IMG/VR virus record: IMGVR_UViG_3300021127_000003
Reading direction: 5' to 3' (one strand)
DNA from: an uncultured virus (IMG/VR IMGVR_UViG_3300021127_000003)
Taxonomy: Duplodnaviria; Heunggongvirae; Uroviricota; Caudoviricetes
Length of the DNA stretch: 64,000 bases
Shown: positions 1-64,000 of the stretch, piece after piece
Position numbering within the stretch: the first letter of the stretch is position 1
Layout: every line of letters starts with the position of its first letter
The notes under the pieces: generated by a model
The model's database searches: none
The model's input: the letters and a program-made list of their open reading frames with translations, nothing else
What the model was told of the DNA's origin: nothing
Made by a program: the position numbers and the translations under genes

Positions 1-1021
1 CAGCCGCTGAATCAACTGGAACATCTAAGTTATCACAAGTTGAAAATCTTACTAAATTATCAGATTGTAATTGTGCTTGCGTATTAATTTCATCAAGTGT
101 TGGTGCATCAAATGCAAAATAATCTGTTGTATCACCATTATTCAAATCATTTGTTTGTGTATCACCAAAATTTGTTGTTATGGCACCGTCATTATTTGAA
201 TTACTTAAATTACCGTTTTGATTATTAAGATAACCTGTAGGAGATCCGTTCGTATTATTATTTCCAGTATTTGATTCACTACAAAACCCAAAAATCTTTT
301 GTAATGCCGCAAGTATGCTATTTTGTTGACTTAATTGTATTTCGGTTTTGGAACTACCAAATGATAAGGCACCAGTTACTAAATCTGTGATTGTTGATAA
401 AAATAAAGCAAAATTAAATATTGGTGAAATTGCTGTTAAATAGTCTTCCAACCATACACCAAACAATTTATTCTTGTAAAAACTACCAAATTTAAAAACA
501 AATGTTGAACTATCTTCTGCATATATTGTGAACAAAGTGTTATTATTATATTTAAAAGATATTGGTGAATTCTCGTTTGTAGTTTGTCCTTTATATAAAA
601 AGAAATTTACATGTTTAGTTATGTCATTTCCTTCATAAAGATATTTACCTGGAGATTGATTAGGGTCTAAACTAAGTAGACCAAACAAATCTATTTCCGT
701 TTTTGACAACTCAATACCATTAACAGATAATTCAGTAAGATTTGTGGGAATTAACAAATTGCTATTACAACCAAAATCTTGGATTAAAATATTAATTATT
801 TCTTTATTAATCTCATCACCTTTTTTTAATTCGCTCATACAACCCTTCAATATCAAATCTTTGAATTGAGTTTGACCTTTGGTTGATTTGATTATCTCAA
901 ACAAAAAATCGACAAAGCTAAGGTTGTCAATTTTCTTACTTGTTGGACTTTCTGTTGGTTGTATTACCGAATCATCGTATAATGAACGATATCTTGCAAA
1001 TATTTCACTTTGTGCACCCAT
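1..1021 (-). CDS. Hypothetical protein, possibly virion-associated; partial, runs off the left edge
   Basis: Not in the ORF track. Manual reading from ATG at 1021 gives MGAQSEIFARYRSLYDDSVIQPTESPTSKKIDNLSFVDFLFEIIKSTKGQ...; the start overlaps the stop of 1021..1401. Confidence 0.7.
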   Translation of the reverse strand, partial: MGAQSEIFARYRSLYDDSVIQPTESPTSKKIDNLSFVDFLFEIIKSTKGQTQFKDLILKGCMSELKKGDEINKEIINILIQDFGCNSNLLIPTNLTELSVNGIELSKTEIDLFGLLSLDPNQSPGKYLYEGNDITKHVNFFLYKGQTTNENSPISFKYNNNTLFTIYAEDSSTFVFKFGSFYKNKLFGVWLEDYLTAISPIFNFALFLSTITDLVTGALSFGSSKTEIQLSQQNSILAALQKIFGFCSESNTGNNNTNGSPTGYLNNQNGNLSNSNNDGAITTNFGDTQTNDLNNGDTTDYFAFDAPTLDEINTQAQLQSDNLVRFSTCDNLDVPVDSAA

Positions 1022-1401
1022 TATTCATCATATTCTTTTGTATTTTCTTCAACACTACCGTTTTTAACCTGTGATTGAATCCATTTTTTGTCATCATCAC
1101 TAAGGCCAAAATCAGAAGAAGTAGAATCAGAAGGTTTACCATTTTTATATAGATAATCGCCTTGTAGTTTGATTAATCTAAGTTTTTTCTCAGTGGCAGC
1201 ATCCATTATTTTAAGAAGTTCGTTAGTTATCTTACCAACCAAGGCTATGTCAGTATTCTCATTAATATCCTTTGTGAACTTCTTATAAGCGCTTAAAGCT
1301 CTATTTCTTTCATCAACAATCTCATTATAAGTTTCTTGCATAAGATCTTTCAATGAATCCTCACTGATATCTACCTTTTTCTTTCTGTTAATCATGTTCA
1401 T
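1021..1401 (-). CDS. Hypothetical helical phage protein
   Basis: 126-aa ORF, coupled to the downstream gene and preceded by a TATTTATA motif (1413-1420). Confidence 0.75.
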   Translation of the reverse strand: MNMINRKKKVDISEDSLKDLMQETYNEIVDERNRALSAYKKFTKDINENTDIALVGKITNELLKIMDAATEKKLRLIKLQGDYLYKNGKPSDSTSSDFGLSDDDKKWIQSQVKNGSVEENTKEYDE

Positions 1402-1420
1402 AGCTCTTTTAATATAAATA

Positions 1421-2128
1421 TTACTCTTCTATAAAATCGTTTTTGAAAATAAAATAAAGAGTTTTGAACCTTTTCATGCTGTTTCTTATCTCTTTTGTTG
1501 ATAGTCCAGTCATATTTCTAATATATAGCAATATTAGATTTTTATTGAATTTAGTGTGACTTTTGTTACTGGCATCAGCAAAAAGTTCTTCCCAATCCTC
1601 TAAAATTTTAATTAATGAATGGCCTACTTTGAACTCATTATCGTTCAAATTTTCAGAATTTATCTCTTCTTTTAACTTATCCATCAATTTTTCGAGAAAA
1701 ACGCTGGTGTTAAATCCGTCATCATCAATTCTGTATTTTTGGTCAGCTCTCTCAAGTAATTCACTCTCAGCTGTTTCGATATCTTTATGTAACCTATTTT
1801 TTTTATATTCTTTAATCAATTCACCTTTTAGGTAATTTCTGCAAATCGTTCCAAAATATGAGTACGATTTTTTGTTTCTCTCTGGTTTGAATTTATCAAA
1901 TTTGGTCATCAAAAATGATAAAGCGTCAGCATGAATATCAGGAAAATTTTCAGATTTTCTTTCCAGTTTATATCTTCTGATGATAATTTCAATCATTTTA
2001 TTGATTGGATCCTGGAGATGTTCTCTATAGATTTTAGTTCTTTCTTCATTAGATTTTGATTTTAAGAATAATAAAACGGCCTGTTCTTGGTCGATATCAT
2101 AATAGTTCTTGTTTTTTTTATTAACCAT
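1421..2128 (-). CDS. Phage RNA polymerase sigma factor (T4 gp55-like, late transcription)
   Basis: Sigma region 2-like segment DALSFLMTKFDKFKPERNKKSYSYFGTICRNYL resembles gp55-type FDPEK..AYFTQI; helical C-terminus. Confidence 0.7.
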   Translation of the reverse strand: MVNKKNKNYYDIDQEQAVLLFLKSKSNEERTKIYREHLQDPINKMIEIIIRRYKLERKSENFPDIHADALSFLMTKFDKFKPERNKKSYSYFGTICRNYLKGELIKEYKKNRLHKDIETAESELLERADQKYRIDDDGFNTSVFLEKLMDKLKEEINSENLNDNEFKVGHSLIKILEDWEELFADASNKSHTKFNKNLILLYIRNMTGLSTKEIRNSMKRFKTLYFIFKNDFIEE

Positions 2129-2966
2129 TACTTACTTCTGTGTCTTGTGTTGTTGGCGCATAGATAACATTTCTATCTTGTTTGTAGTAATATTCTTTTT
2201 GCGCTAATTCCATCCAAAATTTCGCTTCATCTGGTGAAATTTTTTCAACTGGATCATTTTTATAATTCCAAAACAGAGAATCTGTCCTCATGTTCACATG
2301 TTTGTAACCAATTTTTGGCACAACCATGATTTTATAACCATTCTTTGTAAATCTTAAAAGAAATTCGTAATTGAAACTTAATTTTATTGAAGGTTTTATA
2401 CCACCAGCTGCTAAATATGATTCTTTCTTTGTAACCATACCATCAATATTGATATTAGGGAAGTTCATTAAAGTTTCGTTATCAATAACACCCATTTCTT
2501 CTGAGAAATTATATGCCCACGCAGCTTCATTTGTCATCATCAAAAATTTATTATTTTGATCAACATCAGATACGATAGGTAGGAACATATCGATATCAGG
2601 GTTTTTCTCCATGTATTTACCAACATTTTTGAACCAATTCGAAGCATACTCATCATCAAATTCAAGTAAGCTGAAATATTCGGTTGTAACCTGAGATACA
2701 GCGTAATTCATTTGATTCTGGAATGATTTACCAGTTATGTTTTCGATTACACGAGCGTTCAAGTTATATTTGGTGAGGTCAAACTCATTCAAAAATTCTC
2801 TCACATCTCCGCAGCCGCATCTAACAATCAAAACTTCTTTAGGTTTTACTTCATTAACAGATATGCTATTCAAAGCAATATCAAGGTATTCACCAGTTTT
2901 TTCATTTGCTACCGAATGTATTGGTATAATTACGGTAATGTCAAGTGTTTTAGTATTTTCTGCCAT
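2121..2966 (-). CDS. Glycosyltransferase family 2 (GT-A fold)
   Basis: ITVIIPI start, EFDD acidic motif, GGIK..SFNYEFLLR C-terminal pattern. Confidence 0.8.
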   Translation of the reverse strand: MAENTKTLDITVIIPIHSVANEKTGEYLDIALNSISVNEVKPKEVLIVRCGCGDVREFLNEFDLTKYNLNARVIENITGKSFQNQMNYAVSQVTTEYFSLLEFDDEYASNWFKNVGKYMEKNPDIDMFLPIVSDVDQNNKFLMMTNEAAWAYNFSEEMGVIDNETLMNFPNINIDGMVTKKESYLAAGGIKPSIKLSFNYEFLLRFTKNGYKIMVVPKIGYKHVNMRTDSLFWNYKNDPVEKISPDEAKFWMELAQKEYYYKQDRNVIYAPTTQDTEVSNG

Positions 2967-2967
2967 A

Positions 2968-3669
2968 TTATATAGTTTTAAATTCTCTTTGTTTTATAGT
3001 TTTTTTTGCGTATGAATCATCAGATATTCTTACAATAATGTTTTTATTTTGTTTATAATTTGTACCCTTAGTTAGTAAAATTTCTATAGCCTTGTCCAAT
3101 TTTTCATACATTTCTTTTTTGAAACTTTCGATCTCATCTTCTGTACTTGTTTTTGCGGCTATATCTTGACGTTTTTCTGGTGAAAATTTCAACCTGATTT
3201 CCCTGAAAGGTTCAAAATTAGTTGGGTCATATAATGATGGTGTAACCAATACATCTTCATATTCATGAGCATCAATTGGAGTATATGTTGTTGGGGTAAG
3301 ACCTATGGAATAAATTTTAACTGTTTCATTCATCATTAAAATTTCAGATTTCATTGTTGAAGGATATAATTCAACTTTGTCACCATCAATAACTTTCCAT
3401 TTCATTTCCATTTTGAGAGTACTACTTTCTTTATCAAATTGTTCTTGACTCATTAAAACCATAGTCGGTACGCTTGACGCTTCACCATCTTTGATAATAA
3501 TTGGACTATCCAAAAAAATAAAATTTTTTGTATCTTCAAATTGTGGTAGTTTTTTTAATTCTATTAAAATTTGAGAACGTGTTTCTTCAGGTAAACTTAA
3601 TAAATTAGGTAGAGGTTTTGTGTAATCGTCACCCCCAATAATTTTTAATATTTCTATTAATTTATCCAT
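2968..3669 (-). CDS. Hypothetical protein
   Basis: 233-aa ORF tightly packed in the operon. Confidence 0.7.
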   Translation of the reverse strand: MDKLIEILKIIGGDDYTKPLPNLLSLPEETRSQILIELKKLPQFEDTKNFIFLDSPIIIKDGEASSVPTMVLMSQEQFDKESSTLKMEMKWKVIDGDKVELYPSTMKSEILMMNETVKIYSIGLTPTTYTPIDAHEYEDVLVTPSLYDPTNFEPFREIRLKFSPEKRQDIAAKTSTEDEIESFKKEMYEKLDKAIEILLTKGTNYKQNKNIIVRISDDSYAKKTIKQREFKTI

Positions 3670-3670
3670 A

Positions 3671-4732
3671 TTAAGCTGTTTTCATATAATCCTCTTTTAT
3701 TTTTTCCAACTTGTCAATTCTGTTTTGGAAATAATATTCATAAACCAGCTTAGTTTTTTCTTCAAATTCAACCATACCATATTTTCCATCAAGAGTTGTT
3801 GATACGTTTTGTAAATTTTCAGGAATATTATCTTCCAACCAATTTTTAACATATGCAGAGGTTAAATCAACAATCTGATTCTCATCGTAAACCCACATAC
3901 CATTATTATCATCCATCCACTCACCTATAATGTTTGGTACTTTACCTATAACTGGAACATTACATTTGATTGATTCAACTGGGAAAGTTCCAAATGATGA
4001 ATCATCATCAACCCATATAGACAAACAACAATCTTTAAGGTTATTAGCGAAATCAACCTCGGTCATAGTATGCATATCTTTGAATGATACGAATCTGTAG
4101 ATTGGGTATTTCAAATAAAAAGTTTTAATAATTTTAGCAGCTTTTCTCGCATCTCTACAATGTATTGCTACAATAGGTTTTGTAAGATTTTCTGTTGGTT
4201 TAAAAAGGTCAGGAATACCAATTGGTATAACTTGTACCGTATTTAAAGGTAAAACATCTGTAATCAATTTAGAAAGTGTATCACTTGTTGTCATACATTC
4301 AGTTACACCAAAATCAATAAAACTTTTACCTGGTGCATATGCGTCTAACATATATTCAAATGATTGTACAAATAAAATCTTTTCCATCGGTAATTTTTCA
4401 AGTTGTTCAAAAACATTACCAAAAATTTCTGGTACTATTAAGAAGTCTTGAGGCCCCATTGTTAGATTATTTTCTTCAATTGAAAAATGATCCAAAGTAT
4501 CATACTCAGAACCCAACCATGTTGATGCATTTATAGAGTCTTTCTTTTCGTTTAGCATTGCAACACTATAACCTAAATTTTTAAGAGACATAGCTTGTCT
4601 ATACAAAACACTAACACTTGCTCTCGCATTACCTTTTGTATCTGGTATTAAGAAAATTATTTTTTGTTCTTTGTTCTTAATTTTTTCTATTGACGAATCA
4701 ATATTTTGTAGAACTTCTTGTTTTTTAGCCAT
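3671..4732 (-). CDS. Glycosyltransferase, GT-B fold (GT4-like)
   Basis: DFLIVPEIFG, IPIGIPDLF, SSFGTFPVESIKCNVPVIG (GT4-type FGLP.LEAMACG.PV pattern). Confidence 0.75.
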   Translation of the reverse strand: MAKKQEVLQNIDSSIEKIKNKEQKIIFLIPDTKGNARASVSVLYRQAMSLKNLGYSVAMLNEKKDSINASTWLGSEYDTLDHFSIEENNLTMGPQDFLIVPEIFGNVFEQLEKLPMEKILFVQSFEYMLDAYAPGKSFIDFGVTECMTTSDTLSKLITDVLPLNTVQVIPIGIPDLFKPTENLTKPIVAIHCRDARKAAKIIKTFYLKYPIYRFVSFKDMHTMTEVDFANNLKDCCLSIWVDDDSSFGTFPVESIKCNVPVIGKVPNIIGEWMDDNNGMWVYDENQIVDLTSAYVKNWLEDNIPENLQNVSTTLDGKYGMVEFEEKTKLVYEYYFQNRIDKLEKIKEDYMKTA

Positions 4733-4733
4733 T

Positions 4734-5387
4734 TTAACTATTTTTTAATGAATTATGTTTATTTTTTATTTCTTCAATTAATTCAAATATATCAGATACT
4801 TTAATAATAGTAAAATCTGATATATAATCAATATTAAATTCGTTTTCAACCTTAATTAATATCTTGTCTTTTGGTTTGATATCCATCAATTTAGGATTAT
4901 CTGTGATAAGGACATCACAATACATGTAAAAATCTTCGTATTTGTCAGGAAATACTATTTGTTTCAAGTCGAAATTATTCTTGGACAAAAAGAATAAAGT
5001 TGCGTTTTTTGACCTTGTTGATTCTTTGTTTAAAAGAATAATATCTACATCATCAGATTGTAGTTCAGCAAGTTTTGTGATTAAATTGTTTTCTAATTGA
5101 CCAGCCCTACCAAATACTTCAAAGGATGCGTCCATATACATAAACTCGATTACGTTGAAATTTGTTTCTTCAACATCCATTGGTGTCAGTTCATACTCAT
5201 TATCTATATTAGATGCCGATAACTCAACAGTTTCGAATTCCTGTGGAGCTTTGTCAGGAAATGATTTTTCAAGATCATAAGGGTTTATAGGCATTATCGG
5301 TTGTTGTTCCGTAATGATTTCGTAAGCTTCACATAACTTAGAAATATGATCCCTAATTATATTATTTATTGTAATACCAATAACCAT
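4734..5387 (-). CDS. HAD-fold 5'(3')-nucleotidase-like protein with degenerate catalytic motifs
   Basis: MVIGITINNIIRD aligns by eye to IGIDIDGVLRD; CDVLITDNP aligns to motif IV DVLIDD. Confidence 0.55.
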   Translation of the reverse strand: MVIGITINNIIRDHISKLCEAYEIITEQQPIMPINPYDLEKSFPDKAPQEFETVELSASNIDNEYELTPMDVEETNFNVIEFMYMDASFEVFGRAGQLENNLITKLAELQSDDVDIILLNKESTRSKNATLFFLSKNNFDLKQIVFPDKYEDFYMYCDVLITDNPKLMDIKPKDKILIKVENEFNIDYISDFTIIKVSDIFELIEEIKNKHNSLKNS

Positions 5388-5439
5388 AAATTTATTATTT
5401 TAAATAAATTTATGAAACCTTTGTACGAAAATAAACTAT

Positions 5440-6186
5440 TTATGGATAATTTATTTCATCAAAACCTTGCTCTATGATTTTGATGAGGTGATGTCTAACA
5501 ATATCTTCTTCTCCAAAAGCAATTGTACCAAAAAAATCTTTTTCTTTAAATCTTTTAATGATAAATGATAATGAACTTTCTTGTGGGTTTTTCAAGTCAA
5601 TTTGACCTTCATCACCTAAGAATATCATTTTAGAATCTTCACCCAAACGAGTCATGATAGTCTTCATGTTTGTTTTCTTGATATTTTGGGCTTCATCTAT
5701 AATAACAATAGCGTTATCAATATTGATACCTCTCATATAAGTTAATGGCATTTCTTCTAAAAAACCATTAATTTTTAATTTTTCAACCATATCTTTACCA
5801 ATAATTTTTTCGAAATTATGGATAAAAGAATACATAAATGGTTCCAATTTTTCCCTGAGAGTTCCTTTAAGATATCCAACCTCTTCATCTTTTAAAGGTG
5901 TAACAGACTTAACTATTACAATTTTCTTGTATTTAGGATCTTTTTTCAATAGTTCTAAAGCCATAGCACATGCGACATATGTTTTACCTGTACCTGGAAA
6001 TCCAGAACAAATGATAATGTCTTTCTCACGAATTAATTTGATTAATTCCTTTTGATTTTGTGTTTTTGCCTTTAGATTAAAGTGAATTGATTTGAGGATA
6101 TTTTCATTATGTGATGTTTCGATATCCACATACGCATCGTTTATTTCCTCGTGCGTTAGCTTCTTTTTTCTTGTTCTTGAACCCAT
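5440..6186 (-). CDS. phoH: PhoH-family ATPase
   Basis: GFPGTGKT Walker A, GYLKGTLREKLEP, YMRG, IIDEAQN, TRLGEDSK, GDEGQID, DIVRH. Confidence 0.95.
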   Translation of the reverse strand: MGSRTRKKKLTHEEINDAYVDIETSHNENILKSIHFNLKAKTQNQKELIKLIREKDIIICSGFPGTGKTYVACAMALELLKKDPKYKKIVIVKSVTPLKDEEVGYLKGTLREKLEPFMYSFIHNFEKIIGKDMVEKLKINGFLEEMPLTYMRGINIDNAIVIIDEAQNIKKTNMKTIMTRLGEDSKMIFLGDEGQIDLKNPQESSLSFIIKRFKEKDFFGTIAFGEEDIVRHHLIKIIEQGFDEINYP

Positions 6187-6479
6187 AGTCCTAATTTGTC
6201 AATAGAATTGATTGTTTTATCATCAATAAATATATCAAAAACTGGTTTCTTAAACCTAAGTTCATGATATTTTGCACCCCATTCTTTCAGCTGAAACATA
6301 GTTAAAAAACTATGGTCAATACCAGACCCAGATCCTCTTGCAGTCCAATAGGTTATTTCATGCCCCTGATCAAAAAGATCATTAATAATATTTATTTTTT
6401 CATAATACGGCTTAGCATTTTTATAATCAGTACCTTCGGTATGACAAATTGTATTATCAATATCTACAAATATTTTCAT
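6156..6479 (-). CDS. Small capless HAD phosphatase (capsule-biosynthesis EcbF/BcbF type)
   Basis: DIDNT motif I, WTARG motif II, KP..DIFIDDK motifs III/IV in 107 aa. Confidence 0.85.
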   Translation of the reverse strand: MKIFVDIDNTICHTEGTDYKNAKPYYEKINIINDLFDQGHEITYWTARGSGSGIDHSFLTMFQLKEWGAKYHELRFKKPVFDIFIDDKTINSIDKLGLWVQEQEKRS

Positions 6480-6485
6480 ATATAT

Positions 6486-7328
6486 TTATTTTCTAAGCGT
6501 TTGTTTTTTTTGCAACTCTCCTCCTAATACATATCTTTCACTTGGTGCAAAGGACAAAGATTTTTCAATATCTCTTATCCCCTTAACCAATTTAAAAACC
6601 CCAGATGGCTCGATTGATGATGATTGGTCTGAACCCCACATATTACGGTCAAGCGTTATGTGTCTTTCGATCCAAGTAGCTCCCATAGGTATTGTTGCAA
6701 ATGTTGTAACTAAACCATATTCATGGCCACTATACCCTATTTCTTTATCTCTATATTTATTCTTCAACCATAAAATATAGTTTAAGTTTAATTCCTCAAC
6801 AGGACAGGGATATGTTGAATTTGTATGCATTATAACATCTGGATTACAAGTACGTACACAATTTTCAATTTCTTCTTCGGTGCTCATTCCTGTAGAAATC
6901 AGTAATTGATTACATCTTGTTGATGCGTATTTGCATAATTCGGTATCGGTTATAAGAGCTGATGGTATTTTCATTATACTATGATAGTTATTATCCAAGT
7001 TGATCTTTTGTATAAAATCAACCGAATCTTTGTCCCAAACTGAAGCGAACCATTTAATTCCAATACTTTGACAAAAATTATGTATTTGTTGATATTGTTC
7101 TTGATTAAACTCAACTCTCCATCTATAATCAATATAGGTCATCTCACCCCAAGGTGTTTGCCTTATTTTAGATTTTTGATCTTCAGGTACACAAACATCA
7201 GGATTTCTTTTTTGAAATTTAACATAATCACAACCAGCAGCTTTAGCAACCATTATAAGTTGTTTGGCGATATCTATATCCCCATTGTGATTAAGTCCTA
7301 TTTCGGCTATAATTTTTACTTTATTCAT
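6486..7328 (-). CDS. neuB: NeuB-family nonulosonic acid (sialic acid/KDN-9-P) synthase, lacking the C-terminal SAF domain
   Basis: IIAEIGLNHNGD, VKFQKR, KIPSA, ISTGMS, STYP, GYSGHE, IERHITLDRNMWGSDQ. Confidence 0.93.
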   Translation of the reverse strand: MNKVKIIAEIGLNHNGDIDIAKQLIMVAKAAGCDYVKFQKRNPDVCVPEDQKSKIRQTPWGEMTYIDYRWRVEFNQEQYQQIHNFCQSIGIKWFASVWDKDSVDFIQKINLDNNYHSIMKIPSALITDTELCKYASTRCNQLLISTGMSTEEEIENCVRTCNPDVIMHTNSTYPCPVEELNLNYILWLKNKYRDKEIGYSGHEYGLVTTFATIPMGATWIERHITLDRNMWGSDQSSSIEPSGVFKLVKGIRDIEKSLSFAPSERYVLGGELQKKQTLRK

Positions 7329-7331
7329 TTA

Positions 7332-7946
7332 TTAACGTTTTAATAGGTGGTCGTAATTAACAATTTTTTTCTGTATATCACTAAATCCTTCTTTTTGATA
7401 CGTAAGGTGTGGCCTAAACGTATAACAATTATTATTTTTTTGATACTCTATACCTATAACATCTATTGGGTCTGTCATATTTTTAGCGACTAATAAGTTG
7501 TATAATTTTTTTGCACCTTCCAAGCTAATGAAATAACTATGCATAGCTAAAGTACCATTAGTTTTATATATGTTATCAGTAATTTTTTCTAAACTTGTTG
7601 TATGATTTCCACTCATATAAACAATATCCCAATCATTAGGTAATTGATTATAATAGTAATCAAATTTTTCGTTAAAATCATCGTTGAAAACAACATCATC
7701 CTCAAAAACTAAAATTTTACTATAGTTATTATTAATCATGTCTTTTAAGATTACCATGTGTGACATGTAACAACCAAGTTCACCTCTATAAATGTATGGA
7801 CTGGGTTCCAATTTTTCACCATCAATTGCTACAAATTTTTCAACATTGCAATTAATTTTTTGAAATTCTTTACTAACCTCATTCCACCTATCTTTTCTTT
7901 TTTCAAGGTTTATACAATATATTTTTTCAAAATAATTATTGAGCAT
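7332..7946 (-). CDS. Glycosyltransferase family 25
   Basis: YCINLEKRKDRW, AIDG, GELGCYMSH, LVFEDD, WDIVY. Confidence 0.9.
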   Translation of the reverse strand: MLNNYFEKIYCINLEKRKDRWNEVSKEFQKINCNVEKFVAIDGEKLEPSPYIYRGELGCYMSHMVILKDMINNNYSKILVFEDDVVFNDDFNEKFDYYYNQLPNDWDIVYMSGNHTTSLEKITDNIYKTNGTLAMHSYFISLEGAKKLYNLLVAKNMTDPIDVIGIEYQKNNNCYTFRPHLTYQKEGFSDIQKKIVNYDHLLKR

Positions 7947-8691
7947 TCTGATTCGGTATATAAATTCTATTATTATTATTTGCTATCATTCTTTTTTGAT
8001 AATCTCTGCTCCTTTCATTAGCTAACTCAATTGTACTCATTGAGCTTGTATAGGTATTTCCAGCTTTCATACCAATAAATTTTTTACAATCCTTTGGGCA
8101 CCAAAATGTTTGTGGATTGTTATAATTGAGCCTACAACATCTTAATGAATAATCAATATGTTCAACACCCCACATACCCATGTTTTGATAATCCATGTAA
8201 CCAACTTTTTCTAAGATTTCAGGTGTTATTGTGTAGAAATTACCCATAGATTCCATAACATTAGAAGCGGCAATTAAACCATCATTCTCTATTATTTTTT
8301 TATTTTCCCCTTTCCATCTACTATTATAATAACTTAGGTGTTTAAATCCAGAATTATTCATAGCATTAATATAAAGATCATCCCAACCATTATTCAAGAA
8401 AAAATTATCATCATCACTTCTGAATAAAACATCAAATCCAATCTTTTGAGATAAGTAAAAAATATTATTTGTTCCCCATGAAACACCCTTTCTGTTCTCA
8501 TTTTTGATTAAATGATATTCACATGGAAAATTATAGTTTTCAATGAATTTAACTGTGTCATCTGTTGAACAGTCATCATTGATAATGATTACCCATTCAT
8601 AATTTGTGTTATGAGTTGGTGTAAAACTATCTAAAAGATGTTCTAAATATTTTCTCCTATTATATGTTGTTATACCTAATATACATTTCAT
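7936..8691 (-). CDS. Glycosyltransferase family 2
   Basis: ITTYNR, INDDCSTDDT, NRKGVS, SDDD, WGVEHIDYSLR. Confidence 0.9.
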   Translation of the reverse strand: MKCILGITTYNRRKYLEHLLDSFTPTHNTNYEWVIIINDDCSTDDTVKFIENYNFPCEYHLIKNENRKGVSWGTNNIFYLSQKIGFDVLFRSDDDNFFLNNGWDDLYINAMNNSGFKHLSYYNSRWKGENKKIIENDGLIAASNVMESMGNFYTITPEILEKVGYMDYQNMGMWGVEHIDYSLRCCRLNYNNPQTFWCPKDCKKFIGMKAGNTYTSSMSTIELANERSRDYQKRMIANNNNRIYIPNQNAQ

Positions 8692-9347
8692 AAATTCCCA
8701 TTATATTTTAATAAATCATTTTCAGTATCAACATCTATAACAGAGTTAATTGGTAAAAAAAATGTATCCTCGTTGTAAAGATTGTTATTCAAATTTTTTA
8801 ATTCACCACCTTTAAAAATACAAATATAGTGTGAAATTTCGAATACCTTTGGATAATCTTGTCTACGATAAAGGTCGTGTGCAACAAGTTGTTTACCTTT
8901 ATTTTTATCGATTTCAAGCATGTAAAGGTATGGGTGGGTACTTGTGATTTCTTTTTTACATAAAAGAGATCTTGAGCCATTTTTGACAAAAGTATCAATA
9001 GCATTTCCTATATCATCCCAATTTCTTTCAGGATATGTCAAATATAACATAACAACAATATCATCATTAAAAATGTAATTCTTGTTATATAAATCAATCA
9101 TAACTTCTTTAGTTGAGGTTGTGTCTAAAGCTAAATTACTATCTCTATTAAGATAATTTATACTCTTTGATACACATTTTTCAATGATTGATTCATCATC
9201 TGTAGATACAATCAAAGAATGAGAATGAATTAATCCTGTTAATAGATTTTCAGGTGTTTTATCTAAAAATATATCAAATAATTTACGATTCTTAAATGGT
9301 AAACCTTTTGAATTTCTTCTGGCTGGTATAATAAATTTAAAACTCAT
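8688..9347 (-). CDS. neuA: CMP-nonulosonic acid synthetase (NeuA-family cytidylyltransferase)
   Basis: IIPARRNSKGLPFKN, VSTDD, R..LALD, LYLTYPER, RRQD, IDVDTEND. Confidence 0.9.
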   Translation of the reverse strand: MSFKFIIPARRNSKGLPFKNRKLFDIFLDKTPENLLTGLIHSHSLIVSTDDESIIEKCVSKSINYLNRDSNLALDTTSTKEVMIDLYNKNYIFNDDIVVMLYLTYPERNWDDIGNAIDTFVKNGSRSLLCKKEITSTHPYLYMLEIDKNKGKQLVAHDLYRRQDYPKVFEISHYICIFKGGELKNLNNNLYNEDTFFLPINSVIDVDTENDLLKYNGNL

Positions 9348-9348
9348 A

Positions 9349-10014
9349 TTACATGAAAAGGTTGTTTTCTAAATTTAATGAAACAAAAGGATTTATTGAC
9401 ACCACATTACATTCATAAACTTCAACAAGTTTATTTCTAACAGAAACAGTTTGTGACTCAATGATTTTTAACCAGGATTTATATTGGTTCCAATTTTGCC
9501 ATGGTGTATCGTTGATTGAATCATAATATTTATCAAATGTCATTTTACCATTCAATGAACCACAATCATGACCAACAAGGTAAATATTGAATGCACCCAT
9601 ATATGCAGCAAGATGTAACGCAGATGTAATCGTTGAATAACTAACAACTAATTTATCTGTTCCAATAACAGATGTATCAACCTTATCATGTAGATTATCA
9701 AGATGTTCAAAATAATAAAGGTTTTCGTGATCAATTTTATTGGTGTTTAATTTAAATTGCCCAGTATCAAGATTACCGCTATCGTATTCAGATACAATAA
9801 CTTTTGAACCAGTATTCAAAGCTTGTTTCAAAAATTTAGTTTCTTTTCTAACAAGATAATCACATTTAATTTTCTTATAAACTTGATTTGTACCTATTGT
9901 TATCTTACCATCAAAAAAAGATTCATTAATATAATCAACACTTGCTCCAGCACCGATTACATAAATATCTTCATCTCTATGGATATCTTTTAATTCTTTA
10001 ATTGACTTGATCAT
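9349..10014 (-). CDS. DUF115/Maf-like putative nonulosonic acid transferase
   Basis: IYVIGAGASV, IGTN, STITSALHLAAYMGAFNIYLVGHD signature of the DUF115/Maf fold; adjacent to neuA. Confidence 0.7.
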   Translation of the reverse strand: MIKSIKELKDIHRDEDIYVIGAGASVDYINESFFDGKITIGTNQVYKKIKCDYLVRKETKFLKQALNTGSKVIVSEYDSGNLDTGQFKLNTNKIDHENLYYFEHLDNLHDKVDTSVIGTDKLVVSYSTITSALHLAAYMGAFNIYLVGHDCGSLNGKMTFDKYYDSINDTPWQNWNQYKSWLKIIESQTVSVRNKLVEVYECNVVSINPFVSLNLENNLFM

Positions 10015-10703
10015 ACTTCTAAGGGTAATAAATGCCCATATTTTTCTTCAAATACTAATTTATTTTCTTCCCAAAGGTCGTTAGTTTCGCCAATTGAAAG
10101 GTGTGTAACACGTATATTTGTACATAATCCTATCTTAACACCATTAATATGATTGTCCATACAAAATGTTAATTCGTAGAAATGGAAACCCTTAACATTT
10201 TCATCAAAAGTACATCTAATTCTATTTTTATGTACAGCAAAAAATAAACCATCAATTGTGATCATTTTTTTGAGGGTAATTCCTTGTGGTTTAGAATATT
10301 CGCTAACCCAAATTTTTTTACCATCTGAGTGATTAACAATACCATGCATGTTCTCTTTTATTTCCCACCATCTTCCATTGACTAACTTATTAGTTCCAGC
10401 TATACCGATTATACCGAATCCAGGATTCCTTGTAAAATGGTCACCTATTGCCATTCCCCAATTTTCTGTATGAAATATTAAATCATCATGACAAAAAACA
10501 ACAATATCATTTTTTGCTTTTTCTAAACCTTCGTTATATATTTGTGTTAACGATTTTTCACCATTATTCACAAAGGGTAAAATCTCAATTTTATTCCCAA
10601 GGCCAGATGTCATTTTTATATGATCAATATATTCTTCATCCAAAGCTCTGGTAGAAAAAACAACACTAATCTTCTTGCTCTGTATATTGCCTATTCTTTG
10701 CAT
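10011..10703 (-). CDS. GT2-like glycosyltransferase (Glyco_tranf_2_5 type)
   Basis: SLTQIYNEGL, VFCHDD, GIIGIAG, IDGLFFA, FDE...FHFY. Confidence 0.85.
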   Translation of the reverse strand: MQRIGNIQSKKISVVFSTRALDEEYIDHIKMTSGLGNKIEILPFVNNGEKSLTQIYNEGLEKAKNDIVVFCHDDLIFHTENWGMAIGDHFTRNPGFGIIGIAGTNKLVNGRWWEIKENMHGIVNHSDGKKIWVSEYSKPQGITLKKMITIDGLFFAVHKNRIRCTFDENVKGFHFYELTFCMDNHINGVKIGLCTNIRVTHLSIGETNDLWEENKLVFEEKYGHLLPLEV

Positions 10704-10962
10704 CCGTTTTAAATTTTAAAACTGGTATTATTTTATTTTTGAAAGCAACAAAATCAAAGGTGTTTTGAATCAAACCCAACTCTCTATCTAACACAGATAT
10801 TAATTTCAGAGCATCGTCTGTTGGGTCAAATACAAATGCATAAAGTACTTTATCCCCAACTTGAATCATATCTCCAGACCATACTCTTTTATACATTATT
10901 TGGTCGTATATATCAGCAGTTACGGCTTTATACGCTCTTATTTGTTGGTTAAAACATTCCAT
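10666..10962 (-). CDS. Hypothetical protein
   Basis: 98-aa ORF translationally coupled to dUTPase. Confidence 0.6.
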   Translation of the reverse strand: MECFNQQIRAYKAVTADIYDQIMYKRVWSGDMIQVGDKVLYAFVFDPTDDALKLISVLDRELGLIQNTFDFVAFKNKIIPVLKFKTDAKNRQYTEQED

Positions 10963-11516
10963 TATTTGACACCGCTACTTCCGAATCCTGTATCACCTCT
11001 TTCGCTTGATTCTAACGAAGAAGACTTCATAAATACGAGGTTATTATTTGTTTGAACTGGGGCAATAACAGCTTGAGCAATTCTATCACCGTTTTTGATT
11101 ATGAAATCTTCAGAACCAAGATTAATTAGTATTACACAAATTTCACCACGATATCCAGAGTCAACTGTACCTGGAGTATTTAATACAGTAATACCATTTT
11201 TCAAAGCTAAACCACTTCTTGGTCTAACTTGTAACTCAAAGTTTTCTGGGATTTGAAAATACAAACCAGTTGGCACTAAAGCTCTTTGAAATGGCTTCAA
11301 AACAGCATCCTCTTTTAAGAATGCTCTCAAATCAAAACCACTATCACCTTGTTTAGCGTAAGCTGGATCCTGATTTGTTGACTGATTTACAAATCTAATC
11401 TTAAGTTTCATTACATTGTCAACATAAACCCAGTCTTTGACTAAATTATTTGCGTTTTCAAGTATTTTTTTGATATCTTGATCTAAGATATTAAATTCAT
11501 CTAAATTATTTTCCAT
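10962..11516 (-). CDS. dut: Trimeric dUTPase
   Basis: All five motifs: SGFDL, RPRSGLA, GTVDSGYRGE, GDRIAQ, RGDTGFGSSG. Confidence 0.97.
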   Translation of the reverse strand: MENNLDEFNILDQDIKKILENANNLVKDWVYVDNVMKLKIRFVNQSTNQDPAYAKQGDSGFDLRAFLKEDAVLKPFQRALVPTGLYFQIPENFELQVRPRSGLALKNGITVLNTPGTVDSGYRGEICVILINLGSEDFIIKNGDRIAQAVIAPVQTNNNLVFMKSSSLESSERGDTGFGSSGVK

Positions 11517-11733
11517 TTTTATTTATATACATTAAAGTTATGTTAACTAATTCATTAATTTCTTGAGGATCTTCAATATTAAGTTCAGTTTCAGGTAATA
11601 TAAATCTTGAATCGATACCATTAATATACAAAGAAAAGTATTTATTTTGTTTATCCAATGGGTGCTCGAACTCTTTGACTTTCAATTCTAATTCTGGTCT
11701 TTTTTCAATTAAAGCGTTTAAAAAATTACTCAT
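11506..11733 (-). CDS. Hypothetical protein
   Basis: Likely start is ATG at 11733 (MSNFLNAL...), overlapping the end of the HD gene; the track's longer start overlaps the HD gene extensively. Confidence 0.6.
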   Translation of the reverse strand: MSNFLNALIEKRPELELKVKEFEHPLDKQNKYFSLYINGIDSRFILPETELNIEDPQEINELVNITLMYINKNGK

Positions 11734-12319
11734 TTGTATTAGGTTTGGTTGAATCTTTATATTCTTTTTTTTCAAGCATAATAGCCCATTCAAGAGAGTG
11801 TCTCAATAATCTTGAAAGTGATTCAGAGTGCCATTTAACCATCAAATCTGAATTATCATTTTTATCAAAACTAAGTATTGCTTGATGTTCTTCCTGTGTT
11901 AGTTTATCGTTATTTCCACAATTATAGATATACCATAAAGATCTTTCACCATTTGTCATAGATACAAGATCTTCGTTAAATTCATACATTTTACCAAGAT
12001 TCTTTTTGTGCCATTCACTCTTGTTTGGTGTGTATAAATTTAATTTACCTAAATCATGTAAAAAACAAACTTTTACAACGCTTTCTTTAGATGGTCTTAA
12101 AGGTTCTGGTATACCATTTAAAAGGTTTAAAGCAATTTTTGTTGTTTCTATTATATGATCAACAAGACCACCTTCATATGCATAATGCATAGATGTGGTT
12201 GTTGATGCTGGGCATTCAAATAAACCATTTAATTCCAAAAAATCCAATAAATCTTTTGAGCATACATTATATTTGTTAGCTATTGCTAAAAATGTTTTTT
12301 TATCGTTCTTCCTTTTCAT
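11726..12319 (-). CDS. HD-domain phosphohydrolase (YhaM-like HD domain)
   Basis: PAS...HYAYEGGLVDH and LHDLGK motifs. Confidence 0.85.
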   Translation of the reverse strand: MKRKNDKKTFLAIANKYNVCSKDLLDFLELNGLFECPASTTTSMHYAYEGGLVDHIIETTKIALNLLNGIPEPLRPSKESVVKVCFLHDLGKLNLYTPNKSEWHKKNLGKMYEFNEDLVSMTNGERSLWYIYNCGNNDKLTQEEHQAILSFDKNDNSDLMVKWHSESLSRLLRHSLEWAIMLEKKEYKDSTKPNTNE

Positions 12320-12320
12320 A

Positions 12321-13547
12321 TTATTTATTTAATAAATTTAAATATATTTCACCTCTTGTTTTAGTAACATTATTAAGGTTGTATTTATCTTTTACGGTTT
12401 CATATAATTTTTCACCAAGATCTTTAACCATTTGTGGGTTATCGATTAACTTCTTAACATATTTTTGCCACTGTTTATGATTTTTAGATGGGTCAACAAG
12501 TAAACAATTACCATTAGGGTCTATTTCACCACCTGATTTTATTGCACTTACTAAATCGATAGTATAAGGGCCGTAATTTTGAGCAATAATTGCTTTCTTA
12601 TGGAATCCAGCTTCAATAACTTTAAGTTGAGATTTATATAAGTTGAATTTATTATCTACAAGTGGAGCTAATGATACATCAAAAAGATTATAGTTCTTAG
12701 CATATTGGTTGATGGATTTAGTCCAAACTCTTCTATAAGGCATATTGGAATCATCAAAAGATTTATCCTCTTTAAATTGTACAAGGAATTTTACATAATC
12801 AGGATATGACTCTAACATACGATAATTATCTGTCATGAATAACTCGTACATGAACCAAACAGTTTCTGTTGGATTCATTTGTCTTTCTTGTACTTGACCT
12901 GTTTGAGGGTCGATTTGCCTTACGCTACCTCTTGTATCAAAACCACATAAAACAATTTGTGATTTATTATTGTATTCACCAATTGATGATATACCTTTTA
13001 TTAATTCTAAATCCTTGATATGTGAGCTACCACCTAACCAACCAATTCTTAATTTCTCACTTTCTGATGGTTTACTTTTGAATTGTTCCTCTGTTGGATC
13101 TAAAGCATTGGCTAAGACAACAACATTCTGGTTGAATTGTTTAACTTCGTTAGCTAATATACTTGTTGGTACAACAACCAAATCAGCTAATTTTAAACAG
13201 TTTATAGATATTTGTGGAATACCCTCTCTTTTCACTTGTTCATACAAACCGTGAGAAGGGTCAAGATGCCAATAGTCATCAATATCAATAATAACTTTTA
13301 TGCCAAGTTTTTTTAAATTGGTAATGATGTTGATAGCATCTTTATAATTGTGTTGGGGAACCCTGTGTATAAACACAGCGCTAAATTGTTTCAAATATGT
13401 GAAATCACTGAAATCAACAGCGTTATTTATTTCTACGAAAAAATCATTCGGAAATAATTCTTGTAATTTAATATGTGGGTCTACACATCTATATTTACCA
13501 GATCCAGCATTATCGCCAGGGGCAACTAATATTTTATACGTACTCAT
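12321..13547 (-). CDS. Glycosyltransferase, GT-B fold (GT4-like)
   Basis: GSGKYR, DIDDYW, LANALD, RIGWLGGSSH..DL, DVSLAPL...FN..KSQLKVIEAG. Confidence 0.85.
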   Translation of the reverse strand: MSTYKILVAPGDNAGSGKYRCVDPHIKLQELFPNDFFVEINNAVDFSDFTYLKQFSAVFIHRVPQHNYKDAINIITNLKKLGIKVIIDIDDYWHLDPSHGLYEQVKREGIPQISINCLKLADLVVVPTSILANEVKQFNQNVVVLANALDPTEEQFKSKPSESEKLRIGWLGGSSHIKDLELIKGISSIGEYNNKSQIVLCGFDTRGSVRQIDPQTGQVQERQMNPTETVWFMYELFMTDNYRMLESYPDYVKFLVQFKEDKSFDDSNMPYRRVWTKSINQYAKNYNLFDVSLAPLVDNKFNLYKSQLKVIEAGFHKKAIIAQNYGPYTIDLVSAIKSGGEIDPNGNCLLVDPSKNHKQWQKYVKKLIDNPQMVKDLGEKLYETVKDKYNLNNVTKTRGEIYLNLLNK

Positions 13548-13559
13548 AATTACTTTTAA

Positions 13560-13590
13560 TAATAGTAATAAAAAAATACGTAAAAAACAA
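13560..13590 (-). promoter_or_regulatory. Bacteroidota-type early promoter for the glycosylation/nucleotide operon
   Basis: Minus strand TTG-N20-TACTATTA, 12 nt upstream of the ATG at 13547. Confidence 0.6.
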
Positions 13591-13602
13591 GTTTTGTATA
13601 AA

Positions 13603-13629
13603 AAAAAGGAGCTTTAAAGGCTCCTTTTT
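13603..13629. terminator. Intrinsic terminator, bidirectional shape
   Basis: AAAAAGGAGC-TTTAAAG-GCTCCTTTTT hairpin just past the stop of 13631..13819. Confidence 0.85.
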
Positions 13630-13630
13630 A

Positions 13631-13819
13631 TTAATTTACATCTTTTACAGCTTCATCGAATTTTCCTTCTTTGGCGGCATCGATAAAATCTTTAAATTGT
13701 TTTTTTGACCAGGTTGTTACGCCTTCAGGGCCTTTTTCGTCACCAAGTTTAATTTCATTTTCATAAATTTCAACAACTGGGCAACATTTTGCTTTGCAAA
13801 AAGTGATAGTCTTACTCAT
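13631..13819 (-). CDS. Small DUF397-like protein
   Basis: CCPVVEI...IKLGDEKGPEG.TTWSKKQFKDFIDAAKEGKFD resembles DUF397 CVEVA..V.VRDSK.P.G..L.F...W..F....K.G.F. Confidence 0.55.
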   Translation of the reverse strand: MSKTITFCKAKCCPVVEIYENEIKLGDEKGPEGVTTWSKKQFKDFIDAAKEGKFDEAVKDVN

Positions 13820-13820
13820 A

Positions 13821-14504
13821 TTATTTTTTTATTGTTTTTAAACTTTTTATTGTACCACCAAAGGTTTTTTCTCCGATTTTAATTTGAATATTTTCATTGA
13901 TATTGGTTTGCTCACTCACTTGTTTCAATGTTTCTTCAACAGTTTTTTTAATTACAAACTCAAGTAATTGCATATCCATACCGCCCCCAGATTGTGTTGT
14001 TCTTTCTTCATATACTGGTTGTGGTTTAGCTTTTGGTTTTTGTTCATATGATGGTGCTGGTCGAGCAGATTGTTCTTTTTGATGAACCTTTTCAAAAATT
14101 GTTTCCATACCAAGTGGTTGAGTCGGATCAATCATTGGTTTCTTGAGAAAAGACTCTACTATTTCTTTTGGCATGCTTGTGCTATTTAAATTTTTATAAG
14201 GTCTATATTGTGCGTTTTGTTGAGATGATTGTTGAGGTATCATTGGTATTTCTCTTTCGTTATCTTCATACAAATCATATCTTTGTTGTTTAGGAGCTGG
14301 TGCACCCATACGTCTAACTTGATCTTCAGTAAGATATTGTGTATTATCAACATCCATATTATCATACTGTTCTTCAGTATATACTTGTCTACCACCACCA
14401 ATAGATTTATTACCTGTTGGTGAGATGGTTTCAGTTTTTTCCATAACTTTTTTTGCTTTTGCTATACTTTGAGCAATAAAATCTATTTTATCTTGTCTTT
14501 CCAT
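13821..14504 (-). CDS. Hypothetical protein, low-complexity Q/P-rich centre
   Basis: 227-aa ORF in operon. Confidence 0.75.
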   Translation of the reverse strand: MERQDKIDFIAQSIAKAKKVMEKTETISPTGNKSIGGGRQVYTEEQYDNMDVDNTQYLTEDQVRRMGAPAPKQQRYDLYEDNEREIPMIPQQSSQQNAQYRPYKNLNSTSMPKEIVESFLKKPMIDPTQPLGMETIFEKVHQKEQSARPAPSYEQKPKAKPQPVYEERTTQSGGGMDMQLLEFVIKKTVEETLKQVSEQTNINENIQIKIGEKTFGGTIKSLKTIKK

Positions 14505-15207
14505 ACAAATTTTGTACCCATTTAAAGAACCCTGAGCTATAGCTTTCCTCTATAGGCTCATAGCTATCAAGGTTTTGTTTTATTTTTTGAACCTTTTTAA
14601 TTTCATCTGGTGTATATAAACCTTGTTTCTTTGGTTGATTAGGTTTTTCAGGTTCCTTCTGTAAATTAGGTTCTTGTGGTTCTTTTGGTTCCTCTAATGA
14701 TTTGTCTTGTTGTCTTAATACCTTAGCTTTATTTAAATCAAAATAAACTAAAGCTTTACCGCCAAGCGCATTTATATTACTTTGTCCAGTATAATTTCCA
14801 ACAGGAAAACCACTTGACACATTATTTCCAGTAGCACCCTTTTTACTTGGAACATCAAAATAATCAAATTCATTATTACCTTTATATCTCAACTGAACAT
14901 TACTCATTTCGTCAAGTCTGAAACTTTTCCAGTGTGGTTTACCACCTTTGGTTGTACTACCAACAGCTTTTGTATCTGTATTTGTAATACCACCCCACTG
15001 AAAAGCAGATAATAACATATTTTTACTATTTTTATGAATAAACAATTGTGTGGGTTGCACATATCGTAAACCTTGTTCTTTTCGGTCAGCGTTTCTTTTC
15101 TGCCTTTGAGCAAAATCAACACCTTTATAAAAAAACACAATTTCAATACCACGTTCTATGGCAAATTGTAATAAAGCCTCTTTATCAGTTGGTATTGTAT
15201 TATTCAT
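14488..15207 (-). CDS. Stand-alone WYL-domain protein
   Basis: IVFFYKG...RYVQPTQLF...LLSAFQ...WKSFRLDEMSNVQL matches the WYL pattern (R.V.P...YL.A......R.FRLDRI); no HTH seen. Confidence 0.65.
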   Translation of the reverse strand: MNNTIPTDKEALLQFAIERGIEIVFFYKGVDFAQRQKRNADRKEQGLRYVQPTQLFIHKNSKNMLLSAFQWGGITNTDTKAVGSTTKGGKPHWKSFRLDEMSNVQLRYKGNNEFDYFDVPSKKGATGNNVSSGFPVGNYTGQSNINALGGKALVYFDLNKAKVLRQQDKSLEEPKEPQEPNLQKEPEKPNQPKKQGLYTPDEIKKVQKIKQNLDSYEPIEESYSSGFFKWVQNLYGKTR

Positions 15208-15244
15208 TATCTATAATATTAATAGTTTTTATTAATTTGTAAAG

Positions 15245-15472
15245 TTATTCTGGGGTTTTATATTCGTTGTTTGCACCGTAATAATTGATAGCTTCGAGGG
15301 TGTTTCTTTGTTGAATATCAATTGGTGTACCGTTACCTTCACTAATTACCTCATTATTTGTTGCACCATACTCATTTGAGTTTGGCTTGAATTTATTTAC
15401 AGCTTCAAGTGTGTTTTCTTGAATTTTAGCGGTATCTCTAAGTTGAGTTGACGCTGGTGTTCTATTATCCAT
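15245..15472 (-). CDS. Small hypothetical protein with internal duplication
   Basis: Q.NTLEAVNKF..NSNEY and QRNTLEAINYYGANNEY repeats. Confidence 0.7.
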   Translation of the reverse strand: MDNRTPASTQLRDTAKIQENTLEAVNKFKPNSNEYGATNNEVISEGNGTPIDIQQRNTLEAINYYGANNEYKTPE

Positions 15473-15474
15473 AA

Positions 15475-15951
15475 TTAATCAATTAAATATATTATTTTTT
15501 TTATTTTATTAATTTGCTCCATCAATGCGCTATTAGTCATTATATCTGGATAAGCTCTAACTTGTGGAGGTTTTATAGCATTTATTAATTTATTGTTGTC
15601 TGAATGTTGTCTGAATTGATTTGTTAATCCAGCATTGGTATGGTGAGTTTTCCTATCCTTAATTTCACCTCTTGCATCTGCTAAGGTTCTTTCAACCCAA
15701 TTCCTAAAATTCTGGCCACCATTTAATTCGTATTCAACACTGTTATTTTGGTCAGGAATGAAATGGTCAAAAAAGTTTTTAATCCTTTTCATTTGTTCAT
15801 AAGTACAGGAACGATTTTTCAACAAAAATTGTAATCTTTTGTAACCAGACGTATCTTTTCTGTCTGGATATTTGTTGTATATTCCAGTCAATTCTAAGTA
15901 TATTTTTTCAGGTATGTTGAAAACCATACCTCTTAACTGAGAATTTGCCAT
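15475..15951 (-). CDS. Hypothetical phage protein, possibly head-associated
   Basis: 158-aa ORF; ends LMEQINKIKKII. Confidence 0.7.
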   Translation of the reverse strand: MANSQLRGMVFNIPEKIYLELTGIYNKYPDRKDTSGYKRLQFLLKNRSCTYEQMKRIKNFFDHFIPDQNNSVEYELNGGQNFRNWVERTLADARGEIKDRKTHHTNAGLTNQFRQHSDNNKLINAIKPPQVRAYPDIMTNSALMEQINKIKKIIYLID

Positions 15952-16499
15952 TATTTTAGATTTTCCATAATATGAGATAAAATCAAATGTTTTTCACCTG
16001 TATCCATATTATATTTAATAAATTCTAATATTTTGTCAAGTTGACCAAAAATTAGTTTATTATCATTTTTGATTTCATCGATACTTTTTGTGTTTTCAGC
16101 TTGTTTAGCAAAAACATCATTATATATTTGTCTTTTTGTTAATATGTCTTCGATAAGATCAATAGCTTTTTGTTTTCTAATGTCTTTTAAAGTTTCTTGA
16201 AGGGATTTTTCGTCTTTAGTAAAATATTCTTCAAAGGTAGCTTCAGCACCTTTAGTTTTCAAAAACTCGTAGAATTTTTTAGGATCTTTAGCGTGTTTAT
16301 CAGCCTCCTCATTATATGGGAGTTCAGATTCACCATAATAACGTCTGTAGTTAACGAACACAAATGGCTGTGCAACCATCCTCATCATCTTGTCAGATGT
16401 TATATGCGAGGTTGATTTAGCATTAAGTCCTGGCGGTATTTTAGAGTCTGGAATATTACCATCGCCATCTATAAACTCTTTTAAAACCTTTTTTTGCAT
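15951..16499 (-). CDS. Hypothetical phage protein
   Basis: 182-aa ORF preceded by two TATTTATA motifs (16501-16508, 16516-16523). Confidence 0.75.
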   Translation of the reverse strand: MQKKVLKEFIDGDGNIPDSKIPPGLNAKSTSHITSDKMMRMVAQPFVFVNYRRYYGESELPYNEEADKHAKDPKKFYEFLKTKGAEATFEEYFTKDEKSLQETLKDIRKQKAIDLIEDILTKRQIYNDVFAKQAENTKSIDEIKNDNKLIFGQLDKILEFIKYNMDTGEKHLILSHIMENLK

Positions 16500-16541
16500 T
16501 TATAAATATATTTATTATAAATATCAAAGAAAAGGTAAAAA

Positions 16542-19500
16542 TTATATATTTTCTATCTCAACCACCCTATCTAACCCTGGAACAGTAAAGTTTATTTTAT
16601 CATTAAACCAGAAATTTGGATTATAATTCATTTTTTTCCAGTAAACATTTTCAAGTTCCGATGGTGTAAATAAATCTTGTATAGTATCTTGGTCAGCCTC
16701 TTTATATGGTATACCATTGATTAGCTTCAACTCATTTTTTAAATAATCCTTTTTATCTGAAGGGTTTTTTAATAGTAAACCAGCTCTAATATCTTCACTA
16801 AAGACAACTAAAAGCGGTTTGATTCTCTTGTTGAAAGCATCCAAATATTTTGCTACATTGTACTCACCTAACATATCTGGTTTATCTTCCAATTCTTTGC
16901 TATCTAACATATAACAATTTAATTTATTTATCGATGTTAGACCCACTGGTGATTTACCATAATGAGTTATATGATCTTCTATATCTTTTTCTGACCAACC
17001 TTTTTTTGTAACTTTTACTGTTTGAATATCGCCTTGAGTTAATTTTGTACCATTATTAACGTAATATAAAGTATCTCCAAGATTAATATTTAATTTATTG
17101 ATTATGGCTAATTCCATATGAGCTTGCTTTGGTAATGGTTTACCGTTCTTGTTAAGCCCACGATTTTTATAATCTTCTAAAGTTTTTTTAACTCTTGCTT
17201 TTGTTGCAATTTTTGAAAGTGGAATTTCTTTATTATATATTTTTTGAACGTAGGTATTGTAGTAGTTAACAAATTCAGAACCTTTTTCATTTAATAGTAA
17301 AACCAAGGCTTTATCCAAAAATTCTTCAATATAGGCTGGCATTTTTTTAGATTTGATACTATTACCAGTCAATTTTACTTTACCACTATCTTCAAGTAAG
17401 GCATAGTTTTTACGAGCAAGATTTATGGTTGACGGCCATGTACCATCCAAACTTAATGCCATTTCACCTTTCATGAATAAATCATTAAATTCAGCAATCA
17501 CTGCATCAACTCCTGTGTATTCTTTATCTTTAATTACAGCTTCATTATTACCCAGACCAATGTATCTAAAATTTTCCTCTCCAGATTCTGGTGCCATAAA
17601 GTTAACACCATCCGTATCAAGTACTAATGGTTCATAACCTTTAGCCATAAAAAATTTAACCATTATCCTTAAGTATTGTCTTGCTCTCGCAGTAATACCT
17701 TCAGCAACATCCATTTCAGCCCAGTTAAATGCTGTTGGTGCTCCAAGGGCACCGAACATTGAGTTGATGAATATTTTCAGAGGTAATTGTTTACGGTCAT
17801 AAAAACTTTTCATTTGTTTATCACCAGCTTTACCGTATTTCTTAGCGAGATTCTTTGCTTTAAAACGTTCAGAGTGAAAATATTTAAGTAAAGATTTCAT
17901 TACATGTGTTATATCACAAGATGGGAACACCTCATGTGCAAGCTGTATAGAAGGATAAAGAGATGAATAGTCCATCTTTCTTAATTTCTTAGAAAAACCA
18001 ACTTTAAACAGTCTTGATAATCCACCAACGAAATCTCGTTTTTCATCATTTATTGGAATTGCTAAATCATTTTCATAAGACCATGTTAACATCAACATTT
18101 TCCATAGTCCAGCAGTACCCATTGTAGATACTCTTTGATAACTTGTTGGTATTAATTTAGCCAACATAAATGATGATTGATTGTAAATATTATCAACTTC
18201 GAGTGTTTCCCAAAGGTCATCCATCAAGTATCTGTTAACAATATATTTACCATCACATTCTACAAAACTATCACAATAAACCTTTAATAAGTTTAAAGAA
18301 TTTTGTAAAAATTTGAAGGTTTTTGGAGCTTTTTCCTGTAATTTAGCTAAACCTGTACCAATACCAGAAGAAGGTATAACAATACATTTACCTTTCTTTA
18401 TTTCGTTAATTATAATTTTTAGGTCGAGATTTATTTTCTTTTTATTTAATTCAAACTCATCATCATTATAATAACAATCATCAGTTGTACCTGGCGCTTT
18501 TTTTGTGACAATACCAATAGAGTTTTTTTCGTTTCTCGTTTCTTTGGCCTGACCACCAAAACCTTCTCTTAGATCATTATCACCGAAAATAAATATTTTG
18601 TCTGGATTATCTTTAACAATCTGTCTCGTGATAAAATCCATATACTCAACTTTTGGTTTAATTTCAGAATATGAACCACTTTTATCATCAAAATAATATT
18701 TCTTGTCGCTTTTCCAATATTTTCCAATATTTTCACCAACGATGTATACACGATTTGATTTAGCAACATCATTATATTTACAAACATATTTCAATCTGGT
18801 AAATTTCATATCAGAATCAATAGCTTGTGCTCTTCTGGTTGAGTGGTTAATATCGATAATACTATATCCGAACATATTTGTTTGGATATATCTTTCAACC
18901 TCGTTACCAAGTTTTAGTATTTGTTCAGTAACGTATATTTGTTTATCTTTTTTCAGAGTCTTTGCGATATTTTCAATATCAATACCAAGAATTTGACATC
19001 TTTTGAATATGAAATACCAGTCAAAGTTTGCACTATTGTAACCACCAATGATAGTTGGTTTTATTGCATCGATTTCATTGAAGAATTGTATAATCCCATT
19101 TTTTTCAGATTCAGGGTCGTTTATGTCGATTTCAATCAATTTTTCATATCCTTTATTAGTTTTACAACCAATCAAAAATATTTTTTCTATATTTGGATCC
19201 AAGCCTGTTGTTTCCAAGTCAAAAATAAGTTTTGTCAACTCATTATAATCTTCAATACCTTTATATAAACGATTACCAGTACTGATAAAATACTGTTCAA
19301 TTGGGGATAATATTGTAAAATATTCCTTTAAATTAATTCTCTTTTCAAACTTGTTGTAGAAATTTATACCACCATCAGCAAAAAATGATAGCATTCTTTT
19401 GTGTCCTTGTTCACATGTAACTAAATATGTGTAACCATTCACTAATCTTGGGTGGTCATCGTGTCTTAGCTTTTTAATTTGGATGCCATACTCCTTCATT

Positions 19501-19748
19501 TTGAGTTTAATGGTAAGATCGTTGTTATGATAAAAGTTGCAAATCTTTTTAACTTCATTAAGGTTTTTAATCCACATGAAAGATTTTAAGAATTCTTTCT
19601 CAATAACAATCCCTTGTTCTGGTATATCTTTGATTTTATATATTGTATTTGTGTCAGATTCATATTCAATATTTACAATATATTTCTCTTCACCATGACC
19701 AGAAAGAAACTTTTCCACAGACTCCATTGGGATACTATATTCACTCAT
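16542..19748 (-). CDS. Family B DNA polymerase with macrodomain-like insertion in the 3'-5' exonuclease domain
   Basis: ExoI DLETTG, ExoII GYNSANFD, ExoIII YLMDD; motif A DYSSLYPS, motif B KIFINSMFG, motif C DTDG, KNYA. Confidence 0.95.
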   Translation of the reverse strand: MSEYSIPMESVEKFLSGHGEEKYIVNIEYESDTNTIYKIKDIPEQGIVIEKEFLKSFMWIKNLNEVKKICNFYHNNDLTIKLKMKEYGIQIKKLRHDDHPRLVNGYTYLVTCEQGHKRMLSFFADGGINFYNKFEKRINLKEYFTILSPIEQYFISTGNRLYKGIEDYNELTKLIFDLETTGLDPNIEKIFLIGCKTNKGYEKLIEIDINDPESEKNGIIQFFNEIDAIKPTIIGGYNSANFDWYFIFKRCQILGIDIENIAKTLKKDKQIYVTEQILKLGNEVERYIQTNMFGYSIIDINHSTRRAQAIDSDMKFTRLKYVCKYNDVAKSNRVYIVGENIGKYWKSDKKYYFDDKSGSYSEIKPKVEYMDFITRQIVKDNPDKIFIFGDNDLREGFGGQAKETRNEKNSIGIVTKKAPGTTDDCYYNDDEFELNKKKINLDLKIIINEIKKGKCIVIPSSGIGTGLAKLQEKAPKTFKFLQNSLNLLKVYCDSFVECDGKYIVNRYLMDDLWETLEVDNIYNQSSFMLAKLIPTSYQRVSTMGTAGLWKMLMLTWSYENDLAIPINDEKRDFVGGLSRLFKVGFSKKLRKMDYSSLYPSIQLAHEVFPSCDITHVMKSLLKYFHSERFKAKNLAKKYGKAGDKQMKSFYDRKQLPLKIFINSMFGALGAPTAFNWAEMDVAEGITARARQYLRIMVKFFMAKGYEPLVLDTDGVNFMAPESGEENFRYIGLGNNEAVIKDKEYTGVDAVIAEFNDLFMKGEMALSLDGTWPSTINLARKNYALLEDSGKVKLTGNSIKSKKMPAYIEEFLDKALVLLLNEKGSEFVNYYNTYVQKIYNKEIPLSKIATKARVKKTLEDYKNRGLNKNGKPLPKQAHMELAIINKLNINLGDTLYYVNNGTKLTQGDIQTVKVTKKGWSEKDIEDHITHYGKSPVGLTSINKLNCYMLDSKELEDKPDMLGEYNVAKYLDAFNKRIKPLLVVFSEDIRAGLLLKNPSDKKDYLKNELKLINGIPYKEADQDTIQDLFTPSELENVYWKKMNYNPNFWFNDKINFTVPGLDRVVEIENI
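18282..18641 (-). other. Macrodomain-like insert (~120 aa) within DNA polymerase
   Basis: IFIFGDNDLREGFGGQA...NSIGIVTKKAP...IVIPSSGIGTGLA; two Gly-rich loops as in ADP-ribose-binding macrodomains; no intein termini. Confidence 0.65.
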
Positions 19749-19764
19749 AACACTATTTTGAGCA

Positions 19765-19796
19765 CAAATATAATAAAAATAAAGTCAAAAAACAAA
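19765..19796 (-). promoter_or_regulatory. Bacteroidota consensus promoter (-33 TTTG / -7 TAnnTTTG) for DNA polymerase
   Basis: Minus strand TTTG-N20-TATATTTG, 16 nt upstream of ATG. Confidence 0.75.
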
Positions 19797-20198
19797 TTAA
19801 ATATAGACTACGTCAGATTTGACAAAGTTATCTATAACATGAATATATAATTCTTCTCTAATTGGGACTACCAATTCACCGTATAATGAATTATCTGAAT
19901 TAAAACAATTTATCTTAAAACTTCCAGTATAAACTCCTGGTGTATCTGTATCTTCAGATGTAAATTGATAACCTATATAATATTCCTTTACACCATCTGT
20001 AACTGAAGGGTCTTTGAGATATATCTGAGCGGCTCTATTTGCAACCTTATAGATACCAGTAATATTATCCTTCATAGCAAAAGTTATAGATGCTGTTGGC
20101 AATAAGTCCATCAATTTATAAAAATCATTTCTACCATCTTTATATACTTTCAATTTCAATATAGGTAGAGTCGCATTTTTTCTGATTGTAAAAACCAT
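19797..20198 (-). CDS. BppU-like (baseplate upper protein N-terminal type) virion protein
   Basis: FTIRKNATLP.L...ITFAM...YQFTSEDTDTPGVYTGSFKI pattern typical of BppU-like domains. Confidence 0.6.
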   Translation of the reverse strand: MVFTIRKNATLPILKLKVYKDGRNDFYKLMDLLPTASITFAMKDNITGIYKVANRAAQIYLKDPSVTDGVKEYYIGYQFTSEDTDTPGVYTGSFKINCFNSDNSLYGELVVPIREELYIHVIDNFVKSDVVYI

Positions 20199-22354
20199 TA
20201 GTATAATTGTTTTAATTTAACATATCTACCACCAGTTATTGTTGGTAAATTATATATATTTTTTATTTTATCCACATTTGATTTTATTTCTGTCACATCA
20301 AGCGGCACCATTAACATTTGTATAGATTTGACACCACCAAAATATGTACCACTAAAAAATTCATCAATTATAAGTTTATTATATGGACTTGTATAATTAC
20401 CTAAAATATCTACGGAGTTTATTAATCCTTGAGTACCACCCCCAAATGATATGTTGAATGGGACACCTTCTTGGTAAAACGAATCGGTATCTAACTCATG
20501 TGGGATAATTTCATTACAATTTTTATCTTCGAAAACTTTTTTACCGTTAATGAATATACTCAAAGTACCATTTTTATACTTTCCATATTTTAACATACAA
20601 TCAGTGTCATAAGTAAAATCTCTTTCAAAAATTGTTGTCAAATATATAAATCTATTCATTGTATCACCAGTATTTATAATTGGTGTTTTAGAAGTAACCT
20701 TTTTTATCGAAAAATACTTTGTTCTAATTTCTTGAATTTTATTCGTATCTGAATCAGTTGTGTAATCTATGAAACTATTATTAGTGATTGTTAATGGGTC
20801 TTGACATGTTCCAGTATAACAAGGATCTGTAGCATAAATCAACTTATATCCTATATTACCATGTTTATCTAAAAAGATTCCAAATGAATTATCAATAACA
20901 TCTTTATAAAAATTAATCTTCTTTAATAAACCATTGCCTGTTCCGTCATATGTTCTACCAGAATAATATAAACCATTTTTACTATTATAATATCCAGAAT
21001 AAGGTTGATTATTTAAGGTGAAAATAGCGTCAACGGTGTACATATTATTTTCATCAATCAAACCATGGTCAATTTCGTCATTGATTTTACTAATTGGTTC
21101 CGTGATTCCAGTTATAACATTATTTGAAATATCATTTGGTACTTCATAGTAGTAAGTGTTCTGATAATCTGTATTATTGTAATTATTATTATAATTAAAG
21201 ACACTTGCAGTATCACCACTTGTAGGTAATTTATATTGGGTTTTCATTACATTTATTGCGGAACCTGTAACTGACCAATATTTATTTTCAGCTCTTGTTC
21301 CGATATAAAATATAATTCCGCTATTATCAGGATGTAAAAAATTCAAGTAATTAGTTGAACCAGTTACAACAGAAGGATTTGTTATCAAAGTATTAATTGT
21401 CCAACCTTTATTTGCTCTCGTTTTGAAGTATTGGACAGGGTAGTTGTATAGTTTAAAAGCACCTTGATAGAATCCACCATTCAATTCTTTGTAATCATAT
21501 TGAGGAATTATATCATATTTTATATTGTTATTTTGCCCAATATTTAAAGTTGAAACAGGTAGTAATTTAAATTTGGTTTTACCCCAAGTATAAGTTGTTC
21601 CTGTTAATTGAGGATTTAAGTCTGTAATATTGTTTGATGTTCCAGTATAAATTATTCTTTGTGAATATATGGAAAAATCATTAACTGTATACGTTTCACC
21701 GCTGACAGTAGCTAATGCGCCAAATTCAAATCTATAGTCATTATTGGTATTTGGGTTATTATTTACCCTAATTGTTGTACCATTAACTTGCACATATAGT
21801 GTGTTGTTGCTGATATAAAAAGATATAGTATCACCTGAATTTATTATACCATTTAAAGAACCATTATTATCATAGCAAGTATAAAAATTTGATATACCAT
21901 CTTCGTATGCAAATGGTATATATTCATAAAAGGAACTATTATTATCATAAACAACAAAAACTAATGAATCGTAAGTATTTCTGATAATAGGTGGTTTAAA
22001 TTCTATTAATAAATCTTTTTGTCCTGTATATCCTGTATAATCATATGTATAATCATTAAATATATATGCCCAATTCATGTCACCAGAAAGTGTATAAGAT
22101 GTATAACTATTTGCAACTACAATTCCTTGATATTGTTTGGGTATATCATCACCCAAAAATCCATTATCAAAACCAGTTAAACTAATATTATTTAGTAAAA
22201 CACTTGTTTGTTGAGTAGTTCCGCCTGTTGAATATAAAGATTTTGTCACATCAATATAAAATGCTTCATATGAACTATAATCACGACTGTATTCTGTAAC
22301 ATCGTCCGCAAGTTCAAAATCGAAATCATTTTCAACTAAAAATACTTTATACAT
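20198..22354 (-). CDS. Putative virion structural protein, beta-rich (LamG/concanavalin-like segments)
   Basis: N/T/Y/G-rich, GTLSIFINGK and ISFGGGTQGL segments; downstream of the neck gene. Confidence 0.55.
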   Translation of the reverse strand: MYKVFLVENDFDFELADDVTEYSRDYSSYEAFYIDVTKSLYSTGGTTQQTSVLLNNISLTGFDNGFLGDDIPKQYQGIVVANSYTSYTLSGDMNWAYIFNDYTYDYTGYTGQKDLLIEFKPPIIRNTYDSLVFVVYDNNSSFYEYIPFAYEDGISNFYTCYDNNGSLNGIINSGDTISFYISNNTLYVQVNGTTIRVNNNPNTNNDYRFEFGALATVSGETYTVNDFSIYSQRIIYTGTSNNITDLNPQLTGTTYTWGKTKFKLLPVSTLNIGQNNNIKYDIIPQYDYKELNGGFYQGAFKLYNYPVQYFKTRANKGWTINTLITNPSVVTGSTNYLNFLHPDNSGIIFYIGTRAENKYWSVTGSAINVMKTQYKLPTSGDTASVFNYNNNYNNTDYQNTYYYEVPNDISNNVITGITEPISKINDEIDHGLIDENNMYTVDAIFTLNNQPYSGYYNSKNGLYYSGRTYDGTGNGLLKKINFYKDVIDNSFGIFLDKHGNIGYKLIYATDPCYTGTCQDPLTITNNSFIDYTTDSDTNKIQEIRTKYFSIKKVTSKTPIINTGDTMNRFIYLTTIFERDFTYDTDCMLKYGKYKNGTLSIFINGKKVFEDKNCNEIIPHELDTDSFYQEGVPFNISFGGGTQGLINSVDILGNYTSPYNKLIIDEFFSGTYFGGVKSIQMLMVPLDVTEIKSNVDKIKNIYNLPTITGGRYVKLKQLY

Positions 22355-22355
22355 G

Positions 22356-23447
22356 TTATATCAATCTAATTGGTCTTGGCATTGGTCTGTATTTAAGACC
22401 AGTGTTAATAAATTCAGCCTCTTTCGACATTCTTTCTAATGTTGCTGTTGGGTGGAATTTAATTAATCTATCTTCCAACTCTTTTTTAAGTATACTCATT
22501 TCATCTTTAGCTTCAGTGTATAAAGATTGGTATTCAAGTTCTAAAGCTTGCTGTTCTCCTGAAGGAATTTTTCCGTTTGCATAACCACGAATTCTACCCA
22601 AGGTTTCTTTACATAATGCAACAAAATAACGTCTTATCCAAACTTTAGATGGATCATTTAAATCATCAAAAGATAAATTATCAAGAGGAACGTCAGACGG
22701 TGTCTTAATAATATCTTTATTTTTTTCCAGGCAATCTTCTTTATTTCCATTAATATCGTAATACCAATACCAAACCCTACCATATTGTAATATTTCCTGG
22801 TTTTGGTCATATTGACCACCAGGTGTATTTAAAAGGTGTAAATATTTTTTTCCATTTGGTGCGTTTGTGATTTTATATAATAATTCACCCTTAACCAAAC
22901 GGTTTTTTAAATTTCTGTCTGAAGCCCTCATTAAAATATCAAATGCAGGTAATATATAATATGAACCTAATCCAATATATTCTGCGCCAAATTGATTGTT
23001 CCAAACACCTAAAAAAGGATCAATAACCGATTGATCCAAAGTTGCTGGGTTATACCAAAGAACTTCGTTAATTTCACGATTAGCTGGAATTTCATACATT
23101 TGTACACCAGACTGTAAAGTCACATAATCTTTTTTTAATATATATCCACCTTCTCCAGCCCCCAAACCAACTATTTTTGAGTAGGAGTAAGTGTATTGTG
23201 TCAAAAGATCATAATTTCTGCTCACAAAAGCTCTGGTAAGATCTGCTTCTGTAACATTTACACCAACAAGTGAAGGCCACTGTTGTTCTATTAAATAATT
23301 TTGTATATATTCGACATAGTCTTCAGTTGCAATTTCCAATAAACTATCCATAGTTTCGGTCTCCAACTGTATTTTTCTGGTTGGTGCTCCTAATCTATGC
23401 TTGGCTTGCGTGTATATTTTTTGCCTTTCGGTTGGACTTATTCTCAT
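22356..23447 (-). CDS. Neck protein (T4 gp13-like head-tail adaptor)
   Basis: RLGAP...IQL...EDY at the N-terminus; WIRRYFVALCKETLGRIRG and LYTEAKDE...LEDRL at the C-terminus. Confidence 0.8.
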   Translation of the reverse strand: MRISPTERQKIYTQAKHRLGAPTRKIQLETETMDSLLEIATEDYVEYIQNYLIEQQWPSLVGVNVTEADLTRAFVSRNYDLLTQYTYSYSKIVGLGAGEGGYILKKDYVTLQSGVQMYEIPANREINEVLWYNPATLDQSVIDPFLGVWNNQFGAEYIGLGSYYILPAFDILMRASDRNLKNRLVKGELLYKITNAPNGKKYLHLLNTPGGQYDQNQEILQYGRVWYWYYDINGNKEDCLEKNKDIIKTPSDVPLDNLSFDDLNDPSKVWIRRYFVALCKETLGRIRGYANGKIPSGEQQALELEYQSLYTEAKDEMSILKKELEDRLIKFHPTATLERMSKEAEFINTGLKYRPMPRPIRLI

Positions 23448-23465
23448 GTTTATTATATTTATATC

Positions 23466-23485
23466 TATAAATACTTCTATTTATA
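23466..23485. promoter_or_regulatory. Back-to-back putative late promoters (TATTTATA on each strand)
   Basis: TATAAATA 23466-23473 serves the neck gene (minus) and TATTTATA 23478-23485 serves the Gp88-like gene (plus). Confidence 0.6.
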
Positions 23486-23495
23486 ACAATATTAT

Positions 23496-24599
23496 ATGAA
23501 AAAAGCTTTATCTCTTCAAGAGTCAATTGATAAAATCAAAAAAATATCTGGAATTCAGATAGATGAAATTGATTGGAAAAAGGATTTCAAGGATGTAAAG
23601 GCTACATGTATGCCTTTACCAGAAGTTGTTAATTATTTAAATCGTGTAATAGCTAACAGAGAATTAAGTACCGCAGATAGAGAAAAATTTAGTACAGGTA
23701 TGCCATTTGTACACGCAAAATCAAGATTGATTGGTACAGAATTTGAGGAAGTGGATATCCCAACATTTATTGAAAGAATGACTACACCACCTAATAATTT
23801 GGTGAATACCAACGATAAAATGTTAAAAAGTGGTGGTAGAAATGATTTTGTTTATAAAACTGGTTTACCAGCATTTAGAGGATTAGCTTATGATATTCAA
23901 AGTAAAAAGTTCTATATAATTAACACTTGTCCAGGCGCTGGTAAATGCAGGCAAGGTTGTTATGCATTATCTGGAAATTATATTCAATATCCAGCGTCAT
24001 ATGATAGTATGACAAGAAGATTAAATTATTTATTGAACTTTCCAAAAGAATATGAAGAAAGGTTATATATCGAATTAAAGGAAAAATGTGTTGAACATAA
24101 GGCTGTCAAAGGATATAAACATAGAGTTATGTTCAGATGGAATGATTCTGGTGATTTTTTTACTGAAAAATATGTAAAAATAGCAAATAACGTAATGAAT
24201 CGATTGAAATCTGAGGGTTACAATATTATTAGCGCCGCTCATACTAAAATTGCTGCTGTTACTAAAAACCCAGATTTCGATTCAACCAGTTTTTCTGCTG
24301 ACGCTAACAAAAAGGAATTAAGTAAAATCAATCCTGAAAAACAAAAAATTTCTGATAGATTACCTTATAGTCAATTCAGAGATTTAGATTTATCGAGATT
24401 AGATGATTTTGAAATCTTAAAGGAAAGAGTTGCCGAATACTATGGTATAACTAACATAGATAATATACTTTCTTATGACGAAATGATGAGTACAAAAGAT
24501 AAAGGTGTTCCAAAATATTATGTTATTATAACACCAGATGATGGTGACGATGCTGTTTATAGATCAGATGTTAAGAAAATAATACATACTGAACACTAA
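23496..24599 (+). CDS. Gp88-family protein (radical-SAM-like Cys cluster)
   Basis: TCPGAGKCRQGCYA (Cx5Cx3C) and FRWNDSGDFF signatures. Confidence 0.75.
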   Translation: MKKALSLQESIDKIKKISGIQIDEIDWKKDFKDVKATCMPLPEVVNYLNRVIANRELSTADREKFSTGMPFVHAKSRLIGTEFEEVDIPTFIERMTTPPNNLVNTNDKMLKSGGRNDFVYKTGLPAFRGLAYDIQSKKFYIINTCPGAGKCRQGCYALSGNYIQYPASYDSMTRRLNYLLNFPKEYEERLYIELKEKCVEHKAVKGYKHRVMFRWNDSGDFFTEKYVKIANNVMNRLKSEGYNIISAAHTKIAAVTKNPDFDSTSFSADANKKELSKINPEKQKISDRLPYSQFRDLDLSRLDDFEILKERVAEYYGITNIDNILSYDEMMSTKDKGVPKYYVIITPDDGDDAVYRSDVKKIIHTEH

Positions 24600-27490
24600 T
24601 CTTTTAAAGACTTTATAACATCAGAAATCATAGATGTATCATTGAAAATATCATTATTTTCATCTCCCATTACAGTACTAATATTTTTAATTTTCTCCTG
24701 TAGTTTGTTGTACATAACCGTATCTAAAGTACCATCTATTAAAGGATAAATTATGTGTACTTCATTCGTTTGTCCCATTCTATGTGCACGATCACCAGCT
24801 TGTAAGTGATTTGCTGGTGTCCAATCAACATCGTTGAATATCACCACAGAACCTTCAGTTAAAGTTAAACCAACACCTGCCGCAACAATGTTACCACAAA
24901 AAACTTTGATTTTATCATCGTTTTGAAACTTTTCAACGGCAATATCTCTATTTTTAGCGCTTACAGCACCATCAATTAAAACAGACTTTTTACCAAAATG
25001 GTCATGAATTGTTCTAATACTATTAGAAAAACATGAAAAAATAATAACTTTTCTACCACTTTCAATTATATCTTCTACAAGATTGATTGTTGTACTTAAT
25101 TTGTCTTCAGATAGTAATTGTCTAACCTTTATCAATTGTGTAAGATGTTCTGTTGGTTTAGGTTCAATCCCATTTTCTACTTGTTCATCATACCAATTTT
25201 GATATTCTTCCATATAATCCTGATATCTTCTTGAAGAGGATAATGGTAAATATATTGGTTTTATTGTCTTTTGTGGTAAATCAACAGCATCTTTTTTAAG
25301 CCTTCTAAGGATCAAATCGTCTGTAAATTCTTTTAATTCTTCAAGATTTGTTGCACCATCAGTTACCCAATATTTTTGTGTTGACCCTTTTCTTTTGAAT
25401 TGTCTACCAGCACAATAACGCCTAACATACCCAACCCAATTTGTACTAAGTGGGGATTCACAAAGATATAATAAATTATATAAATCAATTGGTTTATTAG
25501 TTATTGGTGTACCAGTTAGTAACCATCTGGTACCAATTTTCATCGCAAAATCATTAAATAATTTTGTTCTATTTGCGGTAGCATTTTTAAGGTAATGTGC
25601 TTCATCAGCTATAACTAAATCAAATTTATAAAAATCGATTATTGATTCTTTTACATCTTCTGGATCTTGACCTTTTTCTTTCAAATTATGGAAGTTTTTA
25701 AGGATATCATAGTTTACAATAGTCCATTTTTTGAATGTAAAATCAGAACCTTCTACAATACTAATATCGTTTGGGTTATCATACAAACTTATTTCTTTTT
25801 TCCAGTTCAATTTAAGAGATGCTGGGCAGACAACCAAAATCCTTTTATATCCACCAGTTATCGCAGCAAGAATGGTAGATGTTGTATTATGTGTTACAAT
25901 TGCGTGTTCTGTAACATATAATTTATCTGGACTATCTACTGATATACAAACAGCTTCACCAGTACCACAAGGTTGGATATCCTTAATATATCTACCAACT
26001 TTATATTTTTCAGGTTCTTTATATAATATAGCTTTACGTTTTAATCTAAAAGGATTAATACCTGTAGGCATCTTTATATTTAAACGATAACATTTTTTAC
26101 AAATAACCTTAGTTCCATCTGGCTTTCTATAGGAACCAATTTTACTTTTTTTACGCACAATACCACCCAAACTATGAACTATCTCAGCAATATCGTCAGC
26201 TAATTTTTCAGATACCGTAGCGTATTCCGTACCAGCAAACAAACCTTTTTTTGATTTCATGCAATGACCATCAGTATCCATCAAACCTTGCAAAATCGCA
26301 ATTCTATTAACTATTGAACTATATTTATATTTATCTGGTATAAATTTAGTATCTGAAGTTTTATTATTAATATTTAATAATTGTAATTTATTACCGAAGT
26401 TTAAATTACATGATCGTCTATTGCCAACAGGTGATAATTCATTAAATTCAACACCTGTAAATAATTCTTCAAAATCATCTTTATGTATCTCAAATTTTAC
26501 TGATGAATTTTTTATGTTACCATCACCCAAACAAACACCTAATAAATATGGTTCAATAGGTAATTCATAATTATTGTAAAATTCTATAGGTTTAACGATA
26601 GGTATCTGCCATTTAGATGCGCCATTATTTTTTTTATAGTATGTTGAGTATTTGTAGGGTCTTTTTTCATTCCAATCCGAACCATTTTGTTGTAAAATCA
26701 AATTTTTATCAAGCATTTGATTTGTACTTAATGTAATATATCTATTTTTTCTATTTTTATTATTTTCACCATTACAATTAGTTGAAACAGACCAAAGGTG
26801 TTCACCACCGACTAAAATAGAATAACCATCATTAAAGGTTACCTTAAATAATTCTTTATTACCTTGTGGAAAAACACCAACAACATTATATGGTTTACCA
26901 TCTGAACCAATAACTTTATCACCGACAATTATATCACCAATTCTTTTCCTACCAAATGGTGTAAACAATTGGTTATCAACAAATTCCATTTTACCCAAAC
27001 CCATATCATCAGCCAAGATAAATTTATCATTTTCCAATAAAGTTTTGATTGCTGTTAATTGGTGTTTTTTTGGCGGCCTATCATACTGATCAAAAGAAGG
27101 TAATTCAATAGTTTTACTATTTTTGATACAATTTTTATCCAAATAAACTGAAAAATAGTATTTACAATCTTGATTAAAACAAGCCCAAAGGTGAAGGTTA
27201 TCGACTTTTCGTGTTAATAATTTATTAATAAAAATTTCTTCAGGTATAAAATCTAATTTATATTGGCTTTTTAAAAAACCTCTAATACTTTTATGTAAAA
27301 CATATTTTTTATTCAAAACAATAGGTTTTACTTTCTGATTAGATATTATGTATTTACATATATTTGAAGTTAACGGAAACGCTTTTTTGCTTAATAAATA
27401 ACCTTTTATTTCCAGTAAATAATCATTGGATCCTTGGTAATTTATTAGAATTTCTTTAGCTTGTATTTCAATTGGTATATTATTCATCAA
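24596..27490 (-). CDS. SNF2/SWI2-family helicase containing an intein
   Basis: LADDMGLGK|T Walker A split by an intein, VCPASLKLNW, DEAH, LTGTP, AAGVGLTLT, QAGDRAHRMGQ. Confidence 0.93.
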   Translation of the reverse strand: MMNNIPIEIQAKEILINYQGSNDYLLEIKGYLLSKKAFPLTSNICKYIISNQKVKPIVLNKKYVLHKSIRGFLKSQYKLDFIPEEIFINKLLTRKVDNLHLWACFNQDCKYYFSVYLDKNCIKNSKTIELPSFDQYDRPPKKHQLTAIKTLLENDKFILADDMGLGKMEFVDNQLFTPFGRKRIGDIIVGDKVIGSDGKPYNVVGVFPQGNKELFKVTFNDGYSILVGGEHLWSVSTNCNGENNKNRKNRYITLSTNQMLDKNLILQQNGSDWNEKRPYKYSTYYKKNNGASKWQIPIVKPIEFYNNYELPIEPYLLGVCLGDGNIKNSSVKFEIHKDDFEELFTGVEFNELSPVGNRRSCNLNFGNKLQLLNINNKTSDTKFIPDKYKYSSIVNRIAILQGLMDTDGHCMKSKKGLFAGTEYATVSEKLADDIAEIVHSLGGIVRKKSKIGSYRKPDGTKVICKKCYRLNIKMPTGINPFRLKRKAILYKEPEKYKVGRYIKDIQPCGTGEAVCISVDSPDKLYVTEHAIVTHNTTSTILAAITGGYKRILVVCPASLKLNWKKEISLYDNPNDISIVEGSDFTFKKWTIVNYDILKNFHNLKEKGQDPEDVKESIIDFYKFDLVIADEAHYLKNATANRTKLFNDFAMKIGTRWLLTGTPITNKPIDLYNLLYLCESPLSTNWVGYVRRYCAGRQFKRKGSTQKYWVTDGATNLEELKEFTDDLILRRLKKDAVDLPQKTIKPIYLPLSSSRRYQDYMEEYQNWYDEQVENGIEPKPTEHLTQLIKVRQLLSEDKLSTTINLVEDIIESGRKVIIFSCFSNSIRTIHDHFGKKSVLIDGAVSAKNRDIAVEKFQNDDKIKVFCGNIVAAGVGLTLTEGSVVIFNDVDWTPANHLQAGDRAHRMGQTNEVHIIYPLIDGTLDTVMYNKLQEKIKNISTVMGDENNDIFNDTSMISDVIKSLKD
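25886..26989 (-). mobile_element. Class 3-type intein with LAGLIDADG endonuclease, 368 aa
   Basis: Starts Met after GLGK and ends VTHN before Thr+1; block B EHLW, block F AVCISV; LLGVCLGDG and LQGLMDTDG motifs. Confidence 0.9.
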
Positions 27491-27980
27491 TATTTGTTAA
27501 AAAACATGGAGTGTATTCACCAACATATGCACCAGTAACATTATATTCCATATGTTCTATAGCATCACATTCTTCCATTTCTCCGTCCGATTCAGCTAAG
27601 ATAGAATCTATACATCTATCGTAATCATAAACCGCTATATTTTTATTTTCATCAAAACCAAATCTAACACCAATAAGTGCTTCATCTAAACCATCGCAAA
27701 AAAGCATTTTATTATCATATTTAGCAATTTTCTTTCTGGTTGGGTTTTCTATAATTTTAACAAAAAAATTATCTTTATAATTATAATTTTTATATATGTA
27801 GTTTAAAACTTCGTTTTCATCCCAATTTGCGTTCAGTTTTTTTCTAAACTTTTCAAAATCATAGGTTAATGACCAAAATTCACCAATTCTATAACATGTT
27901 TTATTCAAAATACAATCGTTATAACCTGGTATTAATTCCAGATATTCAATAATATCGGATAATTTTTTTAAATCTAACAT
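27480..27980 (-). CDS. Hypothetical phage protein with conserved-looking C-terminal domain
   Basis: DGLDEALIG...AVYDYD...AIEHMEYNVTGAYVGEYTP is a pattern I recognise from uncharacterised phage proteins; start 27980 chosen because a promoter lies at 27986-28017. Confidence 0.7.
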   Translation of the reverse strand: MLDLKKLSDIIEYLELIPGYNDCILNKTCYRIGEFWSLTYDFEKFRKKLNANWDENEVLNYIYKNYNYKDNFFVKIIENPTRKKIAKYDNKMLFCDGLDEALIGVRFGFDENKNIAVYDYDRCIDSILAESDGEMEECDAIEHMEYNVTGAYVGEYTPCFLTNIDE

Positions 27981-27985
27981 AATTA

Positions 27986-28017
27986 CAATATTAATAATAA
28001 ATGTTGATAAAAGCAAA
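27986..28017 (-). promoter_or_regulatory. Bacteroidota-type early promoter
   Basis: Minus strand TTTG-N20-TAATATTG, 5 nt upstream of ATG 27980. Confidence 0.6.
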
Positions 28018-28038
28018 TATATTATACTATTTATTAGT

Positions 28039-28557
28039 ATGGAAAGAAGAAATAGGATTCCAAATACAAGATTATCCAAATGGTATGATCAGGCTGATTT
28101 TGACTTAGATGTTGGAATTGGTGACGATATTGTTAATGAAGATAGTAATTTCAGATTAATTCTTTATAGAATAGATAGGGTTAATACGAATTACGATGAT
28201 GTGTATGGTGAAACAAAAAAAGACCAAATAATCTATCTTCCACCAGTCGAATTAAATGTTTTATTAACTCTTGAACAAGCTGTTAACAAAGCATACAACC
28301 AAAACGGTACCTTAAGAACATCAAATTTTGGTAACCTTGACTTTATCGTTTATTTGAATGAATTGAAAAGAAAAAATGTGGATATAACATATGGTGATAT
28401 AATTGGTTATGTACTTGATAATGATAGTATTGTATATTTTTCTGTAACAGATCCTAATTATATACCAGATACCAACCAAATGTTATATAATTACAAAACG
28501 TATTATAAAAAAGTTAGATGCATTGTTATAGACAAAGCAGATTTTAAAGGAATATAA
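28039..28557 (+). CDS. Putative head completion/neck protein (gp14-like)
   Basis: DDVYGE...YLPPVEL...GDII pattern; position ahead of tail terminator and sheath; TATTTAT upstream. Confidence 0.55.
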   Translation: MERRNRIPNTRLSKWYDQADFDLDVGIGDDIVNEDSNFRLILYRIDRVNTNYDDVYGETKKDQIIYLPPVELNVLLTLEQAVNKAYNQNGTLRTSNFGNLDFIVYLNELKRKNVDITYGDIIGYVLDNDSIVYFSVTDPNYIPDTNQMLYNYKTYYKKVRCIVIDKADFKGI

Positions 28558-28579
28558 TGGCAACACCAAGTACATAATT

Positions 28580-29194
28580 TCAATTGGTTTTAAATACCCA
28601 TTTAAAACCACCAGCGGATTTAGATCTACCGTAACAACAATTATTAATACTTGTCCTTAATATATTAACATCTTTAGATGCTATTTTAGCAGATGGGTAT
28701 TCCTTAATAAACTCACCATTTAATTTATATTGTAATATTGGTTTGTAATATAGTTTATTAAATTTTTCTAATTCAATATCAGTTAGTTTTTTACCTTTAT
28801 TTACTGGTATACGTCCTTTCATAGATTTGGATATTTTATCTCTATGTTCAACAGTTATAATTCTACCTTTCTGAGCTTTAGACATTTTCTTTTTTATATC
28901 ATCAGTAACAATAAAATTAATTTTACCCTCACCACCATTTGTTAAATTAACTAAGGTACCACTATTTAAATCAATTCGACCATATAAAGTAATTAGCCTT
29001 TCTTCTTCCAAACAAGCATCAACCCAACTAATATTACTTTTCAAAATTAATACATTATAATCTACTTTATTTATAATATTTAACCAATGTTTATTTCTAT
29101 TAAACTTAGAATAAGCCCTTTTTTCGGTTTTACCTATACCAACATAAAAAACTTCATTATTATCTTTTCTTGTATGTATATAAACGCAACTCAT
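28580..29194 (-). CDS. Free-standing GIY-YIG homing endonuclease with NUMOD3/NUMOD1 DNA-binding motifs
   Basis: VYIH...FYVGIG...RAY...E..LI...NLTNGGEG; KKKMSKAQKG; ILQYKLNGEFIKEYPS...SAGGFKW. Confidence 0.88.
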   Translation of the reverse strand: MSCVYIHTRKDNNEVFYVGIGKTEKRAYSKFNRNKHWLNIINKVDYNVLILKSNISWVDACLEEERLITLYGRIDLNSGTLVNLTNGGEGKINFIVTDDIKKKMSKAQKGRIITVEHRDKISKSMKGRIPVNKGKKLTDIELEKFNKLYYKPILQYKLNGEFIKEYPSAKIASKDVNILRTSINNCCYGRSKSAGGFKWVFKTN

Positions 29195-29217
29195 GATATA
29201 TTTATTATAAATAGTTT

Positions 29218-29997
29218 ATGAGTTTACCAAGCACATATAAAAAAAATGTTAATTTGTATCATCCAAGACCAAATGTGGAATATCCGCAGTCTGAGTCTAT
29301 GGCAAGTTCTGCTGCTGATGATATGAAAAATTTAATTGTGGATAAAGATGTTTATCTACCTAAAGGTGTTCTTCATTTCGATTTAGACAAGGGTTTTAAG
29401 AACTTTGTTACTGAAAGTATGCAAACGGTCATTGATAACAAAAAAGTGCCTGTAATCATGCTTAGTTTGCAAAAATGGAATGAGTTTACACAAACATGGT
29501 CTTTGTTAGATGAATATAAAAATATTGAGATGCCGTTTATAACAATTGTTCGTAAACCAAATACACGTCCAGGAACAAATGCAAATCTTTTACACAATAT
29601 TCCAGGTAACAGAACATACACATACTCTGAAGTTCCTACTTGGGATGGTAACAGAAAAGGTGTTGATCTTTATAAAATCCCTATGCCAACACCAATTGAT
29701 ATAATTTATGAAGTTAGATTATTTTCTACAAGACAAGCTGATTTAAATGAATTTAACAAAATAGTAATGAAAGAATTCAGAAGCTTACAAGCATATACAA
29801 TGGTTAATGGGCATTATATCCCAATTCTACTGGAAGATGATTCAGATGAAAGTCAAGTTCAAGACTTAGACCAGAGAAGATTTTATGTCCATTTATACAA
29901 TTTTACACTACAAGGGTTCATTCTCGACCCAGCAGATTTCCAAGTGGTTCCAGCCATAAATAGAGTGATAATTCTTAAGGAAGGAAAAAACGGCTAA
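29218..29997 (+). CDS. Putative tail terminator/sheath stabiliser (gp15-like)
   Basis: MPFITIVR, P.PIDIIYEV, FTLQGFI; immediately upstream of the sheath gene. Confidence 0.6.
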   Translation: MSLPSTYKKNVNLYHPRPNVEYPQSESMASSAADDMKNLIVDKDVYLPKGVLHFDLDKGFKNFVTESMQTVIDNKKVPVIMLSLQKWNEFTQTWSLLDEYKNIEMPFITIVRKPNTRPGTNANLLHNIPGNRTYTYSEVPTWDGNRKGVDLYKIPMPTPIDIIYEVRLFSTRQADLNEFNKIVMKEFRSLQAYTMVNGHYIPILLEDDSDESQVQDLDQRRFYVHLYNFTLQGFILDPADFQVVPAINRVIILKEGKNG

Positions 29998-30088
29998 AAT
30001 ATAAATAATTCTCAAAAAGTAAAGTATTTTGGATTATTTTATAATATTTATCATTAAGATAATAATATAAAACGAAAAAAAGACAAAT

Positions 30089-33000
30089 ATGGCAAATATA
30101 GTTTATGCGTCACCTGGTGTTTACACTTCAGAGAAAGATTTAACATACAGCATTGAGACGATTGGTATAACGACTTTAGGTGCGGCTGGCGAAACCGTAA
30201 AAGGCCCAGCATTTCAGCCAATTCCTATTGCAAATTATGACCAATTTTCTAAGGTTTTTGGTGGAATTAATCCTGAAAAATTTAGAAATACCCAAATTGT
30301 TAAATATGAACTTTCATATATAGCAAAAAATTATTTGAGTCAATCAAACCAATTGTACGTAACTCGTATTCTTGGTTTATCTGGTTACGATAAAGGAGAT
30401 GCTTGGGCAATTAGAACGCTCGGTGCGGTTGATCAAACCACAATGGTACCTACAACAACATCTTATACTTTTGGTTTCTCAGGTACAACAACTGATACTG
30501 TTTATAATGTAACAGGAACATCAACATCAGTTCTTGCAAATATAGCAAGTTTGGTAGGTATTGACTCATCACTGATTGTGAATGCTTATAACAATTACTT
30601 TGCAAAATACACTACTGCTACAGGTACTACAGGTAACTATTGGAAGCACGATATAATGAAATGGGGTGTTAACCCTTCAGCAACAGTTACAACTGTAACA
30701 AATGCAGCTAAAACGACTGGTGGTAATACTTCTACGTATGTGAATAATGCACCATCTACTGTTGATTCTTATGTTTATCCATCAACTGTACCTTCAAGCG
30801 ATGAAGATGCTTACTTTATAAATGATACGTTTGTATACGATACTATGACTGAAACATATAGTGGTGTTTCATTCATAATGACAACAGACCATGTATATGA
30901 AAACGGTACATCAATCTTTGGTAAAGTTAAAATATACGTTACATCATATGCTGCTGATCCATATGCAGAATATCATAATATGTTGGTTTCTACAATTAGA
31001 GGAAAAGGTCTTTATGTGAATGATACATTAGACTTTTTAGTTAGTGGTTCAACTGTAGGATATGGTAGTATTGTTAGCGCTGAATCAAATCCTTATGCTG
31101 ACATTACAATAACAGGTAAAACTACAACAAGTACTACATTCACATATAATCTTTCTTTGGATGAAACAAAAAGAAATTATATCAAAAACGTACTTGGTGT
31201 TACAAATACCGATAAAACTACTGAAATGTATGTTGAAGAAACATATGATTCAACACTTGCAAAAGGTTGGTTAAATGGTAAAATAAAAGGACTTCATCCT
31301 GAATTGAAATATATCCCAGCTGGTGCAGGTGGTTGGAATAACTTTATGTTCCAATACCAAGCCCCTTCTACTCCGTTCTTTGTTTCCGAGTTAAGAGGTG
31401 GAAAAGCACAAAATCTATTCAGAGTGGTTTCTATATCTGATGGTAATCATGCAAATACTGAAATTAAGGTTTCTATTGCAAACGTAGATCTTGCTAAGGG
31501 TACATTTGACCTTTTGGTTAGATCGTTCTCTGATACTGATGCTGTGCCTGTTATATTCGAAAGATACTTGAATTGTACAATGGATGAAGCAAGTTCTAAC
31601 TTTATCGGAAGATTAGTTGGTACACTTGATAACAAATATACATTAAATAGTTCATATATCATAATTGATGTTGATCCAAACGCACCTTCTGATGCTGTTC
31701 CAGCTGGTTTCGAAGGTTATTCTTTCAGAACATATTCTGATGTGGCTATACCAGAAATTGCATACAAAACTAAGTATTATCAACCTGGTGATGTATGGCA
31801 AACTAATCCTTTGGGAACTACTTTGATATCTTCTGGAGATAAAGTTAGAAAAACTTACTTAGGTTTCAGTGACTATGATTATGGTTTTGACGCTGATATA
31901 ACATCATTCATTGGTGCTGAAAATATTGGTACAATTACATATAATACAGGTAACCCTTGGGGTGGTATGACAAAAGGTTTCCACCTTGACGTAAATGCTG
32001 ATACTTCTTTATATGCTGTTGGAGATGGACAATTCACTGACCCAGTACTTTTAGCTACAGATACAACTCAAACATATTACGATATCAAAACAAGAAAATT
32101 CACAGCGCTTATGTCTGGAGGATTTGATGGTTGGGATTTCTATAGAGATACAAGAACTAATGGTGATTTATACAGAATTGGACAATCAAGCTTTGTTAAT
32201 GGACATTTTGCTTCATTCACTAATGCTGAATATGACGAAACTTGGGGTTCTTCGGATTACTATGCTTACCTATATGGTTATAAAACATTCCAAAACCCAG
32301 AAAAAACTAATATAAATGTATTAGTAACTCCAGGTATTGATGTTGTAAATAACAATGAATTAGCACAAGAGGTAATAACAATAGTTGAAGAGAAAAGATT
32401 AGATTCAATCTATATCGCAACAATACCAGATATATCTGTATATAACAATACAAATCCAGCAGATACAACTCAATGGATGTTCCCTAATGATATCTCTGAT
32501 ATGATGGATAATTTGAACTTAGATTCAAACTATACAGCTCTTTTCTATCCTTGGTTACAAATAGCTGACGTTGAAAACAATGCTTACCTATGGTTACCAC
32601 CTACTCTTGAAGTAGTAAGAAACTTAGCTTATACCGATAACGTTGCATTCCCTTGGTTTGCTACCGCAGGTTATAATAGAGGTTTAGTTAACTGTAAAAG
32701 AACAAGAATTGTTCTTGACCAAGACGCAAGAGATATTCTTTATCCTTCAAGAGTTAACCCAATAGCAACCTTCTCTGATGTTGGTACAGTAATTTGGGGT
32801 AATAGAAACTTACAAGAAAGAGATTCAGCTCTTAACAGATTGAATATCAGAAGATTATTACTTCAAGCAAGAAAACTTATTATATCTGTTTCTAATAGAT
32901 TATTATTCGATCCAAATGACGATATTGTAAGAACACAATTCTTATCATTAGTTAATCCAATATTGGATAATATTAGAAAAGAAAGAGGTCTAAGTGATTT

Positions 33001-33142
33001 TAGAATCAAATTGGATCCAGCTTCTGATACAGATAGAAATACCTTAACAGGTAAAATATTCTTGAAACCAATTGATGCATTAGAGTTTATTGAACTTGAG
33101 TTTGATGTAACTCCAACAAGTGTTTCATTTGAAAATTTGTAA
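30089..33142 (+). CDS. Tail sheath protein
   Basis: SPGVYTSEKD N-terminus; GPAFQP; YPW, PWFATAGYNRG, VNPI, IWGNR, RLNIRRLL, LFDPND, P..ALEFIEL.F. Confidence 0.96.
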   Translation: MANIVYASPGVYTSEKDLTYSIETIGITTLGAAGETVKGPAFQPIPIANYDQFSKVFGGINPEKFRNTQIVKYELSYIAKNYLSQSNQLYVTRILGLSGYDKGDAWAIRTLGAVDQTTMVPTTTSYTFGFSGTTTDTVYNVTGTSTSVLANIASLVGIDSSLIVNAYNNYFAKYTTATGTTGNYWKHDIMKWGVNPSATVTTVTNAAKTTGGNTSTYVNNAPSTVDSYVYPSTVPSSDEDAYFINDTFVYDTMTETYSGVSFIMTTDHVYENGTSIFGKVKIYVTSYAADPYAEYHNMLVSTIRGKGLYVNDTLDFLVSGSTVGYGSIVSAESNPYADITITGKTTTSTTFTYNLSLDETKRNYIKNVLGVTNTDKTTEMYVEETYDSTLAKGWLNGKIKGLHPELKYIPAGAGGWNNFMFQYQAPSTPFFVSELRGGKAQNLFRVVSISDGNHANTEIKVSIANVDLAKGTFDLLVRSFSDTDAVPVIFERYLNCTMDEASSNFIGRLVGTLDNKYTLNSSYIIIDVDPNAPSDAVPAGFEGYSFRTYSDVAIPEIAYKTKYYQPGDVWQTNPLGTTLISSGDKVRKTYLGFSDYDYGFDADITSFIGAENIGTITYNTGNPWGGMTKGFHLDVNADTSLYAVGDGQFTDPVLLATDTTQTYYDIKTRKFTALMSGGFDGWDFYRDTRTNGDLYRIGQSSFVNGHFASFTNAEYDETWGSSDYYAYLYGYKTFQNPEKTNINVLVTPGIDVVNNNELAQEVITIVEEKRLDSIYIATIPDISVYNNTNPADTTQWMFPNDISDMMDNLNLDSNYTALFYPWLQIADVENNAYLWLPPTLEVVRNLAYTDNVAFPWFATAGYNRGLVNCKRTRIVLDQDARDILYPSRVNPIATFSDVGTVIWGNRNLQERDSALNRLNIRRLLLQARKLIISVSNRLLFDPNDDIVRTQFLSLVNPILDNIRKERGLSDFRIKLDPASDTDRNTLTGKIFLKPIDALEFIELEFDVTPTSVSFENL

Positions 33143-33148
33143 AAAAAT

Positions 33149-33263
33149 ATAAGGACCTAATATATATTAGGTCCTTATTATTATATTATATATTATATTA
33201 GGACCAGGTCCTTATTTATTATATTATATATATTATATATTGGTCCTATTATTATATAGGACC
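33149..33263. repeat. AT-rich palindrome cluster with six GGWCC motifs
   Basis: Perfect 30-bp palindrome ATAAGGACCTAATATATATTAGGTCCTTAT (33149-33178), GGACCaGGTCC (33201-33211) and GGTCCTAT-N6-ATAGGACC (33242-33263), separated by TA/TTA runs. Confidence 0.9.
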
Positions 33264-33404
33264 TATATAAAATTAGGAAAAGAAAATGATAAAAACAAGT
33301 TTTTTTAAAATTATTTTCAAATATTTTTAAATTGAATGCGTAGAAATCATCTTTTAAACTATTTATAAGTAAGAAAATAAAATTAAATTTTAAAAAAATA
33401 TATT

Positions 33405-33893
33405 ATGGCTAATTTGTTGATGAAAATGCCTGTTCCGTATGAACCAAAGAAAAAGAATAGGTTTATATTAAGATTTCCAAGTTCATTAGGAATTAATGAG
33501 TGGTTTATCAAAACGGCTTCAAGACCTAAAATTACAGTAGCAGAAACTGAAATTCCTTTTTTGAATACTTCAACTTGGGTTGCTGGTAGATTTGTATGGG
33601 AAACTATTACAGTTACTTTGAGAGATCCAATTGGTCCTTCAGCATCACAAGCTATCATGGAATGGATTCGTCTTTGTGCAGAATCTGTAACTGGTAGAAT
33701 GGGTTATGCGGCAGGTTACAAAAAAGACGTTGAATTAGAAATGCTGGATCCTACAGGAGTTGTTGTTGAAAAATGGATTTTACAAGGAGCATTTATAACT
33801 TCAGGTGATTTCAAAGATTTAGGTTATGATTCTAACGATCTTGCAGAGATTGACATAACCTTACGTTTTGATAGAGCTATATTAGTTTACTAA
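33405..33893 (+). CDS. Tail tube protein (T4 gp19-like)
   Basis: EPKKKNRF, RP.I, AGRFVWETITVTLRDP, WI, YKKD..L.MLDP.G.VVEKW.L.GAF, LRFD. Confidence 0.92.
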   Translation: MANLLMKMPVPYEPKKKNRFILRFPSSLGINEWFIKTASRPKITVAETEIPFLNTSTWVAGRFVWETITVTLRDPIGPSASQAIMEWIRLCAESVTGRMGYAAGYKKDVELEMLDPTGVVVEKWILQGAFITSGDFKDLGYDSNDLAEIDITLRFDRAILVY

Positions 33894-33914
33894 TATTTTA
33901 AATTTGAAATACTT

Positions 33915-33962
33915 AAAACCTTCAATTTATTCAATTATTTTTGGATATTTGAAGGTTTTTTA
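33915..33962 (+). terminator. Probable intrinsic terminator after tail tube
   Basis: AAAACCTTCAA...TTGAAGGTTTT inverted repeat followed by T-rich sequence. Confidence 0.65.
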
Positions 33963-34041
33963 TTTATTTTAAGAATTTCAATATTATAATTGTATTAGTA
34001 AGTATCATGATTAATTTCGTATAAATTAAAAAAAAATATAT

Positions 34042-34455
34042 ATGGAAATAATAATAGCTACAATATCAATCACACTTGGTGTGATATTCTTAGGTTTAAT
34101 GACTTGGGCAATTGTAAAGTTAACACGTAAGGTTTCAAAATTAGAAGTTTTGCGTAACGAAACTGAAAGTATAATTGACGGAATTTATCGTCATTTTGAT
34201 GATCAGGATCGAAATCATGGTGATAAAATAAAAGAGCTCAATACAGAGCTTGCAAGACAAATCGAAGATGTATTCAGGACTATTGAAGATAGATTCAATA
34301 ATACTGATAGAGACTTCGAAAATCGAGATAATTCTTTAGAAACAAAATTAAATGAAATATATCGTTTAATTGAAGATGAAAAGAAGGAACTTGAAAAACA
34401 ATTAGATAGACGTTTTGATACTGTTTATCGTAAAATGAACAAAAATAAAGACTAA
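34042..34455 (+). CDS. N-terminally membrane-anchored coiled-coil protein
   Basis: Hydrophobic residues 3-26 followed by a charged heptad-like region. Confidence 0.7.
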   Translation: MEIIIATISITLGVIFLGLMTWAIVKLTRKVSKLEVLRNETESIIDGIYRHFDDQDRNHGDKIKELNTELARQIEDVFRTIEDRFNNTDRDFENRDNSLETKLNEIYRLIEDEKKELEKQLDRRFDTVYRKMNKNKD

Positions 34456-34483
34456 AAATAATTGAAATTAGTCTTGGTACTTA

Positions 34484-34900
34484 CTACTTTTTTTCAATCA
34501 ATAAATTTTTACTATATTTTCCAACAAAGTTATTGATCTTCTCAGTTAACACTTTCTTGTCTTTCATTTCATGTTCCCATACAATTAATAGATTATAATC
34601 TTTATCAAATTTAACTATTTTACTTTTATATTGATCGTTTTTTATATTTTTTCTTTGAAAAGCATATTCTGGTTTAAATCCGTCTTCTTTACAACAATGA
34701 AAGAAACAACCATGGGTTTCAACCAATATATTGTGCTCTAACAGAAAAAAATCATATTCCCTATCCTTAAAGATATAATGTGTAATATATTTGATATTCA
34801 ATTCGTCTAATAATTGACTAAATTTAACCTCAAGTTTTGAGGTACCATTCATTTCTTTCATTTTTTTTCCAAAACTACTGATTTTTTTCTTTTTCTTCAT
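34484..34900 (-). CDS. Vsr/DUF559-like PD-(D/E)xK endonuclease
   Basis: TSKLE, YDFFL, LVETHGCFFH, NDQYK, LLIVWEHE. Confidence 0.8.
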   Translation of the reverse strand: MKKKKKISSFGKKMKEMNGTSKLEVKFSQLLDELNIKYITHYIFKDREYDFFLLEHNILVETHGCFFHCCKEDGFKPEYAFQRKNIKNDQYKSKIVKFDKDYNLLIVWEHEMKDKKVLTEKINNFVGKYSKNLLIEKK

Positions 34901-34941
34901 ATAAACTTTACTTTAATGTATATTATGTATATATTATATAT

Positions 34942-35274
34942 ATGTCAAAAAAAATCATTTATTTGATTAGATCAGGTGATAAATACAAAATCGGTGTATC
35001 AACGACAAAAAATATTAACAACAGAGTAAAAAATTTACAGACTGGTAATAGTGAAAAAGTTGAAATATTGAAAGTATTTGAATCTGAATATGCTAATTTG
35101 ATTGAAAAAACACTTCATAGAGAATTTATAACAAAAAAATTAATTGGGGAATGGTTTGAACTTTCTATTGATGAAGTATTGACTTTCGAACAAAGATGTG
35201 TTACTATTACTAATAACATAGAATTATTAAAAAAAGAAAATAACTACTATATATTAAAAAGACTAAAAATATGA
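34942..35274 (+). CDS. GIY-YIG nuclease (T5orf172/MUG113-like)
   Basis: IYLI..YKIGVS..RVKNLQTGN...IEKTLH..F......GEWF. Confidence 0.88.
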   Translation: MSKKIIYLIRSGDKYKIGVSTTKNINNRVKNLQTGNSEKVEILKVFESEYANLIEKTLHREFITKKLIGEWFELSIDEVLTFEQRCVTITNNIELLKKENNYYILKRLKI

Positions 35275-36032
35275 ATGATTTTCAACAAATTATCGAACCA
35301 GCACATGATGTAATTGCTTTACCTTCAGGTGGTTTATTTTACAAAAATAAAAAAGCTGCTGTAAAAGTTGCATATTTAACAGCATCGGATGAAAACCTTT
35401 TAACTTCACCAAATCTTATTCAATCTGGAAAAGTATTGGATATGTTATTGGATAAGAAAGTATTGGATAAAGATTTGAGACCTAAAGATATGCTTGCTTG
35501 TGACAGAAATGCTATCTTATTTTGGTTAAGAGCTACTGGGTATGGTGAAATGTATTCAGTTGAATTGGTAGACCCAAAAACCAAAGAAAATTTTGAAACA
35601 GAAGTTGACATCAGTACTTTTCAAGCTAAAGAAATTAGTGTTGAGCCAGACCAAAATGGTGAAATAACTTTCCAATTACCAAAAACTAAGAAAGTTATAA
35701 AATATAGATATTTAACATCTGATGAAGAAGATATTATTGCTAAAGAAGATGAAGCTAAGAGAAAAAAAATGGGTGTGAATGCTGTATCGGAACTTTTAAC
35801 AAAGAGATTGCAAGCTCAGGTTATGGAGATTGATGGTATTAGAGATAAACAACAAATAATTGAGTTTGTTAACAATATGATGCCAATTGAAGCTTCCCAA
35901 CTAAGAAAATTCATTGTTGACAATGAACCAGGACTTGATACACGTATCAATGTTGAAGCACCGAGTGGTGAGTTTTTTTTTGGTGAACTTCCCATCACAA
36001 CCAAGTTTCTTTGGCCCTACCTCAACGTATAA
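35271..36032 (+). CDS. Baseplate hub/tail assembly chaperone (T4 gp26-like)
   Basis: LPSGGLFY, LTASDE..L, DRNAILFWLR..GYG, F.LPKTK, PGLD...FLWP end. Confidence 0.75.
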   Translation: MNDFQQIIEPAHDVIALPSGGLFYKNKKAAVKVAYLTASDENLLTSPNLIQSGKVLDMLLDKKVLDKDLRPKDMLACDRNAILFWLRATGYGEMYSVELVDPKTKENFETEVDISTFQAKEISVEPDQNGEITFQLPKTKKVIKYRYLTSDEEDIIAKEDEAKRKKMGVNAVSELLTKRLQAQVMEIDGIRDKQQIIEFVNNMMPIEASQLRKFIVDNEPGLDTRINVEAPSGEFFFGELPITTKFLWPYLNV

Positions 36033-36039
36033 GTATGAT

Positions 36040-36201
36040 ATGATTTATGAGTTTTATCTTTTGATAAAACATGGTAGATTTTCATATTCAGATTTATTGA
36101 TAATGCCAGTTTATGAAAGAAAAATAATGTTAGATCATCTTATTACAGAAGCGGAAAAAAGACAAGAAAGAGCTGAACAAGCAAGTAAAAATACAAATTA
36201 A
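36040..36201 (+). CDS. Small tail/hub assembly protein (gp51-like); possibly also expressed by frameshift from the upstream gene
   Basis: FYLLIKHGRFSYSDLLIMPVYERKIMLDHL resembles gp51-like F.LM.H..YS..EIENMMPWER; frame open from 35914. Confidence 0.65.
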   Translation: MIYEFYLLIKHGRFSYSDLLIMPVYERKIMLDHLITEAEKRQERAEQASKNTN

Positions 36202-36232
36202 ACCAATTATAATATGTAATTGGTTTTTTTTA
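36201..36232 (+). terminator. Intrinsic terminator
   Basis: AACCAATTA-TAATATG-TAATTGGTT followed by a T run. Confidence 0.7.
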
Positions 36233-36264
36233 TTATAAACTATTTATAGAAAAGAAACGATTGT

Positions 36265-38829
36265 ATGGCTGACAATACAAATAATGATAAAAGTAATGAT
36301 ATTGTAAATTTATTACAAAAACTTGTTACACAGGGTGAAGCTAAAATGCCTAAATCAAAAGGTGGTGGTGGTAGCTATGGTGAGAGGGGTAAAATTAAGT
36401 TACCAGATTTAAGTACAGGTACTAATACATTAACAAGTCAGTTAAAAGGTAGTGCAGCTTCTTTTGGCGAGTCATTAAATAAAGTTACACTTGGTATTGG
36501 TCCAATTCTATTAGGAGGTATGAGAAGCGTTGCAATGGCAACTGGTGGTTTATTTAAAAGTACATTTACAGGTGTTGCAAAATTATTTTCAGGTGATATT
36601 TTGGGAGGTTTGAAAGACATATTCGGAGGTATTCTTGATGCGGCAAAAAATATTGTTGGCTCTATAGCTGGAATGGTTAATAGTATTCTTGGTAATTTAT
36701 GGTCTTTAGCTAAAAGTATATTATCTCAAGCTTTTGATAGATACATGGCCATGCAAAAAGCTGTTGGTAATATGGCAGCTGATATTGGTTTAACAAGGGC
36801 AGAATCCAAAGGTCTTCTGTTAAATATGACTGAACTTACTGATGTTGCTATAAAATATGGTGGTTCAATGGAAGATGTCACCAACATGATGCAAAATTTT
36901 AGTGATACTACAGGTAAAAATAAAATTTTTGATAAAGAAGATGTTGACTTGATTGAAAAAATAGGTAGGTCAACAGCGTTAGGTATAGATGGTGCTACAG
37001 AATTGGCTGCACAATTCAGTAATATTGGTGTCAGTATCAAAAAAGTTAATGATATAACAAATAAAGCAACAAATGAAGCGGCAAAACTTGGGTTAAATAG
37101 TAAAAAAGTTCTCGATAGTTATTCATCGTTAGTAAACGGATTGACAGGATTCGCTATGAAAAGTGGCCTTGAAAATATGACTAAATTAGCAACACAAGCT
37201 GTACAATTAAGAATGGATTTAACTGGTATTGCAGAAAAAATGTCGGATGCATTTTTTGATCCAGAGGGTGCTGTAGAAGCGGCAGCAAAAATGCAAGTAT
37301 TAGGTGGTTCATTTGCTGATAAATTTGGTGATGCATTCACGTTAATGTTTAAGGCACAAAATTCTCCAGATGAATTATTGAAAGACTTGATGGATATGAC
37401 TAAGGGTCTTGCAACTAAAAACGCACAAGGTATTTTCTATATTCCACCAGCACAAATGAAACTATTAAAAGAAGCTGCTGGAAATCTCGGAGTGGATTTT
37501 GAACAACTTAAAAATGGTGCGCTTGAACAAGCTAAATTAGCTGATAAGATGGGTGCGTTAACTAAAGCTGGTATGAGTGGTATGTTTTCTGATGAAGACA
37601 AACAAGCATTAGCTAATTTAGTAACATTTAATGATAAGGATAAACAATATTATATCAAAACATCTGATGGTGCAAACAAATTACTTACATCATTAACAAG
37701 CAAAGACGAATTCGAAAGCATTATTGAATCAAGAAAAAAGGATGAAAAAGCAGCACAAGATCGTTTGAATTTCATGGAAAGATTAAAAATACCTTTAGAA
37801 AGGATTTATAATTCATTCAGTCAGGTGTTTGCTGAAATTTTCAATAAACTTGAAGATAGCGGTTTCATAGACACAGTAAGTAAATTTACGGATGATTTTA
37901 TCAATTTTATTATACCGAAAATAAAGGATTTATTTGGGGATAGTGGAAGAATGGGTAAAATGTTAAATGATGTGATAGAAAAAGTAAAAAGTATTTCGAG
38001 TACATTAATTGATATATTTTCTGGTAAAGCTTCTTTTATGGATAAAATAAAAGAAGGTATTGTAGCATTACTTAAGGGTGTATGGGATTTAATTGCACCA
38101 TATCTTGAGCAAGCTATGGGTAATTTATTAATGTCAATTGGTAAAGCTACAGGTTTTGATAGTATAAGTAGAATGGGTGAAAAATTATTATTGGATGTTG
38201 ATAAAAATTATAAAAATAGAAAAGGTTTTGAAAATGTTGTAAACCCAGATGAAAAAAATAAATATCTTGGTGATATAAAAGAACATGAAGATGATTTATC
38301 AATAAAAAGTATTTGGGATACAATAAAAGGTGCAAAAACTGGTGCAATAATTGGTGGAGCTGCTGGTTTAGCTGTTGGTATTGGTGGAGCAATTCTTTCA
38401 GGCGGAGCTACAATAGGAACAATATTACCTCTTATGCAAGGTGGAGCTGCCGTAGGCGCTGGAATAGGCGGAGCTGTCGGTCTCGCAACATCAAAACCAG
38501 AACCAACTAATGATGCATTACCAGAACCAACTAATGATGCATTAATGACACCAGGAGGAAGAGTATTTAAAGGTGGAAAAGGTGATATTGGAGTCTTATT
38601 TGACCAAGCTGGATTAACAAATAATAGTGGTAATAGTTCTGGAGAAATAAAACATAGCGGAACAATAACCGTTAGATCTGAGGACGGTAAAGAAATAACA
38701 ATAAACGATTTAGAAAAGATTGGTAGATACACTTTGGGAACATACATAAACAGTATAACCGATGGGGTAAGTAAAGGTAACTCAGGATATAATAACCAAA
38801 AAATGCCAATCGCACCAATAGCAAGATAA
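36265..38829 (+). CDS. Tape measure protein
   Basis: 854 aa, helical A/G/L/K-rich with amphipathic repeats and a Gly-rich hydrophobic C-terminal stretch; canonical position after tube and chaperones. Confidence 0.8.
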   Translation: MADNTNNDKSNDIVNLLQKLVTQGEAKMPKSKGGGGSYGERGKIKLPDLSTGTNTLTSQLKGSAASFGESLNKVTLGIGPILLGGMRSVAMATGGLFKSTFTGVAKLFSGDILGGLKDIFGGILDAAKNIVGSIAGMVNSILGNLWSLAKSILSQAFDRYMAMQKAVGNMAADIGLTRAESKGLLLNMTELTDVAIKYGGSMEDVTNMMQNFSDTTGKNKIFDKEDVDLIEKIGRSTALGIDGATELAAQFSNIGVSIKKVNDITNKATNEAAKLGLNSKKVLDSYSSLVNGLTGFAMKSGLENMTKLATQAVQLRMDLTGIAEKMSDAFFDPEGAVEAAAKMQVLGGSFADKFGDAFTLMFKAQNSPDELLKDLMDMTKGLATKNAQGIFYIPPAQMKLLKEAAGNLGVDFEQLKNGALEQAKLADKMGALTKAGMSGMFSDEDKQALANLVTFNDKDKQYYIKTSDGANKLLTSLTSKDEFESIIESRKKDEKAAQDRLNFMERLKIPLERIYNSFSQVFAEIFNKLEDSGFIDTVSKFTDDFINFIIPKIKDLFGDSGRMGKMLNDVIEKVKSISSTLIDIFSGKASFMDKIKEGIVALLKGVWDLIAPYLEQAMGNLLMSIGKATGFDSISRMGEKLLLDVDKNYKNRKGFENVVNPDEKNKYLGDIKEHEDDLSIKSIWDTIKGAKTGAIIGGAAGLAVGIGGAILSGGATIGTILPLMQGGAAVGAGIGGAVGLATSKPEPTNDALPEPTNDALMTPGGRVFKGGKGDIGVLFDQAGLTNNSGNSSGEIKHSGTITVRSEDGKEITINDLEKIGRYTLGTYINSITDGVSKGNSGYNNQKMPIAPIAR
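38497..38544 (+). repeat. Perfect 24-bp tandem duplication in tape measure gene
   Basis: CCAGAACCAACTAATGATGCATTA x2 (PEPTNDAL x2). Confidence 0.95.
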
Positions 38830-38830
38830 T

Positions 38831-41800
38831 ATGAGCAGTCAAACACCAGAAAGTTCACTTGGTTTAAAGAACACATCGCAACAATTTAGAGATAATATTC
38901 TAAAATTGAATTTAAAAACACCACCAGATATTGTTCTCGGTTTGGTTAGTACTGAAGGAATCGGAGCTTTACAAGCTTATGAATATTCTTTAGGTAGGGA
39001 TACTGTTATTGATAATTTCAGCGTAAAAAATCCAGGGGATATAACCAGTGAAGCTGATAAAGTTAGAAATAAAATTTTGAATAGAAATAGACCTCTAAAT
39101 AAAAGTGATTTTTCAGCTATAACTGAAGGAAACGATAGTTTAGGTTATACGTACCAAGCTTTGGCCGATGGTATTGGTAAACTTGCTGTGATTAGTGACT
39201 ATTCAATACCAACATTACAATCTGTTTCAAGTTTATATGATTTATCTTCAGATTATTCATTAAAACTAAATGCTAATTTAAATAAATATATTCCACAAAC
39301 ATTTGATGTATTTAATACAAATACATTAAAACCTAATGCACCACAAACACCGTATGTTGACGATAATGGTCAATTAAGTAGAGATTATTATGTTACGCAA
39401 TATACACCACAAGATATCCTTGGAATAAATGTAAATAAAAACTCTGCTATTGATTTCACAATTGACCCTGTAAGTTATATAAATTATTCTGGTAAGGTTC
39501 TTCAAAACGAAACGTTATTGATGAATATTGCTGCATTAGAATTAAAATCTGCTTTCGAAACAAGAATACAACAAAATATACTTTCAGATTCTCCATTAAC
39601 AAATATTAATGATGCGTTAGCTGACCCAGCACAAGCAATTAATATATTAAAAGACCCATCAAATAATCTTATTGCTAAAAACTATAATATAACAGTTCCA
39701 AATAATCCAATCGGATATGCAGCATTATTTACAAGTTCGTTAGTTGGAGCCACAGATATTATAACGTATTTGAATTTAAAAAGTAAACCTACACTTACAC
39801 CAGGATGTTTTAATACTTCAGATCAAAGTGTTACAACAACAGATAAATCAGCTTTAGGTAAATTGCTTAATGATGCTTTTGGTATGTCCAAACAAGGATA
39901 TGATAATTCTGAAGATGTAGCATTTTTGAGTAATACTGGTAGTGGGCAAAAATTCCAATTATTTTCAAACATTTATTTCAATAAATATGCACCCAATTAT
40001 GACCCACAATACCAAAGTGGTATTTTCCAAGCGATAGATAAAACATTGCAAGCTATCGGTGGTGTTACAGGTTTCCTTGGTATGACTGGCGGTAAAAAAC
40101 CGCAATCAAGATATTATTTTGGAGATATTAAATCAGCACCATTTTTTGCTTTACAAGATTCTGAGGGTGATCAAGTTAAGAGTCCTGAAGAAATTACAAA
40201 AATTATATCAACAAACTATCTTGATGGAACCACATATTATGAACCAGGGTTGAATGAAACGGCAAAATATGGTTCATTAAATACTGATTTTATATGGCAC
40301 AAAACAGATTATCAAGAAACATTTTATGATCCTCAAACAGTATCATCTGATTCTAAGGGTAATATAAATTACGATACGGTAAGTAAAATTGACAGTAACA
40401 ATAACGATGCTGAAAGAATTCTTTCGAAAGCTGGTAGTGATAATTATTATGACCGTTTCAGAGAATGCTCGATATTATTTAAAACACAAAGACTTCTTGA
40501 AAAGGCAGATGATAATAGTAATCCAATAAATTTGGTGATAGACCAAACAAAAACTAAATTGTTTGATGGTTATAGTCTATACTCTAAAGGTAGTGGTGTT
40601 TTAGCTACTGCAAAAACACAAAGAAAGGATGATGCTGGTAATGTAATAGGTAATAATTATTCTGTACCTGGATTATATAATGGTACCAGAGATGATGTTA
40701 ATAATATGCGAGACAATGCAGAATTTTGTAGAACTTGGACTAAAGTAAGACCTTATTCTGGTACGTTAAATTTGATGAGATTTACGGAATTATTAAGACT
40801 TGAAAGAAATTCTGTTTTGGATAGATATAACAATTATAGTATTTTCCCATCAGAAACGAACATAAATTATACAAAATCAGATAAATCAGCTGGAAATGCT
40901 AAAAAATATATGTTCTCAATTGAGAATCTTGCTTGGAGGGGACAAAATAAATGGAAAGGGGATTATGACCTCAAACCATTTGAAGTTGGGCCTAACGGTG
41001 GTAGAATAATGTGGTTTCCACCATACGATATTAAATTCACAGATGATACATCTGTGAATTGGACTTCACATCAATTTTTAGGAAGACCAGAACCAATATA
41101 TACATATAATAATACTGAAAGACAAGGTACCCTTTCATTCAAAATTGTTGTTGACCATCCATCAATACTAAATATATTAACTCAAAAAGAATTAAAGAAT
41201 TATCCAGACACTGTAGTGGATGAGATACTTGATTCATTCTGGGCTGGTTGCACGAATTTTGATATATTTGAATTAGCAAGAATCTGGGGTGTTTTTAGTA
41301 ATAAAGATATTGCATATTTTGAAAGAGTAATTGGTGAAATTCAAACAACAAAAGCTAATGCTGATATCAAATCAAAACTTGATCAAAGTGATGCTAAAGA
41401 ACCCACAGCACAAGTAACTCAGGATACAACTACGCCACCAATTATTCCAACTATCCAAGCTGATTTATTTTTCGAAAATCAAACACCATTGGATACTGAG
41501 GATGCTAATGTTAATACATACGATACATATTTTGATACTTATTATAAACTATCTATTGCTGACCCATCTGTTCAATCTGCTGAATCTAAAAAAGGTAAAT
41601 CATATGCTTATTTCGTAAAATATGATCAGGTTATAGGTTCTAATAGTGAAGACGGATATTTTAGCCAATTACCGAAAGGTTCTGCACCATATTATCAACT
41701 ATATCAAAGTTTTACAAATTTTAGAGATCAAATAACAAGTTATGCAAACAACAGAGGTAATAATATAACAATTACTGTTGATTCATTCACAAGTGCTCTG

Positions 41801-44800
41801 GATAGTCAAGATGTTGATTTCAATACAAAACTTGGTATCAGAAAATTTAAAAGTGTTATAAAATGGTTAGCATTTAACATTTTTAAAGATTTGACTGTTG
41901 AAACTACCAACGATGTTTTAACACCAGATAATATTGAAAAATACTTGACTGGTACAAAAGTAAGTTTTGTTAGACCTTCTAATGGTGAGAATAAGAAAGA
42001 TAAGGTGATATTTGTTTTAAATTCGCCAACACAAATAAGTGCGATAGATTCCATGAAAGCTGTTAGTACACCTGAAAATGTATTGACTGCTTCATTTACT
42101 ACAATACCTATGGTAAGGATACCATATGGTAAAGCTCCAAATACAGTTACATATTATTGTACTGACACAGAAGATAATAGAAAACTTTTATTAACAGCTA
42201 TAAATTTTTTCGGTGGTAATATAACTACTGCTGAGGGTAAAACATATAGTAATGTTACAAGTGATCTTGTTGGTTGTTTGCAACCTAAAATACAATCATA
42301 CAGTCAAGCTGATATAGTTTGTTCTGTTTTGTCAATACAAGCTTCGTATTCAAGAAAGGTTAACCTAAAAGTATCATTGGAAGTTAATCCAGATCCACCA
42401 AAAACTGAAACAAAAACTAATGCAAATCCAACGCAGGTATCAAGCCAACAACCGACAAACGCCACAAATATAACTAAAAGAGAAATAGCGCAAAGAATTC
42501 TTAATAGGTTAATCACTGAGGCGGATTATTTTGAATATTTACAAGCGAATACCCCAACTGTATATAATTCGGTGAAAGAAAAATTGAAATATTTTACACC
42601 AGCATTTCACTCTATGACTCCAGAAGGGTTGAACTCACGTTTAACTTTTTTACAACAGTGTCTTAGACCTGGTGATACAATATTAAATTCACAGAATGAA
42701 TCATGTGACGCAACAAATACAGTTTTTGGTAAACCACCTGTTTGCGTATTAAGAATTGGCGATTTCTATAACACAAAAATTTTGATAAATTCTTGTAATA
42801 TATCATATGAACCTTTGGTTTTTGATTTAAATCCAGAAGGTATAGGTGTACAACCAATGATCGCTAACGTCAGTTTAAGTTTTAAATATATTGGTGGATC
42901 AGGTTTAAGAACACCTATAAATGAATTACAAAATGCATTATCATTCAATTATTATGCAAATGCTGATGTATATGATTCAAGAACTTCCGCTAATATTGAT
43001 CCAGTAGAAAGACAATTAGTAAATCAAGAAACATCATTTTTTGATAATAATACTCTCGATTTAATACCGATTGTACAAAAAGCTAAAGAATACCAAATAC
43101 CAGATTCTACATACGATGTTCCAAAAGGCACCATTGGTGTTCCAGATACAACAACAAAAGATTTGATAGATTTGTCTGGTAATAATTATTCATTGGCTAA
43201 GAGTGTTGGTATTATTTATGATATTTCTATTGTATTTCAACCATATGCATTTTCTTACGACCCAACGGAAAATCCAGGTATTTATGGACAAAATTATTAT
43301 CAAAGACTATTCGATGATAAAGTTAATAATAATGCACAATTAAACGTTGCTGGTAAACCATTAATTTATACCACAGCATGGACTTTATTGACTAACACAA
43401 ATTTTGGTGAAGCGAGTTATATATCAGAATATGGTCAGAACGCATCAATTGAAATATTTAATGTTAATTATAAAAAACTATTCACTAACTTTTATGATTC
43501 GTTTATAACTAATGTTTTGAATTATTCTGATTCATTAGTATTTGATTCATCAAATCAATCATCATTTTTATTATCAAAAATATTGAATATAAATTATACT
43601 GGAGCGACAGATAATGATGATAAAACATTCATGGACAATATAATTAAAAATATTGTTACTGGTGGAACAACGGATACAACAACTGTTAATAGTTTTTTTG
43701 GTTCTAAAGCAAAATATAGTAACTATGTTAATGTAAAAGATTATTGTGATTATAGCCAGTTTGGTGGTTCAAGTTTTAATAATCTTTATGGAACTCAATT
43801 ACATTTATACCCTCAGATGCTGTATTATACAACACCAAGATTTAACCCAACAGCAAAAATATCTTCAGTATTTACTGGACAATCATATAATCCAGGATAT
43901 ATGACGGATGGTGAATACGATTCTTCAGATGTAGCAGGTTTGTATTTGAAAAAACCAACAAATTATGATTACACAAAAGCTTTGATCACACATTTTAATA
44001 TAGATATAACAAATAAATTGTATAATGATTTACTTGTATATTGGTTTATAGACACTGGTTTATTTGATAGATATAATAAGGAATTGAATTCTAAAGATTT
44101 AAAAATAATCTTTCAAAATTACATTTCAACACAACTTAGTAATTATACAAATAATTTATTATTAACCAAACAACAAAAAAATATTGATCAAACAAACAAT
44201 ATATATTCATTTAACACCTATCTTTCAGGAATTAATGCTGTGTTGTCAGGGTATGATGGTACAACAACAAATAGTAAAGTTAATCAATTATATGAGATTA
44301 TTAGAAACGAAAATAAAATAAAAACACCTGTATCACAATTGTTTGGTTATGATCCTTTTTCTCAATATTTAACAATATATAATTACACTGGAACATCATC
44401 TAACAGTATTATAGATTTGAGCCGTGTTTATAATTATAAATCGGACGATAATACTAAATTTATGTTAGGTAATGGTTACTACTATTTTAGACAAATTTCA
44501 AATGATAATACGTTTATTGATTCACCATTGTTATTGAATAACACAAATTTCAAAACTATAGATGCAAATATGGTTTTACCAAAAAATGATGATATTGATA
44601 ATAATATTACTACTACAGGTGATATAACGAATTATGAATTAAAAAGTTTTGATCTTTCAATTACCACACCTCAAATCCAATTTGACCAACAAACTAATGT
44701 GGTAGATTACCAATTTCAAGGGTTGATACCTTCATTAAAAAATGTTAATAGTCAAGGAACATATTTACAAAACAAATACCAGTTGACTTATGTTTTTGAA

Positions 44801-45736
44801 AAATTATCACATGAATTTTTGGAATTTTCAAACAAAACTCTGGGTTTAATTTTGAATGATTATTCACAAAATTACCAAATTACAATCAAAAGTACTCAAG
44901 ATTCTTTAAAAGTAAGAATGGAAAAAAACACACCAAGTGTTACTGAAGATCTTTATAATTTGCTTTTTCCAGCAAACAGTACAGCAAATGGTGTATCATC
45001 CTATGATTATTATAATGTAATATCAGTTAATTCAAATGATTCGGAATTCAATACAAATGTGAATAATTTATCCAGTGTGTTAAATTATACAATCAGTTTG
45101 ACTGATTCATATATTGATTATATTTTGTCAGGCACAACCCCAGATATAACAACTAAAATGAATTTAAATTCATTGAAAGGTCAAGTAAATGGTTATCTTA
45201 TGAGTTCATTATCCGAAGCAAGCATGATGGATTTTTTTAATACATTATTTGTAAACAAAGATACACATGTAAATGCTATGATGACATCGTATACAACAAA
45301 TATTAATAAACTTGATTTAACTGACAAACAAAAATCTAAAAAACTGGATAATATTAAAAAAATATTAAACGATTTTTTCAATAATGTTGATAAATATAAT
45401 CAAAGTATACTGACTGAATTTAATAATTTAAATGCTGTTTATTTGAATAAATTAACAGCACCATACACAACATATGCAAATACAGCTTTTAATTCATTGG
45501 CTAACTCAAATCCATCAACACCACAAAAATTAAAATTATCATCTGGAACAATGTTAAAAGGTGGTGATTCTGATTATAGTGTTAAGGTTAGATTGAAAAA
45601 TTATAGTCAAATAAATACCAAAATTAATAGTTCTATTAATAATAGTCCATCAGGTACTACAATTAATGCAATAAATAATGCTACGAATAATATTTTAACA
45701 TATCAATATTCAAGTATTGTTCCTCCTGTAAAATAA
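38831..45736 (+). CDS. Giant baseplate/tail protein (2301 aa) with tube-initiator-like (gp48/gp54-type) domain
   Basis: WFPPYDIKFTD...W....FLGRPEPIYTYNNTER...LSF and PPVCVLRIGDFY...P..ANVSLSFKYI segments; follows tape measure. Confidence 0.65.
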   Translation: MSSQTPESSLGLKNTSQQFRDNILKLNLKTPPDIVLGLVSTEGIGALQAYEYSLGRDTVIDNFSVKNPGDITSEADKVRNKILNRNRPLNKSDFSAITEGNDSLGYTYQALADGIGKLAVISDYSIPTLQSVSSLYDLSSDYSLKLNANLNKYIPQTFDVFNTNTLKPNAPQTPYVDDNGQLSRDYYVTQYTPQDILGINVNKNSAIDFTIDPVSYINYSGKVLQNETLLMNIAALELKSAFETRIQQNILSDSPLTNINDALADPAQAINILKDPSNNLIAKNYNITVPNNPIGYAALFTSSLVGATDIITYLNLKSKPTLTPGCFNTSDQSVTTTDKSALGKLLNDAFGMSKQGYDNSEDVAFLSNTGSGQKFQLFSNIYFNKYAPNYDPQYQSGIFQAIDKTLQAIGGVTGFLGMTGGKKPQSRYYFGDIKSAPFFALQDSEGDQVKSPEEITKIISTNYLDGTTYYEPGLNETAKYGSLNTDFIWHKTDYQETFYDPQTVSSDSKGNINYDTVSKIDSNNNDAERILSKAGSDNYYDRFRECSILFKTQRLLEKADDNSNPINLVIDQTKTKLFDGYSLYSKGSGVLATAKTQRKDDAGNVIGNNYSVPGLYNGTRDDVNNMRDNAEFCRTWTKVRPYSGTLNLMRFTELLRLERNSVLDRYNNYSIFPSETNINYTKSDKSAGNAKKYMFSIENLAWRGQNKWKGDYDLKPFEVGPNGGRIMWFPPYDIKFTDDTSVNWTSHQFLGRPEPIYTYNNTERQGTLSFKIVVDHPSILNILTQKELKNYPDTVVDEILDSFWAGCTNFDIFELARIWGVFSNKDIAYFERVIGEIQTTKANADIKSKLDQSDAKEPTAQVTQDTTTPPIIPTIQADLFFENQTPLDTEDANVNTYDTYFDTYYKLSIADPSVQSAESKKGKSYAYFVKYDQVIGSNSEDGYFSQLPKGSAPYYQLYQSFTNFRDQITSYANNRGNNITITVDSFTSALDSQDVDFNTKLGIRKFKSVIKWLAFNIFKDLTVETTNDVLTPDNIEKYLTGTKVSFVRPSNGENKKDKVIFVLNSPTQISAIDSMKAVSTPENVLTASFTTIPMVRIPYGKAPNTVTYYCTDTEDNRKLLLTAINFFGGNITTAEGKTYSNVTSDLVGCLQPKIQSYSQADIVCSVLSIQASYSRKVNLKVSLEVNPDPPKTETKTNANPTQVSSQQPTNATNITKREIAQRILNRLITEADYFEYLQANTPTVYNSVKEKLKYFTPAFHSMTPEGLNSRLTFLQQCLRPGDTILNSQNESCDATNTVFGKPPVCVLRIGDFYNTKILINSCNISYEPLVFDLNPEGIGVQPMIANVSLSFKYIGGSGLRTPINELQNALSFNYYANADVYDSRTSANIDPVERQLVNQETSFFDNNTLDLIPIVQKAKEYQIPDSTYDVPKGTIGVPDTTTKDLIDLSGNNYSLAKSVGIIYDISIVFQPYAFSYDPTENPGIYGQNYYQRLFDDKVNNNAQLNVAGKPLIYTTAWTLLTNTNFGEASYISEYGQNASIEIFNVNYKKLFTNFYDSFITNVLNYSDSLVFDSSNQSSFLLSKILNINYTGATDNDDKTFMDNIIKNIVTGGTTDTTTVNSFFGSKAKYSNYVNVKDYCDYSQFGGSSFNNLYGTQLHLYPQMLYYTTPRFNPTAKISSVFTGQSYNPGYMTDGEYDSSDVAGLYLKKPTNYDYTKALITHFNIDITNKLYNDLLVYWFIDTGLFDRYNKELNSKDLKIIFQNYISTQLSNYTNNLLLTKQQKNIDQTNNIYSFNTYLSGINAVLSGYDGTTTNSKVNQLYEIIRNENKIKTPVSQLFGYDPFSQYLTIYNYTGTSSNSIIDLSRVYNYKSDDNTKFMLGNGYYYFRQISNDNTFIDSPLLLNNTNFKTIDANMVLPKNDDIDNNITTTGDITNYELKSFDLSITTPQIQFDQQTNVVDYQFQGLIPSLKNVNSQGTYLQNKYQLTYVFEKLSHEFLEFSNKTLGLILNDYSQNYQITIKSTQDSLKVRMEKNTPSVTEDLYNLLFPANSTANGVSSYDYYNVISVNSNDSEFNTNVNNLSSVLNYTISLTDSYIDYILSGTTPDITTKMNLNSLKGQVNGYLMSSLSEASMMDFFNTLFVNKDTHVNAMMTSYTTNINKLDLTDKQKSKKLDNIKKILNDFFNNVDKYNQSILTEFNNLNAVYLNKLTAPYTTYANTAFNSLANSNPSTPQKLKLSSGTMLKGGDSDYSVKVRLKNYSQINTKINSSINNSPSGTTINAINNATNNILTYQYSSIVPPVK

Positions 45737-45780
45737 ACTGTTGATTTTCTATCAAAATATATTTATATTAAATAACTTAT

Positions 45781-46101
45781 ATGAGCTCATATTATAACAG
45801 ATATAATCAATTCACAAATAACGGTAATGGTATTACCGTTCCATATGTACATTTACCTGAAAAAGAAACAGATTTATTTGTTGTTTATAAGGTAGGTAGA
45901 TCAAGAATGGATAAAGTAAGCCAAGATAAATATGGTACACCATATTTTGGTTGGTTAATCTTGTTAGCTAACCCAGAATATGGTGGTTTGGAATGGAATA
46001 TACCAGATAATGCTTCTATAAGAGTACCATACCCTTTAGACCAGAGTATGTCCGATTATAAGGCAGTTATGAAATTGAAATTAGCATATTATGGCGAATA
46101 A
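45781..46101 (+). CDS. Baseplate wedge protein, LysM-like (gp53/GpX type)
   Basis: RMDKVSQDKYGTPYFGWLILLANP...IP....IRVP. Confidence 0.8.
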   Translation: MSSYYNRYNQFTNNGNGITVPYVHLPEKETDLFVVYKVGRSRMDKVSQDKYGTPYFGWLILLANPEYGGLEWNIPDNASIRVPYPLDQSMSDYKAVMKLKLAYYGE

Positions 46102-48766
46102 TTTATTAGATACCAGTGAAAACATATTTATTGATAAGTATATTGTTACTGACACTACCACAAACACTAAAAATAATGATGGTGTAATTATTATTGATCC
46201 AAATAAAATCATAAAAAATGGTCAAGTAGCTGATAGATATGTCGCACAAGAAAACTTGGTGATGTATGCTAATTTAAAAGCGTTTAAAAGACCAGCAACA
46301 TCTGTTTTTTTTGGTGAGACACAAAATAATGGTAAACCAATAACAGTTGGATCTATCAATATAAATATGCTCAACCCCATCAAATCATTTGGGTCAAATT
46401 CAGATGGTAATTCAGTTGTTATATATAAAAATAAATTAACAACTGATTATACTGATTTTTTTTCAAGTAACAAAACACTTGATGCTGCCACTGGAGAATT
46501 TAAGAGTACAAGTAATATACAAGATCCAGAAACATTTGGTATAGATAGTATTTCTATCAGTCAAAATCCAAGTACATCATCTATTGTAAAAATACAATTT
46601 ACTGATGTACAAGGTAGAACATTATTTGAAAGAGGTAATGATATTGATAATCCTTATAATTTATTTTATACATTTCCATACCCAACATTTGTATTAACAG
46701 TTAAAGGTTTTTACGGTAAAGCTATTGATTATCCTTTGAATTTAGTAAAATCTAATACAAAATTTGAACCAGAAACAGGTAACTATACTGTTGATGCAGA
46801 ATTTGTTTCCAGAACCTTTTCTATATTTAATTCATTCTTATTGATATATGCTTATGTGGCACCATTTATGTTTAAAAAGAAAAATGGTAAATACCTTGGA
46901 TATGAAATTTTAGAACAATTATATAAAACACAGAATGATTACTTTACTAAACAATACAGTAACGACCAAAAAAAACTAAATAAATATATAATAGATTTAA
47001 GCAAACAAGCACCAACATTACCTTATCTATATAAAATTAAAGATAATTTAGATAAGAATATGTTTGATTCAACCAGTTTATTAGGTATCAAAGATATAAT
47101 AAATTCGTTAGATATTCTGAAAACTATTTCTGATGCTGAATATGCCAATATTGTTACTAATGAGATAGGTAAAAGTCAAGAGATACTTAATAATGGTTTA
47201 CAACATATTGATAATTCAATAAATGAAATAACTGATACGGATACACAAAACAAATTAAAATCTGCGTTATCTAATCAAACATTTATATCACTTTATCCTA
47301 CGAATGTTTCGGATCCATCGGCTACATTTTATGATACAAAAATAAATAATAATGGGTATACACAGTTTACCGAATTATATAATAAGTTGATTGATAATAT
47401 AGCAAAAATTAAATCAGATAAAAATAATGCATTGATAGATGAAGAACTAACTGTTATACAAAACAAGATTGGTTTCCAACCTAACACATATAACATATAT
47501 AGAATATTATTCAACAATATTCAAACATTTCTTATATTATTGAATATTGCTGGTAAAAAAGCTTTACATGAATTTGATACAAACAAAGATAGAAATAGTG
47601 TACAAAAAGAAAGTGGTGAGTATGAAAATGTAACAACACCGCAAGGGGTAACACAAAAATTTTATCCATTTCCAAACTATTTCTTTGTTTCATATGATCA
47701 AAATGACACACAAAAAAAAGTTTTTGAAAGAAAATATCCAGGCTTGGTACAATCTAATAAAAATTGGTCTGAAGTACAATTTGTTGATGAAATATATAAG
47801 TCAATTGATGCTATCAAAAAAATAGTTGAACCTTCAACCGAAAACACACAAATAGGTACAATCCCAGCTGTAACATCTAATACTTTTTATAGTGGTGTTA
47901 ATAATATATATTATAATTCAGATAAACAAACACAATATGATATTATATATAATATGATTAATAGTTTTAATCTTAATATGATATATTCTGGTTTGTTATT
48001 CAAAAACTATACTACAAATGATTACGTATCAATTATCAAAAATTTTGCTAATTTTGAATTAGATATTTTTACAAATATAGGTTTAAAAACAACAGATCCT
48101 AAGTTACAATTATCGATATTTAGTAATATCAAACAATTGTTGGACACATCTGATAGTAATGGTTACTACGGTATTATAAAAAGTAAAATTATTAATAATG
48201 GTACTGTAACTACAACTGACTTGGATAAAGTAATAACTAATGAAATATCCTTAATTAATGGTTCTTATACGACAAAACAATTAACTAAAAACATAAATAA
48301 AATTAATTCATTTATTACAAATAATAAAAATTTTGCGCCAGGTTTAAATATAAAATTTTTACAACAATTTTATAATAATAATTCACCTTTGATTTATAAC
48401 AATATAACCCAAACACCCTATTATGATATAAGTGCATATGGTAATCAGTCAAGTTTTTTTGTACCACCAAACGTAAAAGCTAATATTTCTAAAATAGATT
48501 ATAGTACATTAACTAAAAATATAGTTATATCTGGCGAAACAAATTGTTTCATATATGGCCAAAGATTTGACGAAGAAATAAAAGTTGTAAGTAACACTAC
48601 CGTGGTGAGCAACATAAACGTTGATTCTAATTTAAAAAGTTATACAGATATTACACCAACTTTAACATATACAATAAATAATAAAGACACATTATTAGCA
48701 TTGATTGGTTTTAAAAATGATGCAAATAATGGACAAACAAGAAACGTAAATCTATATAATTTTTAA
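46091..48766 (+). CDS. Large baseplate hub-associated structural protein
   Basis: FGIDSISI...VKIQFTDVQGRTLF...YPTFVLTVKGFYGK beta-rich N-terminus; tail-module position. Confidence 0.55.
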   Translation: MANNLLDTSENIFIDKYIVTDTTTNTKNNDGVIIIDPNKIIKNGQVADRYVAQENLVMYANLKAFKRPATSVFFGETQNNGKPITVGSININMLNPIKSFGSNSDGNSVVIYKNKLTTDYTDFFSSNKTLDAATGEFKSTSNIQDPETFGIDSISISQNPSTSSIVKIQFTDVQGRTLFERGNDIDNPYNLFYTFPYPTFVLTVKGFYGKAIDYPLNLVKSNTKFEPETGNYTVDAEFVSRTFSIFNSFLLIYAYVAPFMFKKKNGKYLGYEILEQLYKTQNDYFTKQYSNDQKKLNKYIIDLSKQAPTLPYLYKIKDNLDKNMFDSTSLLGIKDIINSLDILKTISDAEYANIVTNEIGKSQEILNNGLQHIDNSINEITDTDTQNKLKSALSNQTFISLYPTNVSDPSATFYDTKINNNGYTQFTELYNKLIDNIAKIKSDKNNALIDEELTVIQNKIGFQPNTYNIYRILFNNIQTFLILLNIAGKKALHEFDTNKDRNSVQKESGEYENVTTPQGVTQKFYPFPNYFFVSYDQNDTQKKVFERKYPGLVQSNKNWSEVQFVDEIYKSIDAIKKIVEPSTENTQIGTIPAVTSNTFYSGVNNIYYNSDKQTQYDIIYNMINSFNLNMIYSGLLFKNYTTNDYVSIIKNFANFELDIFTNIGLKTTDPKLQLSIFSNIKQLLDTSDSNGYYGIIKSKIINNGTVTTTDLDKVITNEISLINGSYTTKQLTKNINKINSFITNNKNFAPGLNIKFLQQFYNNNSPLIYNNITQTPYYDISAYGNQSSFFVPPNVKANISKIDYSTLTKNIVISGETNCFIYGQRFDEEIKVVSNTTVVSNINVDSNLKSYTDITPTLTYTINNKDTLLALIGFKNDANNGQTRNVNLYNF

Positions 48767-48767
48767 A

Positions 48768-51700
48768 ATGGATATTAAGAACATTACAAATGAATATTTG
48801 ACAAATCCGAGTGTAATAGATAATTATACTAAAAATCAATTTAGTGATTATACAGATTATCAAAAAGGTTTATTTTCAACGTATTTAGAATACGGTATAA
48901 CAAGTAGAATTACAAAAAATACAGATAGAATCTCATATTATGCTACTCCACTTAACAATATTTGTTTTGCTGAATCATTTTCTATTGGAACAAATAGTGA
49001 TATCACAGGTAATTTTAAAGAAGCTGCTCACTATATAATTTCATCTTTACAAACAGAATCCAATAAATTTTTATTTTCAAAAGATAATATAGTTGCACTA
49101 TTTAAATCTAATGTTGGTATTACAGAATTACCAATGCCATTGATTTTATATCTTGGGGCATTATATCATTTTCATTCGGACAATTATAATAATAGATTAT
49201 TTGGTAAAAACACATATACATTAAATATTGATTTAGATAAAGTATTAAAAGTTAATCTAAATTTAAATTCTAATACATCACCAATCTATGGGGGTTATGA
49301 TCAAAAAAACAATATTGTTGAGTTTGCAAGTATACCAATTATCAATGATAAATTTGTAACTGGTATAAACAATACATTTATTCCTAAATTTGGTTACGGT
49401 ACATTTTCTAACTTCATGAAAGATTATTATAATTTCATGATTGATAAAAATGGTGTAAATAATCAAATAGGTGCAACTGAAGGATATTTTTCAGACACAA
49501 AATATGATACTAACACATTATTCCACCATTATGGTGCTGAAAATGGGTTTGTAAAATCATTTAAATCATACAATGACGGTATTAATTTCATGGGTCACTA
49601 TAGTATTATAAAAGATTCATTAGGTTCATCAACATTAACAACAAGTAATAATATAATTAATTACTTCAAACAAGTTAAAAATATAACGTTTGATAAGAAC
49701 GATCAATTTATGTATAAATTCTACATGTGTATATGTAGAATGAAATATTCATATTTGAGAGGTGGTTTAGAAAAAGCTGATATTCTATCAATTTTAACAC
49801 AAATGAATACACTTATGTTAGATATGAGTATATCATTTGTTGGAAATATACCGCTTATAAAGCTATTGAAATTTACTGCGAAAAATAATGCTCTATCAAA
49901 AACTCAAGATATAAGTCCAATATCTTATTTTATTTATAAAATTTTATTTGGTAGATTTTTTGGAGAAGAATCGGTTTCAAAATTTGGTACAAGTATAACA
50001 AATACATTAGAATCCGTTGTTTATGATGATCTTACGAATGATTTTGGTGCAATTATTGGAAATGGTTTATTTAATAATGCATTATTAGATAGTATATCTG
50101 TTGTAACAGATTTTTTATTAAAATTTTGGGATTCTGAAAAAACTTATAAAGATACTAATGAGTTCGATAGTAATAATGTTAGTGGACAATTGGTGGTATT
50201 ATTATATCCATCTGCTGGAGGTTTTTTTTACCCAAATAAGTTATTAACTCAAAACAAAAAAGAGAATAACACTAAGATTATAACAAATAATAAATACGAA
50301 TTAATCAAAGGTTATAATGGTGAAGAAGCAGCATATAATAGTAGTGATAGACAAAAAAATATTAATGAATATTTACCTATAAATTATAAACCTAAAACAT
50401 ATGTTATTCAAAAGTATGCTTTTGAATCAGGAAATTTGGCAAAAAAATATATAAATTTAGATGTTAATAATTCAGATATTTATGATGCAGATAATCTTTA
50501 TTTATTTAACAAAAGCGGTAATATAGATAGTATTATTTTTGATAATAGATCAGTAATGATGAACACGTCAAGGTTTTTGTGGTACGATACTGGTATGGGA
50601 GGTTTACAACTTGGTACAAAAGATACATATATAGGAAATGGTGAAAATCGTGATAATTTGACATCTGAATTATCAATAAGTGAAATTGGACAAAATTTGA
50701 CAACCAACATATATAAATCAGTCGATGGTTATTCAAATTTAAATACATCGAATGACCCATTAAGATTAAGATTATATGATTTGTATGACGCAATAGATAT
50801 TCAAAAATTTAAAACATTTGAGTCAATATTTTTAGATTTTGCATCTTCATATAAAGTCTATCAACCAAACTCGACACAAGATTATTTCAAAAAATATGAT
50901 GGTAATTATAACTTTGAGACTTTGATGAAGGGTATAATGACATTAGATGAAAATGACATACAAGGTTACAAAACAGATCAATTCGAACTAACTCAAGAAG
51001 ATGCACAAATGTTATTGGTAGGTTATTCGAGTTATAATTATTATTTTTGTGACTATTTTTATATCAGCGCAAAAATCAATGCGGTATTAACAAATGCTCA
51101 ATATATACGCAATAAAAAAGTATTAGAAGAATTTTCTGCGCAAAAATTACCAATCAATAATTACAGCACCGTTGGTTCTGTTGCAGTACCTGGTCAAGAG
51201 GATTCTTTATATACAAACTATCAAAATTTTATATTTAGACCTGATGTTATTTTCAAAGTTAGTCCAAGCGAGTTAACGGTTTCAGATTCTTATGCTGGTG
51301 AAATATATGGGATTAAACCATTGAGTATATTAACTGATGATAATTCTAATCCTGATGCTGGTCAGGTAAAATATTATACCAGAAAACTTGTATTTGGGGA
51401 TTACATTATTGACCCAGCAAATAATGCTGATACGTCAATCGAAACAACAAATTTAGTCAAAAAATATTTCTATGACGATGCTTTCAAATACTATAGTGAT
51501 TCAGTTGCAGCTAAAGCAAAAAAATTATATTATGGTGAAAACAACAATTATAATTTTGGTGTATATTACTATAATTTTTTGATTAATGAGTTTTTCAACT
51601 ACTTGAACGTTAAATTTGACGAGGATAATTTAGTATTGATGTTCAATTTAATTACAGATTATTTAAAAAGTATTGTAAATGTTTGGATATTTTCAGATTC

Positions 51701-54700
51701 TTCAGATTCTTCCATTGTGAATGATCCTTTTGGTGATTCCGTAAGTAATCTTCATACAACTTTGAATTATAATAGTAGTAATGATTCATACTTATGGCAA
51801 ATAGTTGGTGCTGGTCAATACTTTGAAAAAAATAAAAATTTGCTTACAAAAGAAATTACTAATTATTTGACAGGATTTGTAAGTACGTTTTACTATAAAA
51901 ATGTAAAATATATAAACTTATATCTTGATACAATAAAAAATTCTATAAATTCTAACTTCCTTAATTCTAATGCCGCATCATCTTTACTAAAACAAATTCA
52001 GAAAGAAAATACTATTGATGAATTAAAATCTAAAACATATTATAATGTAAAAAATCTTTTTGACAAATATATAGCATTCAATAATAAATCAAATAAAATA
52101 TTAGAAGTCCCATATGATTCTATTAATGTTTTAGATGAATTGGGTAAAATTAATAATGGTTTATTTTATAATTACTTGTTCAAAGATATATCCGTTTGTG
52201 ATACAACAATTAATTCTTATACAGGTGAAAATAGTGTTTTTGATAAAGATCAATCTAAACATTTAATAGAATATATTAATATAGTTGACCGATCTAATAA
52301 CGATATTGGTAGTGAAATATTAATTGATTTGATAGCTTTGTCTGATAGTTTACAACTTAAATTTTCGACAACAAACAATTCAGATAACGATGTAATAAAT
52401 TCAGAGATAACAAATAAAGCTGTATTCGGTTTATTCAGTGATATTGCACAACACAATGATTTTATTTTACATCCAGTGAATACATATGTTGATTATTTAT
52501 CACCAATTACAAACGTTAACAATGAACTTGATAAATATGCAAATAATATTTTTGGAACACATTTAGATATAGATAGAATAGATTCAAACCCTTCATTTAT
52601 TTTACAATGGATCAATCATACATCAAGCGTTGATAGTAAAAAATTAACGAGCAACTCTAAACCATCATATTCAGGTTCATTTCCATTGGATTTACAACCA
52701 ATCAAACCTTATTTCAATGATAATAAAAATTTAGTACCTGATGATGTTAAAACAGGTAAAATAACATCATTTATTGTTGATTTTGGTAACAAAAACCAGA
52801 ATATGTTCAGTAAAGTTAGATTAGATACGAGTGAATTTAGTAATACCGAAGAATCAATAAAAGCTGCAATTAATTTGACCAATAATGGTTCTGAAACATC
52901 ACAAAAAGTTGCTTCTGGTAATTTATTTTCCTTGATGGAGACACGTTCATATACTTGTCAAGTAGAATCAATGGGTAATGTTATGATACAACCTCTCACA
53001 TATTTTTATCTTAAAAATGTACCTTTATTTTATGGTAGTTATTGGATAACTAACGTTGAGCACAATATTACGGCGAATAATATGACAACCACATTTAAGG
53101 GTGTAAGACAACCATTTAATAAGAAAACAACAAATAAAAGTGATATTCTGAATAGTTTACAATTAACTTTGACAGGTTTAACTAAAACTTTGGCACAAAA
53201 CACATCAAACAATACTACTACTGGGCAAATATATAATGATAGAAACAATGTTGGTTCTGGATTTGGTACATTCTATCAAAAATCGAATGCTAACAGAACG
53301 TATGTGTCTTTTGATGGTATGCAAATACTTTATTCTTGGCTTGTATCTCATTTTTCATTAACAAATGAGATTTATAAGATTGTTTTAATTATGGTTTATA
53401 ATAGAGCAAAATATTTTGCTAATGGTGCAACTGCTAATCCAGATCCTTCTGTGATAAGGATATATATGGTTGATATAGTATTACAGTTGAAAGCTAATTG
53501 GGAAGGACAAGAAACAACATATTTTTTCAACCCAGCAACTGACTCATTACAAGACCTTTTAAATGCTCATAAAGATGATTTATCAACAAATGAAATAGGT
53601 AAAACAATTACAGCCTTGGGTTTAGCTAAGACTAATGACGATGTTTTGAAATTGTTAACGCCAAGTAATAAATTAAAACAGCAAAAATTATTGGTTTCAG
53701 ATGCCGCATCAACATATGGTTCAGATTTATTTGACCCAAACAAAAAAACAACCCCTAAAATCAATTTTATAAATGATTACACCGATGCTATAGATTATAG
53801 TAAGAGTAATATATGGCAAGCATATTATATGTTGTACTATAAAAACGTATCACAAACTGCAAGTGATACGAATAATATTTATACGATAACGGTTAATAAT
53901 GAAAATTCTGAAGAATATGTTTTTCTAAATGTTAGCTCAAACAATGATTTAAAATTTGATACACTTGCTGGGGCAAATTATAGATATTTAGGTTGTTATG
54001 ACCAAAAAAATGGAATTGTGTTTTATGGTATAAATAATAACGAAAATAATATTAGTTATGGAAAAACTATTGCACCGAACATGAAAGAACTTCCACCATT
54101 TGCAGGTGTACCACAAGATACCAATGTTTCTGATGATAAAAACTCAGCTATATTGGCATATAATTTTTATATCCAAAATGGATTTAGTAAAGAAGCGGCG
54201 GCATCATTAGTTGGAAACTTTAAAGTGGAATCTAATTTCAATCCGAAAATTGTAACAAAATATAATAAAAAGTTAAGTTATAATGACCCAAAACAAACTT
54301 ATGCTGCTGGTATAGTTCAATGGGTAGGTGCTGACGGTAGAAGATCTAAAGTACTTATCTATGCAAAAAGTAAAGGTATTGAAATACCTAACTTTGAACA
54401 AGCCGCTGGTACATATTCTAATTGGAATCCAAATAAAGATAAATTTTGGCTTGATTTATTAAGTAGATGTGGTGTTAGTAAATTAGTAGAAATACCTAAA
54501 ACAGAAAATACTCAAAACCTTATTACAGCCGCATTTTCTAATATGACATTGCAGGTACAATTAGAATATACCCTTCTCGAATTACCATCATATAAAAATT
54601 TTAATACTTTTAAAACAAGTACTGATATTAATTATACAAATGATTGGGTTTTCAGAATATATGAAGGGTCACCGCAATCAGGTTGGGCAGATAAAGCAAA

Positions 54701-54743
54701 ATATGCGGCAAACATATTAAATACTAATACTAATATAGCCTAA
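48768..54743 (+). CDS. Giant baseplate hub protein (1991 aa) with C-terminal phage tail lysozyme domain
   Basis: Hub-like YTCQVESMGNVMIQP..YFYL..VPLFYGSYWITNVEHNI....MTT.F.G.R; lysozyme-like GFSKEAAASLVGNFKVESNFNP...GIVQW...R...QLEY. Confidence 0.75.
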   Translation: MDIKNITNEYLTNPSVIDNYTKNQFSDYTDYQKGLFSTYLEYGITSRITKNTDRISYYATPLNNICFAESFSIGTNSDITGNFKEAAHYIISSLQTESNKFLFSKDNIVALFKSNVGITELPMPLILYLGALYHFHSDNYNNRLFGKNTYTLNIDLDKVLKVNLNLNSNTSPIYGGYDQKNNIVEFASIPIINDKFVTGINNTFIPKFGYGTFSNFMKDYYNFMIDKNGVNNQIGATEGYFSDTKYDTNTLFHHYGAENGFVKSFKSYNDGINFMGHYSIIKDSLGSSTLTTSNNIINYFKQVKNITFDKNDQFMYKFYMCICRMKYSYLRGGLEKADILSILTQMNTLMLDMSISFVGNIPLIKLLKFTAKNNALSKTQDISPISYFIYKILFGRFFGEESVSKFGTSITNTLESVVYDDLTNDFGAIIGNGLFNNALLDSISVVTDFLLKFWDSEKTYKDTNEFDSNNVSGQLVVLLYPSAGGFFYPNKLLTQNKKENNTKIITNNKYELIKGYNGEEAAYNSSDRQKNINEYLPINYKPKTYVIQKYAFESGNLAKKYINLDVNNSDIYDADNLYLFNKSGNIDSIIFDNRSVMMNTSRFLWYDTGMGGLQLGTKDTYIGNGENRDNLTSELSISEIGQNLTTNIYKSVDGYSNLNTSNDPLRLRLYDLYDAIDIQKFKTFESIFLDFASSYKVYQPNSTQDYFKKYDGNYNFETLMKGIMTLDENDIQGYKTDQFELTQEDAQMLLVGYSSYNYYFCDYFYISAKINAVLTNAQYIRNKKVLEEFSAQKLPINNYSTVGSVAVPGQEDSLYTNYQNFIFRPDVIFKVSPSELTVSDSYAGEIYGIKPLSILTDDNSNPDAGQVKYYTRKLVFGDYIIDPANNADTSIETTNLVKKYFYDDAFKYYSDSVAAKAKKLYYGENNNYNFGVYYYNFLINEFFNYLNVKFDEDNLVLMFNLITDYLKSIVNVWIFSDSSDSSIVNDPFGDSVSNLHTTLNYNSSNDSYLWQIVGAGQYFEKNKNLLTKEITNYLTGFVSTFYYKNVKYINLYLDTIKNSINSNFLNSNAASSLLKQIQKENTIDELKSKTYYNVKNLFDKYIAFNNKSNKILEVPYDSINVLDELGKINNGLFYNYLFKDISVCDTTINSYTGENSVFDKDQSKHLIEYINIVDRSNNDIGSEILIDLIALSDSLQLKFSTTNNSDNDVINSEITNKAVFGLFSDIAQHNDFILHPVNTYVDYLSPITNVNNELDKYANNIFGTHLDIDRIDSNPSFILQWINHTSSVDSKKLTSNSKPSYSGSFPLDLQPIKPYFNDNKNLVPDDVKTGKITSFIVDFGNKNQNMFSKVRLDTSEFSNTEESIKAAINLTNNGSETSQKVASGNLFSLMETRSYTCQVESMGNVMIQPLTYFYLKNVPLFYGSYWITNVEHNITANNMTTTFKGVRQPFNKKTTNKSDILNSLQLTLTGLTKTLAQNTSNNTTTGQIYNDRNNVGSGFGTFYQKSNANRTYVSFDGMQILYSWLVSHFSLTNEIYKIVLIMVYNRAKYFANGATANPDPSVIRIYMVDIVLQLKANWEGQETTYFFNPATDSLQDLLNAHKDDLSTNEIGKTITALGLAKTNDDVLKLLTPSNKLKQQKLLVSDAASTYGSDLFDPNKKTTPKINFINDYTDAIDYSKSNIWQAYYMLYYKNVSQTASDTNNIYTITVNNENSEEYVFLNVSSNNDLKFDTLAGANYRYLGCYDQKNGIVFYGINNNENNISYGKTIAPNMKELPPFAGVPQDTNVSDDKNSAILAYNFYIQNGFSKEAAASLVGNFKVESNFNPKIVTKYNKKLSYNDPKQTYAAGIVQWVGADGRRSKVLIYAKSKGIEIPNFEQAAGTYSNWNPNKDKFWLDLLSRCGVSKLVEIPKTENTQNLITAAFSNMTLQVQLEYTLLELPSYKNFNTFKTSTDINYTNDWVFRIYEGSPQSGWADKAKYAANILNTNTNIA

Positions 54744-54784
54744 CTTTAGTTAAATTATAACTATTTATAGTAAATAATACTGTT

Positions 54785-55012
54785 ATGAACAATTTTGATA
54801 ACAAATTAAATAATTTCATAAATCAAACTCCAGCAAATAATCAAGTTGGTGAAGAGGTTTGTGATGCAGTTACTGGTAAATGTTATATCAGAACACAGGA
54901 CGGACTTATAGAAAGAACCGTTATTGAAAAAAAATTAGTGGTAGAAGATGGTAGAGAACTTCTTAGAGAAGATATGCCTATAAGCCACACAAGAAGAACA
55001 TATATTAGATAA
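54785..55012 (+). CDS. Small hypothetical protein
   Basis: 75 aa with EVCD..TG.C and DGLIER; TATTTATA at 54762-54769. Confidence 0.75.
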   Translation: MNNFDNKLNNFINQTPANNQVGEEVCDAVTGKCYIRTQDGLIERTVIEKKLVVEDGRELLREDMPISHTRRTYIR

Positions 55013-55020
55013 TTTATAAT

Positions 55021-55764
55021 ATGAGAAAGAATATTTCGGAAAAGTTACTTGAAAATGAGGTTAAGAGATATAAGCAAATTCTTGGTTATAATGATAATCT
55101 TTTGAAGGAAACTGTTTATAAGTTTTATGAAGCTGATGAGGAACAACCAGCTGAACCAGCTACTGATCCTAATGCAGCTGGTGACACAACTGCAATGGCA
55201 CCAGATGCTTCAGCAGACCCTAATGCTGGTATGACAGATCCAAATGCAACACCTATGCCAGATGCTGGTACAGCTGATCCTAATGCCGCAGCTCCAGTAG
55301 CTCCAGATATGACTGCTCAACCAGAGATGGGTGGCGAACCTGACGTTGAAATCGATGTTACTGATATTGTAAATGATACAAAAGAACTTGTAAAACAAAC
55401 TCACAGAAGTTTGAATAGATTACAAATGGTATTTGACAAGATTAACGACATTGATGGTAAATTAAACAAAATGGATGGAATTATTCAGAAAATGAATGAT
55501 CTTGAAAAGCAAGTTGAATTAATGCGCCCACCAACAGAAGATGAAAGAAGAAAAGCAATGGCTGCAAAGTCATATCCTTATAATTTAACAGATGATGATT
55601 ATTTGGAAGGTAATGGTTATAAGAACCAAACCGAACTTGAAGGTAAGCCAGATAAAATGTCCATGATGGACGCATTAATGTCAAATTATGATAGAAACGA
55701 TGTTAAAAAGAGTTTCTATATTGATAATGATGATGAAGATGCAAGAGAAGCAAAAACTTTTTAA
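55021..55764 (+). CDS. Acidic scaffold-like (prohead core-type) protein
   Basis: LLENEVKRYKQILGY N-terminus, four DPNA repeats in a P/A/D-rich linker, coiled coil; function inferred. Confidence 0.5.
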   Translation: MRKNISEKLLENEVKRYKQILGYNDNLLKETVYKFYEADEEQPAEPATDPNAAGDTTAMAPDASADPNAGMTDPNATPMPDAGTADPNAAAPVAPDMTAQPEMGGEPDVEIDVTDIVNDTKELVKQTHRSLNRLQMVFDKINDIDGKLNKMDGIIQKMNDLEKQVELMRPPTEDERRKAMAAKSYPYNLTDDDYLEGNGYKNQTELEGKPDKMSMMDALMSNYDRNDVKKSFYIDNDDEDAREAKTF

Positions 55765-55766
55765 TA

Positions 55767-56156
55767 ATGATACAAAATTTTATGCAACGTTTGACTTTGG
55801 GTCAAACTTTAACAGACAGTAATACAGATTCAACAAATAGTTTCCTACAAGGAAATACACCCCAAAATACACCATATCAAGGTTCCTCAACAACACCAAA
55901 ATGGAATATTGGTTTAATTGGTTTTATCGGTTGCGGTACTGGTAGTGACATTATCAATGTTACAGTTGACGGTGTTACTTTTGATCTTGCTTGCGGTAAT
56001 ATGATTTCAATGCCATTTAGTTCAATAACATTAAATCACTATACATTATTAGGTGCTGGTGGTTCATATGTTACTCAAGATAGTACGAGCGGTTCTGTAT
56101 CACAAAATCCAGGTGTTTTAGTATTCGGAAAGGCTTACCAGACACAAATGTTCTAA
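55767..56156 (+). CDS. Hypothetical protein
   Basis: 129-aa S/T/G-rich ORF. Confidence 0.7.
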   Translation: MIQNFMQRLTLGQTLTDSNTDSTNSFLQGNTPQNTPYQGSSTTPKWNIGLIGFIGCGTGSDIINVTVDGVTFDLACGNMISMPFSSITLNHYTLLGAGGSYVTQDSTSGSVSQNPGVLVFGKAYQTQMF

Positions 56157-56173
56157 TAAATTTTTTAAAAAAC

Positions 56174-56204
56174 TTGACTTTTGTTTTGATAATGCTTACT
56201 ATTG
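56174..56204 (+). promoter_or_regulatory. Early promoter for the SSB-recombination operon
   Basis: TTG-N20-TACTATTG (Bacteroidota-type), also readable as TTGACT-N17-TACTAT. Confidence 0.7.
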
Positions 56205-56224
56205 TAGTATAAAATTAAAACATT

Positions 56225-57136
56225 ATGTTAGACTACAAAAATTTAGACTGGGGCAAAGCCACCGAAGACGTAACAACAGATTATGCAAAAGCAAAGGACA
56301 ATTCAAACTTTTCACAAAGTAAAAAAGTTGATTTAACACAGTACCTTTCATTAAGTTTACCAGAAGGTGTAAACGAAGGAGAAGTGATTGTTAGGATTCT
56401 ACCTAACCAAGATGATCCGTACAAATTCTACGAAAAGAAAAGATTCAACAACATTAAAGTTGGGAAAAATTATGTAAAACTCTATGATCCTGCTCAGGAT
56501 GGAGAAGAATCACCACTTAACGATGCCTATCAGTTCTTGAGAGGCGGTGACAAAATCGACCAAGAAAATGCAAAAAAATATAGAGCTTCTGATTATTACA
56601 TCGTTAGATGTATCTTAAGAGGAAAAGAAGCTGAGGGTGTTAAATTCTGGAGATTTGCACACGTTAGTAACGGTACAGGTGTAATGGACAAATTACAAGC
56701 AATCATCAAAAGACAAGAAGCAAAAGGTCGTGGCGCTGGCGCTATATGGAACCCTATTGCTGGTCGTGATATCTATATCAGTCTTGTAAAAGACACATCT
56801 AAAGGTAAAGGAAAAGAATTTACCAAAATCGCTTCAATCATGGTTGAAGAAACATCACCACTTTCTACAGATGAAAACCAAATGAATACTTGGTTGAATG
56901 ATTCTAAAACATGGAAAGATGTTTATTCTAAGAAATCTGTTGAATATTTGAGAATTGTTGCACAAGGTTCAGTACCTGTATGGAGTTCAGAACTTAAAAA
57001 GTTTGTTGCGCAATCAGATGATGAAAGCCTTCCAACACCAACACAAACTACTAACTACCCAACATCCGCACCTACTGCGAATAACAACGTTGATGTTGAA
57101 GACGAGGTAATGAATATTGACGATTTACCTTTCTAA
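56225..57136 (+). CDS. Single-stranded DNA-binding protein (T4 gp32-like)
   Basis: VRILP, GVKFWRF, P..GRDI; acidic tail ending DDLPF; upstream of recombinase. Confidence 0.8.
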   Translation: MLDYKNLDWGKATEDVTTDYAKAKDNSNFSQSKKVDLTQYLSLSLPEGVNEGEVIVRILPNQDDPYKFYEKKRFNNIKVGKNYVKLYDPAQDGEESPLNDAYQFLRGGDKIDQENAKKYRASDYYIVRCILRGKEAEGVKFWRFAHVSNGTGVMDKLQAIIKRQEAKGRGAGAIWNPIAGRDIYISLVKDTSKGKGKEFTKIASIMVEETSPLSTDENQMNTWLNDSKTWKDVYSKKSVEYLRIVAQGSVPVWSSELKKFVAQSDDESLPTPTQTTNYPTSAPTANNNVDVEDEVMNIDDLPF

Positions 57137-57153
57137 GTAAATAATAACATACC

Positions 57154-57182
57154 AAAACCCCCAAGCAATTTGGGGGTTTTTT
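57154..57182 (+). terminator. Intrinsic terminator
   Basis: AAAACCCCCAA-GCAAT-TTGGGGGTTTT hairpin followed by more Ts. Confidence 0.85.
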
Positions 57183-57210
57183 AAACTAATACAAATTATA
57201 AAAAATTGTT

Positions 57211-58272
57211 ATGGCTAAAGGCATTAAAAAAACTGAATACTCACTTGATGATTTAAAGAAAGAACTTGGTGTGAGTACAACTAAATATAAACCAGATTTA
57301 TTTCTTGAATGTGGTGAAGCATTCTTAGAAGCAACAGGTCTCCCAGGCCCTGCAATGGGACACATTAACATGTTTATAGGGCATTCAAATGCTGGTAAGA
57401 CAAGTGCACTTATTGCTTCAGCGGTGGATGCGCAAAAGAAAGGTATCATGCCTGTGTTTCTTATAACTGAAAAGAAATGGTCATGGGAACATGCTAAATT
57501 GATGGGTTTCCAGGTTGATTGGGATGAAGAAAAACAAGATTGGATTGGTGACTTTCTTTATTTCGATGAACTTGATTGGATAGAATTAGTTACTGAAAAA
57601 ATTAATAAAGTTCTTGATGCACAAGAATCAGGTAAATTAAAAAGAGATGTTTGTTTCTTTTGGGATTCTGTCGGTTCAGTACCATGTAAAATGACTTATG
57701 AAGGTAAAGGTGGTAAACAACATACCGCTGGTGTTCTTGCTGAGAAAATCAATATGGGTATAAACCAAAGAATCAATAAAACAAGAAAAGAAAATTCACC
57801 TTATCTTGCTGGGTTAGTTGTATGTAATTTACCTTGGGTACAAATTCCATTGGTTTATGGTGCACAACCTAAGATGAAACCAAAAGGTGGTGAAGCATTA
57901 TACCAATCATCTACACTTGTTTTCCGCTTTGGTAATGAAGCTGAATCTGGTATTTCAAAGATTGATGCAACTAAAAACGGTAGAACTATTAACATAGCTG
58001 TTAGAAGTAAAATCACTGTAGATAAAAATCACATCACTGGTCTTGGATATAAAGATTCAAACATTATAATTACACCACAAGGTTTCCTAAAAAGTGACAG
58101 ACGTGGTAGTAAAGAAAATAATGAGGGTAAAGAAGCAATCGCAAAATATAAATTAGAACATATGAATTATATCGCATCTCAATTTGCAAAAATGGGTGAG
58201 GTAATTGATAATGTTGATGATTTAGAAATTATTGAAACAGAAGATAGAGGAACAATTGATTATGAAGATTAA
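57211..58272 (+). CDS. RecA/UvsX-like recombinase
   Basis: GHSNAGKT Walker A, FLITE, FFWDSVGS Walker B, KPKGGEA, KNH. Confidence 0.88.
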   Translation: MAKGIKKTEYSLDDLKKELGVSTTKYKPDLFLECGEAFLEATGLPGPAMGHINMFIGHSNAGKTSALIASAVDAQKKGIMPVFLITEKKWSWEHAKLMGFQVDWDEEKQDWIGDFLYFDELDWIELVTEKINKVLDAQESGKLKRDVCFFWDSVGSVPCKMTYEGKGGKQHTAGVLAEKINMGINQRINKTRKENSPYLAGLVVCNLPWVQIPLVYGAQPKMKPKGGEALYQSSTLVFRFGNEAESGISKIDATKNGRTINIAVRSKITVDKNHITGLGYKDSNIIITPQGFLKSDRRGSKENNEGKEAIAKYKLEHMNYIASQFAKMGEVIDNVDDLEIIETEDRGTIDYED

Positions 58273-59287
58273 GAAACCTAAGGTTAACAGTTTGTTGATT
58301 GATGGTGAGAATTTGCTAAAGATTGGATTTCATGGCACCAAAAATACCCAAACAGAAAATGGTAGTGTTGGTGCCATTTTTCATTTTATAAACACCATAA
58401 AAAGATTTTATTCCGAATATGGGATAACAAAGGTTGTGGTGTTTTGGGAAGGTGAAAACTCAAAAAAATATCGTCAAGGATATTATCCATATTACAAACA
58501 AAATCGAAACTCACAATATACTGAAGAACAAATTTATGATCTTGGTAGACAACGTATTCGAATTAAACAATACCTTGAGGAGTTATATATTCGCCAAGTT
58601 GAAGTTGCTGAATGTGAAGCTGATGACGGTATTGCTTATTACTGTAAAAATTCACCAAACGAAATCAAATTAATATTGAGTTCGGATAAAGATTTATTAC
58701 AATTAATATCTGAAGATGTTAAAATATATCTTTTGAATAAAAAGGTTGTGATAACAGATAAAAATTTTCATACTTATTTTGATTATCATCAAGGTAATGT
58801 TGGATTAATAAAAATGATTGCTGGTGATAGCAGTGATAATATTTCTGGTTTACAAAACATTGGTGAAGAAAAAACGTTGAAATTATTTCCAGAATTGAGA
58901 AAAGAAAAAAAAGATTCTGATTGGATAATTGAACGTACAAATGAATTGTTAAGTGAAAAACCTGACAATAATATGTTGAAAACAATTGTTGAAGGTAAAA
59001 CAAAATGGGGTACATATGGTAACGATTACTTTGCTGTAATGAACAAGATTATTAATCTTGAATCGCCGAATGTAACTGAAGAGTTAATGGAAACAATAAG
59101 TGTTATGGTTAATGAGCCAATGGATCCAGAAGGTAGAGGTGGGATTAATTCAGTAATGAAAATGATAAAAGAAGATGGAATTATAAATTATATTCCAAGT
59201 TATGACGATGAATATTTTGTTTTTTGGAGTACGTTCATAACTATAATCAAAAAAGAACAAAATTATTTTAAAACTAAAAAAATCTAA
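58262..59287 (+). CDS. 5'-3' exonuclease/flap endonuclease (T4 RNase H / Pol I N-terminal type)
   Basis: LLIDG, YKQNR, EADDGIA, SSDKDLLQL, GDSSDNISG...IGEEK; start placed at ATG 58262. Confidence 0.92.
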   Translation: MKIKKPKVNSLLIDGENLLKIGFHGTKNTQTENGSVGAIFHFINTIKRFYSEYGITKVVVFWEGENSKKYRQGYYPYYKQNRNSQYTEEQIYDLGRQRIRIKQYLEELYIRQVEVAECEADDGIAYYCKNSPNEIKLILSSDKDLLQLISEDVKIYLLNKKVVITDKNFHTYFDYHQGNVGLIKMIAGDSSDNISGLQNIGEEKTLKLFPELRKEKKDSDWIIERTNELLSEKPDNNMLKTIVEGKTKWGTYGNDYFAVMNKIINLESPNVTEELMETISVMVNEPMDPEGRGGINSVMKMIKEDGIINYIPSYDDEYFVFWSTFITIIKKEQNYFKTKKI

Positions 59288-59334
59288 CTTTTAATCTTTT
59301 ACTGGTCATCTTATATTTATAATAAATTATAAAT

Positions 59335-60039
59335 ATGAAACAAAAAATATATCTTTATATTAAAACAAGTCCAAAAGGTTTAAAATATTTGGGAAAAACC
59401 ATAAAAGACCCCTTCAAATATATAGGTAGTGGTTTAGTTTGGCTAAATCATATAAAAAAACACAAAATAAAAACAAAAGATATTATAACTGAAATTTTAT
59501 TTGTGGGTTATAATAATGATGAGATAAAAGAGAAAGGTACTTATTACAGTCAATTATATAATATTGTTGAATCAGAAGAGTGGGCAAACCTAAAAATTGA
59601 AAATGGTGATGGTGGTTGGAGTGGATGGCATAATGAAGATACAAAAAAAAAGATGTCTGAGGCAAGAAAAGGTAAGATTGTTTCTGACGATATTAAAAAA
59701 AGAATGTCTGATGGTCAGTTAGGTAAAAAACACTCTGAAGATACGAAAAAAAAGATGTCTGAATCTAAAAAAAAGATGTCGGATGAAACTAAAGAAAAAA
59801 TTAGATTTTCCGCTTTGAACAGAAGTGAAGAATATAAAAAAAAGATGTCAGATATTAAAAAAGGTACTATCATAACTGAAGATGTTAAATTAAAAATTTC
59901 TCAAAGTAATATTGGAAAAAAAAGGAGTGAAGGTACTAAAAGAAAAATGTCTGAATCTAAAAAAAATATGTCTGAAGAGACTAAGAAAAAAATGTCTTTG
60001 AAAGCTAAAGAAAGATGGGCAAAAAATAAAAACAAATAA
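59335..60039 (+). CDS. Free-standing GIY-YIG homing endonuclease with multiple NUMOD3 repeats
   Basis: YLYIK...KYLGKT...YIGSG..W...NL..E.GDGG, then repeated (H)SEDTKKKMSE motifs. Confidence 0.88.
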   Translation: MKQKIYLYIKTSPKGLKYLGKTIKDPFKYIGSGLVWLNHIKKHKIKTKDIITEILFVGYNNDEIKEKGTYYSQLYNIVESEEWANLKIENGDGGWSGWHNEDTKKKMSEARKGKIVSDDIKKRMSDGQLGKKHSEDTKKKMSESKKKMSDETKEKIRFSALNRSEEYKKKMSDIKKGTIITEDVKLKISQSNIGKKRSEGTKRKMSESKKNMSEETKKKMSLKAKERWAKNKNK

Positions 60040-60040
60040 T

Positions 60041-60071
60041 TTTGTTTTTTGGTCAACTTTTATTACTATTA
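60041..60071 (+). promoter_or_regulatory. Bacteroidota-type early promoter
   Basis: TTTG-N19-TACTATTA upstream of 60117 and the helicase. Confidence 0.55.
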
Positions 60072-60116
60072 TAAAGAAGGAACAAAATTACTTCAAAACT
60101 AAAAAAATATAAGATT

Positions 60117-60563
60117 ATGGAAGAAAGAAAAGAGCGTAATTTTGAGTTTACGTTGAAACTCAACGAACATATTATTGTTCAAAGATTGTTTAATGTTTTC
60201 GGTTTTAATAATAAAGCTGTGAACAGTTTAGATTTTAAATATGTTATTGACGATAACATAAGACTAATTCAGGAATCCCTTAAAAATAAGACTCTTGATT
60301 TTATGAATGAAAACAGAAACAATTACACTAACAACCCATCATTTGAACAAAATGAACATAGTGATATGTTTGTTTTTACAATAAAAATGAATGGTAAAGA
60401 AATTGCTCACCGTGAATTTGATGCACGAATATATCCAGCTACTGTAAGATATAGTGTAGACATCAGAGAGCATATCTATAAAATAATCACAAGTGTACAA
60501 CGAGTGTTATGTTCTAAAACAGAAAATCTTGAATTGAATTATTTAGAATATAAACTTGGTTAA
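60117..60563 (+). CDS. Hypothetical phage protein
   Basis: 148-aa ORF directly upstream of the helicase. Confidence 0.75.
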   Translation: MEERKERNFEFTLKLNEHIIVQRLFNVFGFNNKAVNSLDFKYVIDDNIRLIQESLKNKTLDFMNENRNNYTNNPSFEQNEHSDMFVFTIKMNGKEIAHREFDARIYPATVRYSVDIREHIYKIITSVQRVLCSKTENLELNYLEYKLG

Positions 60564-60566
60564 TTT

Positions 60567-61961
60567 ATGGTTGAAAAGATATCAAATTTAAGTGATCTTG
60601 GTCCTGAATATCAATTACAATTATTTAATGAAATAATAACAGACCACAAATTTGGTTTATCAATTATTGATATTATTGATAAACAATATTTTCAAAATGA
60701 GGCCTTTTCAAAGATAGCCCACATTATTAAGGAATATTACAAAGAACATAATTGCCTTTTAAATTTCCCTGCGTTGAGAACGGAAGTCAATATGAATATT
60801 CCGATGAACGCAGAAACATTTAAACAACAACTTTTAGATACCATTGATAACATACAAAAATGTAAAATCAATAATCTAAATGTACAAGATACAGCGCAAA
60901 GATTCTGTAAAATGCAATCTTTGAAAAATGCTGTAAACAGTATCAAAAGCAAACTTGATAAAGGTATTCTACAAGATATTGATAATATCGAGGAAACATT
61001 GAAGAAAGCTTTAACTTTCAGACAAGTAGATGAACCTATCGATCTTGAATTTGAAATAGATAATGTTTTATCTGATGATTATAGAGAACCTATTCCAACT
61101 GGTATCACTGGAATAGATAACATTACAAATGGTGGTTTAGCAAGGGGTGAATTAGCACTTATAATAGCGCCACTTGGAGTAGGTAAGACAACAATGCTTA
61201 CCAAAATAGCTAATACTGCCTATAGATCAGGTAGGAATGTATTACAAATATTTTTTGAGGATAGTCCTAAAGATGTTCAGAGAAAACATTACTCTTGTTC
61301 TACAGAAATTCCGTTACCTGAATTATCTTTGCGTAAAGATGAGGTTAAAAAGAAAATCAAGATTATCAATAATCAAGAAGGTATTGGTAAATTATATATA
61401 CTTAAATTGTCCGCAGATGGTTGTACCGTTGGTGTAATTAAGAATACAATCAAAAGAATCAATTCTAAAGGCGATAAAATAGATGTATTAATTCTTGATT
61501 ATCTTGATTGTTTATCAGCAGAAAAAGAATTTGCTGGAGCAGAAGATTGGTCTAATGAAGGTAAAATTATGCGCCAAGTAGAATCAATGACAGCAGAATT
61601 AAACATTGCCAGTTGGGTAGCTACACAAGGTAATAGATCATCCACAAGTGTTGAGGTTGTAAAAACCGAAAATATGGGTGGAAACTTGAAAAAAGCACAA
61701 ATTGCTCACCTTATTGTAAGTGTTGGTAAAACTTTGGAACAGAAAGAAAATGGTAGAGCGACTATAACCATATTGAAAAATCGTATGGGTTCTGATGGAA
61801 TGATTTTCCAAAACTGCCTTTTTGACAATAAACGTATGCTTATTGATACCGAAGATGTCATATCTATACATGGTTTCGAGGATAAAGATAAGCAAAATCG
61901 TCAGAAAAGCTTGAACGAAAATTTAAGATCTAAATGGGAAAAAAATGGCGCAACCCAGTAA
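60567..61961 (+). CDS. Replicative DNA helicase (DnaB/T4 gp41-like)
   Basis: IPTGI..ID....GGL..GEL, APLGVGKT, FFED, ILDYLD, WVATQGNR, KNRMG. Confidence 0.93.
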   Translation: MVEKISNLSDLGPEYQLQLFNEIITDHKFGLSIIDIIDKQYFQNEAFSKIAHIIKEYYKEHNCLLNFPALRTEVNMNIPMNAETFKQQLLDTIDNIQKCKINNLNVQDTAQRFCKMQSLKNAVNSIKSKLDKGILQDIDNIEETLKKALTFRQVDEPIDLEFEIDNVLSDDYREPIPTGITGIDNITNGGLARGELALIIAPLGVGKTTMLTKIANTAYRSGRNVLQIFFEDSPKDVQRKHYSCSTEIPLPELSLRKDEVKKKIKIINNQEGIGKLYILKLSADGCTVGVIKNTIKRINSKGDKIDVLILDYLDCLSAEKEFAGAEDWSNEGKIMRQVESMTAELNIASWVATQGNRSSTSVEVVKTENMGGNLKKAQIAHLIVSVGKTLEQKENGRATITILKNRMGSDGMIFQNCLFDNKRMLIDTEDVISIHGFEDKDKQNRQKSLNENLRSKWEKNGATQ

Positions 61962-62036
61962 ATAACAAACTATAAAAAAATATATATAAACCTTGACAAA
62001 AATGGTTATATTTATTTTTAAAACCGATAAAAAAAA

Positions 62037-64000
62037 ATGGATATATCACAAAAAATTTTAAGCGACATTACGGTATACATGAAGTATGCCAAGTACTTAC
62101 CAGAGAAAGAAAGAAGAGAAAGCTGGGAAGATTTAGTAACAAGAAACATGGAAATGCATATTAAGAAATTTCCTATGTTAAGAGATGAAATTATAGAAAA
62201 ATACAAATTTGTATATGACAAAAAAGTATTACCTTCTATGAGATCACTTCAATTTGGCGGTAAACCAATTGAAATTTCACCAAACAGAATATACAACTGT
62301 TTTGGTAGGGAAACTGAATTTATTACATCGGAGGGAACAAAATCATTTAAGGATTTTGAACATGGAGATATTATAACTGTTTTAACACATACTGGTAGTT
62401 GGAAATCAGCCGTTGTTAAAAATTATGGTAAACAGTTTCTATCAACAGCCACCTTTAGTAGGGGTAAAAGTAAAAAAACCATCAGAGTTACCAAAAACCA
62501 TAGATGGATTTTATTTGATGGTTCTGAAACAACCGAACTTGAATTGAATAAACCACTCTTTCCAACACAAAAAAATGAAAATTTTGACTATAATGGTGCA
62601 ACACCTATGGAAAGATTATATTGGTGTTATGGTTATGTATTTGGCGATGGTACACTTCTTAAAAAGAATGGTGAAGCTAAATATTCTATGGTTAGATTGT
62701 GTGGAGATGAGGCAACTAAATATCTTTACAGATTCAAAGAAATGGGGTTTGAAACATCTACCTCTAATAGTTTGGATGGGGATATTATGGTTTATACTGG
62801 TAAATATTTAAAAACAACACCAGATATAAATATAGATGGTTTAAATATGATAAAAGCCTTTATGGATGGCTATTTATCCGCTGACGGTGCTAAAAACCCA
62901 GATTGGTATGAAAATAATACATTATCTAAATATAAATCTATACAATCTTCACAGGAAGATCATATAGATTTTCTTAAAAAATATTTGGAGGTTTGTGGTT
63001 ATTATATTACAAATATTTCTGATTTAACAGGTGAAATAACAAATTTTGGTGAACGACCATTAACTAAAGATTTTTCAATAACAAATCACATTGGTAGTAG
63101 ACCAAACACATCTTGGTCTATGACTGAAGTTAATGATTCATTTGTATCAGAAGATGTGTGGTGTCTTGAAGTTGAGGATGATAAAAGTTTTGTTTTATCT
63201 GGTGGTATTGTGACTGGTAACTGTTGTTATTTACCAATAGACTACATTGATTGCTTTAGTGAAGTAATGTTTTTATTGCTTGGTGGTACTGGTGTTGGTT
63301 ACTCAGTACAAAGACATCACGTAGAAAAATTACCAGAAATAAGAAAACCAAACCCAACAAGAAACAGAAGATTTTTGATATCTGATTCAATTGAAGGATG
63401 GGCTGACGCTATCAAAACCTTGTTAAAATCATATACAGGTGATATTTCTTCAACACCAGTATTCGATTTTTCAGATATTAGACCAAAAGGTGCAAGATTG
63501 ATTACATCTGGTGGTAAAGCTCCAGGGCCTCAACCACTTAAAGATTGTATTCATAATATTAAAAAAATATTAGATACTATAGAAGATGGTGAAAAATTAA
63601 CGCCAATTCAAGTTCATGATATTGTATGTTATATTGCAGATGCAGTACTTGCAGGAGGTATCCGTAGAGCGGCACTAATTTGTTTATTCTCCGCTGACGA
63701 TGATGAAATGATTTCTTGTAAATCTGGTGCATGGTGGGAAAATAACCCTCAAAGAGGTAGAGCGAATAATTCTGCCGTGTTACTAAGACATAAAATAACT
63801 AAAGAATTCTTTGATGATCTTTGGTTGAGAATCAAGTTGTCTGGTTCTGGAGAACCTGGTATTTATTTCACAAATGATAAGGATTGGGGTACCAACCCAT
63901 CGTTAAGGGCAGGTACAAAAGTGTTAACAACAGAAGGGATTTTTCCTATTGAGGAGTTGCAAGATAAAAGTTTTAAAGTTAAAAATTTAAATGGTGAAAT
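62037..64000 (+). CDS. nrdJ: Class II (B12-dependent) ribonucleotide reductase with two inteins; partial, runs off the right edge
   Basis: Not in the ORF track. Manual translation is open: MDISQKILSDITVYMKYAKY...LPSMRSLQFGG...RIYN|C, GGTGVGYS, DIRPKGA.L..SGG.APGP.PL, AGGIRRAALI, RANNS, GEPG, GTNP. Confidence 0.92.
   Translation, partial: MDISQKILSDITVYMKYAKYLPEKERRESWEDLVTRNMEMHIKKFPMLRDEIIEKYKFVYDKKVLPSMRSLQFGGKPIEISPNRIYNCFGRETEFITSEGTKSFKDFEHGDIITVLTHTGSWKSAVVKNYGKQFLSTATFSRGKSKKTIRVTKNHRWILFDGSETTELELNKPLFPTQKNENFDYNGATPMERLYWCYGYVFGDGTLLKKNGEAKYSMVRLCGDEATKYLYRFKEMGFETSTSNSLDGDIMVYTGKYLKTTPDINIDGLNMIKAFMDGYLSADGAKNPDWYENNTLSKYKSIQSSQEDHIDFLKKYLEVCGYYITNISDLTGEITNFGERPLTKDFSITNHIGSRPNTSWSMTEVNDSFVSEDVWCLEVEDDKSFVLSGGIVTGNCCYLPIDYIDCFSEVMFLLLGGTGVGYSVQRHHVEKLPEIRKPNPTRNRRFLISDSIEGWADAIKTLLKSYTGDISSTPVFDFSDIRPKGARLITSGGKAPGPQPLKDCIHNIKKILDTIEDGEKLTPIQVHDIVCYIADAVLAGGIRRAALICLFSADDDEMISCKSGAWWENNPQRGRANNSAVLLRHKITKEFFDDLWLRIKLSGSGEPGIYFTNDKDWGTNPSLRAGTKVLTTEGIFPIEELQDKSFKVKNLNGE
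62298..63221 (+). mobile_element. Intein 1 in RNR, 308 aa, LAGLIDADG type
   Basis: CFGRETEFIT..., block B TKNHRW, YGYVFGDG and FMDGYLSADG, block F VWCLEV, ends IVTGN before Cys+1. Confidence 0.9.
63900..64000 (+). mobile_element. Intein 2 in RNR (N-terminal part only)
   Basis: After GTNP the expected C.E is replaced by intein block A SLRAGTKVLTTEGIFPIEEL. Confidence 0.85.

Follow-up and report, generated by a model that had tools for sequence, protein, structure and literature searches.

The replicative family-B DNA polymerase (PolB) of an uncultured T4-like giant (jumbo) phage carries an inserted DUF7831 domain in its 3'-5' exonuclease domain. The gene lies in a 64,000-nt window of the 190-kb virus record IMGVR_UViG_3300021127_000003; the window is the whole stretch of DNA that was analysed. 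The inserted domain appears to resemble macrodomains in its fold and in the position of a glycine-rich motif, and the domains accompanying DUF7831 in other proteins include an enzyme that acts on ADP-ribosylated DNA. It is quite possible, and is proposed here tentatively, that the insert is an eraser of ADP-ribose from DNA which rides on the replisome and counters DarT-type defence.

A DUF7831 domain inserted in the polymerase

The polymerase was matched by the Pfam families DNA_pol_B (E 1.9e-12) and DNA_pol_B_exo1 (E 1e-7) and by the PHROGs family phrog_262 'DNA polymerase' (E 1.5e-46). It is the single PolB match across the whole 190-kb record, in which PolA had no match. By profile, the nearest solved relatives are archaeal PolBs (Pfu 2jgu, E 1e-30). 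ExoI, ExoII and ExoIII as well as the polymerase motifs A and C are all intact (Table 1), and the protein was accordingly classed as a proofreading PolB. The AF2 model of the full-length polymerase has a mean pLDDT of 89.2. Genes of a T4-type replisome in the same window (56225..61961) support its presumed role as the replicative enzyme. The SNF2 helicase gene adjoining the polymerase gene has Hint and LAGLIDADG matches, unlike the polymerase.

Table 1. Features of the polymerase, of its insert and of further replication genes in the window. Invariance of the exonuclease and polymerase motifs refers to a 58-sequence alignment, that of the insert residues to the DUF7831 family.
Feature	Position	Strand	Details
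Family-B DNA polymerase gene	16545..19748	-	1068 aa; stop codon 16542-16544
ExoI FDLETTG	19203..19223	-	residues 176-182 (D177, E179); D177, E179, T180 invariant
ExoII GYNSANFDW	19017..19043	-	residues 236-244; F242, D243, W244 invariant
DUF7831 insert	18282..18641	-	120 aa, polymerase residues 370-489; stop-free in-frame translation
Gly-rich loop 1 FGDNDLREGFGGQA	18546..18587	-	insert residues 19-32; G20, N22, G27, G30 invariant
Thr-Lys ending second strand	18501..18506	-	insert T46-K47; K47 invariant
Gly-rich loop 2 PSSGIGTGLAKL	18339..18374	-	insert residues 90-101; G95 invariant
ExoIII YLMDD	18216..18230	-	residues 507-511; Y507, D510, D511 invariant
Polymerase motif A DYSSLYPS	17949..17972	-	residues 593-600; D593, S596, L597, Y598, P599 invariant
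Polymerase motif C DTDG	17607..17618	-	residues 711-714; D711, T712, D713, G714 invariant
gp32-like SSB	56225-57136	+	Pfam gp32, E 4.8e-16
5'-3' exonuclease	58232-59287	+	Pfam 5_3_exonuc_N, E 4.6e-28
DnaB-like helicase	60567-61961	+	Pfam DnaB_C, E 2.7e-17

The insert is placed between ExoII and ExoIII, with the YLMDD motif 18 residues downstream of it, and corresponds to PF25176 (DUF7831) nearly from end to end (profile positions 5-117 of 118, E 1.3e-42; score 144.8 bits at a Pfam cut-off of 27). In an alignment with related polymerases, which the first-pass annotation had suggested as a check, five insert-free proteins show one clean gap exactly over the insert and both flanks are conserved. 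In the AF2 model, a strand (residues 496-499) and then the ExoIII helix (500-530) follow directly after the insert. The first-pass annotation, made from the letters alone, had thus rightly delimited a discrete in-frame module of about 120 aa in this place and had also rightly described it as devoid of intein splice residues. An intein was rejected as an explanation, as no Hint or intein family matched the polymerase protein and the junctions (..KVEY/MDF.. and ..LLKVY/CDS..) are without a His-Asn end.

Resemblance of DUF7831 to macrodomains

Macrodomains are alpha/beta/alpha sandwiches of three layers whose mixed sheet has six to seven strands, and two glycine-rich loops after adjacent strands hold the distal ribose and the diphosphate. 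Invariant columns of DUF7831 were taken from a 36-sequence alignment including the window's copy, in which all 36 sequences match PF25176. These residues are, in insert numbering, G20, N22, G27, G30, R36, N40, G43, K47, D60, G95 and P106; every one of them is present in the window's copy.

For profile comparison, a 35-sequence profile of relatives of phiKZ gp104 (AdfM), i.e. of AdfM/DarG-like macrodomains, was used as the hhalign target. Loop 2 of the insert was aligned with IAIPPLGCGxGGL of the macro profile (P 0.0018, score 26.1). All controls stayed below this score: the two reversed ones reached 20.5 and 20.1 and the block shuffles 16.9 +/- 2.4 with a maximum of 25.1, so that the real value was not attained in any of the 50 shuffles or by either reversed control. 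In an extended alignment of low confidence, the invariant N22 falls on N23 of AdfM. When the C-terminal two-thirds of DUF7831 were aligned (P 0.001, probability 21%), the Thr-Lys pair fell on FPTK of the AdfM-type macrodomains and K47 on AdfM K78, the latter again with low confidence. According to a figure legend of PMC13309987, AdfM N23 and K78 are the putative active site, equivalent to N22 and K80 of DarG. The hhalign probabilities are low (9.6-21%). Comparison of the N-terminal halves with loop 1 by themselves led to another register (P 0.074), and a comparison with the single phiKZ gp104 sequence gave a probability of only 0.5%.

Searches against sequence families gave no assignment to macrodomains. 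Pfam Macro (PF01661) did not match the insert at E <= 1 or any of 36 DUF7831 members at E <= 10, and Pfam had nothing beyond DUF7831 for either the insert or the 36-member set. NCBIfam and PADLOC gave no match for the insert; one DUF7831 member had a lone match to NCBIfam 'ADP-ribose-binding protein' at noise level (E 0.086). In the PDB sequence search (phmmer, profile), nothing ranked above AKAP18 and triosephosphate isomerase, whose E of about 0.1 was taken as chance. The closest known proteins include 2afc_A (Bacteroides thetaiotaomicron Q8A8B0, a structural-genomics protein), which is classed as macro-like, and the 'A1S_2505 family phage non-structural protein' cluster. The DUF7831 profile had no match in the B. 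thetaiotaomicron control genome, and the papers found on 'A1S_2505' were unrelated. Pfam Macro_2 (PF14519) was considered as the family of such small 2afc-type proteins and was discarded, being a 290-position model with no match here.

On the structural level, Foldseek returned 0 PDB matches at E <= 0.001 for the insert model. In an exhaustive scan, macrodomains rank above every Rossmann-like family. The model has three DSSP strands compared to six or seven in a macrodomain, hence the fold is at best a reduced macro-like one. Judging from the model, the insert may lack the parts by which known macrodomains hold adenine. The term 'macrodomain-like' used in the first pass is therefore kept for the fold and for the motif position, where loop 2 scored above all hhalign controls, and is dropped as far as sequence-family membership and a Foldseek match are concerned.

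The macrodomains of AdfM and DarG2 are ADP-ribosyl-thymidine glycohydrolases (PMC13309987; PDB 5M3E/5M3I). Compared to these, the insert is without detectable sequence-family membership, has about 120 aa and three strands instead of about 155 aa and a full sheet, and is without the roughly 30 residues that AdfM and DarG2 have between loop 1 and Thr-Lys. It is also embedded in a polymerase, whereas those macrodomains are free-standing, and its activity is putative.

Occurrence and evolution of DUF7831

DUF7831 is found in 2016 representative clusters, both standalone (127-160 aa) and within proteins of up to 6835 aa, with 39-60% identity to the insert among the 150 matches listed. This twofold occurrence, together with the family match at E 1e-42, argues for an autonomous function of the domain. 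Carriers include cultured phages of Caulobacter, Rhizobium, Sinorhizobium, Ruegeria and Microcystis as well as giant viruses. For the standalone genes in phiM9, Seuss and Mwe-JY26, the neighbours are runs of hypothetical genes and uninformative. No paper on DUF7831 was found in a literature search.

Domain partners were scanned in 71 fused DUF7831 proteins. SLOG domains of the cpYpsA or DprA type were present in seven of these, DUF488-N3a in five, NADAR in four, an SF1 (Pif1/RecD-like) helicase in four, and DUF4326, a virion RNA polymerase and the combination of MuF, Zeta and UvrB-interaction in one each. The NADAR fusions suggest that both domains act in one pathway and complement each other in specificity. 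Phage NADAR proteins, AdfN among them, are ADP-ribosyl-guanine glycohydrolases countering DarTG1 (PMC11825919), and phage NADAR and macro enzymes are proven anti-DarT1 and anti-DarT2 factors (PMC11825919, PMC13309987). The insert would resemble them as an orphan, antitoxin-like counter-defence enzyme of a phage, a function which is putative for the insert; the NADAR fold is unrelated to DUF7831, and neither this record nor any of 17 related ones contains NADAR. The partners recall the polyvalent proteins of phages and conjugative elements, in which 'Macro' stands beside SLOG, NADAR, DUF488 and DUF4326 (Iyer et al. 2017, as cited in PMC9503650). DUF7831 likewise recurs with the same partners in giant proteins (virion RNA polymerase, MuF-Zeta and relaxase-adjacent proteins of at least 1450 aa). 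Unlike in polyvalent proteins, the module described here is nested in the catalytic core of a replicative polymerase and not in an injected effector chain.

In bacteria, 25 DUF7831 loci were found via the single pattern GGQAKEMR and thus are a biased sample. In both Acidobacteriota loci with the upstream gene scanned (L094 and L105), a protein opening with DUF7831 is encoded directly after a MobA/MobL relaxase; in six other loci, the ORFs match this arrangement in size and order. Relaxase-bearing mobile elements enter cells as single-stranded DNA. DarT (PF14487) was detected in 0 of 19 DUF7831-bearing bacterial genomes and also in 0 of 14 control genomes, so that this search is weak and its sensitivity unproven.

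Among 121 related polymerases, 77 contain the insert and the 44 without it form one clade. A PF25176 label is precomputed for 73 of the 120 polymerase relatives listed. Both glycine-rich motifs are intact in 59 of the insert-bearing proteins; in the other 18, which are found at several places in the tree, conserved motif residues are lost, hence the activity appears to be dispensable in many lineages. The mean pairwise identity of the 59 motif-intact polymerases is 58% in the insert and 61% in the exonuclease domain, and that of the decayed copies is 45% compared to 69-73% in the neighbouring regions. For dN/dS, 76 of 153 pairs were usable, most of them saturated (dS > 1), leaving few close pairs that are informative: the least saturated intact pair has 0.07 in the insert and 0.05 in the rest of the polymerase, while values in decayed copies reach 0.56.

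Neither this record nor any of the 4 related insert-bearing records has a DUF7831 copy besides the insert, and canonical Macro and NADAR are absent from all of them. In the insert-free sister clade, DUF7831, Macro and NADAR were each found in 0 of 13 records (two of which are 97-100% complete). With no free gene of the three families in these 13 records, the complementarity test is neutral for the insert being an eraser.

Possible function of the insert and its meaning

In the tentatively preferred explanation, the insert would be related to the TARG1/DarG branch of macrodomains but reduced to three strands, and would keep the two glycine-rich phosphate/ribose loops and an Asn-Lys pair. In an uncultured T4-like jumbo clade, DUF7831 would have entered the 3'-5' exonuclease domain at a surface loop that immediately precedes the ExoIII helix, with the polymerase and exonuclease motifs left intact by the insertion. 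The module would travel with the replisome, bind ADP-ribose on bases of the single-stranded template DNA, which is the product of DarT-type toxins, and hydrolyse it, so that the fork would not be stalled. We infer ADP-ribose as the ligand, DNA as its carrier, catalysis by the module and DarT-type defence as the target. The anti-DarTG role suggested in the first-pass annotation fits the domain company and the phage anti-DarT enzymes of PMC11825919 and PMC13309987, with binding and hydrolysis of ADP-ribose as its presumed part.

An enzyme of this kind might instead process or sense a soluble molecule derived from NAD+ or ADP-ribose, e.g. ADP-ribose-1''-phosphate, O-acyl-ADP-ribose or the cyclic ADP-ribose signals of TIR-type defences, and the polymerase would then be a convenient carrier or would be tuned allosterically by the ligand. 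We regard this as unlikely: DUF7831 is repeatedly attached to enzymes tracking along nucleic acids (PolB, the four SF1 helicases, the virion RNA polymerase) and opens giant proteins encoded beside relaxases, a pattern not easily reconciled with a small-molecule enzyme, and the best alignments, though of low confidence, indicate the Asn/Lys pair of the DarG type. It is likewise improbable that the domain removes or recognises, on DNA or RNA, an end structure or an adduct other than ADP-ribose and that its macro-like shape is only a shared alpha/beta arrangement, one version being a SLOG/LOG-like nucleotide-binding Rossmannoid. Such a role is at odds with the rank of macrodomains in the exhaustive scan, with the profile signal and invariant residues on macro loop 2 and on the Asn and Lys of DarG/AdfM, and with the most specific fusion partner, NADAR, being an ADP-ribosyl-DNA glycohydrolase (PMC11825919).

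The insert could also be mainly structural in the present-day polymerase, as a docking surface for a further protein of the replisome or a stabilising subdomain for which the ancestral enzymatic role is irrelevant. The 18 polymerases with decayed inserts still have 94-121 aa in the position of the insert, precise deletion occurred at most once in the outgroup-rooted tree, and in the full AF2 model the insert is closely packed with short linkers and high pLDDT. Nevertheless, this explanation is considered very unlikely, given that the window's protein has the full set of family-invariant residues and that motif-intact inserts are conserved as much as the exonuclease domain. The decayed copies are under relaxed constraint, which is the pattern of a lost activity and not of a purely structural element. 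Returning to the eraser of ADP-ribose on DNA, a wider claim would make DUF7831 a third, unrecognised class of ADP-ribosyl-nucleic-acid glycohydrolases: a minimal macrodomain whose Asn/Lys site resembles that of DarG, spread through phages, giant viruses and conjugative elements, which in this phage clade would be built into the replicative polymerase and would erase DarT-type marks from its own template. In this full extent, we hold the claim to be rather doubtful.

Archaeal family-B polymerases possess a template 'read-ahead' uracil pocket by which a damaged base is recognised in the single-stranded template. The likeness is that of a replicative PolB checking its template, and archaeal PolBs are the closest solved relatives here. 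The archaeal pocket is part of the ancestral N-terminal domain and senses only, whereas the module of this phage is a foreign insert of the exonuclease domain and is proposed to be a remover.

A PolB with such a domain is not described in the literature searched on macrodomain and DNA polymerase fusions, although Figure 5 or the supplementary architectures of PMC9503650 might list one; the main-text passages of PMC9503650, PMC11825919, PMC13309987 and PMC7824862 contain no such polymerase architecture. The first-pass statement that the architecture is undescribed thus holds for this literature, yet the architecture is common in public metagenomic phage data, as the labelled relatives demonstrate.

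DarT toxins that ADP-ribosylate DNA are an established defence against phages. On the phage side, the known countermeasures are the free-standing AdfA, AdfN and AdfM or polymerase point mutations which presumably allow read-through (PMC13309987). If the proposed function is true, a polymerase with its own eraser would join both routes, the free-standing enzyme and the altered polymerase, in one protein, and would be without precedent as a polymerase that itself erases a DNA modification inflicted by a defence system. A direct biochemical handle would be primer extension on templates bearing ADP-ribose, comparing enzymes that have the site residues with others lacking them. Independently of the polymerase, a function is suggested for DUF7831 with its approximately 2000 representative clusters, and the presence of the domain in cultured phages and giant viruses makes it testable in laboratory systems. 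The intact, decayed and absent states of the insert across the 121 polymerases form a natural experiment on the gain and loss of a counter-defence module, in which the repeated decay of the site in place would be a record of lineages that escaped DarT-type pressure.

The insert within the family-B polymerase

The virus record that contains the window has 190,177 bases at an estimated completeness of 64%, and the G+C content of the window is ~29%. Across the 190-kb record, the 1068-aa protein was the single PolB match, and a search for PolA gave no match. Archaeal family-B polymerases were returned by a profile search as the nearest solved structures (Pfu, 2jgu, E 1e-30). The motifs ExoI (FDLETTG), ExoII (GYNSANFDW) and ExoIII (YLMDD) and the polymerase motifs A and C are intact, and are invariant across 58 relatives. 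Further replication genes in the window encode a gp32-like SSB, a 5'-3' exonuclease and a DnaB-like helicase; PhoH, a dUTPase and the tail components sheath, tube and baseplate are also encoded there. We infer that a T4-like jumbo myophage uses this enzyme as its replicative polymerase.

The 120-aa segment quoted in the first-pass annotation was reproduced exactly by translation. It is an end-to-end match to Pfam DUF7831 (PF25176; E 1.3e-42) and also hits phrog_2072, a PHROGs family of unknown function. Its description as a discrete insertion holds, as insert-free polymerases show one clean gap over the segment in the alignment with relatives, and the stated lack of intein splice residues was borne out by the absence of a Hint/intein signal and by junction residues that are not intein-like. 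The AF2 model of the full-length polymerase has a mean pLDDT of 89.2 (insert block 87-94), and the secondary structure of the insert is the same as when modelled alone. In this model, short linkers tie the insert to strand 367-370 before it and strand 496-499 after it, the latter entering the ExoIII helix (500-530). Profile alignment to Pfu polymerase places the insertion point approximately between Pfu residues 231 and 299, directly ahead of the ExoIII helix.

Several other features of the window were recorded. An intein harbouring a homing endonuclease is probable in the SNF2-type helicase, and three free-standing homing-endonuclease-type genes (NUMOD1/NUMOD3, GIY-YIG T5orf172) are dispersed among the replication and tail genes. 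NeuB (sialic-acid-type synthase, E 5.5e-63) lies with the glycosyltransferase genes, as does a CMP-sugar cytidylyltransferase; together they resemble a nonulosonic-acid sugar pathway encoded by the phage, whose target could be DNA, virion or host surface. Two giant ORFs adjoin the tail genes.

Coordinates of the features in the window
Feature	Position	Strand	Length	Matches
Family-B DNA polymerase gene	16545-19748	minus	1068 aa	Pfam DNA_pol_B, DNA_pol_B_exo1, RNase_H_2; PHROGs 'DNA polymerase'
Insert (PolB residues 370-489)	18282-18641	minus	120 aa	PF25176
Run of at least five glycosyltransferase genes	2121-13547	minus		GT2, GT25, Glyco_tranf_2_5
SNF2-type helicase gene	24596-27490	minus	964 aa	N-terminal half: Hint (Hom_end_hint), LAGLIDADG_3
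Homing-endonuclease-type gene	28580-29194	minus		Pfam
Homing-endonuclease-type gene	34942-35274	plus		Pfam
Homing-endonuclease-type gene	59335-60039	plus		Pfam
Giant ORF	38831-45736	plus	2301 aa	No match in Pfam scan
Giant ORF	48768-54743	plus	1991 aa	Sole Pfam match: tail-lysozyme domain near end

Distribution and decay among related polymerases

Among the best 120 relatives, 73 carry a precomputed PF25176 label, three have a segment without the label in that position and 44 (length ~929 aa) have no insert. With the query added, the 121 sequences were scored on the two Gly-rich motifs and comprise 59 intact and 18 degenerate inserts besides these 44. Trees were computed with FastTree (LG+gamma) from 882 or 733 non-insert columns, all rows being kept. 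The insert-free polymerases form one clade (support 1.0), with the insert-bearing, long-branched sequence P0077 as its sister (support 0.98-1.0), both with midpoint rooting and with three distant phage polymerases. At face value, this indicates that the insert was gained once and later lost once, precisely; a wrong placement of P0077 combined with a single gain is equally possible. Two near-complete insert-free phages of the sister clade, G007 (290,710 bases, 97% by CheckV) and G009 (317,210 bases, 100%), gave no matches to DUF7831, Macro or NADAR.

Degenerate inserts sit in at least six places of the tree, nested among intact ones. One subclade of six (P0039, P0040, P0045, P0048, P0049 and P0051; PolB ~1033 aa) keeps a full-length insert with the motifs FVYSDN, GYGEQS and GIGTDSS, in which the family-invariant G20, G30 and G97 and the near-invariant A32 are replaced; judged by these motifs, it looks like a naturally inactivated series that would provide useful controls. 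Other degenerate inserts have lost nearly all motifs or are shortened to 94-112 aa. In one polymerase of 1392 aa (P0058), which has a decayed insert, an intein and LAGLIDADG domains were found elsewhere in the protein.

Mean pairwise identity among the 59 intact sequences is 58% in the insert, 61% in the exonuclease domain and 53% in the termini; among the 18 degenerate ones it is 45% in the insert versus 69-73% in the neighbouring regions. For dN/dS, 76 of 153 pairs were usable, the majority being saturated (dS > 1); the closest intact pair gave 0.07 for the insert versus 0.05 for the rest, and one degenerate pair 0.56 versus 0.08. These identity and dN/dS values indicate purifying selection on the domain where the motifs are intact, and decay in place where they are lost.

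Fold, motifs and occurrence of DUF7831

The isolated domain was modelled from a 36-sequence alignment (pLDDT 96.4, pTM 0.88) and has three strands (15-22, 41-47, 86-88) with helices on both sides. A Foldseek search of this model against the PDB returned no match at E ≤ 0.001. In an exhaustive structural scan of 48,161 chains with VIA-align, the ten best matches, in descending order, were 2afc_A (an unnamed B. thetaiotaomicron protein; 6.7), Poa1p (6.2), an alphavirus nsP fragment (6.0), TARG1/C6orf130 (5.8), the macrodomains of PARP14 (5.5), DarG (5.5), PARP9 (5.3), Oceanobacillus (5.2) and GDAP2 (5.2) and that of rubella virus (5.1), with 98-104 of 120 residues aligned at 3.3-4.2 Å. The word 'macro' occurs in seven of these ten titles and in at least 13 of the 50 shown; 2afc, Poa1p and the alphavirus segment are presumably macro-type as well. 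Coronavirus ADRP/X domains, Af1521, DarTG and PARG appear further down. The term 'macrodomain-like' used in the first-pass annotation is upheld in part: the top structural matches are mostly macro, but sequence comparison gave no link to Macro, Foldseek found no match and the sheet is reduced.

Using hhalign, DUF7831 was compared with a profile of 35 relatives of phiKZ gp104 (AdfM), a macrodomain shown to remove DarT2 marks (PMC13309987). A helix followed by 'IVIPxxGIGTGLAxL' was aligned to a helix followed by 'IAIPPLGCGxGGL' (probability 14.6%, P 0.0018, score 26.1). Reversed controls scored 20.5 and 20.1 and 50 block shuffles 16.9 +/- 2.4 (maximum 25.1), none of the 50 reaching 26.1. With a permissive threshold the alignment, weak as it is, extends collinearly ('FvFGDN..G.GGQA' on 'VNtVN.VGVMGAGLA') and places N22 on AdfM N23. 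The C-terminal two-thirds taken separately set 'GIxTK' on 'FPTK', hence K47 on AdfM K78 (P 0.001, probability only 21%), and the N-terminal halves gave no match (P 0.074, other register). A figure legend in PMC13309987 marks DarG N22/K80 and AdfM N23/K78 as putative active-site residues, and mutation of the conserved Asn lowered activity according to the same paper. Both N22 and K47 belong to the eleven invariant residues of DUF7831. From these weak alignments, DUF7831 may represent a macro-like core in which the outer strands are missing and the stretch from loop 1 to the Thr-Lys strand is shorter by ~30 residues.

A phmmer search with the insert yielded 2016 representative clusters at E ≤ 1e-3 (1302 at E ≤ 1e-10), with 39-60% identity among the 150 matches listed. 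Standalone members measure 127-160 aa, and the longest protein with the domain has 6835 aa. Members occur in cultured phages of Caulobacter, Rhizobium, Sinorhizobium, Ruegeria, Rhodobacter, Bradyrhizobium and Microcystis, where they are annotated as hypothetical, in giant viruses (Tupanvirus, Hyperionvirus, Yasminevirus, mimivirus) and in giant proteins of crAss-like phages. The best match (P0123, 300 aa) was hit over two stretches and carries DUF7831 twice in tandem (Pfam E 9.8e-69). In a Pfam scan of 71 fused proteins (25 + 46), the partners were cpYpsA or DprA-type SLOG (7/71), DUF488-N3a (5), NADAR (4), SF1 Pif1/RecD-like helicase (4), Glutaredoxin (2) and, once each, DUF4326, N4-type virion RNA polymerase, MuF + Zeta + UvrB-interaction and RanBP zinc ribbon; the others had no recognised Pfam partner. 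For viral NAD+/ADP-ribose systems, PMC9503650 and PMC7824862 (Iyer et al.) describe SLOG/Macro/NADAR/DUF4326 company, and DUF7831 keeps the same SLOG/NADAR/DUF4326 company.

A scan of prokaryotic genomes by the single pattern GGQAKEMR found 25 loci. In Acidobacteriota MAGs, the domain lies near the start of ORFs that are 1450 aa or longer, ahead of DUF488-N3a and, in L107 and L111, preceded by YpsA-SLOG. The upstream gene is a MobA/MobL-type relaxase (~830 aa) in both loci where it was scanned with Pfam, L094 and L105 (gene pair at 1129-8332 and 1286-8314, respectively); the same layout is indicated by ORF size and order in L095, L097, L099, L101, L106 and L109. Such ORFs share the setting of the polyvalent proteins of Iyer et al. 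and probably encode polyvalent proteins that belong to conjugative or mobilisable elements. In a Hellea sp. MAG (L096:3977-4369), a standalone DUF7831 gene is flanked by DUF1244 on one side and a proteasome-type (HslV-like) gene on the other, adjoined by a Lon substrate-binding-domain gene; this context looks chromosomal, not mobile.

Proposed function and alternatives

Our preferred but tentative explanation, to which we give somewhat less than even odds, is that the insert is a DarG/TARG1-like ADP-ribosyl-nucleic-acid hydrolase. Riding on the replisome as part of PolB, it would hydrolyse ADP-ribose off nucleic acid and so clear DarT-type marks from single-stranded template DNA. This fits published descriptions of DarT enzymes modifying single-stranded DNA and blocking replication, of a phage NADAR (AdfN; PMC11825919) and macrodomain (AdfM; PMC13309987) undoing DarT marks, and of polymerase mutations by which one phage escapes DarTG2 (PMC13309987). 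The recurrence of DUF7831 on polymerases and helicases and in proteins next to relaxases suggests that its substrate is carried on nucleic acid; that the domain is an enzyme or sensor for a soluble ADP-ribose derivative we consider unlikely.

Against an eraser of ADP-ribose marks count the modest structural scores and reduced sheet of the model and the lack of a sequence-level link to Macro. No ADP-ribose-processing gene was found in 13 sister records, and DarT was found in 0 of 19 DUF7831-bearing bacterial genomes, by a search that is weak in that it matched none of the 14 control genomes either. Decay in 18 of 77 insert-bearing polymerases also counts against the eraser. That DUF7831 acts on a different adduct or is a non-macro nucleotide-binding fold is an unlikely alternative, against which speak the macro-dominated structural ranking and the low-confidence placement of N22 and K47. 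That the insert is now a purely structural subdomain of the polymerase is very unlikely in our view, the domain being under purifying selection where its motifs are intact.

ADP-ribose erasers encoded by phages are already known, as are polyvalent arrays built from such domains. DUF7831 is catalogued in Pfam; the literature searched gave no paper on it and no description of a macro-type or DUF7831 domain inside a DNA polymerase, in agreement with the first-pass annotation. The architecture is abundant in public metagenomic phage contigs. With homologues in cultured phages and simple oligonucleotide assays available, it is genuinely attractive for experimental work. The insert behaves as a conditionally useful accessory activity, not as an essential part of the polymerase.
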